DNA of 64,000 nt, taken from NCBI GenBank assembly GCA_051866635.1, contig JBJDXJ010000011.1, positions 1-64,000 of the forward strand, written 5' to 3'. Of this stretch, positions 1-64,000 are shown one piece after another. Both the position numbers and the translations under genes were made by a program. The notes beneath the pieces were generated by a model. The model had not been told where the DNA came from. It did not search any database and saw nothing but the letters and a program-made list of their open reading frames with translations. The stretch's first letter is position 1; each line of letters starts with the position of its first letter. Source of the DNA: Clostridia bacterium (GTDB taxonomy: Bacteria; Bacillota; Clostridia; UMGS1883).

Positions 1-1364
1 AACTGTTTTACTTTTCCTGATGCGATATTATCAATAATAAATCCTGCCATATTAATAGGGTCCTTTGCTGAAGAATATGGCGGAGCATATGCAAGCTCTA
101 AATACTTTAGTTCTGTTGCTTTAAGACCTGCTGAAATAGCAGTTGCAATAACATCGATTCTCTTGTCAACACCGTCATAGCCTACAATCTGTGCTCCGAG
201 TATTTGAAGGCTTGATTTGTCAAAAACAACCTTAATCGTCATAGTAGTTGCACCGGGATAATACCCTGCGTGAGATGACGGCGAAAGTACCACACTTTCA
301 AAATCATATCCAAAATCATTAGCGGCTTTTTCTGTAAGACCAACCGAGGCGGCAGTTAAATCAAATAATTTAATAACCGATGTACCCATCGAGCCTTTGT
401 ATCTGCTATTTCCTCCGCAAATATTATCTGCGGCAATTCTCCCTTGCTTATTTGCTGGACCTGCAAGAGATATAACTGCATCCTTGGCTGTTATTAAGTG
501 TTTTACTAAAACTGCATCACCAACTGCATAAATGTCAGGAATAGAAGTTTCCATTTTGTCGTTTACTACGATAGCGCCTTTTATACCAAGCTCCATATTG
601 GCATCTTTTGCAAGAGCGTTATCAGGTGCAACACCTATCGCAAGAATAACCATGTCGGTTTTTATGGGTGTATCATCCTTTAACAAAACAGAAACGCCAT
701 CATTTTCTTCTTGAAAACCTGTTACGTCACCGTTTAACTTTAAATTCAACCCTTTTGAGCGTAGCTTCGTATGTATCATAGTAGCCATATCATAATCCAA
801 AGTGTTCATAAGTTGATTTCCACGCTGCACAACTGTTACCTTGATACCCATCTCCGATAGATTTTCAGCCATTTCAAGACCGATAAAGCCGCCACCCAGC
901 ATAACAGCGGTCTTTGGTTTTGTTGTTTTGACAAAATTATGAATCTTGAGTGTATCTTCAACTGTTCTAAGTGTAAAAACTTTATCGTTATCTATACCAA
1001 CTAAATTGGGAATAACGGGTTTTGCACCGGGCGATAAAATCAATTTATCATATGTATCTTCAAATATATCATCAGTTTCAAGATTATGAACAGTTACAGT
1101 TTTTCTGTCTGCATTGATTTTGGTGACCTCGTGACGAACATTTACCTTTATACGAAATCTGTTCCAAAAGCTATTTGGAGTCTGCAAGGTAAGCTCGTCC
1201 TCGTCTTCAATTACTCCTCCGATATAATATGGCAAACCGCAGTTTGCATAGGATATAAAACCGGAGCGTTCGTAAACTGTAATATCTGCTTTTTCATCTA
1301 ACCGCCGTAATCTTGTTGCGGCAGTAGCACCGCCTGCGACTCCGCCGACTATTACAATTTTCAT
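1..1364 (-). CDS. CoA-disulfide/persulfide reductase-like FAD-dependent pyridine nucleotide-disulfide oxidoreductase (3' part outside window)
   Basis: Not in the ORF track because it runs off the edge. Manual translation from ATG 1364 gives MKIVIVGGVAGGATAATRLRRLDE...SYANCGLPYYIGG, GGGFIGLEMAE, YAVGDA and ELAYAPPYSSAKDP, which are Cdr/Npsr family motifs. Confidence 0.9.
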   Translation of the reverse strand, partial: MKIVIVGGVAGGATAATRLRRLDEKADITVYERSGFISYANCGLPYYIGGVIEDEDELTLQTPNSFWNRFRIKVNVRHEVTKINADRKTVTVHNLETDDIFEDTYDKLILSPGAKPVIPNLVGIDNDKVFTLRTVEDTLKIHNFVKTTKPKTAVMLGGGFIGLEMAENLSEMGIKVTVVQRGNQLMNTLDYDMATMIHTKLRSKGLNLKLNGDVTGFQEENDGVSVLLKDDTPIKTDMVILAIGVAPDNALAKDANMELGIKGAIVVNDKMETSIPDIYAVGDAVLVKHLITAKDAVISLAGPANKQGRIAADNICGGNSRYKGSMGTSVIKLFDLTAASVGLTEKAANDFGYDFESVVLSPSSHAGYYPGATTMTIKVVFDKSSLQILGAQIVGYDGVDKRIDVIATAISAGLKATELKYLELAYAPPYSSAKDPINMAGFIIDNIASGKVKQ

Positions 1365-1368
1365 AAGA

Positions 1369-1689
1369 TCACCTCACTATCTTTCCACGAAAGCTACTGA
1401 TGCCACCGATATTTTCTACATTCTTATATCCCATTGACTTTAAAACAGATGTTGCCTGTGCACTTCTTCCACCGCTTAGGCAATGAACAAAAATAGGCTT
1501 GTCTAAATCAGTAATAACTGTTTGCACAGAATAAATATTTTGGAGAGGAATGTTTATGCTTCCCTCAATATGCCCGTCTTTATATTCCTCTTTTGTTCTG
1601 ACATCAAGTAAAACAGCACCCTGAGTATTGCGAAATTCATCAACACCGGCATTGATATCTGTTCTCTTAAACATATTTAATAAACTCAT
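1369..1689 (-). CDS. Rhodanese-like domain protein (sulfurtransferase)
   Basis: LLDVRT-EEY-GHIEGS and active-site loop CLSGGRS; lies directly upstream of the Cdr-like gene. Confidence 0.9.
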   Translation of the reverse strand: MSLLNMFKRTDINAGVDEFRNTQGAVLLDVRTKEEYKDGHIEGSINIPLQNIYSVQTVITDLDKPIFVHCLSGGRSAQATSVLKSMGYKNVENIGGISSFRGKIVR

Positions 1690-1784
1690 TTAAGTAATAC
1701 CTCCAAATCCTCTTTTGGTCTTGCTCCTATTAAACTGTCGGTAACTTGTCCGTTTTTGATTACTTCAAATATAGGAATACTCAT
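1686..1784 (-). pseudogene. C-terminal fragment of thioredoxin (32 aa, no WCxxC)
   Basis: Manual translation MSIPIFEVIKNGQVTDSLIGARPKEDLEVLLK matches the thioredoxin C-terminal half (MSIP...KNG...GA.PK). In-frame TAG two codons upstream; ATGA overlap with the rhodanese start. Confidence 0.7.
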
Positions 1785-1822
1785 AACCTAATTATATAAT
1801 ACACAAAATAAAATAAGGTTTC

Positions 1823-1837
1823 TGTAACTCGGTCACA
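1823..1837. promoter_or_regulatory. Candidate Crp/Fnr-family operator
   Basis: TGTAAC-tcg-GTCACA imperfect palindrome upstream of a minus-strand TATAAT (1791-1796), adjacent to the Crp/Fnr gene. Confidence 0.5.
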
Positions 1838-1847
1838 TTAAATGAAA

Positions 1848-2513
1848 TTAATTTGCAATTTTTTCAAGAGCATTCAAATCTTTGATTGTTATGGTACCTC
1901 TCTTAATAGAAATAATGCCGTCATTTTCAAATTGCTTTAACATTCGTGCAACCACCTCACGAGCAGAGTTCACTTCTCTTGCGATTGTCTCTTGAGTCAT
2001 TTTAATTGTTTTTTCTCCTGTGCGTTCATAAGCAGAAATCAAAAACTGTGCCATTCGTGAGTCAAAATGAGAAAATAAAATCTGCTCCAAAATCCAAACA
2101 ACGCTTGAAAGTCTTTTAGATGTCAATTCATACGCAAAGGATTTCACATATATGTTACTCTGGGCAAGTTTCTCAAAAGTACCCGCCCCAATTGCAAGAA
2201 GCTCAATATCTTCTTCTGCAACCATTTGAACATCAAGTAATACGCCCGAAAGAGCACAAGCGGAAGACAAAATACATTTATCACCTTCAGCAATATGAAA
2301 CAGCGTAATTTCCCGACCTTCATCTGATGTGATATACACTCTGATTGAGCCTTTTTTTACATATACAAATCCAAGACAGGCATCAGTGAAGCCATAGATA
2401 TAGGTACCCTTATTATATGTCTTAACCACAGAGCCTCGGACAGCTGTTTCTTTTTCGTTATCTGTTAGGTTATTCCAAAACGATAGCTTTGAAAGTATAT
2501 CTTTATTGTCCAT
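1848..2513 (-). CDS. Crp/Fnr family transcriptional regulator
   Basis: cNMP-binding-like barrel (GSIRVY...GREITL) plus C-terminal HTH MTQETIAREVNSAREVVARML. Start moved to ATG 2513 because the longer ORF overlaps the upstream gene. Confidence 0.9.
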   Translation of the reverse strand: MDNKDILSKLSFWNNLTDNEKETAVRGSVVKTYNKGTYIYGFTDACLGFVYVKKGSIRVYITSDEGREITLFHIAEGDKCILSSACALSGVLLDVQMVAEEDIELLAIGAGTFEKLAQSNIYVKSFAYELTSKRLSSVVWILEQILFSHFDSRMAQFLISAYERTGEKTIKMTQETIAREVNSAREVVARMLKQFENDGIISIKRGTITIKDLNALEKIAN

Positions 2514-2514
2514 A

Positions 2515-3267
2515 TTAGTGACACCCATTATGCCCACAGCCACCACTTCCGCAATTGTGTTCGTGTTCTGTGTTATGATGGTTACAATTTGCATTTGAAT
2601 TATGCTCAAGTTCTCCTGCAAGCAATTTATTGACTGCATCATCAGCATTCCCTGTAATACCTGCATATAATTTAATTCCGGCACCCAAAAGTGCCATTTG
2701 TGCACCGCCGCCAATACCGCCGCAAATTAAAATATCTACATCGGCATCGGACAAGAAACCTGCTAATGCGCCGTGACCTGATCCGTTTGTATCCACCACT
2801 TTGGATTTTACAATTTTTCCATCTTCAATGTCATAAATCTTAAACTGCTCGGTATGTCCGAAATGTCCGTAAATTTCTCCGTTTTCGTAAGTTACTGCTA
2901 CTCTCATCGTGTTTTCTCCTTTTGATATTTTTACATTTGACTTAATACAGGTTTTCTTCATACAGTGCGGTAAACCGCCTTTACAAAGGCAATAGTTCCC
3001 ACCTGAAATAACAAGTTCTTTTCCTCGTACCAGACATTCTGCTATTTTGTATCTTGCACTTTCATAAATTTCTGTTACTGTAGTTCGGGAAATATCCATG
3101 TTTTTTGCACATTCCTCGTGACTGAGTTTCTCTAAATCAACCAAGCGAATAACCTCATACTCATCTACCGAGAGAACAACGTATTGTGGATTGTCTATAT
3201 CTTTCGGCACAAAATTTGAAATAATCGGCTCGCGGCAAACTCGTCTGCATCTTTTAGGTCTTCCCAA
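2515..3267 (-). CDS. DUF134 DNA-binding domain fused to NifB/NifX-family (FeMo-cofactor-binding-like) domain
   Basis: RPKRCRR...DEYEVIRLVD...MDISRTTV (DUF134), then GHFGHTEQF...CGGIGGGA (NifX-like) and a His/Cys-rich tail. TTG start after GAGGTGAT. Confidence 0.85.
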   Translation of the reverse strand: MGRPKRCRRVCREPIISNFVPKDIDNPQYVVLSVDEYEVIRLVDLEKLSHEECAKNMDISRTTVTEIYESARYKIAECLVRGKELVISGGNYCLCKGGLPHCMKKTCIKSNVKISKGENTMRVAVTYENGEIYGHFGHTEQFKIYDIEDGKIVKSKVVDTNGSGHGALAGFLSDADVDILICGGIGGGAQMALLGAGIKLYAGITGNADDAVNKLLAGELEHNSNANCNHHNTEHEHNCGSGGCGHNGCH

Positions 3268-3485
3268 TATGATCACCTCTCGTTTCCGTTATATGTCGAT
3301 TATATCACTTTTTGGAGCATTTGTAAATAGAATTTGTAAAAATACATAAATCTTTGGGTATAAACATATCTGTAAAAGTCAAGTGAAAATGTACAATTTC
3401 GGCAAGTTACTTTTGAATAGAGTATACTCCATTCAAATCTATACTCATGCTTACCTTTTTTTGAGCAACGCCACTATGTGTGTCC

Positions 3486-3516
3486 AAAAAAGCCCTCCGC
3501 AATAGCGGAGGGCTTT
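3486..3516 (-). terminator. Intrinsic terminator of ppdK
   Basis: GCCCTCCGC-4nt-GCGGAGGGC stem followed by a U6 tract on the minus strand. Confidence 0.85.
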
Positions 3517-3534
3517 GAAATTTATTATCTTAAA

Positions 3535-6165
3535 TTACTTCATGTCAGCGATAGCTGCCTGTGCTGCTGCAAGACGAGCAATCGGAACACGGAAGGGAGA
3601 ACAAGATACATAGGAAAGACCAATCTTGTGGCAGAATTCAACAGAAGAGGGGTCACCGCCATGTTCACCACAGATACCCAGGTGCATTTCGGGACGAACC
3701 TTCTTACCGGCTGTAACTGCCATTTCCATAAGCTTACCAACACCTGTCTGGTCAAGCTTAGCGAAGGGATCGTTTTCAAAAATCTTCTTGTCGTAGTAAG
3801 CGTCAAGGAACTTACCTGCGTCATCACGGGAGAAGCCGTATGTCATCTGTGTAAGGTCATTTGTACCGAAGCAGAAGAATTCAGCTTCCTTAGCAATATC
3901 TTCAGCTGTAAGACAAGCACGAGGAATTTCAATCATTGTACCAACTTCGTACTTGATTTCAACGCCTGCTTCCTTAATAACAGCGTCAGCTGTAGCTACA
4001 ACTACATCCTTAACATACTTAAGTTCCTTTACATCGCCTGTAAGAGGAATCATAATTTCGGGAAGAACTGTCCAGTCAGAGTGCTTCTTCTGAACGTTGA
4101 TAGCAGCCTTGATAACAGCCTTTGTCTGCATTGCTGCGATTTCAGGATATGTTACTGCAAGCCGGCAACCACGGTGACCCATCATGGGGTTAAATTCATG
4201 GAGAGAAGCGATGAGGTTCTTAATGTCTTCAACGCTCTTACCCTGAGCCTTTGCAAGAGCTGCAATATCTTCTTCTTCTGTTGGAACAAATTCATGAAGC
4301 GGGGGATCCAAGAAACGGATTGTAACGGGGCAACCTTCAAGTGCTTCGTACAATGCTTCAAAGTCAGCCTGCTGCATGGGTTCAATTTTAGCAAGAGCAG
4401 CTTCTCTTTCTTCAACTGTATCAGAACAGATCATTTCACGGAATGCTGCAATTCTGTCAGGATCAAAGAACATGTGTTCTGTACGGCAAAGACCGATACC
4501 TTCAGCACCGAGTTCTCTTGCTTTCTTAGCATCCTGGGGAGTATCAGCGTTTGTTCTTACCTTAAGAACTCTGTACTTATCTGCCCAAGCCATGATTCTG
4601 CCGAATTCACCTGCGATAGAAGCATCAACTGTGGGGATAAGTCCATCATAGATGTTACCTGTTGTACCATCAATGGAGATGCAGTCACCTTCATGGAATG
4701 TCTTACCTGCAAGTGTAAACTGCTTGTTTTCTTCGTCCATCTTGATGTCGCCGCAACCGGATACACAGCATGTACCCATACCACGAGCTACAACTGCTGC
4801 GTGAGAAGTCATACCGCCACGAACTGTGAGGATACCCTGAGCAGCCTTCATACCTGTGATATCTTCGGGAGATGTTTCAAGACGAACAAGAACAACCTTT
4901 TCACCATTTTCATGCCAAGCTACTGCGTCGTCAGCTGTGAATACAATCTTACCGCAAGCAGCACCGGGAGAAGCACCAAGACCCTTACCCATGGGAGTAG
5001 CAGACTTCAATGCCTTCTGGTCGAACTGGGGGTGAAGGAGTGTATCGAGGTTTCTGGGGTCGATCATAGCAACAGCTTCCTGTTCTGTTCTCATACCTTC
5101 ATCAACCAGGTCACACGCAATCTTAAGAGCAGCCTGAGCTGTTCTCTTACCGTTTCTTGTCTGGAGCATATAGAGCTTCTTGTTTTCAACAGTGAACTCC
5201 ATATCCTGCATATCTCTGTAATGTGTTTCAAGAGTCTTACATACATTTTCAAACTGAGCAAATGCTTCAGGGAACTTTTCAGCCATTTCAGCAATGGGCA
5301 TAGGTGTACGAACACCTGCAACAACGTCTTCGCCCTGTGCGTTAACGAGGAATTCACCCATAAGCTTCTTTTCGCCTGTAGCGGGGTCACGAGTAAATGC
5401 AACACCTGTACCACAGTCATCGCCCATGTTACCGAATGCCATCATCTGTACGTTAACGGCTGTACCCCAAGAATAGGGGATATCGTTGTCACGGCGGTAT
5501 ACGTTAGCACGGGGGTTGTCCCATGAACGGAATACTGCCTTAACAGCACCCATAAGCTGTTCAATAGGATCAGAGGGGAAATCTGTACCAATCTTGGACT
5601 TATATTCAGCCTTGAACTGACCTGCAAGTTCCTTAAGGTCTTCAGCTGTAAGCTCGATATCGCTTGTAACGCCCTTCTTTTCCTTCATTTCGTCGATAAG
5701 CTGTTCAAAATACTTCTTACCAACTTCCATAACTACGTCAGAATACATCTGGATAAATCTTCTGTAGCAGTCCCAAGCCCATCTGGGGTTACCGCTCTTA
5801 ACGCTGATTGCTTCAACAACTTCTTCGTTAAGACCAAGGTTCAAGATTGTGTCCATCATACCGGGCATGGATGCACGAGCACCGGAACGAACTGAAACGA
5901 GAAGGGGATTTTCCTTATCGCCGAACTTCTTGCCTGCGATACTTTCAAGCTTCTTGATGTTTTCGAGAATTTCAGCCTGAATTTCGTCATTAATCTTTCT
6001 GCCGTCTTCATAGTACTGTGTACAAGCTTCAGTAGAAACTGTGAAGCCCTGAGGTACAGGAAGACCCATGTTTGTCATTTCTGCAAGGTTAGCGCCTTTA
6101 CCACCGAGAATTTCTCTCATGTTAGCGTTACCTTCGCTAAACAAGTAAACATACTTCTTAGCCAT
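3535..6165 (-). CDS. ppdK: Pyruvate, phosphate dikinase
   Basis: GGKGANLAEM, LVSVRSGA, phospho-His motif GGMTSHAAVVARG, FGTNDLTQ, GICGEHGG; 876 aa. Confidence 0.98.
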   Translation of the reverse strand: MAKKYVYLFSEGNANMREILGGKGANLAEMTNMGLPVPQGFTVSTEACTQYYEDGRKINDEIQAEILENIKKLESIAGKKFGDKENPLLVSVRSGARASMPGMMDTILNLGLNEEVVEAISVKSGNPRWAWDCYRRFIQMYSDVVMEVGKKYFEQLIDEMKEKKGVTSDIELTAEDLKELAGQFKAEYKSKIGTDFPSDPIEQLMGAVKAVFRSWDNPRANVYRRDNDIPYSWGTAVNVQMMAFGNMGDDCGTGVAFTRDPATGEKKLMGEFLVNAQGEDVVAGVRTPMPIAEMAEKFPEAFAQFENVCKTLETHYRDMQDMEFTVENKKLYMLQTRNGKRTAQAALKIACDLVDEGMRTEQEAVAMIDPRNLDTLLHPQFDQKALKSATPMGKGLGASPGAACGKIVFTADDAVAWHENGEKVVLVRLETSPEDITGMKAAQGILTVRGGMTSHAAVVARGMGTCCVSGCGDIKMDEENKQFTLAGKTFHEGDCISIDGTTGNIYDGLIPTVDASIAGEFGRIMAWADKYRVLKVRTNADTPQDAKKARELGAEGIGLCRTEHMFFDPDRIAAFREMICSDTVEEREAALAKIEPMQQADFEALYEALEGCPVTIRFLDPPLHEFVPTEEEDIAALAKAQGKSVEDIKNLIASLHEFNPMMGHRGCRLAVTYPEIAAMQTKAVIKAAINVQKKHSDWTVLPEIMIPLTGDVKELKYVKDVVVATADAVIKEAGVEIKYEVGTMIEIPRACLTAEDIAKEAEFFCFGTNDLTQMTYGFSRDDAGKFLDAYYDKKIFENDPFAKLDQTGVGKLMEMAVTAGKKVRPEMHLGICGEHGGDPSSVEFCHKIGLSYVSCSPFRVPIARLAAAQAAIADMK

Positions 6166-6380
6166 TGGAATTACCTCCTAAATATAATAATAAATTATTT
6201 GCTTATTCCTATGCGGATATATTATACAACAAACCTACATACATTTCCAGTACTTTTTTAAAAAAATATAATTTTTTTTCGATATTTTTTTGATTTCTTT
6301 CGTTCCAAAGAAAAGCAAAGGAGAAACGTAAAACTTTACGTCTCTCCCGCTTTACAACATTTCATACCCTTTTGCATTAT

Positions 6381-6602
6381 TTATATTTGCCTTTCAATGC
6401 ACTCTACCAATTCACCTATAGTTTCAACATCATTGTCAAGCTCAATATTAACGCCGCCCAAAACATCTTCAAGTGCCATTACAATATCAAGCAAATCAAT
6501 AAAATCAATACCTAAATCCTCAAAACTTGTTTCTTGTGTTATTTCGGATTCATCCACACTTATATTTTCTGCGATTATTGAAACCAAAGCTTCGAATACC
6601 AT
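6381..6602 (-). CDS. Acyl carrier protein-like protein lacking the phosphopantetheinylated Ser
   Basis: Acidic 73-aa protein with ACP pattern ETSFEDLGIDFIDLLDIVMALED...TIGELVE; the DSL motif reads DFI. Confidence 0.75.
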   Translation of the reverse strand: MVFEALVSIIAENISVDESEITQETSFEDLGIDFIDLLDIVMALEDVLGGVNIELDNDVETIGELVECIERQI

Positions 6603-6661
6603 ATACAAACGCCCCCAAATAGTTTTGCTTGTAGTAATTGTATATGCTACTTGCTACTCTG

Positions 6662-9412
6662 TCAATACTTTTTTACAAAGAAAGATGCAAGAAGTATATT
6701 TTTACTGTCGAAAAGATATAATCTTACGTCATAATCATCAGAAAAGTCTACAATTCCCTCTGTAATGTCAACCTTTTTTAACTCATCGTCCATATAATAG
6801 CTGGCTATCACTCGTCTTGCCTTATCTGTAACAAGTATATCCATTTGTTCTTCAGAGAGATTTTCTTTAATCTCACATGTTGGAACCGGGGGTGAATAAA
6901 TCAAATTAATCTCGGCTATATTTACATATCCGCCCTTTGGTGTTTCGTACTTTATGTAGCGGTAATCTATAAACTTGCCTAAATCAACTTCGGCATATTC
7001 ATGACGGTTAAAGTCTTCCTTTTTAAATTCGTAAATTACTTCATATTCCCCGTCCTTTTGGTTACTGCCGGAAAGTACCGCTTCCCAACCTCGATATTCA
7101 AAGCCGGGTCTGCTGTTTAAAGTTACCTTGTTAAAGGGCAAATGGTTTTCCCCAAGGTCAATTGCGGTAAAACCTGTTCTGTCTGCATCTCTGTCTGAAT
7201 GGAAGAATGTTTCAATATCTCCGTCCCATGCTTTGTCGAATGTTACGTTTTCATCTCCGTCCCAGGGGTTTGTACCAAAGGGAATACCTGTCAGTTCAAT
7301 TTCAGATGCAACATATTCCACTTCAACCTGGCTTTTAGGCTCTGCAAGCTCAAAATAGAAAAGCTGATTAGCCGTTCCGTAATAACCGCCATAAACTCCC
7401 ACCTGACTTCCCGAAGCAGTTAAGTGGTTATAAACGTCAATGCTGTCTTTACTGTCCTTATTCACAATTCTGTACATACCCTTATCTTTTTCCAAAGTCC
7501 ACAGTGCTTTGTCGTTAAGCTCACTTGTTGTCAGGAAGGATTCTGTTGACAAATACTTACCTGTTTTTTCATTTCTGAAAGCATAGTAATCGCCCTTCTT
7601 TTCAATTGTCCATATCTGTGACGGTGTATTATCTCTGTCTGCAATAACAACATCGCCTTCACTTACTTTAAGTGCTCTTTCGCTTCCTGAGCCTATAATA
7701 CGAACCTTGCTGCCATTCCCCACAATGCTTATGGGGTAGACGGCCTTCATTCCGTCCTTTTCGGCTACAAAATTCAATTGAACATGAGGCTTGTTAAACA
7801 CAAATGTATTTCCTTTAAATGTATAGTCAGGCATACAGTTGCAATTTGTTTCAATGCGGATTTTAGCATCCACTTCATTACCATTTTCATCGGTAACAAC
7901 AAATTCAAGTTCCTCACCAACTAAAGCTGTCACGGTGTTGTTTTTCTCTTTTAGGATAATACTTTTATTGCCTACATTCCCTTTAACAACAACTGTTGTA
8001 ACGCTATGTGCAGGGACGGTTACTTTACTGAGGGTTTCATATTGAACCTTTTCGCAGTCCCTTGTTTTGTCTGTTACATAAACTTCAAAGTCTGTTGCAG
8101 AAGCTCCCAAATTAGCCACATCAAAGTTATACACCTTATCCGCTGTATCTGCATTTGTCACCACAAATACAACCTTATCCGTCTTTTCATTTACAGCGGA
8201 AACAATGTTATTGTAATCTGTTTTAATAAGGGTATCTCCCGGGCGGATAAACTTTGTGTACTGCATATATGCATAATACTTCTTTGTTTTGTTGACAGTG
8301 TTTTTCTCCTTGTCAAAGGAACAAATATTCCAATAGCCCGAGTCCTTATGTGCGCCGTCATATGCCATAGCCGCCGCCTGCCACATTACCCATGCGTTAG
8401 GCTCCAAGCCTCTTAAATCCTCTGTAATTTTATTTGAGAACCAAAGTGCAGGTCCCATATTGCCGGACTCTTTGCCGCCTACTGTACCGTCGCCGTCAAC
8501 CTCTGTCATATAAAGCTTTTTGCCTGCTGACTTTGCCGCATTTTTTAAATGGTCATAGCTACCTACACTATATGAATGTGTGTTTATTCGGCTAAGTGTA
8601 TCAATAGCTTCCTTGGTGTACACATTTGCGATATTTTCACCCATACGCCAAACGTTTGTTTCGTCTGCCGCGGCTACGCCCACGTTTGTAAGCCCACGTT
8701 TGTCAAGTGCCTTTCTCACTTCCATGATAAGCCTGCTGTGGTCCTCAACATCAAAGTGACAGCCTTCCTGCCATCCTTCGTAGCCCCAGTAATTTGTGTC
8801 AGACTCGTTAAAAGGCTCTAATGTATCAAACTTAATGTTATATGTATTCTGTATTCTCTGCACCGCTTCTGCAAGATACTCTGCAAAATCGTCAAATTTA
8901 TCATCAGGCAAATTATTTTCACTTGAATTATGGTTGCCCGAACTGCATCCGCTTTCCGTCATATAGTAAGGGGGAGAATTTGAAAAGGCTTCCAAAATAT
9001 CCGCACCGTACTTAACACAAAGCTGCAATGCTTTAAGCTGACCCTTATCATTCTCCAAATTCCAGTTGCCGTCTTTATCTGTAATACCGGGCATATTTCG
9101 TCCGTCAAATTCTCTTTGATGATTATGCTCCGGGTCGTCACCGCCGCCGATGTTATAACGGGCGATGTTTAAGCCGAGACCTTCTTCTTCATCGCAAAGA
9201 GCTTTCACAACACAATCCAGCTGTTCATCCGTAAGGTTTTCACCTAAATGGTGACCCCACCAACAGATAGATGTACCCCATCCTTCAAATTCCCCAAAGG
9301 GGCTTTTATTGTTAAGGTCTAATCTCACATTATAAACCTTTTCTTCTGCAAATACGCTGATGCTTGATAAAAGCATTGCAACGCACAGGATGATTGATAA
9401 AACTTTTTTCAT
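6662..9412 (-). CDS. Secreted GH30 glycoside hydrolase (endo-beta-1,6-galactanase-like) with ricin-type lectin and F5/8-like modules
   Basis: Signal peptide; FEGWGTSICWWG, LGLNIARYNIGGGD, FSNSPPYYMT, acid/base NE (EPFNE), nucleophile MTE; QxW ricin repeats; AWDGDIETFF module. Confidence 0.85.
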   Translation of the reverse strand: MKKVLSIILCVAMLLSSISVFAEEKVYNVRLDLNNKSPFGEFEGWGTSICWWGHHLGENLTDEQLDCVVKALCDEEEGLGLNIARYNIGGGDDPEHNHQREFDGRNMPGITDKDGNWNLENDKGQLKALQLCVKYGADILEAFSNSPPYYMTESGCSSGNHNSSENNLPDDKFDDFAEYLAEAVQRIQNTYNIKFDTLEPFNESDTNYWGYEGWQEGCHFDVEDHSRLIMEVRKALDKRGLTNVGVAAADETNVWRMGENIANVYTKEAIDTLSRINTHSYSVGSYDHLKNAAKSAGKKLYMTEVDGDGTVGGKESGNMGPALWFSNKITEDLRGLEPNAWVMWQAAAMAYDGAHKDSGYWNICSFDKEKNTVNKTKKYYAYMQYTKFIRPGDTLIKTDYNNIVSAVNEKTDKVVFVVTNADTADKVYNFDVANLGASATDFEVYVTDKTRDCEKVQYETLSKVTVPAHSVTTVVVKGNVGNKSIILKEKNNTVTALVGEELEFVVTDENGNEVDAKIRIETNCNCMPDYTFKGNTFVFNKPHVQLNFVAEKDGMKAVYPISIVGNGSKVRIIGSGSERALKVSEGDVVIADRDNTPSQIWTIEKKGDYYAFRNEKTGKYLSTESFLTTSELNDKALWTLEKDKGMYRIVNKDSKDSIDVYNHLTASGSQVGVYGGYYGTANQLFYFELAEPKSQVEVEYVASEIELTGIPFGTNPWDGDENVTFDKAWDGDIETFFHSDRDADRTGFTAIDLGENHLPFNKVTLNSRPGFEYRGWEAVLSGSNQKDGEYEVIYEFKKEDFNRHEYAEVDLGKFIDYRYIKYETPKGGYVNIAEINLIYSPPVPTCEIKENLSEEQMDILVTDKARRVIASYYMDDELKKVDITEGIVDFSDDYDVRLYLFDSKNILLASFFVKKY

Positions 9413-9464
9413 ATAATCTCCTACCTTTCTGCCTTAATCCTAAGGTTTAAGGGCATATATATTT

Positions 9465-9493
9465 ATTATATCACACTTGTTTTTTCTTTTCAA
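9465..9493 (-). promoter_or_regulatory. Sigma-A promoter of the GH30 gene
   Basis: TTGAAA-17 nt-TATAAT on the minus strand. Confidence 0.6.
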
Positions 9494-9666
9494 CCATAAT
9501 AAAATCGTCTTATATACTCTAGCATTGTGGATATCGTCAAATACCCTTGTAATATCAACTAATAAGGATAAAAACTTATTAAAACGGGCAAAAATATCGT
9601 CGAATTTTCTTTTCAAAGTAGACATTCAATTCTATATTTGATAAAATATAGAAGGAGGACATTCCT

Positions 9667-11466
9667 ATGAGTAATAGAAAATTATCTAAAAAAGAAGTCC
9701 TTGACTATCTGTATAAACTCCCTTTAGATGAGTTCTCTCAAATAGTCAAAGACTATGATAAACAACATAAAACTAAACTGAATGAAGAAGTTGATAAACT
9801 CTATGCATCTGAAATGGAACAAAGATTATTCAATGCAGGAGTTAATTCAACTTGCCCTCATTGCCATTCTGCTAATATTGTAAAAAGAGGAAGAACAAAC
9901 TTTCAAAGATATTTTTGTAAAGACTGTAATACCTCATTTTCATCCGTAACTAACACTTTTCTTGAAAATACTAAATTTACATGGAAAGTATGGGTAAGGC
10001 TTGTTGAAATGACTATCAATGGTTATTCTATTTCCAGAATGGTTAATGTTCTTGAAAAAGATTTTGGATATGTAGGTATTGAAGATATAACTCTACACCT
10101 TGCAAGACATAAAATATTACCTGCTATATCGCTTATACCACAACCTGTACTTACAGGCATTATCCAAATCGATGAAACATTTTTTAGAGAATCACAGAAA
10201 GCGACAAAAAAACTTATAAATTACATACCATCTGTTGCTGAATATAGGAAACCAAGATATGGAGTACAACCATCCCTCTTAGGCATAATGGGAAGTGAGT
10301 TTGCTAATGTTCCTGTTGCTGTTGATAGCACAGGTCACGTTGTTGCCAAGGTCGCTTGTTTAGGTAGATTATCCATTGAAATATTTACAGACCTATTTCA
10401 CGACCACATTGACAATCCTGCTTATATCTGTACGGATGCAAACCCCATATACAAAAGATACTGCAAATTGTTTGGAATACCGCACTATATAAGACCATCT
10501 AATTATCTTGAAATCATAAAAGAAGCAGGATATGATCAACCCCTTTATCCTGACGAAGAATTAAACAATGCAATTAGTCAGGAAAATTACAAGATACTTG
10601 AAAAACTGTATGCAAACAAACTTACTGACAGAATAGTAAACAAAGGATATATGACTTATAAGGAATTCCAACAACTCAAAAAAACCTATGGTTTAAGTTT
10701 GGGTGCTGTCAATAAACAACATAGTGAATTAAAAAAACTGATATACACAAACAAAACAAATGTATCAACCAAATATCTAAACAGATATATAAGTCTTTAT
10801 GTATTTCTTCATAATTGGTATATTGATAATGGTAAATACTCATCCTTAACTGCTGATGCTGAGGAAATACTTATATACATATTAAAAACTGTACCTGACA
10901 GTAGGTTTACTCTTAAAGATTTGAGGGAAGTTCAACTAACCTTACCCAAACCAACACGAAAATATATAGATATGCTGGCTGCTATGACTTCTGAAGCTCG
11001 TAAAGAGTTCAACAGCAAATATCTCAAATTCAATGAGGAAGATAAAGTTTTCAACTTCAAAAAGAAAGAATACCTATATGACTGTCCTCGTGCTTGGCTC
11101 GAAGAAATCTCAAGAGAAAAAGGCTTACCATATAAACATCATACTGTTCCTTTATGGAAAGTCGTCAATAATCTTCTTAAACAAGATGACATAGACATTA
11201 TCATCGTTAGACTTCTTCTCAAAGAAAAGAAAATCCACATTGAACAAGAAGATGCTGACCTATTAGAGCATTTTAAATTACCCATAGAAGATGTTTCTTA
11301 CAATGCACCTATGGATGAGGATATAAGCAAACATTACCCGCCCGTAAGAGAGGACAGCCCTCTGTATAATCCCACCGCTTACTTTACAGGTCAGCAGTTA
11401 ATGGATTTAGATGGTGGTCCAGATAACACAGGAATTGACGATGAAGAAGATACTCTACCATTCTAA
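9667..11466 (+). CDS. IS1595-family transposase (ISPna2-like DDN signature), long form
   Basis: Zn ribbon CPHC...YFCKDC, IQIDETFF, ICTD, VNKQHSELK...VSTKYLNRY; GGAGG RBS. Confidence 0.88.
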   Translation: MSNRKLSKKEVLDYLYKLPLDEFSQIVKDYDKQHKTKLNEEVDKLYASEMEQRLFNAGVNSTCPHCHSANIVKRGRTNFQRYFCKDCNTSFSSVTNTFLENTKFTWKVWVRLVEMTINGYSISRMVNVLEKDFGYVGIEDITLHLARHKILPAISLIPQPVLTGIIQIDETFFRESQKATKKLINYIPSVAEYRKPRYGVQPSLLGIMGSEFANVPVAVDSTGHVVAKVACLGRLSIEIFTDLFHDHIDNPAYICTDANPIYKRYCKLFGIPHYIRPSNYLEIIKEAGYDQPLYPDEELNNAISQENYKILEKLYANKLTDRIVNKGYMTYKEFQQLKKTYGLSLGAVNKQHSELKKLIYTNKTNVSTKYLNRYISLYVFLHNWYIDNGKYSSLTADAEEILIYILKTVPDSRFTLKDLREVQLTLPKPTRKYIDMLAAMTSEARKEFNSKYLKFNEEDKVFNFKKKEYLYDCPRAWLEEISREKGLPYKHHTVPLWKVVNNLLKQDDIDIIIVRLLLKEKKIHIEQEDADLLEHFKLPIEDVSYNAPMDEDISKHYPPVREDSPLYNPTAYFTGQQLMDLDGGPDNTGIDDEEDTLPF

Positions 11467-11500
11467 AAGGTATTACAAGGCAAAAATGGGCATAATTTTA

Positions 11501-11527
11501 GGCACTCCCGAATGTATTGGGAGTGCC
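11501..11527. terminator. Hairpin between the convergent transposase and REase genes
   Basis: GGCACTCCC...GGGAGTGCC stem. Confidence 0.6.
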
Positions 11528-11534
11528 ATGTATT

Positions 11535-12269
11535 TTAATTCATAATATCATATAAATCTATAAATTTTTTTACATTTTCCTCATTCTTTTCTCTGCCTTT
11601 ATCAAAATAATTGATATTAGCATTAGGATTTATAACTTGACTTTGTTCAAAAGCCTTACGTATATAAACATTAAACCCATGTTCAAAAGACATCTCACTA
11701 TTCTTAAACTTCTCTTTTAACTCATTCTGAAAATCATCCATAAGTTTTGTTGTTGTTTCAGAAAAAAACTTATTTAGAATAACTCTTTCGTTTTGGGGAA
11801 GTATATCCTCTCCAACAAAAAATGTTATATCCTTTTTCTCATAGCAACCAAATATATAAATAGTATTACTTTTGGGTAAATTTGAGTTCCATATAGGCTT
11901 ATTCCCATTAGAAGTAGAATATTTACTTTCTAAACAAAAAATTTTATGTTTAGTAAATACCAAAAAATCTGGAAATTGTTGACTTCCATAGGGTTGATGA
12001 ATATATATATTTGTATATTTTGGACCCAGTTCTGCCAATTCATTATCTAAAACCGCTGTGGCTAATGTATCTAAAACTTTGGGTTTTATTTTTTTTAAAT
12101 AATCAACAATAACCTTATCTTCTTTAGCTCCTACAAAGTCAAAACCTACACCTCTTAAACACCTTCTTAAACATTCTTCAAATCCTTTACCATCATTAGA
12201 ATTTGTGATTTGCTTTTTATTTTTATGTATATCATCAAAAAATAAATTCAATGGATTTATATTTCCCAT
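11535..12269 (-). CDS. Putative Type II restriction endonuclease (PD-(D/E)xK)
   Basis: FEE helix, QPYGSQQFPDFLV and LESK motifs; TGATG translational coupling to the upstream MTase. Confidence 0.75.
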   Translation of the reverse strand: MGNINPLNLFFDDIHKNKKQITNSNDGKGFEECLRRCLRGVGFDFVGAKEDKVIVDYLKKIKPKVLDTLATAVLDNELAELGPKYTNIYIHQPYGSQQFPDFLVFTKHKIFCLESKYSTSNGNKPIWNSNLPKSNTIYIFGCYEKKDITFFVGEDILPQNERVILNKFFSETTTKLMDDFQNELKEKFKNSEMSFEHGFNVYIRKAFEQSQVINPNANINYFDKGREKNEENVKKFIDLYDIMN

Positions 12270-13171
12270 CAAACACTCACACTCCCTTTCATTTTCAGTT
12301 GAACTTCTAAACGTTCATATTCTTGAATGACATCAGCCTTACCAAACCCAGGAATTGTGGTGTTTTTCAATGCCAAACTAGCAAAATCAAATAATTCAAA
12401 TATCTTTGCGGCCTCAGGATTATTTATTTTAAAGAATATGTATTGAATATTATACTTACAATCTTTCCTGTTTGTAATTACTTTTGAATAATCATAATAG
12501 CCTTGACGTGGTACACAAAAATCCCAAGGATATTCAAAATATTTACGAGCTGCTACTGTGTTGTTATATTGATATAAATCAAAGTCTGGATGTGAGGTTC
12601 TTGGTTTTTCTCTGAGTCTCATATCAGAATAACCTGAAAGCGAATATTTACTCCATATTTGAAAACAACATCTTGCTGAAAACTCTTTTCCATTAAACAC
12701 AAATGAGTTAGGAGGTAGTATTTCGTCATATATGAGCATAAATCTATCATCTATTTTGCTTTGAACACTCCATTTTCTAAATTGAACAGGAACTATAAAA
12801 GCAATAATACTACTACACAGAGCTGCTCTGTTAAAAAAATCTATTGCTAATGATGACCTATTACCAAATGGTGGATTACCAATTGTAATAACATTTGAAT
12901 AATCCCTAATATCAACCTTCAAAAAATCTCTTTTCTTTACATCAGGATGTTTAGGGTCAATATCAAATGCCACTATCTTCCTATTTTTAAATATTTTATT
13001 TGTAGCATCTATGAAAGAACCTGTACCAGCAGATGGTTCTAAAAAGATACTGTTATCAAATCTACTTGTAGTAGCTACAACATCTTTTAAAACGTTTAAG
13101 CACTTTTCAGCAATATGCTTTTGAGTATAATATTGGTCTAAGTTTAAAGATTTTCTATATGCTTCATTCAT
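12269..13171 (-). CDS. Amino (N6-A/N4-C) DNA methyltransferase, gamma-type motif order
   Basis: DQYYT (motif X), FLEPSAGTGSF (motif I), GNPPFG (motif IV), AFIVP. Start at ATG 13171 after GAGGAGG. Confidence 0.88.
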   Translation of the reverse strand: MNEAYRKSLNLDQYYTQKHIAEKCLNVLKDVVATTSRFDNSIFLEPSAGTGSFIDATNKIFKNRKIVAFDIDPKHPDVKKRDFLKVDIRDYSNVITIGNPPFGNRSSLAIDFFNRAALCSSIIAFIVPVQFRKWSVQSKIDDRFMLIYDEILPPNSFVFNGKEFSARCCFQIWSKYSLSGYSDMRLREKPRTSHPDFDLYQYNNTVAARKYFEYPWDFCVPRQGYYDYSKVITNRKDCKYNIQYIFFKINNPEAAKIFELFDFASLALKNTTIPGFGKADVIQEYERLEVQLKMKGSVSV

Positions 13172-13469
13172 AAAAAAGACCTCCTCTTTTTGTTCTCTAA
13201 AAGAAATTAGGTCTTTTTGTCCAAGAAAAATATTTTTTATCACGAATACATGGATAAGTGTATTATTTCCTCCCTCTTAATTACTCTTCAAATTTTTATA
13301 TAAACTGTCATACTTTTTATGCTCTTGTCTTCATATAAACTGTTATACTTTCACTTTTTCTATCAATATGCGATTTTTGATGCATAATTTGAAATCAAAC
13401 ATAAAAATAGGGTCTTAAATCATTGTTTAAAACCCTATAAACATACCCACTAATCATTATTTACACAAT

Positions 13470-13508
13470 AAAATAGAGCACTGAGCCATAGGCTCAGTGC
13501 TCTATTTT
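13470..13508 (-). terminator. Intrinsic terminator of the cargo nuclease gene
   Basis: Perfect stem AAAATAGAGCACTGAGCC/GGCTCAGTGCTCTATTTT overlapping the stop codon. Confidence 0.8.
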
Positions 13509-14707
13509 GCTAAATTCTGTATATTTTCATCAATGCGCTTACACACAAGTTCTGGCGTAATCTCATCCCAATAATTAAAATACACCAATTTAATACCATG
13601 CTCAACGCTTAATTTTCTTTTTTCTTCATCACGAAGTTTAACTTTTTCAAATGATTTCTCACCACCAAAGAAATCAACAGGTTCAAAATGCTGTTTTCCC
13701 TGATACTCTACTGCTATTTTTAGTTTAGAAATATAAATATCATATGACATCTGACCACCAAATGAACTATGCAAGAAGAACGGGCGATGTTGATATATAA
13801 CACCATAGTCCTTGTAATGCTTTTTGATAATCTTAAATACATACTCCTCTGTTTTCCACTTGTATTCGGGTTTACTATAAGGAATCCTCTCTATTGAAGC
13901 ATATTTCCCTAATTTAGCGTTTTCTATATGTTCTCTTACTGCGTTGTAAATTTCTATTTCTTCACGAAAATATTCTATGGGTAATGAATAATACGAAAGA
14001 TTTTCCTGCAATCTTTTAATCATTCTTGTACCTTTGTGAGAGAAAATAGTATCAACAAAATCCTCATCAACAAATTTATTATATTCTGACAACCCCATAC
14101 CATCCAATCTCTTGTTTCCATAGTATGTATTCTGAATTAAATTATCCGCAAACCTCAAAACAAATGGATGAACTTTACCCTTGATTGCATCAGCAGCATA
14201 AGATACATGACCATCTAATGCTTTCATTTCAAAAATTACTATTGTGTATGGTGTTCCTTCCCAAGCATCTAAACGCTCTTGCAAATGAACTTCAGGACAA
14301 TTCTCTATAACATAATCTGTATGCGAAAATATACCGTTTGCAAGATAATATACATTAACGCCCTTAAAACGTGCATATCTAACAAAAGTAGTATAAGCAC
14401 CTATTTCTTCTTGTACCTCATACATAAAGGGACTGTGTTTATATTTTGGCAGTAAAGTATTTGGAGTTAATTCTTCAATATCTACACCACAAACGCCCTC
14501 AGCAAGATACCATTGACGGTTTTCTTCAATATCCATAAATTCACAATTTACATCATATTTTATATACAATGCTACTGTATCTGCAAATACGACAACCATA
14601 TCATTTTCTGTAATCATGAACTTTTGCATATCAAAATCAGAGTATAGATTTAAAAATCTATCTACAACCATTTCAGCATATTCTCTTGTTAAAGGACTAT
14701 ACTCCAT
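13502..14707 (-). CDS. Hypothetical protein with C-terminal Vsr/DUF559-like PD-(D/E)xK endonuclease domain
   Basis: C-terminal SYDIYI..KIAVEYQGKQHF..FFGG..RDEEKRKL..GIKLVYF. The N-terminal ~280 aa are not recognised. Confidence 0.7.
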   Translation of the reverse strand: MEYSPLTREYAEMVVDRFLNLYSDFDMQKFMITENDMVVVFADTVALYIKYDVNCEFMDIEENRQWYLAEGVCGVDIEELTPNTLLPKYKHSPFMYEVQEEIGAYTTFVRYARFKGVNVYYLANGIFSHTDYVIENCPEVHLQERLDAWEGTPYTIVIFEMKALDGHVSYAADAIKGKVHPFVLRFADNLIQNTYYGNKRLDGMGLSEYNKFVDEDFVDTIFSHKGTRMIKRLQENLSYYSLPIEYFREEIEIYNAVREHIENAKLGKYASIERIPYSKPEYKWKTEEYVFKIIKKHYKDYGVIYQHRPFFLHSSFGGQMSYDIYISKLKIAVEYQGKQHFEPVDFFGGEKSFEKVKLRDEEKRKLSVEHGIKLVYFNYWDEITPELVCKRIDENIQNLAK

Positions 14708-14986
14708 AATATTCTCCTTAACAACATAATAACATTTTTATTTATTATATCATAATTCATCCTATTCTTCAAGACAGAAAGTTCTGAAAAGGATAAACAC
14801 ATAAAATCACTTAATGCTTTTTATTTCAGTATAAAGTTCAACGATATTTTTCAAAACTCATACAACTGTCCATCAATTTTCAACGATATTTTACTAAATA
14901 CAGGGCTAAAAAGAGAGTTCCTACCCTGTATTACGTGAAGGAACTCGATATCCTATCATCTAGAGTATATAAAAATCGTCTATACA

Positions 14987-15015
14987 TTGAAATTTATTGT
15001 TTATTATGATACAAT
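14987..15015 (+). promoter_or_regulatory. Sigma-A promoter of the GTPase-NYN gene
   Basis: TTGAAA-17 nt-TACAAT with an extended -10 TG. Confidence 0.6.
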
Positions 15016-15041
15016 AAACCCATTACGAAAGGAGGAAGAGC

Positions 15042-17642
15042 ATGAAAAAGCTTGTTATCGGTATTCTCGCCCATGTTGACAGCGGAAAAACAACGCTATC
15101 GGAAGCAATACTCTATCACACAGGTGCAATACGCCGCTTAGGAAGGGTTGACAATAAAGACACATTTTTAGACACTAATGAAATTGAACGTGAACGTGGT
15201 ATCACTATTTTTTCAAAGGAAGCACGGTTTGAAACTGAAAACACCGCCTTTACCTTGCTTGACACCCCGGGGCATGTGGATTTTTCCTCGGAAGCGGAAA
15301 GAACATTATCTGTGCTTGACTATGCAGTTTTGGTTGTTTCAGGCTCCGAAAAGGTTCAGAGTCACACTGTAACATTATGGAATTTATTAAAAAAGTACAA
15401 TGTCCCCACCTTTATTTTCGTAAACAAAATGGATATTTCCCATTATTCGGAAGAGGAAATTTTAACCTCTCTTACAACAGAGTTGGATATTGGCTGTGTT
15501 GATTTTTCCCATATAGATTACGAAGCTGTCAGTATGTGCGACGAAATACTTTTGAACCTATACCTTGAAGAGGGTGAACTTACAAAAAAGGATATTATTT
15601 ACGGCATTAAACGAAGAAGTATATTCCCTGTCTGTTTTGGTTCGGCATTAAAAAGCCAAGGCATAGCAGAACTTTTAAATTTACTTGATGTATACACGGC
15701 AGAACCCTTTAAAACAGACTCTTTCGGATGCAGGGTTTTTAAAATATCAGAGGACGATAAGGGTAACCGCCTTACACATATGAAAATAACAGGCGGTACT
15801 CTTACCCCTAAAACTGCACTTTCCACATCTTCTTGGGAAGAAAAGGTCAATGAAATCCGTATATATTCAGGTGCAAAGTATAAAAGCGTTGCATTGGTAA
15901 CACAGGGTGATGTATGCACAGTAACCGGGCTTACAAAAACCTTCCCCGGTGAAGGTTTGGGGTTTGAAAAAACTGCCGCCTCCCTTTCACAGACACCTCT
16001 TTTCAGCTACAGTGTTATCCTTCCCGATGGTGTTGACCCCCTTCATGCTTTAGGCACATTAAAGAAACTTGAAGAAGAGGAAACGGAACTAAAAATCACA
16101 TGGAACGAACAGACAAAGGAAATTGAATTTTACCTTATGGGGGAAGTTCAGCTTGAAGTATTAAAAAAGATTATTGCATCACGTTTTAATATGGAGGTTG
16201 ACTTTTCAAAGGGCAGTATCATATACAAGGAAACCATACAAAACACAGTTGAAGGCGTTGGTCATTACGAACCACTTCGCCACTATGCGGAGGTTCATCT
16301 TCGCATTGAGCCGGGCAAGGAAGGTACAGGCCTTGTTTTTGACACCGACTGCAGTGAAGAAGTTTTAGAGAGAAACTGGCAAAACCTTATTCTGACCCAC
16401 CTTAAAGAAAAGACACACAAGGGTGTACTTACGGGCTCACCAATCACTGATATGAAAATCACCTTAGTTAGCGGTAAAGCACACTTAAAGCATACAGAGG
16501 GCGGTGATTTCAGGCAGGCAACTTACCGTGCAGTAAGACAAGGCTTAATGCAAGCTGAAAGCGTTCTTTTAGAGCCATGGTATGATTTTACCATAACTCT
16601 CCCATCTCAATTTGTGGGCAGAGCCATGACCGATATAACAGCCATGGGAGGAACTGTTTCAGCCCCCGAAATGTTAGACGCAGACACAAGCACTATTTCA
16701 GGCAGAGCACCCATTTCAGGTATGCACGGGTACGATATGGAATTGACCGCATACACAAAGGGATTGGGCAGGCTGTCCTGTTCCTTTTCAGGCTACAGTA
16801 AATGCCCTAATCAGGAGGAGATCGTGGCAAAAAAGGCATATGACCCTGAAGGTGATTTATATAACTCCCCCGACTCTGTTTTCTGTGCCCAAGGTGCAGG
16901 CTTCAGCGTAAAATGGTATGATGTTGAAAAATATATGCACCTTGCAAAAGAAAAAACCCCTGAACGCATTTCCAGGGCGACAACCCATGGCGGAAAAAGG
17001 GGCGTTATTGACGAAGATGAGCTGATTAAAGTTTTCGAGGCGACTTACGGCAAAATCGAGCGTAAATTGCCTAACCAAATGAAAACTCCCAAAAAAGAGC
17101 TTGGGGATTACGTGCCAAAAAACAAAAAACCAAAAGGCAGCGATTACCTTTTGATTGACGGCTACAACGTTATATTTTCTGACGATGAATTGAAAAAGGC
17201 GGCACATGCAAGTTTGGAAGATGCCCGTAAAATGCTCATTGACAAAGCAATAATATATAACAGCTTAAAGCAAATTGAAGTTATAGTTGTATTTGATGCC
17301 TACCGTGTTAAGGGGCAAGGCAGTATAGAACAACATTCAAACATAAGCGTTGTATATACAAAAGAGGCTGAAACTGCCGACAGCTACATTGAAAAGGTCA
17401 CCCATGAGCTTAGTAAAAACCACCGTGTGCGTGTTGCCACAAGCGACAATTTAGAGCAGATTATTATATTGGGTAACAACGCCCTGCGTATGACAGCACG
17501 TGAATTTTTCGACGAGCTTAATGAGGCAGAAATGGAAATTGCCGCTTATATCCAACGAAATAATATAACGAATCAAGACATTTCAAACACGGTTTTATCG
17601 AAAGAAATTTTAGAAAAAATCACAAATCCGCAGAATGATTAG
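15042..17642 (+). CDS. TetM/EF-G-like translational GTPase fused to C-terminal NYN (YacP/Rae1-like) RNase domain
   Basis: AHVDSGKTT, ERERGITI, DTPGHVDF, NKMD and EF-G domains III-V, then LLIDGYN...VVFDAY...ETADSYIEK...VATSDNLEQ. Confidence 0.88.
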   Translation: MKKLVIGILAHVDSGKTTLSEAILYHTGAIRRLGRVDNKDTFLDTNEIERERGITIFSKEARFETENTAFTLLDTPGHVDFSSEAERTLSVLDYAVLVVSGSEKVQSHTVTLWNLLKKYNVPTFIFVNKMDISHYSEEEILTSLTTELDIGCVDFSHIDYEAVSMCDEILLNLYLEEGELTKKDIIYGIKRRSIFPVCFGSALKSQGIAELLNLLDVYTAEPFKTDSFGCRVFKISEDDKGNRLTHMKITGGTLTPKTALSTSSWEEKVNEIRIYSGAKYKSVALVTQGDVCTVTGLTKTFPGEGLGFEKTAASLSQTPLFSYSVILPDGVDPLHALGTLKKLEEEETELKITWNEQTKEIEFYLMGEVQLEVLKKIIASRFNMEVDFSKGSIIYKETIQNTVEGVGHYEPLRHYAEVHLRIEPGKEGTGLVFDTDCSEEVLERNWQNLILTHLKEKTHKGVLTGSPITDMKITLVSGKAHLKHTEGGDFRQATYRAVRQGLMQAESVLLEPWYDFTITLPSQFVGRAMTDITAMGGTVSAPEMLDADTSTISGRAPISGMHGYDMELTAYTKGLGRLSCSFSGYSKCPNQEEIVAKKAYDPEGDLYNSPDSVFCAQGAGFSVKWYDVEKYMHLAKEKTPERISRATTHGGKRGVIDEDELIKVFEATYGKIERKLPNQMKTPKKELGDYVPKNKKPKGSDYLLIDGYNVIFSDDELKKAAHASLEDARKMLIDKAIIYNSLKQIEVIVVFDAYRVKGQGSIEQHSNISVVYTKEAETADSYIEKVTHELSKNHRVRVATSDNLEQIIILGNNALRMTAREFFDELNEAEMEIAAYIQRNNITNQDISNTVLSKEILEKITNPQND

Positions 17643-18178
17643 TTCTGCGGATTTTCTTTGTATTTACTTATAATGTATTCATTTATTTCTCCGATAGTAC
17701 AGATAGCCTTTTCAAATTCCTCTCCTTGGTATTTTGCCGCGGCATGGAAGCTTCCGTATATTAAAACCGTTAGCATAACATCTTTTTCAAGGCTGTCTTT
17801 GTAAGATGGATCCATTGTGTAAATATGCTCTTTTAACCTCTTTTCCAGCTTGCAGGCAAAAACACCGTAACGTGAACCTGAAAAGAGTGTTTGAAAAAGG
17901 CTGTTTTGATAACATATTTCAATTGCAAGTTTTTTCACACTTTCGCCCGTTGCCCATCCTGAACGGGGAATATTATTAATAACCTTATCTATTATTTCAT
18001 TTTCCAATTTGTCCGACAAATCGTAAACGCTTTCGTAATGGTTGTAAAATGTCGCCTTGTTTATAAGGGCGTAATCTGCAATTTCCTTAACGGTTATTTT
18101 TTCAATGGGCTTTTTTTCCCTTAGTTTTAAAAACGCATCTTCTATGCACTTTCTCGTTCTTTGCACCCTTAAATCCAT
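17639..18178 (-). CDS. TetR/AcrR family transcriptional regulator
   Basis: MDLRVQRTRKCI...ITVKEIADYALINKATFYNHY HTH. Confidence 0.9.
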   Translation of the reverse strand: MDLRVQRTRKCIEDAFLKLREKKPIEKITVKEIADYALINKATFYNHYESVYDLSDKLENEIIDKVINNIPRSGWATGESVKKLAIEICYQNSLFQTLFSGSRYGVFACKLEKRLKEHIYTMDPSYKDSLEKDVMLTVLIYGSFHAAAKYQGEEFEKAICTIGEINEYIISKYKENPQN

Positions 18179-18222
18179 ATTCCCACCCTTTTCAACTGAT
18201 TTGTATTTTTGTCTAAAAAAAC

Positions 18223-18242
18223 AACAATAATAAATTATTGTT
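18223..18242. promoter_or_regulatory. Candidate TetR operator
   Basis: Perfect palindrome AACAATAAT-AA-ATTATTGTT in the tetR/glgB divergent intergenic region; AT-rich, so it may be chance. Confidence 0.35.
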
Positions 18243-18334
18243 TATTGATAACTCCATTTTCTTATGTTACAATTATACCACTTAATTCAACTGTAGTCAA
18301 TTATTTTTACTAAAGTTTATAAAAGGAGCTTGAA

Positions 18335-20116
18335 ATGGATATACAGAATTTTTACAGAGGCTTTTCCTTTGACTCATATGAATATTTGGGATGTCATTTG
18401 GAATACAACGGTGCAGTTTTTCGAACCTTTGCACCAAATGCCAAATCCATAGCCGTAATTGGCGAATTTAACATGTGGCAGGAAACCAAGATGCACAAAA
18501 TACACGACGGCAATTTTTGGGAGGTTTTCATTGAAAACGCTAAAGAGGGCGATATGTATAAATACCGCATTGAAGGGCGTGACGGCAGAATTATCGACCA
18601 CTGTGACCCATATGGCTACGGCATGGAATTAAGACCCAATAATGCCTCCATTATACGTGACATGAAAAAATACACCTTTAATGACGAAGAGTGGATGAAA
18701 AACCGTACAGACTGCCGTAACAAACCGCTTAATATTTACGAAATGCACTTAGGTTCATGGAAAAGTAACGCACATGACGAAAATGGATGGTACAATTGCC
18801 GTGACCTTTGTGACACACTTATCCCCTATTTAAAGGAGTACGGATATAATTACATTGAGATTATGCCCATAGCGGAGCATCCCTGTGACAACTCCTGGGG
18901 GTATCAGATTACAGGCTTTTATTCCCCAACCTCACGCTACGGTACCTGTGACGATTTAAAGGCATTTGTGGACAAGTGCCACCAAGAAGGCATCGGTGTT
19001 ATACTTGATTTTGTGCCTGTCCATTTTGCAACTGATGATTATGCCTTGGAAAGATATGACGGAACGCCTCTTTTTGAATATCCCCATCCCGATGTAGGTT
19101 ACAGCGAATGGTCAAGCCATAACTTTAACCATTCCCGTGGTGAGGTGCAAAGCTTTCTTCAGTCTAACGCAAATTACTTTCTTACTGAATATCATTTTGA
19201 CGGACTGAGAGTGGACGCAATAAGCCGAATTATATACTGGCAAGGTGACGAAAACCGTGGCGTAAACAGTGACGGTGTTCGCTTTTTAAAGCAGATGAAT
19301 TACAGCTTGAAAAATATGCATCAGGGCATTATCCTTGCGGCAGAGGACTCTACAGCTTTCCCCGCTGTTACAGCACCTGCAGATTCAGGGGGTTTAGGTT
19401 TTGACTACAAGTGGGACATGGGCTGGATGAACGATACATTGGAATATTTTAAGATAGACCCTTATTTCAGGAGCGGTAATTATCATAAACTGACCTTTTC
19501 CATGATGTATTTCTACAACGAAAACTACCTCCTCCCTCTATCTCACGATGAAAATGTTCACGGCAAGGCTACTATTGCTCAAAAAATGTATGGGGATTAT
19601 GATTTAAAATTTCCACAGGCAAGGGCAATGTACTTGTATATGTATGCTCATCCCGGAAAAAAACTTAACTTTATGGGCAATGAAATTGCACAATTACGGG
19701 AATGGGATGAAAAGAGGGAACAGGACTGGGATATGTTAAAATATCCAAATCACGATGCCTTTCATCGCTTTATACGTGACATTAACCTTACTTATCTATC
19801 CTCTCACTCACTTTGGGAGAAGGACTTTTCACGTGATGGCTTTAACTGGGTGGAATGTGGTGCGGAGAATAAATGCTCCTACGCCTTCCGTCGAATTGCA
19901 GAGGGTGAACAAACCTTGGCTGTATTTAATTTTTCAGGCTGTGAACAAACCTTAAGCCTTAACATTGACTGTAAGAAATTACAGCTTCTTATAGCCACAG
20001 ACCGTGACATTTACGGCGGCGAAACAAATTATTCCACAAAACCCATAAAAGTAAAATCAGGGTTATTTACAATAACCCTTCCGCCTTTCGGTGCACATCT
20101 TTATATGGAATTATAA
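18335..20116 (+). CDS. glgB: 1,4-alpha-glucan branching enzyme (GH13)
   Basis: YEMHLGSW, SWGYQ, DGLRVDA, AEDST, KWDMGWMND, LSHDENVHGK. Confidence 0.95.
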   Translation: MDIQNFYRGFSFDSYEYLGCHLEYNGAVFRTFAPNAKSIAVIGEFNMWQETKMHKIHDGNFWEVFIENAKEGDMYKYRIEGRDGRIIDHCDPYGYGMELRPNNASIIRDMKKYTFNDEEWMKNRTDCRNKPLNIYEMHLGSWKSNAHDENGWYNCRDLCDTLIPYLKEYGYNYIEIMPIAEHPCDNSWGYQITGFYSPTSRYGTCDDLKAFVDKCHQEGIGVILDFVPVHFATDDYALERYDGTPLFEYPHPDVGYSEWSSHNFNHSRGEVQSFLQSNANYFLTEYHFDGLRVDAISRIIYWQGDENRGVNSDGVRFLKQMNYSLKNMHQGIILAAEDSTAFPAVTAPADSGGLGFDYKWDMGWMNDTLEYFKIDPYFRSGNYHKLTFSMMYFYNENYLLPLSHDENVHGKATIAQKMYGDYDLKFPQARAMYLYMYAHPGKKLNFMGNEIAQLREWDEKREQDWDMLKYPNHDAFHRFIRDINLTYLSSHSLWEKDFSRDGFNWVECGAENKCSYAFRRIAEGEQTLAVFNFSGCEQTLSLNIDCKKLQLLIATDRDIYGGETNYSTKPIKVKSGLFTITLPPFGAHLYMEL

Positions 20117-20153
20117 ACAAAAAAACGCCTTAAAATGGCGTTTTTTGTTTATA
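20112..20153. terminator. Bidirectional intrinsic terminator
   Basis: TATAAACAAAAAAACGCC...GGCGTTTTTTGTTTATA between convergent genes. Confidence 0.75.
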
Positions 20154-20159
20154 AAAAAA

Positions 20160-20801
20160 TTACTTATTCAATGACAGTTTTTTGCACAAGGGCAAAAACA
20201 TACCGCCACAAGCATTCCCTATTATAACAACAGGGAAATAGAAAGCAGCACTTTGAACATTTTCAAACCTGCTTATTGAAAAAAACGCCAAATCCGCTAT
20301 GCAGTGGTTAAAATTGCAGAAAATAAATATCATAACAGGTAACACCACGGCCCAGATTGTTCCAACAAAGTTTCCTGACTTTGTGCACCTTTCAAAGCCT
20401 TCAACAGCGATGAACATAAGCATACCGCAGAAAAAGGCAAGTACAAAGGTGCTTTGGACGGTGTCATTAAACTTTACGTTTAAAAGTTCTAACGCTTTAA
20501 AAGCATACGCTTCACCCATACGTGTGATACCCAAAAGTGTACCTCCGATAACTGTTCCCAAAAAATTTGCAACAAGAGTAACTAAAACTTCAATCACGTA
20601 TGCCTTATTCCGAAGAACGATGTAGCCCACTTTTCCCGTGTAAAGGCCCAGACTGAATACAACGATTACGAACAGCCCGAAACTGAACAAAACTGCACCT
20701 AAAACTTTATTATCGCTGTTCATATATGCCCCACATCCTACGCACACTATAATTCCTGAAAGAATTCCGTCCACCAAAAGAGAAATAAGTCTTTTTGTCA
20801 T
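20160..20801 (-). CDS. Formate/nitrite transporter (FNT) family protein
   Basis: About 6 TM segments; LFSFGL...LYTGK and FNHCIAD motifs. Confidence 0.8.
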   Translation of the reverse strand: MTKRLISLLVDGILSGIIVCVGCGAYMNSDNKVLGAVLFSFGLFVIVVFSLGLYTGKVGYIVLRNKAYVIEVLVTLVANFLGTVIGGTLLGITRMGEAYAFKALELLNVKFNDTVQSTFVLAFFCGMLMFIAVEGFERCTKSGNFVGTIWAVVLPVMIFIFCNFNHCIADLAFFSISRFENVQSAAFYFPVVIIGNACGGMFLPLCKKLSLNK

Positions 20802-20872
20802 ATTAAAAATCTTCCTCCTACAGTTATTAAACAGTATGTGTAGAAATAATTCAAAAAAACAACTCTTTACAA

Positions 20873-21802
20873 TTATTTTTTATTATAGTTTACAACAAGT
20901 ATACCTATAGATACAAGAATAAGGGCAATTACAACCTCGACACCTACGCTTCCTGCCTCATCAAGAAAAATTGCCGATAAAATAACACCTGAAATAGGGT
21001 TAAAAGGTCCGAAAATAGAAACACGTGACACATCGTTATACTTCATGAGTAAGCCCCATATGGAATAAGCAACAGCGGAAATACATGCCATGTAAATAAG
21101 AAGCACAACACAATTTAGAATACTTCCCTCTGCAAATTCAAACTTACCACCAAAAAGAAGCCCAAACAAAGTCATGATGCATCCGCCAATGAAGAACTGC
21201 CAGCCTGAAAGGGTTACGGGGTTTTCATGCTTTGAGTAAATTTTAATCATAACAGAACTGAATGCGTAAGCCAATGCCGCAATAAGTATAAAGCCTGCAC
21301 CCATAAAAGTAAAGCCCATGTCACCCTTTGCCATGCTTACAATAATAACACCGCCAAAGCCTAAAATACAGCCTATAGCCTTTTTTAAAGTCATTTTTTC
21401 TGTTCTGAAAATAAATGCGGCAACAAGTATGGCTATAAACACATTACTGCCGTTTACAATGGCAGCTGTTACGCCCGATGCATATGCATGACCTATGTAG
21501 AAAAACACGTATTGAATAACAGTCTGCACAAGTGCAAGTGCCAGAACATATTTAACAGAGCTTTTCTTTGGAATTAAAGGTTTTTTTGCCAGTAAACTGC
21601 CTATTAAAACAGTTAAAATACCTGCTAAAATAAAGCGTACACCGGCAAAAAGGATTGTGCTCATATAGTCGGTGCCTGTTATGCCGAACATTTTGTAACC
21701 GATTTTAATACACGGTGTTGCACTGCCCCACAATACACAGCAAAGAAGGGCTAAAAGTGCCACAACATAGGTCTTTTGCAGAAAATGTTTTTTCTCCTTC
21801 AA
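20873..21802 (-). CDS. DMT/EamA family transporter
   Basis: About 10 hydrophobic segments in two EamA repeats (LWGSA..., RFILAG). TTG start 9 nt after AGGAG. Confidence 0.85.
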   Translation of the reverse strand: MKEKKHFLQKTYVVALLALLCCVLWGSATPCIKIGYKMFGITGTDYMSTILFAGVRFILAGILTVLIGSLLAKKPLIPKKSSVKYVLALALVQTVIQYVFFYIGHAYASGVTAAIVNGSNVFIAILVAAFIFRTEKMTLKKAIGCILGFGGVIIVSMAKGDMGFTFMGAGFILIAALAYAFSSVMIKIYSKHENPVTLSGWQFFIGGCIMTLFGLLFGGKFEFAEGSILNCVVLLIYMACISAVAYSIWGLLMKYNDVSRVSIFGPFNPISGVILSAIFLDEAGSVGVEVVIALILVSIGILVVNYNKK

Positions 21803-21847
21803 AAAAATCAACTCCTTTGTAACAGACTTATTCTATCACAAAGGAGT
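21801..21847 (-). terminator. Intrinsic terminator after dapL (contains the RBS of the EamA gene)
   Basis: ACTCCTTTGT...ACAAAGGAGT stem followed by TGA and U7. Confidence 0.65.
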
Positions 21848-21870
21848 CAACTAATCAACATATTTTAACT

Positions 21871-23061
21871 TTACTTATTTCCAAGAAGCTCTACCAATCT
21901 TCTTGCGGCTTCCAAAGTATCTTCGGGGCTACCGAATGTGGAAAATCTAAAATATCCTTCACCGCAGGCACCAAAGCCTTCACCGGGTGTGCCTACAATC
22001 TGTGCTTTTGTTAAAAGGTAGTCGAAAAATTCCCAGCTTCCCATACCGCAGGGGCATTTAAGCCAGATATATGGTGCATTTTTACCGCCGCAATACCAGA
22101 TGCCTATTTTGTCAAGTGCTTCCATCAACACCTTGGCATTGTTTTTGTAAATTTTTATATTGTCGTGGATTTGCTTTTGTCCTTCTTCGGTAAATACTGC
22201 CGCTCCGCCTTTTTGAATTATGTAAGAAACACCGTTAGTTTTTGTTGTACGGTTTCTTACCCACATTTCGTTAAAGCACATAGAGCCTCTCACAAGTTTT
22301 TTGGGGATTACTGTATATCCAAGTCTTGTTCCTGTAAAGCCTGCTGTTTTTGAAAGAGAGCATATTTCAATAGCACAAGTTTCTGCACCTTCTATTTCAA
22401 ATATGCTGTGAGGAAGTTTTTCATCTTCAATAAAAGCCTCATAAGCCGCATCAAACAGAATTATACTTCCGTTTTCGTTGGCAAAATCAACCCACGCCTT
22501 AAGCTGTGTACGGTCAAATACTGCACCTGTGGGGTTGTTAGGTGAACAGATATATAAAATGTCTGCCTTTGCATCTTCTGAAGGCATGGGCAAAAATCCG
22601 TTATGTTCACCGGAAGAAAGGTGTACAATTTTTCTGCCTGCCATAACGTTTGCATCTACATATGCAGGATACGCAGGTTCAATTACAAGTGCGGAGCTTT
22701 CACGGTCAAAAAGGTCAAGAATATCGCCAAGCTCGTCACTTGCACCGCTTGACACAAACACTTCTTCAGGTGAAACTTTTACACCTCTTGCAACATAGTA
22801 ATTAGCTATTGTTTCACGAAGGAAAGGTGCACCACATTCGGGCATATAGCCGTGGAAGCATTCCTTAACACCCTGATCGTCAACCGCAGAGTGAAGTGCT
22901 TTAATTACTGCATCACAAAGCGGAAGAGATACGTCACCTATACCCATTCTGTACAAATGCTTATCGGGATTTGCTTCAAGATAAGCCTTTGTCTTTTGAG
23001 CTATGTTATAGAAAAGATATGAATCCTTCAAGTCTGCATAATGTGTGTTTGGTGTAATCAT
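21871..23061 (-). CDS. dapL: LL-diaminopimelate aminotransferase
   Basis: SYLF, MGIGDV, CSPNNPTG, PLP-Lys SLSKTAGFTGTR, TPGEGFG. Confidence 0.95.
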   Translation of the reverse strand: MITPNTHYADLKDSYLFYNIAQKTKAYLEANPDKHLYRMGIGDVSLPLCDAVIKALHSAVDDQGVKECFHGYMPECGAPFLRETIANYYVARGVKVSPEEVFVSSGASDELGDILDLFDRESSALVIEPAYPAYVDANVMAGRKIVHLSSGEHNGFLPMPSEDAKADILYICSPNNPTGAVFDRTQLKAWVDFANENGSIILFDAAYEAFIEDEKLPHSIFEIEGAETCAIEICSLSKTAGFTGTRLGYTVIPKKLVRGSMCFNEMWVRNRTTKTNGVSYIIQKGGAAVFTEEGQKQIHDNIKIYKNNAKVLMEALDKIGIWYCGGKNAPYIWLKCPCGMGSWEFFDYLLTKAQIVGTPGEGFGACGEGYFRFSTFGSPEDTLEAARRLVELLGNK

Positions 23062-23849
23062 TCCACTACATCTCCTTCGTATATCATTTCTGCCGGTCCC
23101 TTCATGGTGACAGAATAATCAGGTGCTACTGTAATTTTAAGTGTTCCTCCGTCCAAAAGTACAGATATTTCATCATCGGTGGAGCAATACCCTTCTCTTA
23201 TTGCCGCTGAAACAGATGCACATGCCCCTGTTCCGCAAGCCATTGTTACACCGCTTCCCCGCTCCCACACACGCATACGCAATGTATGTTCATCTATGAC
23301 CTGTACAAATTCAACATTTACGCCATCGGGAAAAGCACTGTGATGTTCCATTTTGGGTCCTATTGTTAAAAGGGGTGCTTTTTCTATATCGGGAACGAAA
23401 TTAACAGCATGAGGATTTCCCACAGATACAGGAGTACAACAAACTTCTTCACCGTCTATTGAAAGTGTAAGGTTTTCCGATACTACAGCTTTACCCATTC
23501 CCACAGATACGGTTTTTACCTTTCCCTTTGACAAATGCAAATCAAGGGTTTTTACACCTGACAGTGTTTCTATTTTGAGATGCTTCTTGTCTGTATATCC
23601 TTTGTCATATACATACTTTCCCACACAGCGAATACCGTTACCGCACATTTTTGCTTCTGAACCGTCTGCATTAAAAATTCTCATCTTAAAGTCCGCAATT
23701 TCTGATGGAGAAATATAAATCATCCCGTCAGAGCCTGCTCCAAAATGCCTGTCAGACAGTTTTATTGATAACGACTCAATATTTTCGGGCACTTCGCCGT
23801 AAACATATAAATAATCATTTCCAAGTCCGTGCATCTTTGTAAAGTGCAT
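23058..23849 (-). CDS. dapF: Diaminopimelate epimerase
   Basis: FTKMHGLGNDY, MCGNGIRC, ERGSG.TMACGTG. Confidence 0.96.
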   Translation of the reverse strand: MHFTKMHGLGNDYLYVYGEVPENIESLSIKLSDRHFGAGSDGMIYISPSEIADFKMRIFNADGSEAKMCGNGIRCVGKYVYDKGYTDKKHLKIETLSGVKTLDLHLSKGKVKTVSVGMGKAVVSENLTLSIDGEEVCCTPVSVGNPHAVNFVPDIEKAPLLTIGPKMEHHSAFPDGVNVEFVQVIDEHTLRMRVWERGSGVTMACGTGACASVSAAIREGYCSTDDEISVLLDGGTLKITVAPDYSVTMKGPAEMIYEGDVVE

Positions 23850-23877
23850 TGTAGTTCCTCCTCGCTAATTTACAAAT

Positions 23878-26800
23878 TTAAGCATCTATAGTAGATATTC
23901 CTATTGTCATTTCCTCAAGAACATCCAATAAAACCTTTACGGTATCTAATGATGTAAACATTGTAATATTATTTTCAGTTGCCGTTCTTCTGATTGCCAC
24001 ACCATCTTCATAATGTACACCGGAAAGAATTGCACGGGTACATATAACGTAGCTGACATAACCTGCTCTTATTGCTTCAAGTATTTCTGTACTGCCTTCG
24101 GAAAGTTTTCTTAAAAGTCTTGTCTTTATACCATGCTTCTTAAGAAATTCTGCCGTTCCCACAGTTGCCTCAATATTGAATCCCATGTCATAGAAACGTT
24201 TTACAAGGGGAAGTGCTTCTTCCTTATCCTCGTCAGCTAAAGTTACAACAACAGTGCCGTAATTCTGCAATTTCAGTCCCGATGCAGTAAGTGCTTTATA
24301 CATTGCTCTGGGGAACTTATCATCATATCCGATTGCTTCGCCTGTGGATTTCATTTCAGGTGAAAGATATGAGTCCATACCGTTCAGCTTTGAGAATGAG
24401 AATGCAGGTGCCTTTACATAGTGGCGTTCCTTTTCCTTTGGATAAAGCACATCTATGCCCTGCTCTTTAAGGCTCTTTCCCAAAATAACAAGTGTTGCCA
24501 TATCAGCTAAGGAATATCCTGTAGCTTTGGAAAGGAATGGTACAGTTCTTGATGAACGTGGATTTACTTCAATTATATAGACATTGTCCTCTTCATCAAC
24601 AATAAACTGAATATTAAAAAGACCTATAATACCAATACCAAGTCCAAGCTTTTCGGTATATTCCAATATTGTCTTTTTAACCTTTTCAGATACGCTGTAT
24701 GTGGGATATACACTTATGGAGTCACCGCTGTGAACGCCCGTTCTTTCAACAAGCTCCATAATACCGGGTACAAATACTGCCTTTCCGTCACATATTGCAT
24801 CAACTTCAAGCTCTTTTCCGCGGATGTATTTATCAACCAATACAGGCTTATCTTCATCAATTTCAACGGCAGTTTTAAGATAGTGCCTTAATGCCTTTTC
24901 CTTTGCAACAATCTGCATTGCACGACCGCCCAATACGAAGCTGGGTCTTACCAAAACAGGATAGCCAATTTCTTCTGCCGCCTTAATACCGTCTTCAATA
25001 TTTGTAACGGCACGTCCCGGAGGCTGAGGAATGTGAAGCTCTTTCAAAAGCTTTTCAAAAGCATCACGGTTTTCCGCTTTGTCTATTGCCGCACAATCTG
25101 TGCCTACAATCTTTACGCCCCTCTTATACAGCGGTTCTGCAAGATTTACGGCAGTCTGACCGCCCAATGTTACGATAACACCTTCGGCATTTTCCAAAAG
25201 TATAATATTTAAAACATCTTCAGGTGTAAGAGGTTCAAAGTACAGCTTATCGCTTGTAGTATAATCAGTTGAAACAGTTTCAGGATTATTATTTATGATT
25301 ATTGCTTCATAGCCTGCATCCTTAATTGTCTTTACGGCATGAACCGTTGAATAGTCAAATTCTACACCCTGACCTATTCTGATAGGACCTGAACCCAGAA
25401 CAACAAGCTTCTTCTTATCAGATACCTTTGATTCGTTTTCGCCTTCGTATGTGGAATAGAAGTAAGGGATATAACTGTCAAATTCCGATGCACAGGTATC
25501 TATCATTTTATATACAGGCATAATACCTGCATTTTTTCGCATTTCAAATATGCTAAGCTCGCTTACAGACCACAAAAGTGCAATTTCTTTATCCGAAAAG
25601 CCCATTTTCTTTGCTTTCTTAAGCTCTTCTATATTGCCAACATGGTTTTTAAGCCAAGCTTCTTCATCCACTATGTTTTTAAGCTTTCTTACAAAGAATC
25701 TGTCAATCTGTGTAATTTCACAAATCTTTTCAATTTCTGTATCCCTTCTTAAAAGCTCTGCGATTGCATATATTCTGTCGTCAGTTCCGATTTTTATATA
25801 ATCTAAAAGATTTTCTGTTTTCTCTTCATCAAACTTTTTGTTATAAAGATGCCATACACCAATCTCAAGAGAACGTATTGCCTTAAGTAAACTTTCTTCA
25901 AAGTTTCTGCCTATTGACATAACCTCGCCTGTGGCTTTCATCTGGGTGCCTAATTTATTATTTGCATCTGTAAATTTATCAAAGGGGAACCTTGGCATCT
26001 TTGTTACCACATAGTCAAGTGTAGGTTCAAAGGATGCGGGAGTATTGGCTATCTGTATTTCGTCCAGTGTCATGCCGATACCGATTTTTGCCGATACCCT
26101 TGCAATGGGATATCCGCTTGCCTTTGATGCAAGTGCCGATGAACGTGACACTCTGGGATTTACCTCTATAAGGTAATACTGGAATGACTTGGGGTCAAGT
26201 GCAAACTGAACATTGCATCCGCCTTCGATTTTAAGTTCGCGGATAATTTTCAGTGCACTGTCACGAAGCATATGATATTCCTTGTTTGTCAAGGTCTGTG
26301 AGGGACAAACAACAATGGAATCCCCTGTATGAATACCAACGGGGTCAAGGTTTTCCATATTACAAATAGTAATGGCAGTATCGTTTGAGTCACGTATTAC
26401 TTCGTATTCAATTTCCTTATAGCCCTTTATGCTCTTCTCAATCAAAACCTGATGTACGGGAGAAAGGGTAAGTGCATTTTTCATTATCTGCACAAATTCT
26501 TCTTCATTATCTGCAAAGCCGCCGCCTGTGCCCCCAAGGGTAAAGGCAGGACGAAGAACAACAGGATAGCCTATTTTTTTAGCTACCTTCAAGCCTTCTT
26601 CCATTGAGTTTGCTATATCTGAAGGAAGTACAGGTTCACCAAGACTTTCACAAAGCTCCTTGAACAGTTCTCTGTCCTCGGCACGCTCTATACTTTCGCT
26701 CTTTGTTCCCAAAAGCTCGGTGTGACATTCCTTTAAAACGCCCTTCTTTTCAAGCTGCATTGCAAGGTTAAGACCTGTCTGACCGCCTATACCCGGTAAA

Positions 26801-27063
26801 ATGGCATCGGGTCTTTCACGTCTTATAATCTTTGCAATATATTCCAGATTAAGAGGCTCCATATATACCTTATCCGCAACTGTTGTATCAGTCATAATTG
26901 TTGCGGGATTTGAATTGCAAAGGATAACTTCATAACCTTCTTCCCTAAGTGCAAGACATGCCTGAGTTCCTGCATAGTCAAACTCTGCCGCCTGTCCTAT
27001 AACTATGGGACCTGAACCGATAACGAGAACCTTTTTTATATCTTGTCTTTTAGGCATTTTCAT
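23878..27063 (-). CDS. carB: Carbamoyl-phosphate synthase large subunit
   Basis: [17 protein letters not shown], duplicated ATP-grasp domains (EVNPR twice), MGS domain. Confidence 0.98.
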
Positions 27064-28147
27064 TTTCTCCCTTCATCAGTTCAATAAATTCATCAAACAA
27101 ATATGCACTGTCCTGGGGACCGGGCGCACTTTCGGGATGGTACTGAACAGAAAAGATTTTATCCTTTTTGCACTCTATGCCCTCAACAGTATTATCAAGC
27201 AAATTTATATGTGTAATCTCAAGACGGGTTCCTACAATGCTGTCTGTATCAACAGCGTAGGAATGGTTCTGAGAAGTAATTTCAATTTTATTTGTTTTTA
27301 AATTTCTTACGGGATGATTTCCACCACGGTGTCCGAATTTCAGCTTATATGTTTTTGCACCGTATGCAAGTGATATAATCTGATGACCCAGACAAATACC
27401 GAATATGGGATATTTACCCTTAAGATTTTTTATTGTTTCAATAGTTTGCGAAACATCTGTAGGGTCCCCGGGTCCGTTTGAAATAAACACACCGTCAGGG
27501 TTAAGATTTTCTATATCTTCTGCCTTTGTATTATAAGGTACAACAGTAACAGAACATTCTCTTTGTTGCAGGGAACGAAGAATGTTCAGCTTCATGCCGC
27601 AGTCTATTGCCACAACATGATATTTTTTATTTTCAGTGGGATAAAAAGCACTTTTTTTCCTGCTGACTTTTGAAACCGCATCTTTGGGGATTTCAGTATT
27701 CTTAAGTATACTAAGTCCCTCATCCAGTGTTGTTTCAATTCCCGTAACAAGCACCTTGCGGCTACCCAAATCACGGATAGAACGTGTGATCTGTCTTGTG
27801 TCCACACCGTATATACCGGGTATATGATAACGCTTCATAACATCGGAAAGGCTTTCTACGCTACGGAAATTGGATGGTTCATCGTTGTATTCACGTACAA
27901 TTAAAGCACCGATTGTAGGTGTTTTTGTTTCATAATCCTCAGGACATATTCCGTAATTTCCGATTAAAGGATAAGTCATTACAACTGCCTGATAAGTATA
28001 AGACGGATCTGATACAATTTCCTGATATCCAACCATTGATGTATTAAAAACGATTTCACATACTTTATCAGCAGTATCACCGAAAGCAAAGCCCAAATAT
28101 TCGCTTCCGTCTTCTAAAATAATTTTTCTGTTATATTTTTCTGCCAT
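27050..28147 (-). CDS. carA: Carbamoyl-phosphate synthase small subunit
   Basis: [28 protein letters not shown]. Confidence 0.98.
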
Positions 28148-28162
28148 TGTGAAACCCCGCTT

Positions 28163-32743
<4,581 letters not shown>

Positions 32744-32752
32744 CTCTTAATT

Positions 32753-34168
32753 TTAAAGATTAATTTCTGCTGTTTCTCTGGAAATATCAGACACTAATGG
32801 TCTTATTTTATTAAGATAAGCCTCCACCTGTTCAGGACATCTGCCTATATACAAGGAGGGAGTCAAAAGAGTGTTCATTTCGCTTTCAGTTAAACCAAAA
32901 TCCTTTTCCTTTGCCAAACGTGAAAGCAAATCACATTCTTCACCGTTCTTCATTTTTGCAGTAGCTTCCATTGAACACTTTCTTATAATTTCATGAAGCT
33001 GCTGGCGGTCGCCACCCTTCTTTACCGCTTCCATCATCAAGTTTTCTGTTGCGATAAAGGGCAGATATTCTTTAACTGTTTTTTCAACAATCTTTTCGTT
33101 CACCACAAGTCCGTCTGTAACGTTTTGTGCAAGTCGTAATATGGCATCTGCACAAAGGAAACCTTCGGGAATTGAAATACGTCTGTTTGCACTGTCGTCA
33201 AGTGTTCTTTCAAGCCACTGAACAGACGCTGTCATGGAAGCATTTTGTGTATCTGCCATAAGATAACGTGCCAAAGAACAGATACGTTCACTTCTCATGG
33301 GGTTACGTTTATATGCCATAGCGGAAGAACCAATCTGATTTTTTTCAAAGGGTTCTTCTACCTGTCTGTCATGCTGTAAAAGTCTTATATCGTTTGCCAT
33401 ACGGTAACAGCTCTGTGCAATAGAAGAAAGTGCATTCAGAATTCTGCTGTCAACCTTTCTGGGATAAGTCTGTCCGCAAACGTCAAAGCACTGTGAAAAA
33501 CCAAAATCTTTTGAAATCTGTCTGTTCATTTCATCAATCTTTGACATATCACCGTCAAACAAATCAACAAAGCTTGCTTCTGTGCCTGTAGTACCGCGGC
33601 AACCGAGGAACTTAATGTTTTCTATTGCAAATTCAACTTCATTAAGATCTGACATAAAGTCCTGAAGCCAAAGTGTGGCTCTCTTTCCCACTGTTACAAG
33701 CTGAGCAGGCTGATAATGGGTGTAGCCAAGTGTAGGCAAAGATTTAAACTTGTCTGCAAAGTCAACAAGGTTTGCAATAACCTTTAAAAGTTCATTCTTA
33801 ATGTAAAGTAAACCATCACGGTAAATAACAAGGTCTGCATTATCTGTTACATAACAGCTTGTTGCACCTAAATGAATAATACCTGCCGCCAAAGGTGCCA
33901 CTTTGCCGTAAGCATAAACATGTGCCATAACATCATGTCTTACTTCTTTTTCTCTCTGTGCTACTACATCATAATCGATATCTTCGATGTGTTCTTCCAT
34001 CTGGGAAATCTGTTCCTTTGTAACAGGAAGCCCCAAATTCATTTCTGCCTTAGCAAGAGCCACCCAAAGCTTACGCCATGTCTGATAACGTGTATCTGAT
34101 GAAAAAAGCTTGAGCATATATTCTGACGCATATCTGGATGATAACGGGGATTCATATTTATTTGTCAT
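32753..34168 (-). CDS. purB: Adenylosuccinate lyase
   Basis: PLSSRYAS, RHDVMAH, THYQPAQ, GSSAMAYKRNP. Confidence 0.97.
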   Translation of the reverse strand: MTNKYESPLSSRYASEYMLKLFSSDTRYQTWRKLWVALAKAEMNLGLPVTKEQISQMEEHIEDIDYDVVAQREKEVRHDVMAHVYAYGKVAPLAAGIIHLGATSCYVTDNADLVIYRDGLLYIKNELLKVIANLVDFADKFKSLPTLGYTHYQPAQLVTVGKRATLWLQDFMSDLNEVEFAIENIKFLGCRGTTGTEASFVDLFDGDMSKIDEMNRQISKDFGFSQCFDVCGQTYPRKVDSRILNALSSIAQSCYRMANDIRLLQHDRQVEEPFEKNQIGSSAMAYKRNPMRSERICSLARYLMADTQNASMTASVQWLERTLDDSANRRISIPEGFLCADAILRLAQNVTDGLVVNEKIVEKTVKEYLPFIATENLMMEAVKKGGDRQQLHEIIRKCSMEATAKMKNGEECDLLSRLAKEKDFGLTESEMNTLLTPSLYIGRCPEQVEAYLNKIRPLVSDISRETAEINL

Positions 34169-34228
34169 GATTTATCTCCTTTATCTGACTTTTATTTTAT
34201 CAATCGTTTTTAACTAAGCAAGTAATGC

Positions 34229-35503
34229 TTATCTTATTATTATACTGTCTCTTTCAGGACCTACGGAAACATACTTAATTCTGCAACCGATAGCTTCTTC
34301 GATATATGTTACATAATCCTTTGCTTCCTTGGGCAATTCGTCCCATGTACGAATAGAGGAAACGTCACACTTCCAGCCGTCCAGATATTCTATTACCGCT
34401 TCAGCTCTCTTAAGTGCTGAGGGGAATGGGAATTCATCTGTAACCTGACCGTCTAAAAGGTAATGTGAGCATACGGGGATTTTATCCAGATAGCTTAACA
34501 CATCAAGCTTTGTAAGTGCAATTTCTGTTGCACCCTGAACCTCTACACCGTATCTTGTTGCAACTATGTCAATAGGTCCTACTCTACGTGGTCTGCCTGT
34601 TTTTGCACCGTATTCAAAGCCTGCTTCTCTGAGCTTTTCAGCTTCTTCGCCGAACATTTCGCAAACGAAGGGACCTTCGCCAACGCATGTGGAATAAGCC
34701 TTTACAACACCTATAACATTATCAATTTTTGCGGAAGGGAGTCCTGAACCGATAGGTGCGTAAGCCGCAGTTGTGTTTGAAGATGTTGTATAGGGATGAA
34801 TGCCGTAATCAAGGTCACGAAGTGAACCAAGCTGAGCTTCAAACATAATATTTTTGCCCTTCTTCTGTGCATCGCGAAGGTAGCTTCCCGTATTGCAAAC
34901 ATAAGGCTTTATCTTTTCACAATAATTTGAAATCCAATCTTCAAGCATTTCCATTGTGTAGGGTTCTGCTCCATAAACCTTTGTTAAAGTTAAGTTTTTC
35001 CATTCCATAATATCGGAAAGGTGTGCTCTCAATTCTTCAGGGTAGAAAAGTTCACCGGCTAAAATTGTCTTTTTCTGATACTTATCCGAGTAAAAAGGTG
35101 CGATACCCTGCTTTGTAGAACCGAATTTCTTGTCAGCAAGTCTCAATTCTTCAAGAGCGTCCAAATCTCTATGCCAAGGGAGCAAAAGAGAAGCTCTGTC
35201 ACTTATCTTTAAATTTTCGGCAGTAAGGGATACACCCTTGCTTTCAACTTCCTGTATCTCGTTCCACAAGTTCTCGGGGTCAAGTGCTACGCCGTTACCC
35301 AATATATTTACTACGCCTTCTCTGAAAATACCTGAAGGAAGAAGGTGAAGTGCAAACTTACCCTTTTCGTTAATTACAGTATGTCCTGCATTGCCGCCGC
35401 CCTGAAAGCGTACAACAACATCATAATCTTCTGTGATTAAGTCAACCATTCTGCCCTTGCCTTCATCGCCCCAGTTTATACCTACGATTGCACAATTTGA
35501 CAT
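34229..35503 (-). CDS. purA: Adenylosuccinate synthase
   Basis: WGDEGKG, GGGNAGHT, TGRPRR, LTKLDVL. Confidence 0.97.
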   Translation of the reverse strand: MSNCAIVGINWGDEGKGRMVDLITEDYDVVVRFQGGGNAGHTVINEKGKFALHLLPSGIFREGVVNILGNGVALDPENLWNEIQEVESKGVSLTAENLKISDRASLLLPWHRDLDALEELRLADKKFGSTKQGIAPFYSDKYQKKTILAGELFYPEELRAHLSDIMEWKNLTLTKVYGAEPYTMEMLEDWISNYCEKIKPYVCNTGSYLRDAQKKGKNIMFEAQLGSLRDLDYGIHPYTTSSNTTAAYAPIGSGLPSAKIDNVIGVVKAYSTCVGEGPFVCEMFGEEAEKLREAGFEYGAKTGRPRRVGPIDIVATRYGVEVQGATEIALTKLDVLSYLDKIPVCSHYLLDGQVTDEFPFPSALKRAEAVIEYLDGWKCDVSSIRTWDELPKEAKDYVTYIEEAIGCRIKYVSVGPERDSIIIR

Positions 35504-35516
35504 TTTTTTCCCTCCA

Positions 35517-36230
35517 TTACTTATGCTCTAAAGCTCTTCTCATAACTTCAGTGTATGCGTCCTCAACACCGCCCAGATCACGTCTGAATCTGTCTTTGTC
35601 AAGCTTTTCACCTGTTTCGCTGTCCCAAAGTCTGCAAGTGTCGGGGCTGATTTCGTCAGCAAGGATTATAGTACCGTCACTTGTTTTACCGAACTCAAGC
35701 TTAAAGTCAACTAAAGTTACACCACATTCCTTCCAGAATGACTTAAGGAATTCATTTACCTTAAAAGCATATTCTTCTATTATTTCAATTTCTTCCCTTG
35801 TTGCGGCACCGATAGCTATAGCATGGTAATCGTTCATCAAAGGATCGCCCAAGTCGTCGTTCTTATATGAAAATTCAACTGTGGGATTTTCAAAAACAGT
35901 TCCTTCAGGAACACCGAAACGCTTTGAAAATGAACCTGCCGCAATATTTCTTACTATAACCTCCAAAGGAACAATTGAAACCTTCTTTACAACTGTTTCA
36001 CGGGGGGAAAGTTCTTCAACAAAGTGGGTGGGAACACCATATTCGGAAAGCTTGTCCATAAGCATGTTGCTCATGCGGTTATTGATTTCGCCCTTTCCTG
36101 AAATTGTTCCCTTCTTCAAGCCGTTAAATGCAGTTGCATCATCCTTATATGATACAATCAACAATTCGGGGTTGTCTGTAGCATACACCTTTTTTGCTTT
36201 ACCTTCATACAACTGAGCTTTCTTTTCCAT
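35517..36230 (-). CDS. purC: SAICAR synthase
   Basis: [35 protein letters not shown]. Start at ATG 36230 after GAGGT. Confidence 0.97.
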
Positions 36231-36309
36231 AACATAAACCTCATTTCTTAAAACTTTTATATTATTATAATTATTCACTATGTTATGAAGGAGCGCCCCG
36301 TTTCAAATC

Positions 36310-36440
36310 AAAAAAATAAAGGCGTCTTTAACGCTATTCATGCATTAAAGACGCCTTTGCCTTTTACTTGTATTTTACGTCCAAAACAAAAAGTCAGACA
36401 ATAATCCCGACATGACATCGAAGACGCCTTTGCCCTCACA
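36310..36440 (-). promoter_or_regulatory. ANTAR-responsive leader of the purC...dapL operon (two hairpins plus terminator)
   Basis: GGC-AAAGGC-GTC at 36423-36434 and 36350-36361 (3-bp stem, 6-nt loop with A1/G4). The second hairpin overlaps the 5' arm of a terminator (36310-36358). Confidence 0.8.
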
Positions 36441-36446
36441 GAGTAT

Positions 36447-36475
36447 GTTATACACTATTTTGGCTGATTTGTCAA
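36447..36475 (-). promoter_or_regulatory. Sigma-A promoter of the purC operon
   Basis: TTGACA-17 nt-TATAAC. Confidence 0.75.
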
Positions 36476-36485
36476 TACAAAATAC

Positions 36486-36525
36486 AAAAAAATCCAACCG
36501 CATTTTATAACACAGCCGGATTTTT
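36486..36525 (-). terminator. Intrinsic terminator after asnB
   Basis: AATCCGGCTG...CGGTTGGATT stem followed by a U tract. Confidence 0.7.
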
Positions 36526-36537
36526 CTGAATTTAAAA

Positions 36538-38115
36538 TCAAATTCCGCTGTCGCCGTAGTTTGACAACACTCTTGCCGACGGGTCATCTACGTTACAGCC
36601 TTCCCATTCTTTGTTAGGCATCCAGAAATCTACAATCATTTTGCCCTGACCGGGATAGTACTTTTCAAAAAGTTCACGGTAAAGAAGTGATTCCTTCGTG
36701 AAGGGCTGAGCATGAGTATACTTTTTGCGTTTTTCTTCAAATTCTCCATCTGTGTAGAAGGATGATGCATATTCCTTAAGATAATCAACCATGGAATGAC
36801 CTACCGCATCGGAAAATGCCGCCTTTTCACGGTAAAGAATAGACTTTGGAAGATAATCGCCCTCAAATGCGTGACGAAGAAGGTATTTACCTTTGCCGTA
36901 CTTGTTAAGCTTAATTTCAGGGTCAATGGCCATTACATACTTAACAAAATCCAAATCTCCAAAGGGAACTCTTGCTTCAAGCGAGTTTACGGAAATACAA
37001 CGGTCTGCACGAAGAACATCGTACATATGTAATTCACGTATTCTCTTTTCAGCCTCCTTTTGGAAAGCCTCGGCAGAAGGTGCAAAGTCTGTGTATTTAT
37101 AACCGAACAATTCATCGGATATTTCTCCTGTGAGAAGAACTCTGATATCAGTCTGCTCGTGTATGGCTTTGCATATTAAATACATACCCATACTTGCACG
37201 GATTGTAGTTATGTCAAAAGTACCTAAAAGATGAACTACTGTTTCTAACGATGAAAGCACATCATCTTTTGTGATAATAATTTCCTTATGGTCACTGCCT
37301 ATGTAATCTGCCACTTCCTTTGCATATTTAAGGTCGATGGCATCCTCGCTCATACCGATGGCAAATGTTTTGATGGGTGTTTTGCTCATCTTCTGGGCTA
37401 TTGCACAAACAAGCGAAGAGTCAAGACCGCCGGAGAGTAAGAAACCAACCTTTGCGTCTGCAACCAATCTCTTTTCAACGCCTTTAACAAGTTTGTCATG
37501 AATGTTTTTGCAAGCTGTTTCAACGCTGTCTGTAGAAATTTCATCTACCTTTGCAATATCGTTGTAGCATACAAATTTGCCGTCTTTGTAGTAATGTCCC
37601 GGAGGGAAAGGCATTATATCTTTTGCAAGACCTACAAGGTTTTTAGGTTCACTTGCAAAAAGGATTATACCTTCTTCATCATAGCCGTAATAAAGGGGTC
37701 TGATACCGATGGGGTCACGGGCTGCAATATATTCCTTTGTTTGTCCGTCATAAATAATGCATACAAATTCGGCATCGAGCATTTTAAACATTTCCACGCC
37801 GTATTCCTGATACAAAGGAAGAAGTATTTCACAGTCGGACTCACTTTGGAAAGTATACTTTTCCGACAACTGTTTTTTAATCTTTTCAAAGCCGTATATT
37901 TCTCCGTTACAAACGACAAAACTCTCCCCAAGCTGAAAGGGCTGCATACCTAAATCGTTCAGCCCCATTATGGAGAGACGGTGAAAGCCTAAATAGCCCT
38001 CTGATGTATCTACTATCTTTGATGCATCGGGACCACGTGAAATTGTTCTTTGAAAACCTTCTTTAAATCGGGAAAGGTCTGCACCTTTACCGCAATAACC
38101 CATAATTGAACACAT
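36538..38115 (-). CDS. asnB: Asparagine synthetase B (glutamine-hydrolysing)
   Basis: N-terminal Cys (MCSI), RGPD, HRLSI, SGGLDSS, LEARVPF, DPSAR. Confidence 0.96.
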   Translation of the reverse strand: MCSIMGYCGKGADLSRFKEGFQRTISRGPDASKIVDTSEGYLGFHRLSIMGLNDLGMQPFQLGESFVVCNGEIYGFEKIKKQLSEKYTFQSESDCEILLPLYQEYGVEMFKMLDAEFVCIIYDGQTKEYIAARDPIGIRPLYYGYDEEGIILFASEPKNLVGLAKDIMPFPPGHYYKDGKFVCYNDIAKVDEISTDSVETACKNIHDKLVKGVEKRLVADAKVGFLLSGGLDSSLVCAIAQKMSKTPIKTFAIGMSEDAIDLKYAKEVADYIGSDHKEIIITKDDVLSSLETVVHLLGTFDITTIRASMGMYLICKAIHEQTDIRVLLTGEISDELFGYKYTDFAPSAEAFQKEAEKRIRELHMYDVLRADRCISVNSLEARVPFGDLDFVKYVMAIDPEIKLNKYGKGKYLLRHAFEGDYLPKSILYREKAAFSDAVGHSMVDYLKEYASSFYTDGEFEEKRKKYTHAQPFTKESLLYRELFEKYYPGQGKMIVDFWMPNKEWEGCNVDDPSARVLSNYGDSGI

Positions 38116-38119
38116 AAAA

Positions 38120-38365
38120 ATTACCTCCGTATATTCATCTCAGCAATTTTATAGGGCAAGTGCTGTACTCGCGGTGCCACCTATATTTTTTCTCATTTCT
38201 GCCTTTTGTAAGCTTCCGATTAACGCACGGTTACGACGCACCTACTAAAATTTCTTTTTTCAGATTGCAGCTCGAAAAGTGTTATTCATACGGGACCGGA
38301 TCATGGCTCTCACCATCCCATGCTCGCTTTCTCCGATTTTTCCGTATTACTTCTCTTTTCTCAAA
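38120..38365 (-). ncRNA. T-box riboswitch, Asn (AAC) specifier, upstream of asnB
   Basis: Stem I with AGCGAG and GGTGAGA loops; specifier GAAT-AAC-A (38281-38283); AGTAG and CCGT boxes; antiterminator TATAGG-TGGCACC-GCGAGT-loop-ACTTGC-CCTATA. Confidence 0.9.
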
Positions 38366-38443
38366 CGCTTTTGTTTTCAGACACCTACCACAAAGCGTTA
38401 TACACTTTGTGGCAGGGCCAAGTTTTTATATTTCTAATGGTTT

Positions 38444-40192
38444 TTATTCAACGTCCTGGAGTGCGTCGTAACCTTCTTCGCCTGTACGAACCTTTACAAC
38501 GTTTTCAACATCGTAAACGAAAATCTTACCGTCACCGATGTGACCTGTGTAAAGAACCTTCTTTGCTGTTTCGATTACGCTTCTTACAGGAACCTTGCTT
38601 ACTACCATTTCAACCTGAATTTTGGGAAGTAAGCTGGGTTCAACTTCTACACCACGGTAGTATTCGGGTTTACCCTTCTGAACACCGCAACCCATAACGT
38701 GAGTTACCGTCATACCTGTAATACCAATATTAAGCATACTTGACTTAAGTGCTTCAAGCATTCTTTCACGGCATACAATTTCAATCTTTGTCAGCTTGTG
38801 CTCGCCTTCTGTGAAGGAGGGCATCTTCTTAACTTCTACAGCCTCTGCTACGGGAACACTGCCTGTTACAACTGTTGCACCGGGAAGAGAATCATAGCTG
38901 TGGGGAACAATTCCAAAGTCTGCATAAGAGCTGGGAAGACCGTGTTCTGTCTTGTCAAGACCTGTAAGTTCTTCTTCAGCACTTGCACGAAGACCTACTG
39001 TCTTGTTGATTACAGTAAATGTGATTAACATTGTTACTGCTGTCCAAGCAACGATTGCAACGATACCTATTGTCTGAACACCTAAAAGTGTTGCATCGCC
39101 TGTGTAGAACAAACCGTCAAGACCTGCAGGGGCATCAGGATTTGCCAAAAGACCTACTGCCAGTGTTCCCCAGATACCGTTTGCCATATGTACACCTACA
39201 GCACCAACGGGGTCGTCAACGTGAAACTTAATGTCCAAGCCTTCAACAACTACTACAACCAAGATACCGGATACAACGCCTACTACCAAGGAACCGAAAG
39301 CGTCCAATGCATCACAGCCCGCTGTAATACCAACAAGTCCTGCCAAAGATGCGTTCAAACACATTGAAACATCGGGTTTACCATTCTTAATCCAAGTAAA
39401 TACCATACATACAACAGTTGCAACTGCGGGAGCGATTGTTGTTGTAAGGAAGATTGAACCAAGTTCGGGAACACTTGTTGCTGCGGCACCGTTGAAGCCG
39501 TACCAGCCAAACCAAAGGATAAAGCAACCTAAAGCACCAATAGTGATTGCATGACCGGGAATAGCGTTAACCTTTGTAACCTTACCGTTTTTGTCTGTAA
39601 CGTACTTACCGATTCTGGGACCTAAAATCATCGCACCGATAAGAGCCGCTACACCACCTACTGTGTGAATTGCCGCACTACCTGCATAATCATGGAAGCC
39701 CATGCTTGCAAGCCAGCCCTGGCTGTTCCAAACCCAACCTGCTTCGATGGGATATACAACAAGGGAGATAACGCCTGAATAAATACAGTATGCCAAGAAC
39801 TTTGTTCTTTCTGCCATAGCACCGGATACAATTGTTGCCGCTGTTGCACAGAATACAAGGTTAAATACAAAACTTGATGCATTTCCCTCTATAAATCCGC
39901 CGAAATCGGTGAAAATGCTCATGTTGGGCACACCGATAAATCCAAACAGATAATCTTCAGCCATCATAAGTGAAAAGCCTAAGAACACGAACATTACAGT
40001 ACCTATACAGAAGTCCATAAGGTTCTTCATAATAATGTTACCTGCGTTCTTTGCTCTTGTGAAGCCTGTTTCAACCATTGCGAAGCCTGCCTGCATAAAG
40101 AATACAAGTGCTGCACCGATCAAAAACCAGACTGCAAACACCTGTTCTGACACGGCTCCTGTTACCAATTCCATTAATTCTGTACCTACCAT
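38444..40192 (-). CDS. amt: Ammonium transporter fused to C-terminal P-II (GlnK) domain
   Basis: FFMQAGFA, IVSGAMAER, DYAGSAAIH, WFGWYGFN, DDPVGAVGVH, then YRG..LLPK..TGHIGDGKIFV..VRTGEEG. Confidence 0.95.
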   Translation of the reverse strand: MVGTELMELVTGAVSEQVFAVWFLIGAALVFFMQAGFAMVETGFTRAKNAGNIIMKNLMDFCIGTVMFVFLGFSLMMAEDYLFGFIGVPNMSIFTDFGGFIEGNASSFVFNLVFCATAATIVSGAMAERTKFLAYCIYSGVISLVVYPIEAGWVWNSQGWLASMGFHDYAGSAAIHTVGGVAALIGAMILGPRIGKYVTDKNGKVTKVNAIPGHAITIGALGCFILWFGWYGFNGAAATSVPELGSIFLTTTIAPAVATVVCMVFTWIKNGKPDVSMCLNASLAGLVGITAGCDALDAFGSLVVGVVSGILVVVVVEGLDIKFHVDDPVGAVGVHMANGIWGTLAVGLLANPDAPAGLDGLFYTGDATLLGVQTIGIVAIVAWTAVTMLITFTVINKTVGLRASAEEELTGLDKTEHGLPSSYADFGIVPHSYDSLPGATVVTGSVPVAEAVEVKKMPSFTEGEHKLTKIEIVCRERMLEALKSSMLNIGITGMTVTHVMGCGVQKGKPEYYRGVEVEPSLLPKIQVEMVVSKVPVRSVIETAKKVLYTGHIGDGKIFVYDVENVVKVRTGEEGYDALQDVE

Positions 40193-40222
40193 TTTGATGC
40201 CTTCTTTCTAAAAACTCTTAAT

Positions 40223-42316
40223 TTATCTTACGCCGAAAAGCAATTCACCGTATGTGGGGAATGGCCAGAATTTTTCGGCTGTAATTACTTCTGCCTCATC
40301 ACAAGGAACACGAAGTTCACTCATCTTGGGAAGAAGTTCATCACGAATCATATATCCTTCTTCTTCTACACTTGTCGCATCGGAAAGCTTAGATATAGCC
40401 TTGTCAAGCTCGTCACATCTTTCATAAATCTGGCTTGCCAGGGATGAAAGCTTCTTAACAGTTTCTGTTTCGTATGTTGCAGGGATTGAAGAGTCAAGTG
40501 CCTTTTTAGCCCCTGCCGCCTTTGCAACAAATGCCGCATATTCTTCAATTGCGGGTAAGATTTCTCTCTTTGCAATCTGACTCATAGTGTTTGCTTCGAT
40601 AACAACACTCTTGCAGTAGTTTTCCAAAGTGATTTCGCAACGGGACTTAAGTTCTGCTTCGGAGAATACCTTGTGCTTTGTAAGCATTTCTACATTCTTC
40701 TTATCAAGTAAGTGAGGAATAGCATCGGGAGTAGTTCTTAAGTTCATAAGACCTCTCTTTTCTGTTGCTTCCTTAATCCACTCATCATCATAACCGTTTC
40801 CGTTGAAGATGATTCTCTTGTGGTCCTTGATAGTCTTCTTAATCATTTCATGAAGTGTTGTTTCAAAATCCTCGGCATTTTCAAGTCTGTCAGCATAAAT
40901 CTGCAAGCTTTCTGCAACAGCCGCATTAATCATAATGTTTGCACATGCAATGCTGTTTGAAGAACCAAGCATTCTGAATTCAAACTTGTTGCCTGTAAAC
41001 GCGAAGGGTGAAGTTCTGTTTCTGTCTGTTGTATCACGGTTAAACTTGGGAAGTACATCAACACCAAGCTTCATCTGTGTCTTTTCTGTTCCCTTGTAAG
41101 GAGTATCTGTTTCGATTGCTTCCAATACTGCGTTAAGCTCGTCACCGAGGAACATTGAAACAACAGCGGGAGGTGCTTCGTTAGCACCGAGTCTGTGGTC
41201 GTTACCGGAGGTTGCAACACTGATACGAAGCAAATCCTGATAATCGTCTACAGCCTTTATAACTGCACAAAGGAAAATAAGGAACTGTGCATTTTCGTAA
41301 GGTGTTTCACCGGGAGAAAGGAGGTTTACTCCCGTATCTGTTGCCATGGACCAGTTGTTGTGCTTACCGCTACCGTTTACACCTGCAAAGGGCTTTTCAT
41401 GAAGGAGACATACAAGATTGTGTTTAGATGCCACCTTCTGCATAATTTCCATTGTAATCTGGTTGTGGTCAGTTGCAATGTTTGTTGTTGAATAAATAGG
41501 AGCAAGCTCGTGCTGAGCAGGTGCAACTTCGTTGTGCTGAGTTTTAGCAAGAATTCCCAACTTCCACAATTCTTCGTTAAGCTCTGTCATGTATGCTTCA
41601 ACTCTGGGCTTGATTACGCCGAAATAGTGATCGTCCATTTCCTGACCCTTGGGAGGCTTTGCACCGAAAAGTGTTCTGCCTGTATAAATAAGGTCTTTAC
41701 GCTTTTCAAAAAGCTCCTTGGGAACTAAGAAATATTCTTGTTCGGGACCAACTGATGTATGTACATATTTTGCTTCTGTTCCGAAAAGTTTCAAAATACG
41801 AAGTGCTTGCTTATTAAGTGCTTCCATGGAGCGAAGAAGAGGTGTCTTTTTGTCAAGTGCTTCACCGCCGTATGAGCAGAAAGCTGTGGGAATACAAAGT
41901 GTCTTACCTTTTATAAAAGCAAATGATGTAGGATCCCATGCTGTATATCCTCTTGCTTCAAATGTAGCACGGAGACCACCGGAAGGGAAACTTGATGCAT
42001 CAGGTTCACCCTTGATAAGCTCCTTGCCTGAGAAATCCATAATAACTCTTCCGTCCGGAGAAGGAGAAATAAAACTGTCGTGCTTTTCAGCAGTAATACC
42101 TGTAAGAGGCTGGAACCAATGTGTATAATGTGTGGCACCATTTTCAACTGCCCATTCTTTCATGGCTTCTGCAACGGCATTTGCTACAGATAAGTCAAGC
42201 TTTGCTCCTTCATCAATAGTTTTCTTCAGTGAATTGTACACTTTAGATGAAAGGCGGGATTTCATGACTCTGTCATCAAATACCAAGCTTCCAAAATAGT
42301 CAGGTACAGTTTTCAT
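40223..42316 (-). CDS. glnN: Glutamine synthetase type III
   Basis: [69 protein letters not shown]; 697 aa. Confidence 0.95.
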
Positions 42317-42515
42317 AATAATTCACATAGCCTTTCTGCCACAAATATTAATGAAAATTAATTTTTACGCTCTTGCTGTGGCGGACAAGGCGTATAATGC
42401 GAATTGTGTCCATGTGCGTTTTCCGAGCAAGCGAGGAAATTCTCGCACGGACAATCAAATCCGCCGGAGGCTTAATGTGAAAACTTTCACGTTAAACATC
42501 TCCTTAATAAATAGC

Positions 42516-42760
42516 TAAAGGCGTCTTTAATGTAAAATACACTAAAGACGCCTTTGCCTTTTTTAACATATTAGTTTGTTTTGTAATAAAACACACCATA
42601 CATTTACAATCTGTACTTTTTTGTCACCCCATTGTGACAGACAGACGTAAAATGCATCTTCCCGATTACATATTAACATATGATAACCATTCTGCTTTTA
42701 TTAACAAAAAAAGAAAAGCCGTCAAAGAGTTTTACCTCTAAGACGTCTTTGCCTTACAAC
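42516..42760 (-). promoter_or_regulatory. ANTAR-responsive leader of the GSIII-amt-asnB operon
   Basis: GGC-AAAGAC-GTC (42742-42753) overlapping a terminator (42706-42750); GTCAC-AATGGG-GTGAC (42623-42638); GGC-AAAGGC-GTC (42547-42558) overlapping a second long stem (42516-42555). Confidence 0.78.
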
Positions 42761-42764
42761 GCAC

Positions 42765-42793
42765 ATGATACACTCATATTTTTCGTTTGTCAA
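42765..42793 (-). promoter_or_regulatory. Sigma-A promoter of the GSIII operon
   Basis: TTGACA-17 nt-TATCAT. Confidence 0.75.
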
Positions 42794-42852
42794 CCCTTTT
42801 TTTGAATTTTTTGCTAAATTTTTTTCAAAATCCGGAAATTTACATTTTTCTA

Positions 42853-42881
42853 TTGACAAAATTTGATTTTTATTGTATAGT
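42853..42881 (+). promoter_or_regulatory. Sigma-A promoter of the glutamate synthase operon
   Basis: TTGACA-17 nt-TATAGT. Confidence 0.75.
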
Positions 42882-42892
42882 TGTCGCAAATG

Positions 42893-42948
42893 GGCAAAGA
42901 CGTTCATTCACTTAAGGGATACCCTTGCGGTGAATGGCGTCTTTTTTT
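42893..42948 (+). promoter_or_regulatory. ANTAR hairpin plus attenuator terminator of the glutamate synthase operon
   Basis: GGC-AAAGAC-GTT (42893-42904) overlaps the terminator GACGTTCATTCAC...GTGAATGGCGTC-T7. Confidence 0.78.
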
Positions 42949-42978
42949 GTTTTATTAAGGACGAAAGGACGTGGACCT

Positions 42979-44076
42979 ATGAAATTAGAAGGTCAGGTAC
43001 GAATTCCTTCAGGCTGTGCAATTGCCGCAGTAATATCTAAGGAAGGAAATCCTATGACAGGTGAAAAGATAATCGATGCCATGAAACCCATGCACGACCG
43101 TTCCAACGGTTTGGGAGGAGGATTTGCGGCGTACGGTATCTATCCCGAGTATAAAGATTTTTATGCATTGCATTTTTTCTTTGATGACCGTTCTACACGT
43201 AAAGAATGTGAGCAGTTTTTAAAGGAAAGATTTGAAATTGTTAAATCTGAACTTATCCCTACAAGGAAAATACCTCAGATTACAGACGAACCTATTATAT
43301 GGAGATATTTTGTAGCTCCTTTAAAATCTGTTCTTCTTTCTATGCAGCTTGATGAAAACGAATTTGTTGCACAGACTGTAATGAAGATAAACACACAGAT
43401 GCACGGAGCATACGTATTTTCAAGCGGTAAAAACATGGGTGCATTTAAAGCTGTGGGATTTCCTGAAGATGTGGGCGTATTTTATAAACTTGACGAATAC
43501 GAAGGCTATTCCTGGACAGCACACGGTCGTTATCCTACCAACACTCCCGGCTGGTGGGGCGGTGCTCATCCCTTTACACTTCTTGACTATTCTATTGTAC
43601 ATAACGGTGAAATTTCATCTTACGATGCAAACCGCCGCTTTATAGAAATGTTCGGTTATAAGTGTACTTTGCAAACAGATACGGAAGTTATTACATATAT
43701 AATGGACTATTTGCTTAGAAGGCAAAACCTTACACTTTCTGAAGCCGCCAGCGTTATCGCTGCACCCTTCTGGAGTACTATTGAAAATAAGACAGATTTG
43801 GAAGATAAAGAAAAGCATATATATTTAAGAACACTTTTCCCAAGTCTTCTTATAACAGGTCCCTTCTCTATTGTTTTCGGCTTTAACGGCGGACTTATGG
43901 CGTTAAATGACCGTTTGAAACTTCGCAGCATGGTTGTAGGCGAAAAGGACGACAAGGTTTATATTGCCAGCGAAGAAGCCGCTATCCGTGTAATGGAACC
44001 TGATGCTGAAAACATCTGGGCACCTAAAGGCGGAGAACCTGTAATTGTTAAAGTGAAGGACGGTGCAATGATATGA
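42979..44076 (+). CDS. Glutamate synthase amidotransferase subunit (GltB1-like, class II GATase)
   Basis: SGCAIA Cys, RSNGLGGG, AHGRYPTNT..WGGAHPF, HNGEISSY, TDTEV. Start at ATG 42979. Confidence 0.9.
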   Translation: MKLEGQVRIPSGCAIAAVISKEGNPMTGEKIIDAMKPMHDRSNGLGGGFAAYGIYPEYKDFYALHFFFDDRSTRKECEQFLKERFEIVKSELIPTRKIPQITDEPIIWRYFVAPLKSVLLSMQLDENEFVAQTVMKINTQMHGAYVFSSGKNMGAFKAVGFPEDVGVFYKLDEYEGYSWTAHGRYPTNTPGWWGGAHPFTLLDYSIVHNGEISSYDANRRFIEMFGYKCTLQTDTEVITYIMDYLLRRQNLTLSEAASVIAAPFWSTIENKTDLEDKEKHIYLRTLFPSLLITGPFSIVFGFNGGLMALNDRLKLRSMVVGEKDDKVYIASEEAAIRVMEPDAENIWAPKGGEPVIVKVKDGAMI

Positions 44077-45578
44077 GTGTCCAATTTATCTATCCCGAAT
44101 TTGAAGTTGTAAGAAATCAGAATCGTTGTATAGCTTGTCGTGTATGCGAAAGACAGTGTTCCAACGAAGTACATTCATATGATGAAGAAAATAGAATTGT
44201 AATAAGCGATGAATCTAAATGCGTAAACTGTCAGAGATGTGTTTCTCTCTGCCCCACAAGAGCATTGAAAATTGTAAAGAGTGACTGCACATTTCGTGAA
44301 AATGCGAACTGGCAGAATGACACAATAAAGGAAGTATATAAGCAGGCAAACAGCGGTGCTGTTCTTCTTTCATCAATGGGCAATCCCAAGCCCCTTCCTG
44401 TATATTGGGATAAAATTTTAATCAATGCATCTCAGGTAACAAACCCACCTATCGATCCCCTTCGTGAACCTATGGAAACCCGTGTGTTCTTGGGGGCTAA
44501 GCCCGAAAAGGTTCAGCGTGACGAAAACGGAAAATTAAAGTGCAATCTTCCGCCACAGCTTGAGCTTTCCATGCCTGTTATGTTCTCTGCAATGAGCTAC
44601 GGTTCGATAAGCTACAATGCACACGAGTCATTGGCAAGAGCCGCAACAGAGCTTGGTATTTTATATAACACAGGTGAAGGCGGTCTTCATGAAGATTTCT
44701 ATTGCTACGGTGAAAATACAATCGTTCAGGTTGCATCAGGCCGTTTCGGTGTACATAAGGATTATTTAGAGGCAGGTGCCGCCGTTGAAATTAAAATGGG
44801 TCAAGGTGCAAAGCCCGGTATAGGCGGACACCTTCCCGGTGCTAAAATTGTGGGCGATGTTTCAAGAACAAGAATGATTCCCGAAGGCAGTGACGCTATT
44901 TCTCCTGCTCCCCACCACGACATATATTCTATTGAAGATTTACGTCAGCTTGTATACTCTTTAAAGGAAGCTACAGAATATAAAAAGCCTGTTATTGTAA
45001 AGGTTGCGGCAGTTCACAATATTGCGGCTATCGCAAGCGGTATTGCCAGAAGCGGTGCCGATATAATTGCAATTGACGGTTTCCGTGGCGGTACAGGTGC
45101 CGCACCCACAAGGATACGTGATAACGTTGGTATTCCCATTGAATTGGCTTTAGCATCTGTTGACAGCCGTCTTCGTGAAGAAGGTATCAGAAACAATGTT
45201 TCTTTGGTTGTGGGCGGTTCTATCCGCAGTGCATCAGACGTTGTAAAGGCAATAGCACTCGGTGCAGATGCATGCTATGTTGCTACAGCGGCACTTTTAG
45301 CACTTGGCTGTCACCTTTGCCGTACTTGTCAGAGCGGCAAGTGCAACTGGGGTATTGCAACACAAAGACCTGAACTTGTAAAAAGACTTAACCCAGATAT
45401 GGGAAGCGAACGCTTAATAAATCTGATGAATGCCTGGAAACATGAAATTAAAGAGCTTATGGGCGGTATGGGCATAAACTCTATAGAAGCACTCCGCGGT
45501 AACAGACTGATGCTTCGTGGTGTGGGACTTACTGACAGGGAGCTTTCTATACTTGGCATTTCTCACGCAGGAGAGTGA
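44073..45578 (+). CDS. Glutamate synthase FMN-binding subunit with N-terminal 2[4Fe-4S] domain (GltB2-like)
   Basis: Two CxxCxxCxxxC motifs, AMSYGS, NTGEGG, QVASGRFG, GQGAKPGIGGHLP, CHLCRTC..GKC. Confidence 0.93.
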   Translation: MSVQFIYPEFEVVRNQNRCIACRVCERQCSNEVHSYDEENRIVISDESKCVNCQRCVSLCPTRALKIVKSDCTFRENANWQNDTIKEVYKQANSGAVLLSSMGNPKPLPVYWDKILINASQVTNPPIDPLREPMETRVFLGAKPEKVQRDENGKLKCNLPPQLELSMPVMFSAMSYGSISYNAHESLARAATELGILYNTGEGGLHEDFYCYGENTIVQVASGRFGVHKDYLEAGAAVEIKMGQGAKPGIGGHLPGAKIVGDVSRTRMIPEGSDAISPAPHHDIYSIEDLRQLVYSLKEATEYKKPVIVKVAAVHNIAAIASGIARSGADIIAIDGFRGGTGAAPTRIRDNVGIPIELALASVDSRLREEGIRNNVSLVVGGSIRSASDVVKAIALGADACYVATAALLALGCHLCRTCQSGKCNWGIATQRPELVKRLNPDMGSERLINLMNAWKHEIKELMGGMGINSIEALRGNRLMLRGVGLTDRELSILGISHAGE

Positions 45579-45583
45579 TAAAA

Positions 45584-46024
45584 ATGAAACTTGTATATGC
45601 AAACGAAAAATGGTGCATAGGCTGTCACTTATGTGAATATAACTGTGCATTTGCCAATTCAGGCAAAAATAACATGGTAAAGGCATTAAAGGATAAAGAA
45701 ATATTCCCCCGTGTATGTGTGGAAGATACCGGCAAAATCACCTATGCAGTTTCCTGTCGTCATTGCGACGACCCTATCTGTGTAAAGAGCTGTATTTCAG
45801 GTGCACTTTCAAAACAGGACGGCGTAATCAAAATTGATAAAGAAAAATGTATCGGTTGCCTCACATGTATACTGGTCTGTCCTTACGGTGCCCTGTCGCA
45901 AGGCGAAAAGGGTGCAGTGCAGAAATGCGAATTGTGCCTTGAAAATTCATGCGGTGCTCCTGCATGTGTAGCAGGATGCCCCAACAGAGCTCTTGTTTAC
46001 GAAGAAAGAGGTGATACAGAATGA
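45584..46024 (+). CDS. 4Fe-4S dicluster (polyferredoxin-like) subunit
   Basis: Four Cys clusters: CIGCHLC, CRHC..C..C, CIGCLTC..CP, KCELC..C..CP. Confidence 0.9.
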   Translation: MKLVYANEKWCIGCHLCEYNCAFANSGKNNMVKALKDKEIFPRVCVEDTGKITYAVSCRHCDDPICVKSCISGALSKQDGVIKIDKEKCIGCLTCILVCPYGALSQGEKGAVQKCELCLENSCGAPACVAGCPNRALVYEERGDTE

Positions 46025-47268
46025 AAAATTATTGTATTATCGGTAACGGTGTTGCCGCGGCAGGTTGTATTGAAGGTATAAGAAGTGTTGATAAAGATAA
46101 TAAAATTACAGTAATTTCAGAAGAAAATTACCCTGTATACTGCCGTCCCCTTATTTCATATTATCTTGAAGAAAAAACAACTATCAAAAAAATGAATTAC
46201 CGTGCCGAAAACTTTTATGAAGCAAACGGCTGTGAAGTAATTTACGGAAAAAAGGCTGTAGAAATTAATGAAAATGACAAAATCGTAAAACTTGACGACA
46301 ATACATCTGTATCCTATGACTCTTTATGTATCGCCGCAGGCTCCTCCCCCTTTGTTCCGCCCATGGAAGGTCTTGAAACTGTTTCAAAGAAATTTTCATT
46401 TATGACAATAGACGATGCCCTTTCATTGGAAAAAGCCATCACAAAGGAGTCTAAGGTGCTTATTATCGGTGCAGGTCTTATCGGTCTTAAATGTGCCGAA
46501 GGTATTCGTGATAAGGTAGCTGAAATTACAGTTTGTGATTTGTCGGAAAGAATTCTTTCAAGTATATTTGACGATGAATGTGCCCGTCTTATGCAAAAGC
46601 ACCTTGAAAATAACGGCATAAAGTTTATGCTTGGGGATACTGCTGTGTCTTTCAATAAAAATACGGCAGTGATGAAAAGCGGTGCTAAGCTTGATTTTGA
46701 TGTGCTTGTTATTGCAGTTGGTGTCAGAGCAAACACATCTCTTTTCAAAAATATAGGCGGAGATACAAATCGCGGTATTATAGTTGACGACAAAATGCAG
46801 ACAAATAAGGAAGGCATATATGCCGCAGGTGACTGCACTGAAGGAAACGATATTACCATCGGACAAAAGCGAGTTCTTGCAATACTCCCCAACGCCTATA
46901 TGCAGGGCTTTTGTGCGGGAGAAAATATGGCAGGTGGCGATGGTGTATTTAATAATGCAATCCCCATGAACTCAATCGGATTTTTCGGACTTCACGCAAT
47001 GACAGCCGGAAGCTACTTTACGGAGGAAGAAGGCGGCACATTGTACGAAGAAAAAGGTGAAAACAGTATTAAAAGACTGTATATGAAGGATGGAATTCTT
47101 ACAGGTTATATTATTATAGGCGATGTTGACCGTGCGGGAATATACACCTCTCTTGTAAGAGAAAGAACACCTCTTGATACGGTAAATATGGATTTACTGA
47201 AAAAAAATCCGACCCTTGGAATATTTTCTGAAAAAATTCGTGGAAAAAAGCTGAGAGGTGTGTTATAA
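46021..47268 (+). CDS. NAD(P)/FAD-dependent oxidoreductase (probable electron donor to glutamate synthase)
   Basis: GNGVAA, GAGLIG, YAAGDC; coupled within the operon. Confidence 0.85.
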   Translation: MKNYCIIGNGVAAAGCIEGIRSVDKDNKITVISEENYPVYCRPLISYYLEEKTTIKKMNYRAENFYEANGCEVIYGKKAVEINENDKIVKLDDNTSVSYDSLCIAAGSSPFVPPMEGLETVSKKFSFMTIDDALSLEKAITKESKVLIIGAGLIGLKCAEGIRDKVAEITVCDLSERILSSIFDDECARLMQKHLENNGIKFMLGDTAVSFNKNTAVMKSGAKLDFDVLVIAVGVRANTSLFKNIGGDTNRGIIVDDKMQTNKEGIYAAGDCTEGNDITIGQKRVLAILPNAYMQGFCAGENMAGGDGVFNNAIPMNSIGFFGLHAMTAGSYFTEEEGGTLYEEKGENSIKRLYMKDGILTGYIIIGDVDRAGIYTSLVRERTPLDTVNMDLLKKNPTLGIFSEKIRGKKLRGVL

Positions 47269-47269
47269 T

Positions 47270-47989
47270 ATGACAATAGATGCAAAAAATGTGGATTATA
47301 AAGAATTAAATGAAGCATTAAAATCAGAAGATGATAGATGTGAGATTTCCTCATGTCTTGGTCAGCGATTTATTGCGGCAGGTTTGTCAGATAAATATAT
47401 TACGATACATGGTATTCCCGGTAACGCTCTCGGTGCGTATCTTAACGGTGCAGTCATTGAAGTTATGGGCAATGCACAGGACGCTGTGGGCGACACTATG
47501 AATGAGGGTGAAATAATCATTCACGGAAATATCGGCGATGCGGCAGGCTATGCAATGCGTGGCGGAAAAATATTTGTAAAAGGCAATGCCGGTTACCGTG
47601 CAGGTATTCATATGAAAGCATATAAGGAAAAACAGCCTCTCCTTGTCATTGGCGGCAAGGCAGGTAGCTTTTTGGGCGAATACCAGGCAGGCGGCACCAT
47701 AATTGTGCTCGGTATTGAAGATAATGACAAACCCATTGTAAGTAATTTCCCCGGAACAGGTATGCACGGCGGAAGAATGTTCCTTCGTTCCTCCTGTGAG
47801 GGTATTGAATTTCCAAGTCAGGTTACCTTAAGAAAGGCAACGGGCGAGGATTTAGATGAAATCAAAGGATATATTTCGGAATTTTGTGGTCATTTCGGAT
47901 ATAAAGAGGAAGATATTTTAAATTCTGAATTTACTGTTGTCACACCTGACAGCAAAAATCCCTATAAGCAGATGTACGTAGCAAATTAA
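47270..47989 (+). CDS. Glutamate synthase C-terminal GXGXG domain subunit (GltB3-like)
   Basis: GQRFI and repeated G..G..M..G motifs (GDTMNEG, GYAMRGG, GEYQAGG, GMHGG). Confidence 0.9.
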   Translation: MTIDAKNVDYKELNEALKSEDDRCEISSCLGQRFIAAGLSDKYITIHGIPGNALGAYLNGAVIEVMGNAQDAVGDTMNEGEIIIHGNIGDAAGYAMRGGKIFVKGNAGYRAGIHMKAYKEKQPLLVIGGKAGSFLGEYQAGGTIIVLGIEDNDKPIVSNFPGTGMHGGRMFLRSSCEGIEFPSQVTLRKATGEDLDEIKGYISEFCGHFGYKEEDILNSEFTVVTPDSKNPYKQMYVAN

Positions 47990-48008
47990 AAGAAAGTGGG
48001 TCAAAAAG

Positions 48009-49217
48009 ATGAAATATTCAGCACAGGAAGTTATACAGTATGTTAACGAGGAGGATGTAAAATTTATTCGCCTTGCCTTTTGTGATGTCTATGGCAGACA
48101 AAAGAACATATCCATAATGCCAAGTGAGCTTCCCCGTGCTTTTGAATATGGAATTTCTTTTGATGCTTCTGCCGTTGGTGGTTTTGGTGACGAGGCAGAG
48201 TCTGACCTGTTCCTTCGTCCCGATCCGGAAACGCTTTCAATTCTTCCCTGGCGACCTGAACACGGCAGAGTTGTCCGCATGTTCTGTACAATAACAGATC
48301 CAAACGGTAAGGTTTTTGAATGTGATACGAGAAGCGTTCTGAAAAAGGCCATAGCCGATGCCAAAAAGTCAGGGGTTGAGTTTTATTTCGGTTCAGAATT
48401 GGAATTTTACCTATTCAAACTTGACGAAGACGGTAACCCCACAAAAACGCCTTACGACAATGCAGGTTATATGGATATGGCACCTGAAGACAAGGGCGAA
48501 AATGTCCGCCGTGAAATTTGTCTTAACTTAGAGCAAATGGGCATACGCCCCGAGAGTTCTCACCATGAAGAAGGTCCCGGGCAGAACGAAATTGACTTCC
48601 GTTATTCAAACCCTCTAACTGCCGCTGATGATGCAATAGCTTTTCAGACAGTTGTAAAAACAGTTGCACACCGAAACGGACTTTGTGCAGACTTTTCTCC
48701 CAAACCCCTTCAAGGAAAACCCGGTAACGGATTTCATATTAATATGTCAGTAAAGAATGACGAACACCACATTTTACTTCCTCAGATGCTTGCAGGAATT
48801 ATGGAATATATAAGAGAGCTTACTGTATTTTTAAACCCGGTTGAAGACTCTTACTTAAGATTTGGTCAGTCAAAGGCACCGAAATATATTTCATGGTCAA
48901 GCGAAAACCGTTCACAGCTTATTCGTATTCCCGCCTCCAGCGGTGAATACAGACGAGCAGAGCTTCGTTCACCTGACCCGACAACAAACCCGTATTTGGC
49001 ATATGCACTTCTTATATATGCAGGCTTGTACGGAATTGAAAATAAGCTCCACCTGCCTCCTGCCGCTCAGATAAACTTTTTCACGGCAGACAAAGCTGTT
49101 GTACGGCAGTATCAAGAACTGCCCGATAAGCTTTCCGAGGCAAAGGAACTGGCACTTAACAGCAAGTTTATATCAGAGCATCTTCCCCAATCGATTATTA
49201 ACATATACTGCAAATAA
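48009..49217 (+). CDS. Type I glutamine synthetase-like protein (degenerate, C-terminally short)
   Basis: ELEFY, HHEEGPGQNE, PKP..PGNGFH, NRS.LIRIP and ELRSPD are retained. FDGSS reads FDASA, the GYEAP flap reads QSKAP, and the protein is only 402 aa. Confidence 0.85.
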   Translation: MKYSAQEVIQYVNEEDVKFIRLAFCDVYGRQKNISIMPSELPRAFEYGISFDASAVGGFGDEAESDLFLRPDPETLSILPWRPEHGRVVRMFCTITDPNGKVFECDTRSVLKKAIADAKKSGVEFYFGSELEFYLFKLDEDGNPTKTPYDNAGYMDMAPEDKGENVRREICLNLEQMGIRPESSHHEEGPGQNEIDFRYSNPLTAADDAIAFQTVVKTVAHRNGLCADFSPKPLQGKPGNGFHINMSVKNDEHHILLPQMLAGIMEYIRELTVFLNPVEDSYLRFGQSKAPKYISWSSENRSQLIRIPASSGEYRRAELRSPDPTTNPYLAYALLIYAGLYGIENKLHLPPAAQINFFTADKAVVRQYQELPDKLSEAKELALNSKFISEHLPQSIINIYCK

Positions 49218-49241
49218 TTATAAAGTGAAGGAGGTATTAAA

Positions 49242-49826
49242 ATGGATTTTAAAGAGCGAGTATACAGTGTACTTATAGTATCTGCATCTGACAAATTCAA
49301 TGCCTCCCTTAAGGAATTATTCCCCGATTTTAAATATAGTCCTGTGATTTTTGAAGCAAGTGTAAGCGGTGCAAAACGAGCAGTGATAGAGAGGGAATAT
49401 GATTTTATAATTATCAACTCTCCCCTTCCTGATGACGACGGAATACGTTTTTCCATTGATGTATGCACAGGTAAGAGTTCGGTTGTTATGATGCTTATAA
49501 GAAATGAAATATACCTGTCTGTTTTTGACAAGGTTTCAAAAAATGGCGTTTATACCCTTTCTAAGCCCACATCAAAGCAAACCATATACCAGGCACTTGA
49601 CTGGATGGCTTCCACAAGAGAAAGACTCAGAAAACTTGAAAAGAAAACAATTTCTCTTGAAGATAAGATGCAGGAAATCAGAATTGTTAACAAAGCAAAG
49701 TGGATTTTGATAACCAATCTTCAAATGACTGAAACAAATGCCCATCGTTACATTGAAAAACAGGCAATGGACAGATGCGTATCAAAAAAGGAAGTTGCGG
49801 AAGAAATTATAAGAACTTACTCATAA
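49242..49826 (+). CDS. ANTAR RNA-binding antiterminator with pseudo-receiver domain (NitR/AmiR-like)
   Basis: C-terminal IVNKAKWILI..MTETNAHRYIEKQAMDR..KKEVAEEI. The receiver fold has IVSA and IINSPLP in place of the acidic pocket and phospho-Asp. Confidence 0.92.
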   Translation: MDFKERVYSVLIVSASDKFNASLKELFPDFKYSPVIFEASVSGAKRAVIEREYDFIIINSPLPDDDGIRFSIDVCTGKSSVVMMLIRNEIYLSVFDKVSKNGVYTLSKPTSKQTIYQALDWMASTRERLRKLEKKTISLEDKMQEIRIVNKAKWILITNLQMTETNAHRYIEKQAMDRCVSKKEVAEEIIRTYS

Positions 49827-49841
49827 AAGGATGAAATAGGA

Positions 49842-51143
49842 ATGTTTAACTCAGATAACTTATCAATAAATTCAAAAAATCATTTAACTATAGGAAACCA
49901 CGACACGGTAGAATTGGCAAAGGAATTTGGCACTCCCCTTTATGTTCTTGACGAAGATTTAATGCGGAAAAACTGCCGTGATTACAAAGAAGCCATTGAC
50001 AAATACTACGATGGTAACGGTCTTGTTCTTTTTGCAAGCAAAGCTCTTTGCACTATGTATACAGCACGCCTTTCCTCTGAAGAAGGCTTAGGTGCAGACG
50101 TTGTTTCAGGCGGTGAGCTTTACACATTACATAAAGCAGGCTTCCCCATGGACAAGGTGTTTTTCCACGGAAACAATAAAACACAAAGTGAGCTTGAACT
50201 TGCCTTAGACCTTAAAGTAGGTCATATAGTTGTTGATAACAAGTATGAGCTTGATTTATTGAATGAACTTGCAAAGACAAAGGGCATTGTTCAGAATATT
50301 TTATTCCGCATTAAGCCCGGAATTGATGCACATACACACGACTTTGTAAAAACAGGACAAATTGACTCTAAATTCGGTGTTGCACTGGAAAACGGTGAAG
50401 CATTTGAAATTCACAAGTATGCTTCCACTTTATCAAACATCTGCCTTGACGGTGTACATTGTCACATCGGTTCTCAGATATTTGACTTTGCACCCTTCTG
50501 CGAAGCGGCAAAGGTAATGATGAACTTTGTAGCAGACTTACATGAAAAGCTTTCACTTAAGGTTAAAATATTAAACTTAGGCGGTGGCTTCGGCATCAGA
50601 TATACAAGTGACGATGATCCCCTTACCCCGGCAGAATATATTAAAAAGACTGTTGAAGCCGTAAAAGAAGTGGCTTTGGAAAGAAATATTGATCTTCCCT
50701 ATCTTGTATTTGAACCGGGCAGGAGCATTGTTGCGCCGGCAGGAATTACGCTGTATACAGTGGGTGGCGTAAAAGAAATTGAGAACGTGAGAACATACGT
50801 TTCAATTGACGGTGGTATGGGGGACAACCCCAGATATATACTTTACGGTTCAAAGTACAGTGCAGTTTTGGCAAACAATGCCTCGGCAGAAAATGTTGCT
50901 CCCGTAACAATTGCCGGAAAGTGCTGTGAATCAGGTGATTTAATTCAGGAAAATATAATGATGCCAGAAATTAAAGTTGGCGATACAATTGCCATTTTAG
51001 CAACAGGTGCATACAACTACTCCATGGCAAGTAACTATAACCGTATTCCCCGTCCCCCTATCGTTTGCGTAAAGGGTGACGAAAAGAAGGTTATTGTAAA
51101 AAGAGAAACATATGACGACATAATTAAAAATGACGTTTTGTAA
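49842..51143 (+). CDS. lysA: Diaminopimelate decarboxylase
   Basis: GTPLYV, FASKA (PLP Lys), HCHIGSQI, LGGGFG, EPGRSIV, GKCCESGD, GAYNYSMASNYN. Confidence 0.96.
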   Translation: MFNSDNLSINSKNHLTIGNHDTVELAKEFGTPLYVLDEDLMRKNCRDYKEAIDKYYDGNGLVLFASKALCTMYTARLSSEEGLGADVVSGGELYTLHKAGFPMDKVFFHGNNKTQSELELALDLKVGHIVVDNKYELDLLNELAKTKGIVQNILFRIKPGIDAHTHDFVKTGQIDSKFGVALENGEAFEIHKYASTLSNICLDGVHCHIGSQIFDFAPFCEAAKVMMNFVADLHEKLSLKVKILNLGGGFGIRYTSDDDPLTPAEYIKKTVEAVKEVALERNIDLPYLVFEPGRSIVAPAGITLYTVGGVKEIENVRTYVSIDGGMGDNPRYILYGSKYSAVLANNASAENVAPVTIAGKCCESGDLIQENIMMPEIKVGDTIAILATGAYNYSMASNYNRIPRPPIVCVKGDEKKVIVKRETYDDIIKNDVL

Positions 51144-51177
51144 AATAATAAAAACTTCCTACCAAAAATTGGAAGTT

Positions 51178-51500
51178 CAGGCTGTCTATAAACCTACTTT
51201 TCGCACAATCGCAAGGGGGTTCCCCAGAATAAAAATAGGAGCCGGAAATCGCATTTTCGGCTCCGAAAGTGGCAATTTTAGGGGGTTGTAGACCCCTTGC
51301 ACGAGAAATTGCCACTTTGTTCCTTAGAAATATCAGACATCAAAGTGCTGAAGGGCATTGCCCGCCTTTGAGGTCGCGTGTCGACATTTCGGCACGCTTT
51401 TTTTATCATATAGGAAATTGCACGCAGAATGTGTGCATATTTGCTTATGAAATAAAAGCTTACCTTTTCATCCCCCTAGATTGGGGGACTGAGGGGGTCG
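51178..51500. repeat. GC-rich multi-hairpin intergenic element (MITE/REP-like)
   Basis: Consecutive stems: GGAGCCGGAA/TTTCGGCTCC, AAAGTGGCAATTT/AAATTGCCACTTT, GCGTGTCGA/TCGGCACGC-T7 and others; no credible ORF. Confidence 0.5.
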
Positions 51501-51590
51501 AAGCATTAAAATGCTTTTTTATTATTTTCTCTTTACTTATCGGAATTATCATTATATAATTAATGCGTAATTTTGAAAGGAGATGAAACT

Positions 51591-53084
51591 ATGTTTCAGG
51601 CACAGTTAAACACAAACACATTAAAAAGCAAGGTAGACAAAAATATATACGGTCACTTTTCCGAACATTTAGGCAGATGTATATACGGAGGTCTTTATGT
51701 TGGCGAAGACAGTGAAATTGAAAATATCGAAGGCATGCGTAAGGATGTACTGGAAGCATTAAAGCAAATTAAAATCCCCGTACTTCGCTGGCCCGGTGGC
51801 TGTTTTGCTGATGAATATCACTGGAAAGACGGTATCGGACCCAAGGAAAAAAGACCTACAATGATTAATACTCACTGGGGCGGTGTAACAGAAGATAACA
51901 GCTTCGGTACACATGAATTTCTCCGTCTTTGTGAGCTTCTTGGTTGTGAACCTTACATAAACGGAAACCTTGGCAGTGGCACTGTACAGGAAATGAGCCA
52001 GTGGGTTGAATATTTAAACTCTGACAATATATCCCCCATGACAGATATGCGTAAGGCAAACGGCAGAGAGAAAAGCTGGGGCGTTAAGTATTTTGCTGTA
52101 GGTAACGAAAACTGGGGTTGCGGCGGCAATATGTACCCTGACTATTATGCAAACGAATACCGCCGTTATGCTTGCTATTGCCGTAATTACGGAGATAACA
52201 GGCTTTTCAAGGTAGCTTGCGGAGCAAACGACTCTGACTACAAATGGACCGAAACACTTATGCGTATGGCAGGGGAAAATATGGATGCTCTCAGTCTTCA
52301 TAACTACGTATGGCGTTGGAGTGACAGTGCAACAGGCTTTGATGATACAGGTTACTTTGATGTAGTACGTGATGCCCTTGACATGGAAAATTTAGTTACA
52401 AAACATTCTACAATAATGGATAAATATGACCCTGATAAACGGGTAGCCCTTTTTGTAGACGAATGGGGTACATGGTACAAGGTTAAGGAAGGTACAAATC
52501 CCGGATTCTTATATCAGGAAAACACAATGCGTGATGCGGTTGTTGCCGCTTCCCTTCTTAACATTTTCAACAACCATTCCGACCGTGTTCGCATGACGAA
52601 TATTGCACAGGTTGTCAATGTTTTGCAATCAGTTATTTTGACAGAAGGGGACAAAATGATTAAGACTCCTACATATCACATTTATGATTTGTATACTCCC
52701 CATCATGATGCAACACTTATCGGATGTGACATTCTTAAGAACGAAAGCTATACGGTTTCCAATCTTCCCAAAGAAAACAGACGTCATATGCCAGATATAC
52801 TCGATGCCGTAAACATTTCCGCAACAAAGGCTTCTGACGGCTCCGTTACTGCAACACTTTGTAACATTGCCCATGATAAAGGTGTTGATTGTGAACTTTC
52901 CCTTGTGGGTAACTGTTATACAAAAGCAGCCGCACGTATTTTAACAAGTGAAAAATTTGACGACATGAATTCCTTTGATGAACCAGACAGAGTTGTTATA
53001 AAAGAAGTTCCCGTTACACTTGAAAATAACATTCTTAAGTTTACACTTCCCCCATTCAGCACAATTGCAGTTACATTGGAGTAA
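51591..53084 (+). CDS. Alpha-L-arabinofuranosidase (GH51)
   Basis: [50 protein letters not shown]. Confidence 0.95.
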
Positions 53085-53326
53085 TGGATAATTGCAAAGC
53101 ATGCCGATACACATCGGCAATTCATAAAGAAACTATTGAAAAAGAGCTTAAAAGATTAAATGCCTCATCTACACCTATGGCAGATGAGGCACTTTACAAA
53201 GAAAGGCTTAATATTTGTTCTGAATGTAAACATATGGACCTGTCGGGAACATGTATGATGTGCGGTTGCTATGTAATGTTAAGATGTGCACTAAATAACA
53301 ATAAATGTCCCCAAAAGCATTGGTGA
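53084..53326 (+). CDS. Small Cys-rich protein (DUF6171-like)
   Basis: CxxC...YKERLNICSEC...GTCMMCGCYV..R...CP..W; TAATG coupling to the GH51 gene. Confidence 0.7.
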   Translation: MDNCKACRYTSAIHKETIEKELKRLNASSTPMADEALYKERLNICSECKHMDLSGTCMMCGCYVMLRCALNNNKCPQKHW

Positions 53327-53839
53327 TTATTTCATCAATGCTTTTCTTGTTGGTTGTGCTACAATATATGCTAAAACCAACTTAACTGCATCTATAGGTA
53401 TAAAAGGCACAACACACATGGTTAAAGCCGCCAATATATTACTCTTTGTTATAAATATAAACCACACTGTTCCGAATAAGTAGCAGACAAACATAGCCAA
53501 AACACTTAAAGCCACTACTGCCATTTTATTTTTGCACTTAACGCTTTGCCCTAAAATCCATGCAACAAAAACGTAAGAAATTATAAACCCTCCCGTAGGG
53601 GACATAATTACCGATAATCCGCCTTTAAAGCCCGAAAAAACAGGCAAGCCTATCATACCTATCAATATGTAAATAACAGTTGACCACACAGCGTTTTTGC
53701 TTCCCGTTACAAAAGCTGTAAATGCAAGAAAAAACACTGCAAATGTCACAGGTACAGGACCTATGGCAATAGAAAATGGTGCCGTTATACAAAGTATTGT
53801 TGCAAAAAGTGCCCTTATTATCATATCTTTTGTGTTCAT
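53327..53839 (-). CDS. bioY: Biotin transporter S component
   Basis: GPVPVT, GMIGLPVFSG..GG...PTGGF, PFIPIDAVK. Confidence 0.92.
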   Translation of the reverse strand: MNTKDMIIRALFATILCITAPFSIAIGPVPVTFAVFFLAFTAFVTGSKNAVWSTVIYILIGMIGLPVFSGFKGGLSVIMSPTGGFIISYVFVAWILGQSVKCKNKMAVVALSVLAMFVCYLFGTVWFIFITKSNILAALTMCVVPFIPIDAVKLVLAYIVAQPTRKALMK

Positions 53840-53859
53840 ATTAACCTCCTGAAAAAACT

Positions 53860-54789
53860 TTAATTTTCGTACAAATCTCCCTGATACACATTCAAATCCA
53901 CAAAGTGCTTGTCAATACCGCCCAAAACGGAAATTTTATCAAGACTCCACAATGGTGCTATTAAACTTTCACGTTTACCGTCACCTGTAACACGTTCAAT
54001 AACACATTCTTCTTTGAAATAGCGTATCTGGTTTACTGTAATATCAATATATTCCTCTTTATCAAGGGGCATTAAAAGCCCTTTTTTATACTCCTCTTCA
54101 CACTTTGTACCACCCAGTATATGAAGAAGGTGTATTTTAATCCCATCGGGGTCCATTCTGCTAAGGACTCTGGCTGTGTTTATCATATCTTCCCTCGTTT
54201 CGCCAATAAGCCCGTTTATTATGTGTACCACCACCCTTATATTACGCTTTTTAAGTTCGTTAAATGAATTTTCAAAAACTTTAAAGTCATACCCACGGTT
54301 AATTCTTTCTGCTGTCACATCACTTACTGTCTGGAGTCCTAATTCCACCGTAAGATAGGTTCTTCTGTTTATTTCTTCGAGATAATCTAAAACACCCTCC
54401 GGCAGACAGTCGGCACGTGTTGCAATGCTCATTCCTACCACAGAAGGATGACTTAGTGCTTCCTCATACTTTTCTTTTAAAACAGATAAAGGTGCAAAGG
54501 TGTTGGTATTTGCCTGAAAATAGGCTATCAGCTTTTTGTCGCCCTTTTTCTCAAAAATTCGCACTCTTTCCTTTTCAAGTTGCTCGGTTATACTGCCCTG
54601 TGATGTAAATTCACCGCTTCCCTTTTTGCAAAAGCTGCATCCCCCCGCATTAATGTTAGGGCAGGAAAAGCCCCCGTCTATAACCGCCTTAAAAACAGAC
54701 TCTGAAAACATTGTTTTCAAATGATAATTCATGGTGTGATAGCGTTTATTATCAAAAGAGTATTTAAACAAAATATCTCCCCTGTTCAT
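53860..54789 (-). CDS. TIGR01212 family radical SAM protein
   Basis: GFSCPN...GGCSFC, YFQANTNT, ATRADC, ELGLQT, HIINGL, GIKIHLLH. Confidence 0.9.
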   Translation of the reverse strand: MNRGDILFKYSFDNKRYHTMNYHLKTMFSESVFKAVIDGGFSCPNINAGGCSFCKKGSGEFTSQGSITEQLEKERVRIFEKKGDKKLIAYFQANTNTFAPLSVLKEKYEEALSHPSVVGMSIATRADCLPEGVLDYLEEINRRTYLTVELGLQTVSDVTAERINRGYDFKVFENSFNELKKRNIRVVVHIINGLIGETREDMINTARVLSRMDPDGIKIHLLHILGGTKCEEEYKKGLLMPLDKEEYIDITVNQIRYFKEECVIERVTGDGKRESLIAPLWSLDKISVLGGIDKHFVDLNVYQGDLYEN

Positions 54790-55790
54790 TATTGAATATG
54801 TTCTTCAAATGTTTTTGTAAATACATGACTTCCGTCATTTTTCTCTTTGTCTGTATGATAATACAGATATTCATGATTTTCGGGGTTACATGCCGCCTTT
54901 ATTGCCTGTATGCTGGGGTTACATATGGGACCTATGGGAAGTGCACTTATTCTGTAAGTATTATAAGGTGAATCGACCTCAAGATGGCTGTACAAAATCC
55001 TGTTCACATCATATAAGCCGTCGCTTACAACATACTGAACGCTGGCGTCAATTTCCAATCTCTGTCCCTTTTTAAGGCGATTATAAATAACACCTGATAT
55101 AGTAGGCATTTCCCGCTCCAAAAGTGCTTCACGCTCAATTAAAGAAGCAATTGTCACTATTTCATACAAACTCTTGTCTGTCTTAAGGTTTGCGTTTTCC
55201 CATTCCTTCATGAACTGATCAAGCATTTTTTCAATAATTTCATGGGCTGTAGCATCTGTAAAAAACTCATAGGTTTCAGGGTACAAAAAGCCCTGAAGAT
55301 TGTATCTTACGCCGTCTACCTTCGGTAAATCAAAAGAGTAATCATCATTTAAAGCATTTAAAAATTCTTCACTTGTGCAAAGGTTTAATTCCTCACACCT
55401 TTTAGCAATCTGTTCCACGCTGAAGCCTTCGGGAACGGTAAGCCTTACAGTTTCCCTATATGCATACTGACCTGCCAAAGCATCAACAATATCGGGAATA
55501 CACATACCCTTATGAAGATTAAATGTGCCGTAATTCATCTTGTTTCCGTTGTCGGAAAGCTTTGCTCTTACTTTAAAAATGTTTACACTTTTTATAAGGT
55601 CTGCCTCCTTTAAGATTTTGCCAATGGTAGCAGTTGTAGCACCCTGTGGAATTTCCACCGTTATACTTTCACCATCAGAAGAAGTATTTGCGGTCATTTC
55701 CTTCACATAAGGCATCCCAAAAATGATAGCAACACATAACAGTATTACCACAATAATCATTTTTCCGGAATTCTTTTTCTTTTTCGTCAT
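54789..55790 (-). CDS. mltG: Endolytic transglycosylase MltG
   Basis: N-terminal TM anchor, VPEG, GFLYPETY, IASLIERE, SPYNTY..LPIGPICNP. Start at ATG 55790. Confidence 0.92.
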   Translation of the reverse strand: MTKKKKNSGKMIIVVILLCVAIIFGMPYVKEMTANTSSDGESITVEIPQGATTATIGKILKEADLIKSVNIFKVRAKLSDNGNKMNYGTFNLHKGMCIPDIVDALAGQYAYRETVRLTVPEGFSVEQIAKRCEELNLCTSEEFLNALNDDYSFDLPKVDGVRYNLQGFLYPETYEFFTDATAHEIIEKMLDQFMKEWENANLKTDKSLYEIVTIASLIEREALLEREMPTISGVIYNRLKKGQRLEIDASVQYVVSDGLYDVNRILYSHLEVDSPYNTYRISALPIGPICNPSIQAIKAACNPENHEYLYYHTDKEKNDGSHVFTKTFEEHIQ

Positions 55791-55897
55791 AATTCTACCC
55801 CTTTCGCCTTTTATTGTAGCATAAAGAAGAATAAATTTCAATCATATTTCCCCTAAAGACACATAAACTATACAAAAACCTTTGGGAGGAATTTATC

Positions 55898-57397
55898 ATG
55901 GAATGTTCATATAAGGAAATGGAGTACAGCAATGTCTGTTTTTGTGAAAGTGACAATTGCTTCTGCGACACAAGCTTAATTGTTCCCGACTCTAAAAACG
56001 ATATTGCAAAAATCATAAATGTCAAGGCAACAGCTTGCATTACAAATTCAAAAGCTGAGGAAGGCAGAATTCAAATATCAGGCACAGTTAAGTTCAACAT
56101 CTTATACATAGGTGAGTCAGACAATGTACCCCTTTGTGCAATGGAACAAACTGTCCCATTTTCACACGTTTTAATGTCCGAAAATGTTACAAGTGACTTT
56201 GTAACTGTCTCTTCAATCGGCACTGTCACACCCGGGTTCACCCTTATAAACAGCCGTAAAATTAAAGTCAATGCAAATATACGCCTTTTTGCAAAGGCAT
56301 ATCGCCACAACCGTATAAACATACTGACCAATGCCGAAAACGCCCAGACAAGAACAACGGACGTTACATTTGACTGTGCAAAGGTCATTTGCAAAAAAAA
56401 TGTTTCCGTTATTTCAAGTGCCGATATTCCTGCGGGGAAAAATGCAATTTCTTCAATTTTACGTCACAGCGAACGAATTACCGACAGCGAATATAAAGTT
56501 TTAAACAACAAAACCATTATAAAGGGAAATATACTCCTTTCACTTTTATATTTATCAGACAGCGAAATATGCGAATGTGCAATTTCTCTGCCCTTTACGG
56601 AAGTAGTGGAAGCCGAAGGCTTATCGCCCAATTATGAAACACAGGTAAAAATATCAATAGACGACTGTGATGTATCTGCCGATACTGACCTTTCCGGTGA
56701 ATACAAAATGATAGATGCTACCACCATTTTATCCGTATCCATAGTGTCGTTTATGAAAACCTCTGTCCCCATCGTAACAGACATATACCTTCCCCGAGGA
56801 GGTATAAAAACAGAAAAAACCGCCGTAACACCATCCTTTACAGCGGAAAAAACAAATGAGGAAGAATACATAAAAGAAAATATTACAATAAATAACCTTA
56901 ACTTTCCCCAAAGCCGCATAGTGGACCTTTTTATTCAACCGGGTTCACCAACCTTTGAAAACGAAGATTTATCCGTTGTAACAATACCAATTGAAGTTAC
57001 GGTTCTTTACACTTTGGAAAATAGCCTGAATTCCCACACGGCAAAAATTCAGGCAACCCACAAATTTTCTAACCCTACAACAGGCAACGTAACAGCAGAA
57101 CTAAATCATTCAAGCTATACTATTTCAGGCAATAATGGGATAGAAGTAAGATTGTCATTAAACCTTTCTGCAAGTTCCTTTAACCAAAACCAAATACAGG
57201 TATATTCCTTCTGCGAAGAAATGCCATACACTATGCCAAAGAGAGCATCTGTTATTATATCATTTGTCCGTGCCGGAGACACATTGTGGGACATTGCCAA
57301 AGCATATAACATTCCCTTATCGGATTTGGCAATGGCAAACGCCTTAAAGGAGGACGCCATTTTAACTGTGGGGCAGAAACTTTTAATACCAAGATAG
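55898..57397 (+). CDS. SPOCS (DUF3794) repeat plus LysM spore coat protein (SipL-like)
   Basis: VPDSKNDI.KI, repeated G..LY..PF segments, C-terminal LysM GDTLWDIAKAY...GQKLLIP. Confidence 0.85.
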   Translation: MECSYKEMEYSNVCFCESDNCFCDTSLIVPDSKNDIAKIINVKATACITNSKAEEGRIQISGTVKFNILYIGESDNVPLCAMEQTVPFSHVLMSENVTSDFVTVSSIGTVTPGFTLINSRKIKVNANIRLFAKAYRHNRINILTNAENAQTRTTDVTFDCAKVICKKNVSVISSADIPAGKNAISSILRHSERITDSEYKVLNNKTIIKGNILLSLLYLSDSEICECAISLPFTEVVEAEGLSPNYETQVKISIDDCDVSADTDLSGEYKMIDATTILSVSIVSFMKTSVPIVTDIYLPRGGIKTEKTAVTPSFTAEKTNEEEYIKENITINNLNFPQSRIVDLFIQPGSPTFENEDLSVVTIPIEVTVLYTLENSLNSHTAKIQATHKFSNPTTGNVTAELNHSSYTISGNNGIEVRLSLNLSASSFNQNQIQVYSFCEEMPYTMPKRASVIISFVRAGDTLWDIAKAYNIPLSDLAMANALKEDAILTVGQKLLIPR

Positions 57398-57442
57398 GCT
57401 AAATTTATGAAAATATAATTTAAAGGATTTTTCAGTATACAG

Positions 57443-57674
57443 ACAAACAGACAGTCGAAAAACTAAATAGCCTCCCTCTGACGAGGGAGGTGGCACGGGA
57501 AAGCCGTGGCGGAGGGAGAGACAATGTTACAGTTTTGCTCCTTTTTACGGTAAAAAAGGAACAATTCATCTTCTCTCCCCCAGTCAGCTTTGCTGACAGC
57601 CCCCTCGTCAGAGGGGGCCAAAGGGCTTTTTCGACACGCTCAAACAAACAGACAGTCCTTTGACTGTCTGTTTG
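57443..57674. repeat. Clostridial REP/MITE-like palindromic element inserted into a bidirectional terminator
   Basis: GCCTCCCTCTGACGAGGGAGG (57470-57490) with inverted partner CCCCCTCGTCAGAGGGGGC (57600-57618); GTCGAAAAA/TTTTTCGAC ends; 14-bp direct repeat ACAAACAGACAGTC at 57443 and 57644; terminator stem 57644-57674. Confidence 0.75.
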
Positions 57675-57689
57675 TCTTGGAGGAATTAT

Positions 57690-60600
57690 TTATTGCGGCA
57701 TTGAAAACTTAAATGTTACGCCACCGTTTTCATTATAATGAACATCCGATATATTTGCACGAACTTTGCTGTTATTATTGTTAATTCTTACAAATTCATC
57801 CCAATAACTCATTATCTTAACAGGGTATTCAAAGTTATCTGTTACGGGCGTTACAGTAATTGTATAACTTTCATCGCCGTTATCAATACTTGTAACATCA
57901 AAGAACACCTCGCCCGTGTATGCACCGTTACCTTCCGTTCTTGCAGTAACTGAACCCTGTGAATCAAGAGTAAGCCTTACGCCTACCATATTTACATATG
58001 CATTAAGCACATCATATAAGCCGTAGCTTTCTCCTACTACGTAATCATCAAGACCGTTTTTACCGTTTTTCAATAAGCCTGATGCCACATAGTAAACACT
58101 TCGTGTTATGCTTTGTGTGCTGTAAACAATCTTTTCCGTGCCGTCAGCATATTTAACCTTTACAAAAGGTGTAGCTGTATAATTACGGTTATAGTTGTTT
58201 TTACCCAGGTTTGTGATTGCAACAGTAAAGACTTCATCACTTTGCCAGCTATTTGCCAAAACAATTGATGATTTATCGCTTCCTTCGGCGGTAATCTTCA
58301 TGCCGTAGGCAACTGCTTCACCGTCACCGATACTACTTCTGTCAACTGATGCCAAAAATCTGAGACCGTTTCCTGTACTGATTTTTCCTTCTGCATCAAT
58401 TCCTCCACTGTAGCGTACCTGTGCACCGTCTACCATTGTAACATTCATCAAAGCACTTGTGATAATCTCGCCACCGGTTACATTGTATTTACCGGCATTG
58501 ACAAATGTTTCATTTCCTTCCCCATCTCTCAAGTAGTAACCTAACACATCATCAGGAAGTGAACATGTTCCGTCACCATTGTCACTGCCAAGGGTAATTG
58601 TACCGTTTGTCTGAACTTTTTCACCGTCAACCGTTACGGTAACACTCTTAGCAAGTATCACTTTTCCGTCCACCAATGTTACCTGAAGGTCGTTATAGCT
58701 TTGGTCGCATATATCCCCTTCATCATAGCTGAGATTTACGGGAATATTTTCTGTAGCACTATCAGAAACTTTAAATCTTACTGTAAATGCTGTGCCTGTG
58801 CCTGTTACATCTGAAGGATTTGACCAGAATACTGAAACAGCTTTCAGTTTAGATAAATCTCCGCCCTGATCAAGATTGCTTGTCATAGTACCTGTTGCAA
58901 GTACGCTGCCTTTTGTCACAGATACAGGTGTCAAAAGTGTTTTGTCATAGTTCAGTTTAAGTTTGAAGCCTGCAACACCGTCATTTTCAGTTATCGTAAC
59001 AGGAATATCAACATATCCGTCAACAGCACTTGCCTCGCCAGCTTCAAATGTTATCTTACCTGCCTCCACACTGAGAAGATTCATCAGTTCAACATCCCAA
59101 TCTGCAAGATACTGACTAAGCTTTACGCCATCCTTTGTGTTGATCTTGTTGTCAACATAGATATCTGCTGACTTTCGTTCGTATGCAGACAGTTCGATAT
59201 CCCAGTCTGCAAGATACTGACCAAGTCTTACGCTGTCTTTTGTGTTTACCTTACCGTCAGCGTAAACATCGCCTATCATATAATTTATAACATCCAGACT
59301 TCCGTTCACAACAGCAAGTGCAACATCATCATAATCCTGATTTGTAATATCGCCTTCTTCATAGGTTATAGATATTGGATATGTTCCATCCTCTGCATTA
59401 TTGTTTACAGTAAATGTTACATTTAAAATTTCGCCGTTGTCTGTCACATTTGCAGGGTTTGACCAGAACGCAGATACATAATTCAAGGTTGACAAATCTC
59501 CGCCCTGCTGAACATTGCTGGTGAGCGTGCCTGTGGTAAGTACACTGCCCTTCACCACCGAAACAGGAGTAAGTACGCTCTTGTCATAAGTAAGCCTGAA
59601 TTTAAAGCCTGCAATACCGGGGTTGTTTGCAATGGAAATGGGGACAGTTACAGTCTCGCCTGCTTTTGCTGTAATGTTACCTACCGTTAAATTTGCTCTT
59701 TCATCCTCAGGTATTAATCCAATATCTTCCTCATCCCAATTGTATTCATACTCAAAAACTGAAATCTGGCTGATATTATCATCGTCATCCACTGCAAAAG
59801 TATAAACTGTTGCACCTGCGTATATCTCAATGGGTTCCGTGTACAAAGCAATTTTTTCAACAGTAATTGGTTCATTCTCTATGTATTCAACATATTCGCT
59901 ATCACTATTTGAATTTTCGCTTATTTCTTCACTCATTAAGGATACTTCTTCCCCTTCATCAACTGTGAGCATCTGGACAAAGCTTCTCGCATCCTGGTCA
60001 GTTATAGCTTCATCAATGATATAATATATTCTGTTGTCTGTATCTGCTGTTTCCAATTCTGCCATAAATGTGCCATAAGCATCAATTGTGGGGATACTGA
60101 TTGTTGGTGCATTGACATATACTGTCTGTGGCATATAAGGATATACTGTCATATCACTTGTAACATTCCACCATTTGTTATGTGTCAAATCCCAAGAGCA
60201 CAATATACCGTCAACTTCAACAAACTCGGGCAATTCAGCCGAATCACCATAATCAACCACTTGTTCGCTTATAACATTACCATCAAAGTCACAGAAAGTA
60301 ACAGTGTAAGTTACTGTATTCCACATAGCTGTAATAACCATGCTGTTAGTTGCAAATGTTTCCTCGTCTTCCGACAATAAATCCCATCCCATAAATTCTT
60401 TGCCATCAACATTTTCAACAACGGGGGCAATAATAGGTTCACCATAAGCTACTTCTTGTATTTCAACAGTTTCGTTTTCATGGTCAACAAATACTACTGA
60501 ATATACTTCCTTTTCAAATACAGCTGTTACGGATGTGTTCTTTTTTATGTCAACTACAGACTTATTCCACTTAACAAACCTGTATCCGTCTTTTTCAGGT

Positions 60601-63600
60601 ATGCCAACTTCGTTAACATCTACACCTCCGCCATATTCAACATACTGCGTATCGCCAAACTGTACACCGTCCTCTGAATAGAAGACTACTTCATATGTAG
60701 GTGCGGGTGCTTTTATAACATCAACGTTTACGAGTCTTTCACAACCTTCAACGGATAATGTGACTATATAGTCACCTGTGTTAACATAATCAATTTCTTC
60801 CTTTGGGTTAACAGTAAAGGTATAGGAATTATTTTCACCTATTGTTATCTGGTCTACATACTGAAGTTGCTCCTGAGTGGGGTCAGTATTGGTCTTTTTA
60901 TAAACCATTATTGTTGCCACTCTGTTTGACAAATCACTGTCAAAGCCTGTCAAAATACCATTAAATTCATATTTTGCCAATGTCTGTTCTTCAAGGGTAC
61001 TGTCATTACTTGGGTCATACCCCGGATAATTGTCATAATAATTTCTATAACGATATACTATACGTGACTCTACCTGTCTGTCGCCTGATGCAGTATAAAT
61101 GGTATCGCTCCAATCGCTCCAGTCACCCCATTTCCAGAAATAGTAAGTATAATATGTATCTCTGTAACGGTACATATTGTATCCGCCGCCTGTTTGGACT
61201 TCTCTTGTCCAAGGTCCGGGACCTCCGTATGTCGTGCCGTCACAAATAAGCCACCTGTTAAAGGGGTACCCAAAATCATAACCGCTACCGCCATATTGGT
61301 CTATACCACCACTATATCTGTTCCAAGGCAGATGACTGTCAACCCATATTTCTGCAAAATAAGGATGTGATGAACTGTAATGTGTCCAAGGTGCACTTGA
61401 ACCCTTGTAATATGTAAAGTAGTGATACTGGGTTTTATAAGTTGCAGGTTCCCAGTAGGATTCCACTTCACGCCATTGTGCATCATTTTTAAACGCACTT
61501 ACATATGTTTGTGACCAGTTGCTCCAATTTCCTACCGAAGCTGTCGTATTATAGTGGTTCCATCCGCCCAGTGTGCTTGTATTACTTGTGGTGTACTGCT
61601 TGTCAACATAGCGGTACTGAGTTTTTGTTTCAACTTGTGTTCTGTCTGATTCAACCACACTTGTTGTATCCCATTCACTCCAAGCTGCCCAATATCCACT
61701 CGTGTCAGGGAACTCAATATCTTCGCAACATGCCATTTCTGACACTGCACCACCGGTCAAGTCATTCTTAACTTGTACCATAACGGCAGAAACCTTTGAT
61801 ATTTTATTCACATAATTCAGCTGGACACTATCTGTTATGGACTCGCCGATTTCAAAAGCATCCATATCCACATCTTTTGTCTGGGTGTATATCATTCTGC
61901 CATCGGCAGTATAAAGTGACACAATAAGTCTTGCCTGTGTTCCGCTTAAATTATTATTAGTATACTGCAGATTAACAGTATATGACGTACATTTTTCATC
62001 ACGGCTTACACCTGTTATTTTAACTACTGTAGGTAAATTCTCATTTCCCCAAGTGTAGGAAGTATACAGTTTCATATTTCCTTCAACATATGTGTAGTCG
62101 TAACCTGTGCTTACCGCACTGTCAACATTCCACCCTGCCAATGTGTATCCTGTAGGATATTCAAAATCCGTAGGTGGTACAGCACTTTCCGTATACATCA
62201 CATCCTGAGTATTGCCTAACTGATACTTTGAAGACTTATCCTCACCGTAACTGTGCCAGAATTCTACAGTATAGTAGTTAATTTCATACAATGCATAAAC
62301 CGTTACATCTTCCGTTGCGGGATAGTACAACCCTTCGCTATAACCTGCAAAGGTAAATCCCTTTTTGGATGGTGTGGAAGGTTTTGAAGGCTTTGTACCG
62401 TAGTCAATTTTCTGAACTGAAATCATATTTCCTTCAATAAGCTGTGCATCATCTCCGTCGTGGTTGTTAACATTTTGCTGTATTTTATTGACAACTTCAT
62501 CTGTTACTCCGTTTTCGCGCACAATTTTATCAACCGTTGTAACTGTTACAGGATGCATTGCAGTAACTTTTACGCTGTTGCTGTCATTACTTTTTCCCTT
62601 AAAGTTATTTGCAACAACTTTTATTGTATATTCAAGATTTTCTGCGTCGTTTTTTTCGTCAAGAGCAAAAGATGCTGAAGATCCTGCTGTTGTAACAGAT
62701 TTTACTTCTTTGCCATCTTTTATAAGGTACGCAGTATAACCTGTTGCTCTGTCAGTTTTGTTCCATGACACACTTACCATTCCACCCTGAGCAATCTTAT
62801 CACCTGTATCCAGTTTAATAACGGGTGCGTCGGGCACAGTTATGTTAACATACTTTTCAGAAACATCACTATTAACGCATCCGTAAGATGCACCTATCGC
62901 CCTTATTGTTTTACTGTTATTAACATATATGGGTCCAGCATATACACTACTATCCTTTGTAGGAACGGAGCCATCATCAGTATAATATATAGTTCCATCA
63001 CCGGATATTACAACCCTCGCTCCGTCCTCACCATATATAACATCTCCTATATAAGGTGCATTTACTTTTTTCACACTTACAGCCTTATATACATCTACAC
63101 TTTTTGTATATCCGTTTTTTGTAGTCCAAGCAGTGATATTGTAAGTACCCTCTGATGTAAAATTCTCTGTCACACTACCGTAGCCAGTCTTTTCACTTCC
63201 GCCGTTAACAGTATAGTGAATCAATACGGAAGAATCGCTACAAGATATAACCGCACGCTGACCTGTACCTGTAATTGAACTTGTTATTGAAGGTTTCGTT
63301 GCAACTAATTCACCACCAACAACAGCAGTAAATACCTTTTCATGACATTGAGTATTCCCCACACCATTAGTTGCCTCAATCTTCAAACAATAAGTACCGG
63401 ATTTTTTTATATAATTAAATTTTATTGCTTTATCAAGTGCACTTCCCTTAAAAGCATAATAGATCGTGCCGACATTTGAATTAAAAGAAGCAATCACTTC
63501 ACCGGTATCTGTGTTTGTTAAACTTGCTTTGATATTTTTTATTGGACTTTCTGACCTTGCATATCCCTCTATCGAAAAACTCTTCGGTACAAAACTATCA

Positions 63601-64000
63601 CCGGGACATTTTATAATTTCAACATATACATTTTTATCATTTACTTCTGTTGGGGAATCGGATAAATCCAGATATAAACTTTCATCATATACATAATTTA
63701 TAGAATAGGATTTTTTTCCCGACGCTTTTGTTGAATATGTATGCCATGAACTATCAAACGGCATCGGATTCAAAGCATTATTCATATCAAAATGCAAATG
63801 AGGACCTGTGCTGTTACCGGTATTACCGACCAACCCAATTGGTGTCCCCTGTTCTACCCATACTTTATTTTCGGTTAAAACCTTGGACAAGTGTAAATAT
63901 CTTGTTTTGTATTGACCGTGATCAATTATTACATGGTTTCCGCAACCATCATTATATTTATTATTATCTATCGCAGTTGTTACATATCCACTTTTAGAAG
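57690..64000 (-). CDS. Giant extracellular multidomain protein: M23 peptidase, Ig/Fn3-like, InlB B-type repeats, WSxW region, cohesin-dockerin-cohesin, C-terminal unknown domain (5' part outside window)
   Basis: The frame stays open to the window edge (GNHVIIDHGQYKTRYLHLS...GNTGNSTGPHLHF, M23). Also YYTDDGS.P, P.K.GY.F..W repeats, two similar cohesins and duplicated GDVYADGKVNTKD/ADIYVDNKINTKD dockerin loops. Confidence 0.85.
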   Translation of the reverse strand, partial: SKSGYVTTAIDNNKYNDGCGNHVIIDHGQYKTRYLHLSKVLTENKVWVEQGTPIGLVGNTGNSTGPHLHFDMNNALNPMPFDSSWHTYSTKASGKKSYSINYVYDESLYLDLSDSPTEVNDKNVYVEIIKCPGDSFVPKSFSIEGYARSESPIKNIKASLTNTDTGEVIASFNSNVGTIYYAFKGSALDKAIKFNYIKKSGTYCLKIEATNGVGNTQCHEKVFTAVVGGELVATKPSITSSITGTGQRAVISCSDSSVLIHYTVNGGSEKTGYGSVTENFTSEGTYNITAWTTKNGYTKSVDVYKAVSVKKVNAPYIGDVIYGEDGARVVISGDGTIYYTDDGSVPTKDSSVYAGPIYVNNSKTIRAIGASYGCVNSDVSEKYVNITVPDAPVIKLDTGDKIAQGGMVSVSWNKTDRATGYTAYLIKDGKEVKSVTTAGSSASFALDEKNDAENLEYTIKVVANNFKGKSNDSNSVKVTAMHPVTVTTVDKIVRENGVTDEVVNKIQQNVNNHDGDDAQLIEGNMISVQKIDYGTKPSKPSTPSKKGFTFAGYSEGLYYPATEDVTVYALYEINYYTVEFWHSYGEDKSSKYQLGNTQDVMYTESAVPPTDFEYPTGYTLAGWNVDSAVSTGYDYTYVEGNMKLYTSYTWGNENLPTVVKITGVSRDEKCTSYTVNLQYTNNNLSGTQARLIVSLYTADGRMIYTQTKDVDMDAFEIGESITDSVQLNYVNKISKVSAVMVQVKNDLTGGAVSEMACCEDIEFPDTSGYWAAWSEWDTTSVVESDRTQVETKTQYRYVDKQYTTSNTSTLGGWNHYNTTASVGNWSNWSQTYVSAFKNDAQWREVESYWEPATYKTQYHYFTYYKGSSAPWTHYSSSHPYFAEIWVDSHLPWNRYSGGIDQYGGSGYDFGYPFNRWLICDGTTYGGPGPWTREVQTGGGYNMYRYRDTYYTYYFWKWGDWSDWSDTIYTASGDRQVESRIVYRYRNYYDNYPGYDPSNDSTLEEQTLAKYEFNGILTGFDSDLSNRVATIMVYKKTNTDPTQEQLQYVDQITIGENNSYTFTVNPKEEIDYVNTGDYIVTLSVEGCERLVNVDVIKAPAPTYEVVFYSEDGVQFGDTQYVEYGGGVDVNEVGIPEKDGYRFVKWNKSVVDIKKNTSVTAVFEKEVYSVVFVDHENETVEIQEVAYGEPIIAPVVENVDGKEFMGWDLLSEDEETFATNSMVITAMWNTVTYTVTFCDFDGNVISEQVVDYGDSAELPEFVEVDGILCSWDLTHNKWWNVTSDMTVYPYMPQTVYVNAPTISIPTIDAYGTFMAELETADTDNRIYYIIDEAITDQDARSFVQMLTVDEGEEVSLMSEEISENSNSDSEYVEYIENEPITVEKIALYTEPIEIYAGATVYTFAVDDDDNISQISVFEYEYNWDEEDIGLIPEDERANLTVGNITAKAGETVTVPISIANNPGIAGFKFRLTYDKSVLTPVSVVKGSVLTTGTLTSNVQQGGDLSTLNYVSAFWSNPANVTDNGEILNVTFTVNNNAEDGTYPISITYEEGDITNQDYDDVALAVVNGSLDVINYMIGDVYADGKVNTKDSVRLGQYLADWDIELSAYERKSADIYVDNKINTKDGVKLSQYLADWDVELMNLLSVEAGKITFEAGEASAVDGYVDIPVTITENDGVAGFKLKLNYDKTLLTPVSVTKGSVLATGTMTSNLDQGGDLSKLKAVSVFWSNPSDVTGTGTAFTVRFKVSDSATENIPVNLSYDEGDICDQSYNDLQVTLVDGKVILAKSVTVTVDGEKVQTNGTITLGSDNGDGTCSLPDDVLGYYLRDGEGNETFVNAGKYNVTGGEIITSALMNVTMVDGAQVRYSGGIDAEGKISTGNGLRFLASVDRSSIGDGEAVAYGMKITAEGSDKSSIVLANSWQSDEVFTVAITNLGKNNYNRNYTATPFVKVKYADGTEKIVYSTQSITRSVYYVASGLLKNGKNGLDDYVVGESYGLYDVLNAYVNMVGVRLTLDSQGSVTARTEGNGAYTGEVFFDVTSIDNGDESYTITVTPVTDNFEYPVKIMSYWDEFVRINNNNSKVRANISDVHYNENGGVTFKFSMPQ

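Follow-up and report, generated by a model that had tools for sequence, protein, structure and literature searches.

Our results indicate that the window (the whole 64-kb stretch of DNA analysed) contains a cargo transposon from a divergent clade of IS1595 elements with unusually long transposases, and that members of this clade insert with a fixed orientation, some 16 bp upstream of sigma-A-type -35 boxes. Judged from sequence, we hold this insertion rule with high confidence. For the evidence as a whole, the best explanation is an autonomous, promoter-targeted cargo transposon of the long-transposase IS1595 clade, a reading that we consider likely.

The element and its insertion site

The element spans 5,463 bp (9510-14972). 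The octamer AAATCGTC is present twice, immediately outside the inverted repeats, and TTATATACTCTAG forms a perfect 13-bp inverted repeat at both ends (from 9510 and up to 14972), which are identical at 20 of 26 nucleotides. A repeat-pair scan (at most one mismatch, 0.2-20 kb apart) returned no other 8-bp duplication with a 13-bp inverted repeat in the window, where no second copy of the element was found either. The features are:

9465..9493, - strand: targeted host sigma-A-type promoter of a GH30 gene (consensus match, family offset)
9502..9509: left target-site duplication, 8 bp, AAATCGTC (sequence, repeat-pair scan)
9510..9610, + strand: left end, with terminal inverted repeat (13 bp perfect, 20/26) and subterminal ATATC(G/A) repeats at offsets 21, 42 and 84
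9619..9647, + strand: candidate transposase promoter TAGACA-17-TAAAAT with TG (consensus match only)
9667..11466, + strand: long IS1595-type transposase, 599 aa (NCBIfam NF033547, alignment, fold)
11501..11527: terminator-like hairpin where the transposase and nuclease genes converge
11535..12272, - strand: probable type II restriction endonuclease, 244-245 aa (fold, invariant residues)
12269..13171, - strand: amino-methyltransferase, probably m6A, 300 aa from ATG 13171 (PADLOC, motifs)
13407..13508: two hairpins dividing the third passenger from the restriction-modification (RM) pair, the first (13407-13438) terminator-like on the - strand, the second (13470-13508) a near-perfect palindrome
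13502..14707, - strand: uncharacterised 401-aa protein with a C-terminal Vsr/DUF559-like nuclease domain
14744..14772, - strand: candidate internal cargo promoter TTGAAG-17-TATAAT with TG (consensus match only)
14835..14972, - strand: right end, with terminal inverted repeat and subterminal ATATCG repeats at offsets 21, 83 and 125
14973..14980: right target-site duplication
14987..15015, + strand: second, divergent host promoter TTGAAA-17-TACAAT with TG, of an EF-G-like/NYN gene

The matched ends, the duplication, the transposase profile and the bounded relatives described below make it practically certain that this is a complete cargo transposon of IS1595 type with the limits given above, as the preliminary description had proposed, and its reading of an intact transposase with three passengers is borne out by open reading frames at 9667-11466 (+) and, all on the opposite strand, at 11535-12272, 12269-13243 and 13502-14707. 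The same description left the duplication at 8 or 10 bp. Of these, 8 bp stands, because family ends open with TTATAT (T at position 1 in 41/42 ends), and 10 bp is rejected on this consensus and on the 8 or 9 bp found in bounded relatives. The GC content of the element is 0.31 versus 0.40 for the host, with GC3 values of 0.17-0.25 in the four element genes versus 0.38-0.43 in four host genes; the insertion may be called recent on the basis of intact reading frames, a perfect duplication and this foreign composition. No Rfam family scored above its gathering threshold in the window.

The GH30 promoter consists of a -35 box TTGAAA (9493-9488), a 17-nt spacer and a TG-extended -10 box TATAAT (9470-9465). 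It is the best promoter match in 9350-15100 (11/12) and reads away from the element; its -35 box is separated from the left end by 16 bp, an offset equal to the family consensus. The EF-G-like/NYN promoter, 14 bp from the right end, is not interrupted by the insertion. Because insertion is oriented and upstream, promoter and gene stay intact, reading away from the element. Promoter-relative, one-sided insertion does not appear in the preliminary description.

Promoter-relative insertion across the clade

We found 57 GTDB loci for the long-transposase clade, mainly in Bacillota and also in Fusobacteriota. Bounded elements number 27, the one in the window included, each with a single transposase gene as expected for IS1595; their ends agree at 17-23 of 26 positions and their duplications, which have no sequence in common, are of 8 bp (22/27) or 9 bp (5/27). 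A search without an assumed end motif recovered family-type ends in 20/57 loci, and the six elements bounded by end profile alone (L016, L017, L022, L030, L035 and L057) all have perfect 8-9-bp duplications. The left end is not definable by profile in 16/57 loci, and the targeting statistics cover 41 left flanks, with the basal branches L049-L054 outside. The repeat pair of L053, whose ends are not family-like, and L004, whose ends lie at contig edges with no flank, were left out. L028, L038 and L041 have an end-like sequence at the expected promoter distance but went uncounted, since it was found via the promoter.

The IS1595 comparison set was made of ISSag10-, ISCco2-, ISBwe1-, ISBth19- and ISClsp5-type proteins, which we take to represent the ISPna2-type group; other groups of the family are ISH4, IS1016, IS1595, ISSod11, ISNwi1 and ISNha5. 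The preliminary description had assigned the element to the ISPna2 group, and this assignment has to be abandoned. Ends starting with GGC, an ISPna2-type trait, were found in 17/18 control loci, whereas clade ends start with TTATAT; the clade transposases, at 530-600 aa, do not group with the ISPna2-type proteins of ~340 aa. A long branch (SH-aLRT 100) splits 42 family rows from 10 control rows in a quick, unrooted tree with no outgroup, which would fit either a sister or a nested position. Plasmid and phage collections returned only short IS1595 relatives, with no record at ≥80% coverage. On sequence grounds, the element is a member of a divergent long-transposase IS1595 clade and not an ordinary ISPna2 element.

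Promoters were scored as matches to TTGACA-16..18-TATAAT at ≥9/12 positions whose -35 box begins 16-18 nt outside the element end, and are thus consensus matches rather than mapped transcription starts. At this fixed offset a promoter is present in 29/41 left flanks (25 of the 29 at exactly 17 nt) versus 1/31 right flanks (Fisher p 1.6e-9). Ordinary IS1595 controls, taken from plasmids and one phage, with six ISSag10-type insertions and covering one part of the family, gave 1/17 left and 0/12 right flanks, or 1/29 together (p 4.5e-9). Shuffling produced a mean of 0.88 and a maximum of 5 in 2000 trials, and 1.6-1.9% of 3447 random intergenic host positions carried such a promoter. The association persisted after thinning for relatedness (26/35 clusters at 90%, 16/21 clusters at 70%), and the flanks are mutually unrelated (at most 34/60 identical). 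Twelve of the 41 left flanks fall below threshold, and L024, L027 and L042 have no left promoter-like signal; L042, whose two ends match at 23/26, has a promoter on its right instead.

The downstream genes are diverse, many of them housekeeping (25/32 with a Pfam match), and include rpsB, rpsL, rplU, efp, two thrS-like genes, glyA, two DEAD helicases, yajC and CorA; a single conserved target gene was therefore rejected. That the element itself supplies an outward promoter was also rejected, since the boxes lie outside the duplication in unrelated flanks.

The sites are genomic survivors and selection therefore shapes them. It could be argued that insertion is AT-rich or random, as in other IS1595 elements, and that the pattern was left by selection against hits in genes and promoters; intergenic DNA between divergent genes is rich in promoters, and the window has them on both sides. 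This predicts neither the ±1-bp offset nor the one-sidedness, however, and neither the equally selected controls nor the random intergenic positions reproduce the pattern. In addition, the duplicated sequences are less AT-rich in the family than in the controls (0.70 versus 0.93). Selection in place of targeting is thus very improbable.

The transposase and its placement at promoters

The transposase is predicted to have an RNase H fold, and its catalytic residues D169, D257 and N349 (with K356) align with those of control IS1595 transposases, the first three being invariant in 43/43 sequences. At its N-terminus a zinc ribbon (C63/C66/C84/C87; C63 and C66 invariant, C84 and C87 ≥90% in the alignment) matches profile NF050000 at 37.5 bits, above the cut-off of 28; an N-terminal zinc finger is described for all IS1595 groups except IS1016 (PMC8101967). 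The match to NF033547 (DDE_Tnp_IS1595; E 4.8e-20, 72.4 bits) is just under the cut-off of 75, probably because of a helical insert. Pfam PF12762 did not match the window transposase, and it is precomputed for several of its homologues.

Two parts of the protein are specific to the clade: the helical insert (~278-345), located between the second and third catalytic residues, and a C-terminal extension (425-540) with a Rho_N/SAP-like domain at ~456-522. Neither is present in any of the 10 control transposases aligned (330-345 aa in the five whose lengths are listed). Rho_N was matched in 8/35 clade members at E≤0.1, and residues 456-533 resemble FAN1 in structure (Z 7.5, rmsd 2.4, 60 aligned). 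The protein terminates in an acidic tail ending in LPF. One subclade has gained an acidic terminus resembling an SSB tail, and in another a DEDDh exonuclease is fused to the transposase; either feature may serve to recruit end-processing or repair activity to the insertion site.

A Mutator-type transposase (ISLre2/TnGBS) would have inherited a promoter targeting that is already known. The best Foldseek matches were to the transposase of ISCth4 (E 2e-6, TM 0.27-0.38), which we take to be an IS256/Mutator element. A helical insert between catalytic residues 2 and 3 is also described for Mutators (PMC3942029), and the promoter spacing is identical. However, Pfam Transposase_mut gave no match at E≤0.1, while the IS1595 profile and the IS1/IS1595-type zinc ribbon were both recovered, the protein can be aligned over its whole length with ISSag10/ISCco2-type proteins, N..H...K and STKY motifs included, and the 30 plasmid tblastn matches listed are annotated as IS1595 or unannotated. 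The C/D-x2-H motif is absent after D257 (C266 and H273 are six residues apart), the third catalytic residue is N349 and not E, and ISCth4 ranked only 21st in a VIA search (Z 9.2), behind integrases. A Mutator-type identity is thus largely refuted and hardly credible.

By analogy with the IS1595 element MTnSag1, for which a circular intermediate has been reported, the transposase would pair both ends, probably via such a circle. Promoter-bound RNA polymerase holoenzyme, rather than the -35 sequence alone, would then place it; targeting would be the task of the helical insert and/or the C-terminal extension, both being candidates for docking on the polymerase, and the asymmetry of the ends would set the orientation. 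We consider placement through polymerase contact moderately probable, and it is favoured because 8/12 sites with a poor -35 box (≤3/6) retain a -10 box of ≥5/6 at offset 39-41, where the background is ~5%, and because a TG extension is found at 29/41 left-flank sites. The transposase could instead read the promoter DNA itself (-35/-10 hexamers or shape) through the Rho_N/SAP-like domain, whose Rho_N and FAN1 matches place it in a nucleic-acid-binding fold class, and the sharply constant -35 offset would agree with this. The poor -35 sites that keep their spacing to an extended -10 box argue against it, since a reach of 39-41 bp would suit a bound holoenzyme better than a DNA-reading transposase, and we regard direct reading as quite unlikely. 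The window and the fetched loci yielded no sigma-A or RpoA motif and hence no native partner for modelling. Transposase residues 270-545, modelled as a complex with a surrogate sigma-A fragment (SIGA_CLOAB 200-378, used without an alignment), scored 0.00, and, the fold of the partner itself being uncertain, this result is evidence neither way. If polymerase does guide the transposase, the clade would provide promoter-targeted integration by one compact protein in which the targeting domain can be pinpointed.

Passenger genes and comparison with known systems

The methyltransferase matches PADLOC MTase_II (PDLC03274, E 3.8e-63) and contains SAM-binding and catalytic motifs, with motif I preceding NPPF. 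Its longest reading frame starts at GTG 13243 (324 aa), but ATG 13171 has the better ribosome-binding site and is probably the true start. The ATG of the nuclease gene overlaps the methyltransferase stop codon. The nuclease has a PD-(D/E)XK core (P101-D102...E115-x-K117) whose PD..ExK residues are invariant in 12/12 homologues, the only ones detectable, counting the window's own. Fold comparison returned a list rich in restriction enzymes, including EcoRV (Z 7.2, rmsd 3.2, 123 aligned), tied with the unrelated Rep15 (Z 7.3), and HincII (Z 6.5), which the Atlas matched as well (0.88). The nuclease had no PADLOC or profile match and no Foldseek match at E≤0.001; PDB sequence searches with both nucleases gave chance-like matches only. 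With EcoRV/HincII-like enzymes paired with an amino-methyltransferase it shares the core, the predicted fold and the gene coupling, at only ~12% identity. Both passengers had been named as a methyltransferase and a restriction enzyme in the preliminary description, and they probably constitute a working type II RM pair, which would protect against phage and may also stabilise the element. Palindrome avoidance in the host names no recognition site, as GGCC, GATC, GCGC, CCGG and CTAG are all low.

The 401-aa protein has 269 homologues, and E287/E288, D323 and E334-Y-Q-G-x-Q-H340 are invariant in an alignment of 30. Residues ~250-396 match PHROG families and the Atlas lead is DUF559 (0.89), while Pfam offered nothing useful for the family. 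It had no significant match in the PADLOC defence library; a defence role is therefore unproven and, although possible, somewhat doubtful. Of the defence cassette proposed earlier, then, the methyltransferase and a restriction-enzyme-like nuclease partner are supported, and the third gene is a candidate.

No tblastn relative of the three passengers was found in the fetched clade loci, and cargo varies across the clade. A catalogue of cargo between homologous ends, as the preliminary description had advised, revealed RM genes as a recurring theme, present in 14/27 bounded elements (9/14 from Streptococcus, three with near-identical cargo) and amounting to at least 10 distinct systems of types II, IIG and III. 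The other 13/27 carry GNAT, GrpB and SLH proteins, an ECF sigma factor or nested mobile elements. These RM-free elements, the absence of a defence-library match for the third gene and the Atlas clusters closest to the nuclease (~90% viral hypothetical proteins) would suit neutral or selfish cargo, such as an addiction-type RM system or a decayed or phage-derived nuclease. An intact, translationally coupled pair with invariant catalytic residues and the recurrence of different RM systems speak against this, and we regard neutral or selfish cargo, in place of an anti-phage cassette, as rather unlikely. The clade would serve to redistribute RM systems between Clostridia of the gut and rumen, streptococci and fusobacteria. 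In the available part of their report, Furuta et al. 2010 describe transposon-like units of RM genes flanked by inverted repeats and an 8-bp duplication, as here, with the transposase missing or likely inactivated (PMC2853133); unlike those units, the clade has an intact transposase and repeatedly different RM systems.

The choice of target determines the harm that a transposon does to its host, and the clade could yield a non-disruptive integration tool for Bacillota. With the ISPna2-type passenger elements (tIS) compared, MTnSag1/ISSag10, tISCpe8, ISCco2, ISBwe1, ISBth19 and ISClsp5, the clade shares a single transposase with a zinc ribbon and D-D-N core, ~25-bp imperfect inverted ends, an 8-bp duplication and passenger genes downstream of the transposase, as far as the available parts of the sources describe them (PMC5704250, PMC8101967). 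It differs in its longer transposase (530-600 versus 330-345 aa, with a ~65-aa insert and a ~115-aa C-terminal extension extra), which is 26-34% identical across at most 62% of the protein, in promoter-directed rather than AT-rich, low-specificity targets, and in cargo that is often RM rather than resistance genes.

The closest parallel in behaviour is TnGBS, which inserts 15-17 bp upstream of sigma-A -35 boxes and for which RNA-polymerase contact was proposed as a model (PMC3942029). Oriented insertion at this distance is common to the clade and to TnGBS/ISLre2/ISKra4 (p-MULT3, p-MULT4), as is a link between orientation and end asymmetry, for which L042 may be compared. The transposase families are unrelated, however, the candidate targeting modules differ, the promoter-facing end is the transposase-proximal left end in the clade and IR-right in TnGBS/ISLre2/ISKra4 (PMC3942029), and the window element has no conjugation genes. 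In the literature searched, promoter-relative insertion was reported only for these Mutator types, so that it looks like an independent origin in IS1595. The fuller proposal, that an unnamed IS1595 group evolved sigma-A-RNA-polymerase-guided transposition independently of TnGBS/ISLre2, with an added Rho-N/SAP-like module that docks on the holoenzyme and delivers RM arsenals 16 bp upstream of the -35 box, is in our judgement evenly balanced. A second origin, with delimited added domains missing from close relatives, makes the RNA-polymerase model testable by deletion and domain swap, and IS1595 and Mutator-type enzymes would have converged on the same 16-bp spacing.

The element and its relatives

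The ends, duplication, transposase and passengers in the window, together with bounded relatives elsewhere, confirm the proposal of the preliminary description: the element is a complete cargo transposon of the IS1595 type and carries a probable restriction-modification (RM) pair. The sequence AAATCGTC is duplicated directly outside a perfect 13-bp inverted repeat, and this is the sole such pair in the 64-kb window. One 599-aa ORF on the forward strand, the transposase, and three ORFs on the reverse strand lie within it:

9502-9509 and 14973-14980, target duplication
9510-14972, element, 5,463 bp
11535..12272, reverse strand, 245-aa EcoRV/HincII-like nuclease
12269..13171, reverse strand, DNA methyltransferase (MTase)
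13502..14707, reverse strand, 401-aa protein

The element is AT-rich (GC 0.31 vs 0.40 for the host), with a GC3 of 0.17-0.25 in its genes vs 0.38-0.43 in host genes, and ATATC(G/A) repeats spaced at about multiples of 21 bp are found in both ends. Its neighbours, a GH30 gene and an EF-G-like/NYN gene, are divergent; the product of the latter (15042-17642) joins a GTPase of the EF-G/TetM type to a YacP-like NYN nuclease domain and falls under all tetracycline-protection cut-offs.

One scan of GTDB genomes yielded 57 loci with relatives of the long transposase, from Clostridia, streptococci, Fusobacteriota and others. In 20 of the 57, TTATAT-type ends flanked by a duplication of 8 bp came out of a search for which no end motif was assumed, and a profile built from the ends of those 20 loci located left (transposase-proximal) ends in 41. 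A repeat pair returned by the motif-free search at locus L053 looks unrelated to the family ends and was left out, as was locus L004, which is without flank, from the left-end set. Bounded elements number 27 including that of the window and span 1.3-11.9 kb; their duplications are unlike one another and perfect in all 27 (8 bp in 22, 9 bp in 5), and six of the elements were identified without use of the duplication. The family ends and duplications therefore settle the window boundaries and the length of 8 bp, where 8 or 10 bp had been considered earlier.

The MTase assignment stands, with a clear PADLOC match (E 3.8e-63). The 245-aa passenger, previously described as the restriction enzyme, has a PD..ExK motif invariant across 12 sequences, and among the fold matches of its confident model (pLDDT 89.2) restriction enzymes (EcoRV Z 7.2, HincII 6.5) and resolvases predominate. 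Since the top-ranked fold match is an unrelated protein, Foldseek returned nothing at E<=0.001 and every HMM library run left it unnamed, it is only probably a restriction enzyme, as judged by motif and modelled fold. The 401-aa passenger, which has 269 homologues, carries a conserved nuclease motif of the Vsr/DUF559 type at its C-terminus, and the defence role found no support in the defence library. NCBI lists a contig of 10,919 bp both for P0125, a homologue (64%) of the 245-aa nuclease in the window, and for P0026, a family transposase; the two are putatively on one contig and perhaps represent the same element type elsewhere.

The cargo scan covered 70 passenger ORFs in the 26 bounded relatives, with four transposase fragments excluded. 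MTase or RM genes are present in 13 of the 26 (14/27 counting the window) and comprise type II genes (HindIII-like, IceA-associated, EcoRI-type MTase, Dam-like with NOV_C), IIG with specificity subunits and type III. Streptococci are the source of nine of these 14 elements, and three have cargo in common. The remaining 13 carry GNAT, GrpB, SLH, ECF sigma, AAA, nested elements, unknown genes or no cargo. Nested mobile DNA includes a tyrosine-integrase/coupling-protein module (L020:9624-21492) and IS256 and TnpB fragments next to a type III RM system (L016:5079-14586). A small winged-helix gene, possibly an RM controller, is found near the right end, ahead of differing RM operons, in ten elements:

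L008, L009, L010, L012, L014, L018, L019, L030, L036, L044

In the host part of the window GGCC, GATC, GCGC, CCGG and CTAG are strongly avoided, which suggests several host RM systems.

A transposase with added domains

The window transposase matches the NCBIfam IS1595 model at E 4.8e-20 and 72.4 bits (cut-off 75), and its IS1/IS1595 Zn ribbon is above the NCBIfam cut-off. Searches by tblastn of plasmids and phages returned 87 and 2 records, all short relatives and IS1595 where annotated, none of them covering 80% of the protein. Foldseek puts ISCth4 first, which raised the possibility of a Mutator-type enzyme; this reading was rejected on sequence, from these matches, the tblastn relatives and the alignments. 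A protein search gave 192 relatives, and among the 120 listed most are 500-610 aa long and nearly all unnamed. D169, D257 and N349 are invariant across 43 aligned transposases, and the core of the model (pLDDT 84.7) resembles that of integrases (best Z 12.8, rmsd 2.5, 123 aligned).

Compared with 10 ordinary IS1595 transposases (330-345 aa, ISPna2-type elements such as ISSag10 and ISCco2), the family protein has an extra insert of ~65 aa and an extension of ~115 aa, and a long branch sets 42 family rows apart from the 10 control rows in a quick tree without outgroup. The C-terminal extension contains a Rho_N/SAP-like domain, whose profile had only 164 matches among 1.84 billion representatives. 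Among the 150 matches listed, 41 proteins are 450 aa or longer, and the family core is present in 35 of them; all four mid-length core-less matches tested are Rho_N repeat proteins, and two long core-less ones are without a Rho_N match.

An acidic tail with an LPF end (window 11425-11466; homologues P0001-P0026) was found in 14 of the 120 listed homologues, all from a ~600-aa subclade. We take it to resemble the SSB C-terminal tail, and it might recruit host repair proteins. In some family transposases of 740-1000 aa a DEDDh (RNase_T) exonuclease is fused behind the Rho_N-like domain:

P0300, P0306, P0314, P0317, P0335, fused
P0302, P0313, partial

Insertion relative to promoters

Most insertions of this clade share one geometry and orientation at promoters. 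Read outward into the host, left flanks have TTGACA at 17-22, followed by TG-n-TATAAT at 37-45, and no promoter-like consensus is seen in right flanks. With promoters called at a minimum of 9/12 matches and a -35 box start 16-18 from the end, they were found in 29/41 left and 1/31 right flanks of the family, vs 1/17 and 0/12 in the controls (18 IS1595 loci from plasmids and one phage, with ends defined in 17 and both ends in 12). At 10/12 or better, 25 family left flanks are retained and none of the family right, control left or control right flanks. The background in other windows of the same flanks has a mean of 1.2%, shuffled flanks gave at most 5 matches, and random intergenic host positions <2%. 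Thinning for relatedness leaves the signal in place (26/35 and 16/21 clusters); basal family members are outside these counts.

An outward ORF lies within 500 nt in 34/41 left vs 9/27 right flanks, and the promoters in left flanks serve a variety of genes, many of them with housekeeping functions. In the window, exactly 16 bp separate the left end from the GH30 promoter (11/12). The insertion also leaves intact a second promoter, which is divergent from the first and lies at 14 bp from the right end. Variant left ends that start with CCA instead of TTA (L011:9835, L028:2844, L041:9843) keep the promoter distance. The element at L057:7234-8569, a non-autonomous derivative of 1.3 kb that has a GNAT gene, both ends intact and a duplication of 8 bp, is at this distance too.

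Twelve of the 41 left flanks are below threshold; L024 and L027 have a promoter on neither side. At L042:18941, where the ends are near-symmetric (23/26), the promoter is on the right, which recalls a rule described for how Mutator-type elements are oriented; the ends of L027, L029 and L043 are equally symmetric, without its right-side promoter. It is possible that the Rho_N/SAP-like domain reads promoter DNA directly. Since a good -10 box ~40 bp away is still found at the expected spacing in 8 of the 12 sites where the -35 box is poor, and since the added domains are confined to the clade, we infer instead that insertion would be positioned by promoter-bound sigma-A RNA polymerase. The alpha C-terminal domains of the polymerase bind the upstream promoter zone. 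By our reckoning the target duplication falls within that zone, and sigma region 4 or the alpha-CTD are therefore candidate contacts for polymerase-guided insertion. Transposition may involve a circular intermediate, to judge from MTnSag1 (PMC5704250).

Comparison with known systems

According to PMC3942029, TnGBS, ISLre2 and some ISKra4, all Mutator-like, insert upstream of sigma-A promoters at 15-17 bp from the -35 box, and contact with RNA polymerase is proposed for their targeting. The IS1595 elements MTnSag1 and tISCpe8 are described in PMC5704250 as having low specificity and an AT preference, which agrees with our controls, whose duplications are 93% AT vs 70% in the family. Features of the IS1595 family and RM genes in transposon-like units are treated in PMC8101967 and PMC2853133, respectively. 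Promoter targeting by IS1595 is not reported in the accessible sections of PMC9208149 or bioRxiv 10.1101/2025.07.22.666184, nor was a report found in the literature searched, as far as its text is accessible, which lies mostly outside subscription papers, ISfinder and TnCentral. The oriented, fixed-distance insertion of the clade upstream of sigma-A promoters is apparently convergent with that of Mutator-type elements, and promoter-directed insertion together with distinct added domains sets the clade apart from known IS1595 cargo elements.

Follow-up and report, generated by a model that had tools for sequence, protein, structure and literature searches.

Putative ANTAR antitermination regulon linking nitrogen assimilation to nucleotide and lysine synthesis in a Clostridia bacterium

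The classic ANTAR binding site consists of two hexaloop RNA hairpins 5 to 12 nt apart, and a change in the linker abolishes eut induction (Ramesh 2012, PMC3369931). According to the available text of another study, the minimal target is a single hexaloop in which G4 makes a base-specific contact (Walshe 2022, PMC8934654). In Geobacter sulfurreducens, the REC-ANTAR protein GnfR bound RNA containing CAGGCAAGGGCGCC, and a conserved CAGGCAANGGCGCC overlaps the terminators of the nifH, glnK, and amtB leaders; in the part of that report available to us, both RNA binding by GnfR and premature termination in mutants were demonstrated (Ueki and Lovley 2010, PMC2995071). The available portion of Table S2 of Ramesh 2012 lists glutamine synthetase, glutamate synthase, an ammonium transporter, and a LysA homologue among the downstream genes of predicted ANTAR nitrogen regulons in Firmicutes, and asparagine synthase likewise appears in the supplementary files of that study. 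The available content of all seven of these files held no SAICAR, adenylosuccinate, amidophosphoribosyl, carbamoyl, CTP synth, GMP synth, purine, or pyrimidine entry. As far as these files show, the nucleotide steps lie outside published ANTAR regulons.

We analyzed 64,000 nt of DNA, here called the window, from a Clostridia bacterium (UMGS1883; GCA_051866635.1, JBJDXJ010000011.1 positions 1-64,000, forward strand). An earlier note on this DNA had proposed that three operons, including nucleotide and lysine genes, form an antitermination regulon of the ANTAR gene at 49242, and we put the probability of this reading at about 0.8. A pattern search returned the five exact copies of GGCAAAGRCGTY that had been claimed, at 36350-36361(-), 36423-36434(-), 42547-42558(-), 42742-42753(-), and 42893-42904(+), and the claimed variant copy was identified by reading and folding the sequence as GUCAC-AAUGGG-GUGAC at 42638-42623(-). 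When up to one mismatch to GGCAAAGRCGTY was allowed, the search gave one additional hit, at 5323(-). Dinucleotide-preserving shuffles (n = 100) averaged 0.87 matches with a maximum of 4, and none reached 6. The whole assembly (2,329,367 bases) contains six exact copies of GGCAAAGRCGTY. Five are the leader copies, and the sixth, at C49:17515, appears on reading the locus to lie within a coding frame.

The purC leader contains two of the exact copies and precedes operon A, as follows.

36447..36475 (-): purC-operon promoter, -35 TTGACA at 36475-36470, 17-nt spacer, -10 TATAAC at 36452-36447
36420..36437 (-): hairpin 1a, 6-bp stem, hexaloop AAAGGC, -5.2 kcal/mol alone
36383..36411 (-): small 6-bp stem-loop followed by TTTTTGTTTT, terminator-like and separate from hairpin 1a
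36347..36364 (-): hairpin 1b, AAAGGC-AAAGGC-GUCUUU, -3.5 kcal/mol, proposed antiterminator of terminator 1b
36308..36358 (-): terminator 1b, perfect 17-bp stem 36358-36318, then ATTTTTTTGA, T7 run, -27.3 kcal/mol
21871..36230 (-): operon A, purC, purA, purB, guaA, pyrG, purF, carA, carB, dapF, dapL
21852-21806 (-): strong 20-bp hairpin and T run after operon A
within 20160..21852 (-): EamA-family and FNT-family transporter genes past that hairpin

The promoter was read by eye; the scanner missed it because it demands T as the last -10 base, which here is C. Hairpin 1a stands free, about 3 nt past the expected transcript start. The 5' arm of terminator 1b consists of the loop and 3' strand of hairpin 1b. 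The ten genes of operon A are separated by gaps of at most 60 nt (ORF table, Pfam), and dapL encodes LL-diaminopimelate aminotransferase (NCBIfam TIGR03542, 481.8 bits). The operon may end at hairpin 21852-21806, or transcription may read through into the transporter genes.

Two further exact copies and the variant lie in the leader of the glutamine synthetase type III (GS-III) operon.

42765..42793 (-): GS-III operon promoter, TTGACA-17-TATCAT, 11/12 positions
42739..42756 (-): hairpin 2a, UAAGGC-AAAGAC-GUCUUA, at the transcript 5' end, -3.9 kcal/mol
42706..42750 (-): terminator 2a, imperfect stem 42750-42715, T run to 42706, -16.2 kcal/mol, 51.8 bits with model R1
42623..42638 (-): variant hairpin GUCAC-AAUGGG-GUGAC, A1 and G4 kept
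42544..42561 (-): hairpin 2b, AAAGGC-AAAGGC-GUCUUU, from pattern match and folding
42517..42555 (-): terminator 2b, 18-bp stem with weak T tail (AGCTATTTAT), -28.8 kcal/mol, 65.5 bits with R1
42317..42516 (-): 200-nt dispersed repeat between terminator 2b and the GS-III start codon
36538..42316 (-): operon B, GS type III 40223-42316, AmtB-PII fusion 38444-40192, asnB 36538-38115
38374-38149 (-): Asn T-box upstream of asnB, Rfam RF00230
36528-36485 (-): operon B terminator, 3' of asnB

The 5' arm of terminator 2a overlaps hairpin 2a. The variant hairpin caps a longer stem and lacks a terminator; its start precedes that of hairpin 2b by 80 nt. The dispersed repeat is an insertion and lies outside the switch. 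The T-box covered the full model (1-219) at 87.2 bits and E 9.6e-20, against a gathering score of 93, and its specifier position reads AAC, an Asn codon.

The fifth exact copy is in the divergent glutamate synthase leader.

42853..42881 (+): glutamate synthase operon promoter, TTGACA-17-TATAGT, 11/12 positions
42890..42907 (+): hairpin 3, AUGGGC-AAAGAC-GUUCAU, at the transcript 5' end, -3.3 kcal/mol, row 1 of alignment A1
42896..42953 (+): terminator 3, stem 42896-42944 and T run, -25.5 kcal/mol, z -4.93
42979..51143 (+): operon C, split glutamate synthase, GS-I, REC-ANTAR, lysA
42979-47989 (+): split glutamate synthase, five genes
48009-49217 (+): type I glutamine synthetase (GS-I)
49242-49826 (+): REC-ANTAR regulator, PF03861
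49842-51143 (+): lysA, diaminopimelate decarboxylase

As in leader 1, the loop and 3' strand of hairpin 3 make up the 5' arm of terminator 3. The sigma-A promoters that had been claimed upstream were thus found for all three leaders, two matching the consensus at 11/12 positions and the third ending in TATAAC. The four claimed terminator overlaps were also recovered (36358-36318(-), 42555-42517(-), 42750-42715(-), and 42896-42944(+)), and in each of these modules the hairpin loop and 3' strand are part of the terminator 5' arm; neither the copy at 36423 nor the variant at 42623 has such an overlap. Folding energies were -3.3 to -5.2 kcal/mol for the hairpins alone and -16 to -29 kcal/mol for the terminator modules. 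Every copy forms the central part of a hairpin whose hexaloop reads AANGRN. A1 and G4, the target-RNA criterion of Ramesh 2012, are present in 6/6 hexaloops of the window, and these also have A2. The 3-bp stem described in the earlier note was not borne out, since folding gives 6 bp in all five exact copies; the stem of the variant has 5 bp. The two hairpins (P1, P2) with a short linker of Ramesh 2012 were not found at the window sites. The hairpins start about 3 to 12 nt after the -10 box and therefore leave no room for an upstream P1. Of the canonical picture of an ANTAR site, the A1/G4 hexaloop holds here, and the 3-bp stem and the close hairpin pair do not: the window sites are single hairpins or tandem modules, unlike the classic close pair.

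The leader anatomy, the mutual exclusion of hairpin and terminator, the conservation and covariation described below, the single ANTAR gene, and the synteny are observed; from them we infer binding, the direction of the response, and the signal. By default, the strong intrinsic terminator would form and the transcript would stop in the leader. A dimeric ANTAR protein (49242-49826) would bind the hexaloop hairpin on nascent RNA, and the bound hairpin would block the terminator, allowing RNA polymerase to continue. One unit under this control would comprise glutamate synthase, GS type I, the regulator itself, and lysA; another, GS type III and AmtB-PII, then asnB; and the third, purC-purA-purB-guaA-pyrG-purF-carAB-dapF-dapL. 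Nitrogen assimilation and the spending of glutamine-amide, aspartate, and glutamate nitrogen would rise together, presumably under nitrogen scarcity. Because the ANTAR gene is inside one of the three operons, operon C, it would regulate itself, in agreement with the autoregulation proposed earlier. The figure of about 21 genes also stands (10 + 3 + 8) if operon A stops at hairpin 21852-21806. The proposal as a whole is favored by the single ANTAR gene, the A1/G4 loops, the hairpin-terminator exclusion, and the modules beside orthologs in dozens of Clostridia. Against it speak the missing close hairpin pair, the two hairpins clear of any terminator, the poor U tail of terminator 2b, and the nine same-genus genomes noted below. 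Its remark that control of pur/pyr/car/dap genes goes beyond demonstrated ANTAR regulons fits the absence of the nucleotide steps from the available content of the Ramesh 2012 supplementary files.

Rfam searches at gathering scores gave no match in the 64-kb window; at E up to 1 over 42280-43000, just seven sub-threshold hairpin look-alikes appeared, and no family fits the element. Scanning generically for ANNGNN hairpins joined to a terminator proved too permissive, with 559 matches in 1.27 Mb, and two true sites were missed. A relaxed whole-genome scan gave 49 matches, versus 52 in the reversed genome, and only the window sites stand out. One related genus, which has no ANTAR ortholog, is enriched for the exact pattern (10 to 14 matches per genome). 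Extra pattern matches were dropped as candidate regulon sites and attributed to codon usage; the seven examined, all in other genomes (G026, G028, G033) and outside nitrogen-gene leaders, all appear to be coding.

For comparison, 80 loci were fetched solely by similarity to the 49242 protein, and leaders were counted by gene position only, with at least one hairpin required. A hairpin was present in 35/41 gltB (glutamate synthase) leaders, 33/34 GS-III leaders, 11/11 gdh-GS-III spacers, and 11/12 gdh leaders, and in 0/15 GS-III-amtB spacers. Altogether, 95 sequences contained 240 core hairpins, of which 144 had an overlapping terminator, 140 of these outside mapped genes. When the stem alone was required in the same 95 sequences, AA[A/G]G loops accounted for 44 of the 51 class A matches, and the other 7 were single unrelated loops. 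Paired hairpins, where present in the loci, were mostly 64 to 103 nt apart. A second hexaloop partner was sought within the terminator loops and none was found; the apical loops differ in length and sequence.

To enter alignments A1 and A2, a row had to form the three inner pairs of the hairpin, carry A1, A2, and G4, and show no more than one mismatch across the eight basal terminator pairs, so percent paired and invariance in these columns hold partly by construction. The outer three stem pairs, which were absent from the filter, were paired in 41, 42, and 42 of 42 rows in A1 and in 50, 56, and 56 of 58 rows in A2. Terminator-stem covariation involved 5 pairs with 23 cells altered on both sides in A1 and 8 pairs with 84 such cells in A2; for both two-sided changed cells and covariation score, the observed value was attained in 0/500 shuffles. 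Loop positions 3, 5, and 6 covary with the terminator 3' arm.

Element-led rows of mapped genes were obtained for 55 loci, window included, where rows are defined by gaps of <300 nt and may hold internal promoters. A nucleotide gene (pyrG, purF, purC, purA, purB, guaA, or carA) was in 17 and a lysine-pathway gene in 6. Hairpin leaders of their own precede purC (L122, L137), purA (L125), guaA (L081, L121), and pyrG (L134), and pyrG-purF-dapF-dapL and carAB-pyrG directly follow the ANTAR gene in G033 and G015, respectively. The presence of nucleotide and lysine genes behind their own leaders or in shared GS-III rows in relatives suggests that their control is conserved.

The regulator carries an ANTAR domain (PF03861, 56.7 bits versus a cut-off of 27.3), and a six-frame genome search for ANTAR gave one match (60 bits), the gene at 49242. 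It aligns to EutV chain 6wsh (E 1.6e-5) and AmiR chain 1qo0 (E 2.2e-4), and a similarity search found at least 561 relatives; in nine same-genus genomes, neither the regulator nor the elements were found. Its Asn59 occupies the alignment position of the acceptor Asp in Rv1626 and EutV, the phospho-acceptor position is Asn in 84/84 orthologs, the acidic pair is replaced by Ser-Ala, and the Pfam REC score (26.4 bits) is below the cut-off of 30.2. The protein is thus predicted to be a pseudo-receiver and no ordinary two-component response regulator. Because of the Asn, it could not be phosphorylated at the usual site, and its activity is probably set by a partner or ligand, not by a kinase.

Three other explanations were weighed. 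The ANTAR switch could be real for the two nitrogen-assimilation operons, with the purC-leader copies being relics or serving other control. Hairpin 1a overlaps no terminator, and the motif was in none of the purC upstream regions of 16 relatives; the nucleotide-gene link is apparent only from loci anchored on the ANTAR gene. Moreover, purC, purA, purB, and pyrG are the only genomic copies, an odd placement behind a default-off switch; with a 17-bp terminator ahead of them, one has to suppose either sizeable read-through or a regulator that is almost always active. However, module 1b scores highest genome-wide with R1 (68.2 bits) and has the strongest terminator (17 perfect pairs, T7), in other genomes purC, purA, and guaA follow tandem leaders built in the same way, and nucleotide genes share a row with GS-III or the ANTAR gene in 17/55 loci. 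We therefore consider a restriction to the nitrogen-assimilation operons improbable.

The modules could instead be attenuators read by another factor, or constitutive partial terminators, alike through descent from a duplicated leader. The basal AAAG...CUUU of the terminators could persist as an A-tract/U-tract extension, and R1 hits occurred in only 1/5 genomes with the regulator and in 2/78 where the query did not find it, once training genomes were excluded, which makes this co-occurrence test weak. Yet G4, the closing C-G pair, and the stem G-U wobble are invariant though their terminator partners vary, the loop signature equals that of the GnfR-bound site in the available text of PMC2995071, and the modules are found beside the ANTAR gene in loci selected by that gene alone. 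In addition, one of the two hits lacking the regulator (G012) has a weak ANTAR-like match 4 kb away, and both assemblies with an R1 hit but no regulator found are 82% complete. Another reader is accordingly a poor explanation of the modules, with little chance of being correct. Least credible is the idea that the motif serves as a DNA operator, bound by a transcription factor, immediately past the promoters. The motif sequence is near-palindromic, with a perfect 10-bp palindrome in leader 2 (AAGACGTCTT), and three copies are at most about 20 bp from the -10 box. This reading was rejected because copies also occur between genes without a promoter (e.g., from gdh to GS-III or to guaA), every copy lies on the sense strand, the modules finish in U runs, and compensatory changes preserve RNA pairing with the distant 3' arm.

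Within the favored ANTAR reading, it is conceivable, though we hold it only tentatively, that GS-I is the sensor, holding the ANTAR protein at high glutamine and freeing it at low glutamine and thereby setting nitrogen-donor supply and sinks. Supply would be GS, glutamate synthase, and AmtB; the sinks would be purine, pyrimidine, carbamoyl phosphate, asparagine, diaminopimelate, and lysine. This idea comes from the Asn acceptor in all 84 orthologs, a Pfam scan of the 28 proteins in 13502-53084 in which no kinase gene was noted, and the position of GS type I directly upstream of the regulator in 71/72 loci. There is precedent, since AmiC holds AmiR and feedback-inhibited GS holds TnrA in Bacillus. 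In a 2017 study, deletion of a type I GS reportedly deregulated nitrogen metabolism in C. thermocellum. Co-folding of GS-I with the regulator scored 0.55 (runs 0.54-0.57; best control 0.00), with a partner pLDDT of 84 and at least 60% contact agreement between runs. In calibration, the mark was reached by 116/157 solved complexes and 2/215 mismatched pairs, and scores of ≤0.60 comprised 18/157 complexes and both passing mismatches, so that a pass at this level is wrong in the majority of cases unless the pairing is likely beforehand. The predicted complex lends weak support to the pairing. If GS-I does sense glutamine, one glutamine-gauging enzyme would govern nitrogen supply and sinks across gut and rumen Clostridia.

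To our knowledge, nitrogen control is poorly understood in the dominant gut and rumen Clostridia, which lack NtrBC and often TnrA/GlnR. The locus suggests a simple, widespread logic of one RNA-binding protein and one 18-nt hairpin. If the ANTAR reading is correct, ammonium assimilation would be coupled to nearly every glutamine-amide or aspartate nitrogen step into nucleotides, asparagine, and lysine, and known ANTAR regulons would extend from nitrogen acquisition to nitrogen spending. It would also provide a compact, portable attenuator for engineering anaerobes, and the signal path, possibly via GS type I, would be directly testable in cultured strains.

Several described systems resemble this one in part. 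EutV/EutW of Enterococcus faecalis likewise has an A1/G4 hexaloop, a hairpin shared with the terminator 5' arm, and an ANTAR-domain regulator. EutV is an ANTAR dimer, as proposed for the protein here, but it is phosphorylated at Asp54, where the regulator here has Asn. Moreover, eut needs a close hairpin pair, whereas the hairpins here are single or in tandem 73 to 80 nt apart start to start, usually each with a terminator. AmiR and NasT are held by a ligand-binding partner encoded alongside (cf. the available text of PMC3795266). AmiC/AmiR of Pseudomonas aeruginosa and NasS/NasT share with this system an ANTAR protein with an unphosphorylated receiver-like domain, but an AmiC-like or NasS-like gene is absent here and the constant neighbor is type I glutamine synthetase; AmiR and NasT target amide or nitrate use, whereas the targets here are biosynthetic. 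Clostridium thermocellum Clo1313_2030-2036, as far as the available text describes it, also combines split glutamate synthase, GS type I, and REC-ANTAR (PMC4676874). GnfK/GnfR, in the available text of the Geobacter study, likewise uses a REC-ANTAR regulator and a single hairpin (GGC-AANGGC-GCC) over nitrogen-gene terminators, and the GnfR site differs from the motif here by one base, in the 3' stem, and is otherwise near-identical. By the same text, GnfR is phosphorylated by the kinase GnfK, whereas the regulator here has Asn at the acceptor position; the Geobacter promoters are RpoN-dependent, whereas those here are of the sigma-A type; and GnfR controls nitrogen-fixation genes, whereas the genes here are those for GS, glutamate synthase, asnB, and nucleotide and lysine steps. 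The mechanism is already known, and the regulon is wider than published.

A pattern search of the window for GGCAAAGRCGTY gave four exact matches on the minus strand (36350, 36423, 42547, 42742) and one on the plus strand (42893). When the window was shuffled and one mismatch was allowed, the mean was 0.87 matches and six were never reached. The whole 2.33-Mb assembly contains a single extra exact copy, which lies on a different contig, apparently within a coding frame. A near-consensus promoter was found ahead of all three leaders (with a scanner; that of leader 1 was read by eye from the sequence). These data confirm the motif observation of the earlier note, which had placed five exact copies and a variant at these positions and sigma-A promoters upstream of the leaders. 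Pfam and NCBIfam scans identified the genes that follow leader 1 (purC), leader 2 (type III glutamine synthetase, GS-III) and leader 3 (gltB):

36230 down to 21871, minus strand: operon A, with purC, purA, purB, guaA, pyrG, purF, carA, carB, dapF and the LL-diaminopimelate aminotransferase gene
21852-21806, minus strand: 20-bp hairpin and T run between the diaminopimelate aminotransferase gene and an EamA-family transporter gene
minus strand: operon B, with GS-III, an AmtB-PII fusion and asparagine synthase B
42638-42623, minus strand: variant hairpin GUCAC-AAUGGG-GUGAC, from sequence reading
plus strand: operon C, with a five-gene split glutamate synthase, a 402-residue type I glutamine synthetase, the REC-ANTAR protein and lysA

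The hairpin at 21852-21806, beyond which lie the EamA-family and then an FNT-family transporter gene, probably marks the true end of the purC operon. By their known pathway roles, the enzymes of biosynthesis in operon A either draw nitrogen from glutamine, aspartate or glutamate or finish a step that does so (purB, dapF). This genome has one copy only of purC, purA, purB, pyrG, dapF, dapL, glutamate synthase and amtB-PII, all of them behind ANTAR-type leaders, and gdh was not found by tblastn of the whole genome. A second copy is present for each of carAB, lysA and GS-III, and guaA has a partial second copy. The 328-nt gap upstream of asnB holds a probable T-box leader (38149-38374, minus strand) that matches RF00230 over the full model length (E 9.6e-20; 87.2 bits against a gathering score of 93), with AAC (Asn) at the specifier position; in relatives, asnB comes after GS-III at a distance of no more than about 55 nt and without a T-box leader. 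Elsewhere in the window, 15042-17642 on the plus strand encodes an 866-residue protein with EF-G-like domains (GTP_EFTU, EFG III, IV and C) and, at its C terminus, a YacP-like NYN nuclease domain, an unusual fusion.

Folding showed the motif to be the core of a six-pair hairpin with the hexaloop AAAGGC or AAAGAC in every exact copy; the stems are longer than the 3 bp that the earlier note gives for known ANTAR sites. In isolation the hairpins have folding energies of -3.3 to -5.2 kcal/mol. In four of them the loop and 3' strand run into the 5' arm of an intrinsic terminator of -16 to -29 kcal/mol, forming what we call a module, and a terminator scan agreed with folding on this overlap, as the earlier note had proposed for four copies. 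Because the terminator is far stronger than the overlapping hairpin, it should form unless the hairpin is held; by default, then, transcription would terminate, and read-through would need something holding the hairpin. Hairpins 1a, 2a and 3 (the first of leaders 1, 2 and 3) begin a few bases past the expected transcript start, and at this extreme 5' end an upstream partner hairpin has no room. In leader 1, hairpin 1a is free-standing, and module 1b follows it at a start-to-start distance of 73 nt. Leader 2 contains two modules, 2a and 2b, with the variant hairpin between them; the terminator of 2b has a weak U tail.

The segment that separates terminator 2b from the start codon of GS-III (42317-42516, minus strand) is a 200-nt dispersed repeat of the genome. 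Contigs C25, C1, C41 and C6 carry four further long copies, of 149-188 nt and 90-93% identity, and elsewhere there are some 25 partial copies of a hairpin core of roughly 50 nt. All five long copies stop exactly at the ATG of unrelated genes, and their last 30 nt are identical; these contain an SD-like GAAAGG as well as, 8 nt ahead of the gene's ATG, an ATG-TGA start-stop. The repeat is absent from orthologous GS-III leaders and had no Rfam match. It looks like a mobile 5'-UTR cassette.

Two hairpin classes were distinguished, the gltB type (class A, AUGAGC-AAAGGC-GUUCAU) and the GS-III type (class B, AAAGGC-AAAGGC-GUCUUU). Alignment rows were filtered on three inner hairpin pairs, loop bases A1, A2 and G4, and no more than a single mismatch among the eight pairs at the base of the terminator; since the filter fixed those positions, the filtered columns are partly constant by construction in the pairing figures, which are 92.7% (class A, 42 rows) and 91.6% (class B, 58 rows) for the terminator stem and 99.6% and 96.6% for the hairpin stem. 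Both sides of the terminator stem changed in five pairs (23 cells) in class A and in eight pairs (84 cells) in class B, and in none of 500 shuffles did the number of such cells or the covariation score reach the observed value. Compensatory change in the hairpin stem was seen in the outermost pair of class B only. Two checks are free of filter bias: the outer hairpin pairs are conserved, and a stem-only search for class A found AA[A/G]G loops in 44 of 51 matches, the other seven being single unrelated loops. A looser class B search showed AAUGGC and AACGGC loops to be recurrent as well, so that the loop consensus becomes AANGRN.

The candidate reader of these hairpins is the product of the gene at 49242, the sole ANTAR gene found in a genome-wide search. 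The protein aligns to Rv1626, EutV and AmiR. Its Asn59 is aligned with the phospho-acceptor Asp and is Asn in 84 of 84 orthologs, the N-terminal acidic pair of the receiver is replaced by Ser-Ala, and the Pfam receiver score is below cut-off. By these residues the domain is a pseudo-receiver, like that of AmiR. The type I glutamine synthetase gene lies directly upstream of the ANTAR gene in 71 of 72 loci, with a gap of 27-185 nt. A predicted complex of the two proteins scored 0.55 (best control, 0.00; partner pLDDT, 84), a weak hint of a pairing. An invariant pseudo-receiver tied to type I glutamine synthetase would, as far as we have seen, be new relative to print.

A collection-wide similarity search confirmed at least 561 relatives of the ANTAR protein. 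Cultured strains among the carriers include Mediterraneibacter agrestimuris DSM 111629, Allobaculum stercoricanis DSM 13633 and [Eubacterium] hominis. The best 80 loci, onto which the window proteins were mapped to read gene order, belong to Clostridia of the gut and rumen whose labels include Acutalibacteraceae, Oscillospiraceae and Lachnospiraceae. They share a divergent locus: one arm carries glutamate synthase, type I glutamine synthetase, the ANTAR gene and sometimes lysA, and the other GS-III, sometimes with gdh ahead. Downstream of GS-III, varying by genome, come amtB-PII, asnB, pyrG, purF, purC, purB, purA, carA, dapF or the aminotransferase. When leaders in these relatives' loci were chosen by gene position alone, at least one hairpin was present in 33 of 34 GS-III leaders (two in 17 of those 33), 11 of 11 gdh-GS-III spacers, 11 of 12 gdh leaders and 35 of 41 gltB leaders, and in 0 of 15 GS-III-amtB spacers. 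Tandem hairpins are mostly 64-103 nt apart.

Gene rows led by an element contain a nucleotide gene in 17 and a lysine-pathway gene in 6 of 55 loci (window included), counts that are lower bounds because the loci span at most 10 kb per side, in rows defined by gaps of <300 nt within which internal promoters are possible. Leaders of the same build stand ahead of purC (loci L122 and L137), purA (L125), guaA (L081 and L121) and pyrG (L134) themselves. Immediately 3' of the ANTAR gene lie pyrG-purF-dapF-aminotransferase in one related genome (G033) and carA-carB-pyrG in another (G015). These data support a conserved extension of the predicted regulon to genes that make nucleotides and lysine in gut Clostridia, which, as far as we have seen, had not been published. 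Two rumen genomes (L134:1098 and L120) encode an 862-residue protein of no assigned family between the ANTAR hairpin-terminator and gltB, which would be an additional regulon member there. Promoter, hairpin and terminator also precede a 397-residue lipoprotein resembling an ABC substrate-binding protein (L087:3693, in G033) and, in another genome, a 298-residue membrane protein (L100:17033), a hint of transport members.

The genome-wide covariance-model search proposed in the earlier note was run with R1, a model built from the class B alignment, and returned only the three class B modules of the window; nothing exceeded control in a relaxed genome-wide scan. On this evidence the regulon of this genome seems confined to the three operons. 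Among 87 genomes of the order, R1 matched (E ≤0.001) in 6 and regulator orthologs (E ≤1e-10) were present in 9: both in four, the regulator alone in five, an R1 match alone in two and neither in 76. The training alignment included sites of G026, G028, G015 and the window, G015 itself scoring only 0.0013, and with the training genomes set aside the independent part is thin, with an R1 match in 1 of 5 regulator carriers versus 2 of 78 others. One of the two regulator-less matches has a weak ANTAR-like match 4 kb away. Orthologs of the ANTAR protein were found in 5 of 40 relatives, and nine same-genus genomes (G001-G009) showed neither an ortholog nor an R1 match. purC was found in four of these nine, only 36-38% identical to that of the window; copies from other genera are 66-72% identical. 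The nitrogen locus as a whole may have arrived by horizontal transfer, or the congeners may have lost it.

We regard the finding as real, with a mechanism of a kind already known; sequence evidence supports the earlier note's reading of a putative ANTAR antitermination regulon. Binding of the hairpins by the regulator, the signal and which way the response runs are inferred. In the available text of Ramesh 2012 (PMC3369931), the ANTAR target is a pair of hairpins whose hexaloops carry A1 and G4 and of which the second overlaps a terminator, and the predicted Firmicutes nitrogen regulons include glutamine synthetase, glutamate synthase, ammonium transporters, asparagine synthase and a LysA homologue; its seven supplementary files lack any term for the synthesis of purines, pyrimidines, carbamoyl phosphate, CTP or GMP. 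A term search of a 2025 review of RNA-binding antiterminators (PMC12591593) gave no link of ANTAR to purine or pyrimidine synthesis, and among the literature matches listed, ANTAR was combined with neither CTP synthase nor GMP synthase. The same gene cluster (Clo1313_2030-2036) has been described as co-expressed in C. thermocellum, where an antiterminator role was suggested for its ANTAR gene (PMC4676874). The closest tested system, as far as the available text describes it, is that of Ueki and Lovley 2010 (PMC2995071), in which phosphorylated GnfR binds RNA bearing CAGGCAAGGGCGCC, and in the nifH, glnK and amtB leaders a conserved CAGGCAANGGCGCC, nearly the same as the window motif, overlaps the terminators. 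Walshe 2022 reduced the minimal target to one hexaloop (PMC8934654). Whereas the targets of Ramesh 2012 are paired hairpins, the window carries single or tandem modules at the very 5' end of the predicted transcripts, a layout that would be new relative to print, as far as we have seen.

Follow-up and report, generated by a model that had tools for sequence, protein, structure and literature searches.

A glutamine synthetase-like protein encoded beside a NitR-type antiterminator in Clostridia: a candidate nitrogen sensor

How NitR-type antiterminators sense nitrogen was described as not fully understood in a 2018 review (PMC6316151). The same question was raised by a contig of a Clostridia bacterium, of which 64,000 nt (the whole stretch analyzed here, hereafter the window) contained a glutamine synthetase (GS)-like gene followed, after 24 nt, by a gene for a NitR-like protein with an ANTAR domain (Table 1). 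The first-pass annotation had proposed that the two form a new nitrogen-sensing system, in which the GS-like protein is a glutamine or glutamate sensor acting on the antiterminator. The gene pair, the pseudo-receiver and the ligand sites without the flap Glu were all found again, and the novelty, the co-evolution and the glutamine signal of that proposal were not upheld. Here, a 30-kb block of nitrogen genes is proposed to be switched, probably, by the GS-like protein as a sensor together with NitR. The family offers a concrete, testable answer to nitrogen sensing by NitR, namely a putative enzyme-derived receptor that adjoins the regulator.

Table 1. Positions of the genes and RNA elements of the window (+, forward strand; -, reverse strand).
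Feature	Position	Strand	Details
purC, purA, purB, guaA, pyrG, purF, carA, carB, dapF, class I/II aminotransferase operon	21871..36278	-	behind leaders 3 and 4
Leader type B no. 4	36310..36367	-	17-bp terminator and U-run
Leader type B no. 3	36388..36440	-	GAGGGC-AAAGGC-GUCUUC, hairpin and U-run
Ammonium transporter fused to P-II domain (Amt-PII)	38444..40192	-	
Type III glutamine synthetase (GSIII), 697 aa	40223..42316	-	full length; presumed working enzyme
Leader type B no. 2, before GSIII	42517..42564	-	P1 AAGGC-AAAGGC-GUCUU and 18-bp hairpin
Leader type B no. 1, before GSIII	42706..42759	-	P1 AAGGC-AAAGAC-GUCUU, terminator and U-run
Promoter-like site of type B leader no. 1	42793-42765	-	
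Promoter-like site of type A leader	42853-42881	+	
Leader type A	42889..42948	+	hairpin P1 AAUGGGC-AAAGAC-GUUCAUU (42889-42908) overlaps 5' arm of terminator
Split (archaeal-type) glutamate synthase (GOGAT), five genes	42934..47989	+	GATase_2, Glu_synthase+Fer4, Fer4, Pyr_redox_2, GXGXG
GSI-alpha-like protein, 402 aa	48009..49217	+	Lys289 for flap Glu, Asp61 for glutamine-feedback Arg
NitR-like antiterminator, 194 aa	49242..49826	+	pseudo-receiver, long helix 112-160, ANTAR domain 139-190
lysA, diaminopimelate decarboxylase	49842..51143	+	last operon gene; 470 bits vs cut-off 297.9
Terminator-like hairpin after lysA	51376-51397		

The pair was located in an operon with GOGAT and lysA, which was one of three leader-bearing operons in the window; the others were GSIII with Amt-PII and purC...carAB-dapF, every step of which consumes a nitrogen donor. 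The listed start of GOGAT fell inside a terminator, and the in-frame ATG at 42979 was therefore the likelier start. The GSIII that had been held to supply the GS activity was intact, and another GSIII of the genome was found on contig C61. The search of the genome returned no P-II domain other than that of Amt-PII, and no free P-II protein was found. A histidine-kinase ATPase domain was not found on the contig of the window, in line with the kinase-less system described at first, and all 16 genomic HATPase_c matches were on other contigs.

The ANTAR domain of the NitR-like protein scored 56.7 bits (Pfam cut-off 27.3), and the Response_reg match scored 26.4 bits, under the cut-off of 30.2. A receiver beta-alpha fold was predicted, and the model resembled EutV, Rv1626, and AmiR (TMq 0.61 for AmiR). 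The segment 'dlvimdvkmprrdgi' of Rv1626 was aligned opposite 'dfiiinsplpdddgi' of NitR, which placed Asn59 at the phospho-Asp position, and 'vlvvddee' of an NtrC-family receiver was opposite 'vlivsasd', which placed Ser14 and Ala15 at the acidic pocket. The absence of the phospho-Asp and of the pocket, read at first from this one protein, extended to its homologs: the phospho-site in 77 ANTAR partners was Asn in 74, His in 2, Ser in 1, and Asp in none, and the loss of Asp was not due to chance. Ser14 (77/77), Asn59 (74/77), and Lys108 (72/77) were conserved. The receiver of NitR is a conserved pseudo-receiver, predicted to be unable to be phosphorylated.

The GS-like protein matched Gln-synt_N (85.3 bits) and Gln-synt_C (292.1 bits) of Pfam and remained below the cut-off for every curated GS-family equivalog of NCBIfam, including GlnA (TIGR00653; 334.6 bits, cut-off 429.15). 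Its best sequence matches were 2-oxoglutarate (2-OG)-activated archaeal GSI-alpha proteins (E 1.5e-100). The AF2 model (pLDDT 90.2) reached a TMq of 0.95 to 8s59_A and was also close to the B. subtilis-type GS structures 4lni, 4s0r, and 7tfa (TMq 0.93–0.95). In the HMMER alignment with M. mazei GS (8s59/8ufj), 'gq.skapkyisws' of the query was opposite the flap 'vpgyeapvyisws', and 'fdasa' was opposite 'fdgss'. Twelve residues of the M. mazei chain were unmatched after query residue ~255 (a deletion of ~12–17 residues), and the C-terminus fell at chain residue ~419–421 of 446, ~27 residues early. The codon of Lys289 was AAA (48873–48875). The metal ligands E130, E132, E187, E194, H243, and E318 were retained, as were R284, R301, R306, and R320 of the ATP and glutamate sites. 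Thus, the description given in the first-pass annotation, with metal, Glu, and ATP motifs kept, Lys for the flap Glu, FDASA for FDGSS, and no C-terminal ring-joining helix, was accurate in each part. The flap Glu of GS shields the active site and deprotonates the intermediate (PMC10799026), and the C-terminal helices H14/H15 hold the two hexamers of M. mazei GS in contact (PMC11957540); alignment with full-length relatives placed the end of the whole family before the inter-hexamer helices.

Among 81 family members the flap position was Lys in 78, Arg in 3, and Glu in none, a substitution that was not due to chance. All 12 checked active-site residues were intact in 76/81 members. This pattern is expected of an enzyme and counts against a sensor. 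It is also a ground for a rival explanation, in which the GS-like protein is an enzyme of the regulon, either a low-activity or specialized GS or a gamma-glutamyl-amine ligase whose Lys flap and Ala55 ammonium site take another amine, and in which NitR itself senses nitrogen, for example through a metabolite in a Ser14/Asn59/Lys108 pocket. The conservation of these three residues, far above the need of a dead site, would fit this explanation, and so would the gene layout, in which the GS-like gene is co-transcribed with GOGAT. GS-family ligases with changed ammonium sites are known, and the match of the GS-like protein to the NCBIfam model of one, gamma-glutamylputrescine synthetase, was weak (184 bits, cut-off 650). 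However, metal ligands were substituted in 5/81 members, and several were lost in L092, a more distant relative; the ANTAR gene was still adjacent in all of these, which points to a non-catalytic role. The scores under all equivalog cut-offs and the loss of the ring-joining C-terminus also spoke against an enzyme, and the context of the GS-like genes was always ammonium assimilation and never amine catabolism. An enzyme beside a self-sensing NitR was considered somewhat unlikely. Another GS was encoded in each of the 22 sampled genomes that carry the 402-aa type: GSIII in 21 and canonical GSI in the remaining one.

Relatives were encoded in at least 567 species-level genomes, and the carriers included Lachnospiraceae, Oscillospiraceae, Ruminococcus, and Christensenellaceae from human and animal guts. 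Cultured carriers included Allobaculum stercoricanis DSM 13633, Suipraeoptans intestinalis, and Mediterraneibacter agrestimuris. In 76 of the best 80 loci an ANTAR gene was found directly 3' of the GS-like gene on the same strand, at a distance of ≤164 nt in 73 of these 76, so that the expected co-occurrence of a flap-less GlnA with an Asp-less ANTAR protein was borne out. Less than 600 nt of contig remained in three of the four loci without a downstream ANTAR gene; at locus L015, no ANTAR gene was present although 9 kb of contig was available. Searches for NitR and GSI were also cross-read across 151 sampled genomes of the class, where NitR homologs were present in 62 genomes and directly beside a GSI-type gene in 53 of them. 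The GSI-like gene was not found in 5/62 NitR-bearing genomes (threshold E ≤ 1e-40), three of which were 98–100% complete, and these genomes would also suit a NitR that senses nitrogen itself. The pair is a conserved arrangement and not an oddity of one genome. A 518-aa 'ANTAR' ORF in locus L099 was rejected as a fusion, being an over-extended ORF antisense through a GSIII gene.

The co-evolution of flap loss with Asp loss, which had been expected as well, was contradicted by two loci (L088 and L100), where an Asp-less NitR, also without the acidic pocket, was encoded beside a GS that was canonical throughout and kept its Glu flap. This indicated that the two losses did not co-evolve and that the pairing needs no pseudo-enzyme.

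The neighborhood suggested another candidate partner. NitR could be controlled by GSIII or by the P-II domain of Amt-PII, with the GS-like protein as a mere neighbor. P-II proteins commonly control regulators, GSIII was located divergently beside the operon in 35/80 loci as in the window, and NitR adjoined GSIII in three genomes (G024, G051, and G009) in which the GSI-like gene was not found at E ≤ 1e-40. However, the same-strand order of GS-like gene and NitR was far more constant in the best 80 loci than the adjacency of GSIII, and the P-II domain, the only one found in the genome, is anchored to a membrane transporter. Control by either of these proteins appeared improbable.

Solventogenic clostridial GlnA is an active enzyme. 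The glnA-nitR pair is known in C. saccharobutylicum, where NitR is an antiterminator that induces the GS and GOGAT genes on nitrogen limitation (PMC6316151). In C. saccharobutylicum and C. acetobutylicum, as in the window, the GSI-alpha gene precedes one for a receiver-ANTAR protein, in linkage with GOGAT. The order GSIII, five GOGAT genes, type I GS, and ANTAR regulator is described for C. thermocellum (PMC4676874, PMC9888227, PMC3478167), and the operon Clo1313_2030-2036 (Cthe_0197-0203), compared by gene order, was the identical seven-gene operon. Calling the system new was therefore an overstatement. The GS partner in the window is marked by its length of 402 aa, its Lys flap, and its lack of the feedback Arg and the C-terminal helices, and the 402-aa proteins formed their own clade in the tree (support 100/99). 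The window pair is a derived version of the glnA-nitR pair already known from clostridia.

The residues also bear on the signal. In active GS, the glutamine-feedback Arg of the Asp50' loop (R62 in B. subtilis, R66 in M. mazei) locks the Glu flap on glutamine (PMC10799026, PMC11957540). This position was Asp in 65, Asn in 10, Gly in 6, and Arg in none of the 81 members, and a B. subtilis-like response to glutamine, the signal first suggested, is unlikely on these residues. The 2-OG pocket of M. mazei GlnA1 consists of F24, R26, S38, R87, R172, R173, and S189 (PMC11957540), to which F19, R21, N33, R82, R167, R168, and S184 correspond in the GS-like protein; the seven positions are kept, with Asn in place of S38. 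The pocket residues were present in 79–81/81 members and also in L092, and the pocket persisted in relatives without metal ligands. R82 was also present in 11/19 usable GSI genes from NitR-less genomes, and the 2-OG motif is thus not specific to NitR-linked GS. The loss of the feedback Arg together with an invariant 2-OG pocket of the archaeal GSI-alpha type, as read from the alignments, is new here. M. mazei GlnA1 and the GS of M. thermolithotrophicus were the best matches in sequence and fold (PMC11957540, PMC10799026); in contrast, these two are enzymes that 2-OG activates and that form dodecamers via C-terminal helices, and the GS-like protein has neither the flap Glu nor these helices. 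It would descend from an active GSI-alpha by loss of the flap Glu, the feedback Arg, and the ring-joining helices, and would have retained the nucleotide, glutamate, and metal sites and the inter-subunit 2-OG pocket.

Five leaders in which a hairpin (P1) with an AAAGRC hexaloop overlaps a terminator were found upstream of the three operons, and 81 distinct elements were collected across the 80 loci and the window. ANTAR targets were defined as one or more hexaloop hairpins that overlap an intrinsic terminator and carry A and G at loop positions 1 and 4, respectively. The type A terminator was intrinsic, ended in a U-run, and folded with -28 kcal/mol, compared with -4.5 to -6.9 kcal/mol for P1 alone. 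P1 cells were paired in 88.7%, vs. 73.9% in shuffles, and both sides changed in 5/7 pairs, a covariation that came mainly from two sequence types (A and B) and therefore represents few independent events. The published ANTAR target is a dual-hairpin motif (PMC3369931); in the present leaders the second hairpin was variable, and its loop was a hexaloop in only some of them. A strict dual-hexaloop scan (two A..G hexaloops, stems ≥4 bp) returned few matches and overlooked the actual element, since conservation is confined to the first hairpin. The 8-mer CAAAGACG alone had 4 matches in the window, which was not significant (9/100 shuffles equaled that). No Rfam family matched in the window at gathering thresholds, the conserved part was a 24-nt hairpin, and a glutamine riboswitch or T-box was therefore rejected. 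Outside the window, no convincing leader was found in the whole genome (≤3 mismatches, hairpin, and U-run), including at the extra GSIII on C61. The ANTAR-type leader terminators present in the cluster agree with the cluster-wide antitermination switch suggested earlier. The predicted NitR target, an AAAGRC hairpin over a terminator, is new here, and the leaders may already be contained in Tables S1/S2 of Ramesh et al. (2012). The element allows regulon prediction in any of these genomes.

Termination would be the default without NitR. A NitR dimer would clamp the weak AAAGRC hairpin in nascent leaders, and, since P1 uses bases of the 5' arm of the terminator, we propose that RNA polymerase can transcribe past the terminator once NitR is bound. 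The NitR gene itself follows a leader that NitR would target, which would give positive feedback. NitR could do without a sensor, bind RNA constitutively, and be regulated by its abundance (promoter, positive autoregulation, or antisense RNA). Such a scheme has been proposed for solventogenic clostridia, and control of glnA by an antisense RNA has been cited for C. acetobutylicum and C. saccharobutylicum (PMC4676874, PMC6316151). However, a positive loop without signal input cannot report nitrogen status, and the pseudo-receiver is conserved across the whole family. We regard a sensor-less NitR as very improbable.

NitR activity would most likely be set by the adjacent GS-like protein via direct binding. 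In AmiC-AmiR of Pseudomonas aeruginosa and NasS-NasT of Paracoccus denitrificans, a pseudo-receiver/ANTAR antiterminator is held by a ligand-binding protein encoded next to it, and the regulator gene likewise lies downstream of a terminator that the regulator targets (PMC3369931, PMC3795266). AmiC and NasS have a periplasmic-binding-protein fold, whereas the presumed sensor here is a paralog of the ring-forming GS, for which binding is a matter of inference. At low 2-OG (nitrogen excess), the GS-like protein would hold NitR; at high 2-OG (nitrogen limitation), its conformation or assembly would change and NitR would be freed. The binding supposed at first was modeled as a complex of the two proteins, which gave an ipSAE of 0.42 (runs 0.46, 0.42, and 0.42; partner pLDDT 84) against 0.00 for the best of three controls, a weakly supportive value in a range in which passing scores are wrong more often than right. 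The ipSAE mark was reached by 58/80 solved complexes and 2/110 mismatches, and at ≤0.60 by 7/80 and both mismatches.

Beside the anatomy, conservation, gene linkage, RNA elements, and residue patterns observed here, the binding, its direction, and its ligand are what we infer. That the GS-like protein is a sensor, of 2-OG rather than of glutamine, and controls NitR by binding is our tentative preference, held at almost an even chance. A wider version seems somewhat unlikely to us: a GS paralog that lost catalysis and ring stacking and kept its allosteric pocket would have become a dedicated 2-OG receptor gating the antiterminator by contact. In many Clostridia of the gut and rumen, and in some Erysipelotrichaceae, that lack free P-II, it would be the chief nitrogen sensor and would control the assimilation genes and the glutamine- and aspartate-consuming operon.

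The GS of B. subtilis is a precedent for a GSI-alpha that serves as nitrogen sensor and contacts its regulators, TnrA and GlnR, directly (PMC6316151, PMC11800386). However, it is an active enzyme that senses glutamine via Arg62 and the Glu flap, both absent from the GS-like protein, and its targets are MerR-type regulators that bind DNA and carry a C-terminal tail, instead of an RNA-binding ANTAR protein. No published GS-ANTAR protein interaction was found in a literature search on glutamine synthetase, ANTAR, NitR, Clostridium, and Ruminococcus, and the words 'ANTAR' and 'pseudo' are absent from a 2025 review of GS regulation (PMC11800386). If true, control of NitR by the GS-like protein would be a third regulatory mode of GS proteins, after TnrA/GlnR and the archaeal 2-OG switch, and the first in which a GS fold governs a protein that binds RNA. 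Such control would further account for the deregulation of nitrogen metabolism in the C. thermocellum type I GS deletion, a point relevant to ethanol-yield engineering. In that deletion, studied by Rydzak and colleagues in 2017, the nitrogen-assimilation genes are reportedly derepressed although glutamine rises.

The GSI-like gene and the receiver-ANTAR gene form a real, widespread pair that is a derived variant of a known one. The first-pass annotation had presented them as a candidate new system. However, published texts describe the same layout in C. thermocellum and nitR in C. saccharobutylicum (PMC6316151, PMC3478167, PMC4676874, PMC9888227), and the pair derives from glnA-nitR. In C. saccharobutylicum, NitR acts as an ANTAR antiterminator on GS/GOGAT genes by a mechanism described as "not fully understood" (PMC6316151). 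In C. thermocellum, a "predicted seven gene operon" beside the GS gene (PMC3478167) contains Clo1313_2031, a type I-alpha GS, and Clo1313_2030, an ANTAR regulator (PMC4676874, PMC9888227), and this layout matches that of the window.

The last four genes of the operon are separated by only 19, 24, and 15 nt, as in a tight plus-strand operon. The genome (2.33 Mb, 96.6% complete) contained three GS-family genes (the 402-aa GS-like gene and two GSIII) and one ANTAR gene. None of its 16 kinase ATPase domains was found on the window's contig; all sit on other contigs. The P-II domain fused to the ammonium transporter was the only P-II found in this genome. For the first GOGAT gene, the longest ORF begins at ATG 42934, within the leader terminator; a likelier start is the ATG at 42979, in the same frame and preceded by a purine-rich stretch. 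An ORF of 2066 aa (57690-63890, minus strand) occupies the window's end.

Features of the nitrogen-assimilation region and its leaders
Feature	Position	Strand	Remark
Leader core match	36360	-	Core pattern, before purC operon
Leader core match	36433	-	Core pattern, before purC operon
Amt-PII fusion	38444-40192	-	Divergent from plus-strand operon
Type III GS (GSIII)	40223-42316	-	Divergent from plus-strand operon
Leader core match	42557	-	Core pattern, before GSIII
Leader core match	42752	-	Core pattern, before GSIII
Promoter-like site	42853-42881	+	Ahead of structured leader of GOGAT operon
Leader core match	42894	+	Core pattern, GOGAT operon leader
Split glutamate synthase, five genes	to 47989	+	Downstream of leader
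GSI-like gene, 402 aa	48009-49217	+	
Receiver-ANTAR gene, 194 aa	49242-49826	+	
lysA	49842-51143	+	Last operon gene
Terminator-like hairpin	51376-51397		3' of lysA

The residue changes described from the sequence alone were borne out in both proteins. Aligned to M. mazei GS, the GS-like protein had Lys289 (AAA, 48873-48875) at the flap Glu position, a flap one residue shorter, and FDASA instead of FDGSS; about 12 residues were absent after residue ~255, and it ended ~27 residues early. The metal ligands were retained, as were the Arg residues at the ATP and glutamate sites. Its score against NCBIfam GlnA (334.6 bits) was below the cut-off (429.15), and its confident AF2 model (pLDDT 90.2) matched M. 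mazei GS (TMq 0.95). In the ANTAR protein, Asn59 occupied the phospho-Asp position (aligned to Rv1626), and Ser14 and Ala15 replaced the acidic pair of an NtrC-type receiver. Its AF2 model, also confident (pLDDT 89.6), matched EutV, Rv1626, and AmiR best. Among 77 ANTAR partners, Ser14 was invariant and the phospho-site was N in 74, H in two, S in one, and D in none.

Several observations suggest that the GS-like protein does something other than produce glutamine. The flap Glu of GS is catalytic (PMC10799026), and among 81 GS-like proteins this position was K in 78, R in three, and E in none. The C-terminal helices, which in M. mazei GS connect the two rings (PMC11957540), are gone. Metal-ligand substitutions occurred in five of the 81 members (E130A with E194K in three, E187K in one, E194K in one). 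The homologue in locus L092 has lost several ligands, yet precedes a NitR gene. Finally, another GS was present in all 22 sampled genomes with the 402-aa type, which was assigned there by match length and open frame rather than residue by residue.

The pair belongs to a large, conserved family. The protein search with the GS-like query gave 7997 matches, the best 120 of which had 366-421 aa and 71-88% identity, and a relative was encoded in 567 of 598 candidate stretches (one genome per species). The best 80 loci (66-81% identity) came from Lachnospiraceae, Oscillospiraceae, Ruminococcus, Christensenellaceae, Erysipelotrichaceae, and others. A same-strand ANTAR homologue lay downstream in 76 of them, at most 164 nt away in 73. 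Three of the other four had <600 nt of contig remaining, whereas L015 had ample contig downstream, yet no ANTAR gene. L015 and L020 represent one MAG with two GS-like copies: one follows GOGAT genes and lacks an ANTAR neighbour, the other has an ANTAR gene and no nearby GOGAT. GOGAT genes were immediately upstream in 52 of the 80 loci by our own count, and GSIII was divergently placed in 35 and in the window. A NitR homologue was found in 62 of 151 genomes of the class; a GSI-type gene was present in 82 and GSIII in 100 of 150. By cross-reading coordinates, 53 of the 62 NitR genes directly adjoined a GSI gene.

The GS sequences ranged without a break from at least 57% identity with the query (402-aa type) to 44-49% (ordinary GSI-alpha of 444-450 aa), and 20 GS/NitR pairs from the class sample were fetched and aligned. 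The canonical partners (L088, L100, L090, L098, and L091) had FDGSS, a full Glu flap, and a full C-terminus. The NitR proteins beside them already lacked the acidic pocket; their phospho-site residues were N, N, D, D, and G, respectively. An intermediate group (433-482 aa) had FDASx and a shortened flap; it kept the Glu (Arg in one), the insertion, and the C-terminus. In the tree, the 402-aa type was a single clade (support 100/99), sister (93/88) to the degenerate L092, and nested among the intermediates when rooted on the canonical clade. The pseudo-receiver is older than the loss of the flap Glu. The proposed co-occurrence of the two genes was confirmed, but the flap-Glu and Asp losses did not co-evolve, since the receiver had already degenerated beside canonical Glu-flap GS. 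In L092 (G132:C13:33000-35400, GS gene 300-1586), most metal and substrate ligands are gone, e.g., GSSCSFY, HSYHGMGPGQNVIDF, and IELNT, and the full C-terminus is retained.

The proposal of a glutamine/glutamate sensor survived in part. In the GS of B. subtilis and M. mazei, an Arg (R62 and R66, respectively; PMC10799026, PMC11957540) locks the flap on glutamine; it was replaced in 81/81 members, so sensing of glutamine as in Bacillus is improbable. The residues lining the 2-oxoglutarate pocket in M. mazei GlnA1 (F24, R26, S38, R87, R172, R173, and S189; PMC11957540) correspond to F19, R21, N33, R82, R167, R168, and S184, which were kept in 79-81 of the 81 members; all seven were also kept in L092. 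This motif is not confined to the pair: R82 occurred in 11 of 19 usable GSI genes from NitR-less genomes, in which the feedback Arg was present in 18 and the Glu flap in all 19. A sensor role is plausible, and these residues would sharpen it towards 2-oxoglutarate.

Complex prediction for GS-like protein and NitR gave ipSAE 0.42 (runs 0.46, 0.42, and 0.42; partner pLDDT 84) vs. 0.00 for the best of three controls. In the calibration, 58 of 80 solved complexes but also 2 of 110 mismatches attained the mark; with an ipSAE of no more than 0.60, where this score lies, only 7 of the 80 and both mismatches did so. The support is thus weak and raises the odds of the suggested binding by no more than a little. 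No GSI-like gene was found at E <= 1e-40 in five of the 62 NitR-containing genomes, which argues against an obligatory partnership; three of these (G051, G124, and G009) were 98-100% complete. In three of the five (at G024:C286, G051:C21, and G009:C19), the NitR homologue divergently adjoins GSIII; therefore, NitR can exist without a GS-like partner. The GS-like protein might act as a negative regulator, holding NitR when nitrogen is plentiful. When the type I GS of C. thermocellum was deleted, nitrogen genes were reportedly derepressed although glutamine was high (Rydzak, 2017), which would fit such a regulator if the protein there is also of the 402-aa type.

The antitermination part of the system is well supported. 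The leaders share a 24-nt element: a 5-7-bp stem, with C-G and G-U as closing pairs, carries a hexaloop, AAAGRC, whose first-position A and fourth-position G are the determinants conserved among ANTAR targets (PMC3369931). This loop, together with the stem's 3' half, doubles as the 5' arm of the terminator, which is long and ends in a U-run. The hairpin alone (P1) folds at -4.5 to -6.9 kcal/mol and the plus-strand terminator at -28 kcal/mol (z = -5.5); therefore, termination is the default. Across 81 distinct elements from the 80 loci and the window, 88.7% of cells pair, vs. 73.9% in shuffles and 38-54% in slid controls. Both sides change in five of seven stem pairs, mostly between types A (before GOGAT) and B (before GSIII), i.e., in few independent events. 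The published motif is a dual hairpin (PMC3369931), whereas the second hairpin is variable here.

The core pattern had nine matches genome-wide, of which five were leaders, all within the window; a relaxed search of the genome added none. The tandem leaders at 36433 and 36360 precede purC, purA, purB, guaA, pyrG, purF, carA, carB, dapF, and an aminotransferase (21871-36440). Leaders thus stand before both assimilation and nitrogen-consuming operons, and the regulon is a contiguous ~30-kb block. Such grouping of nitrogen-donor-consuming enzymes of several pathways under a nitrogen antiterminator is unusual. Just upstream of the tandem leaders, behind Amt-PII, lies asnB (36538-38115).

Between the two GSIII elements sits an extra hexaloop hairpin (42623-42640, minus strand; GUCAC-AAUGGG-GUGAC; -7.5 kcal/mol, equalled by 16 of 200 shuffles), whose loop likewise has A first and G fourth. 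A second ANTAR site is one possibility, a DNA palindrome bound by a protein another. The 449-nt GSIII leader (42317-42765, minus strand) is highly structured (-149.7 kcal/mol, z = -10.5); its long helices near the GSIII start codon (about 42340-42470) bear no relation to the NitR element.
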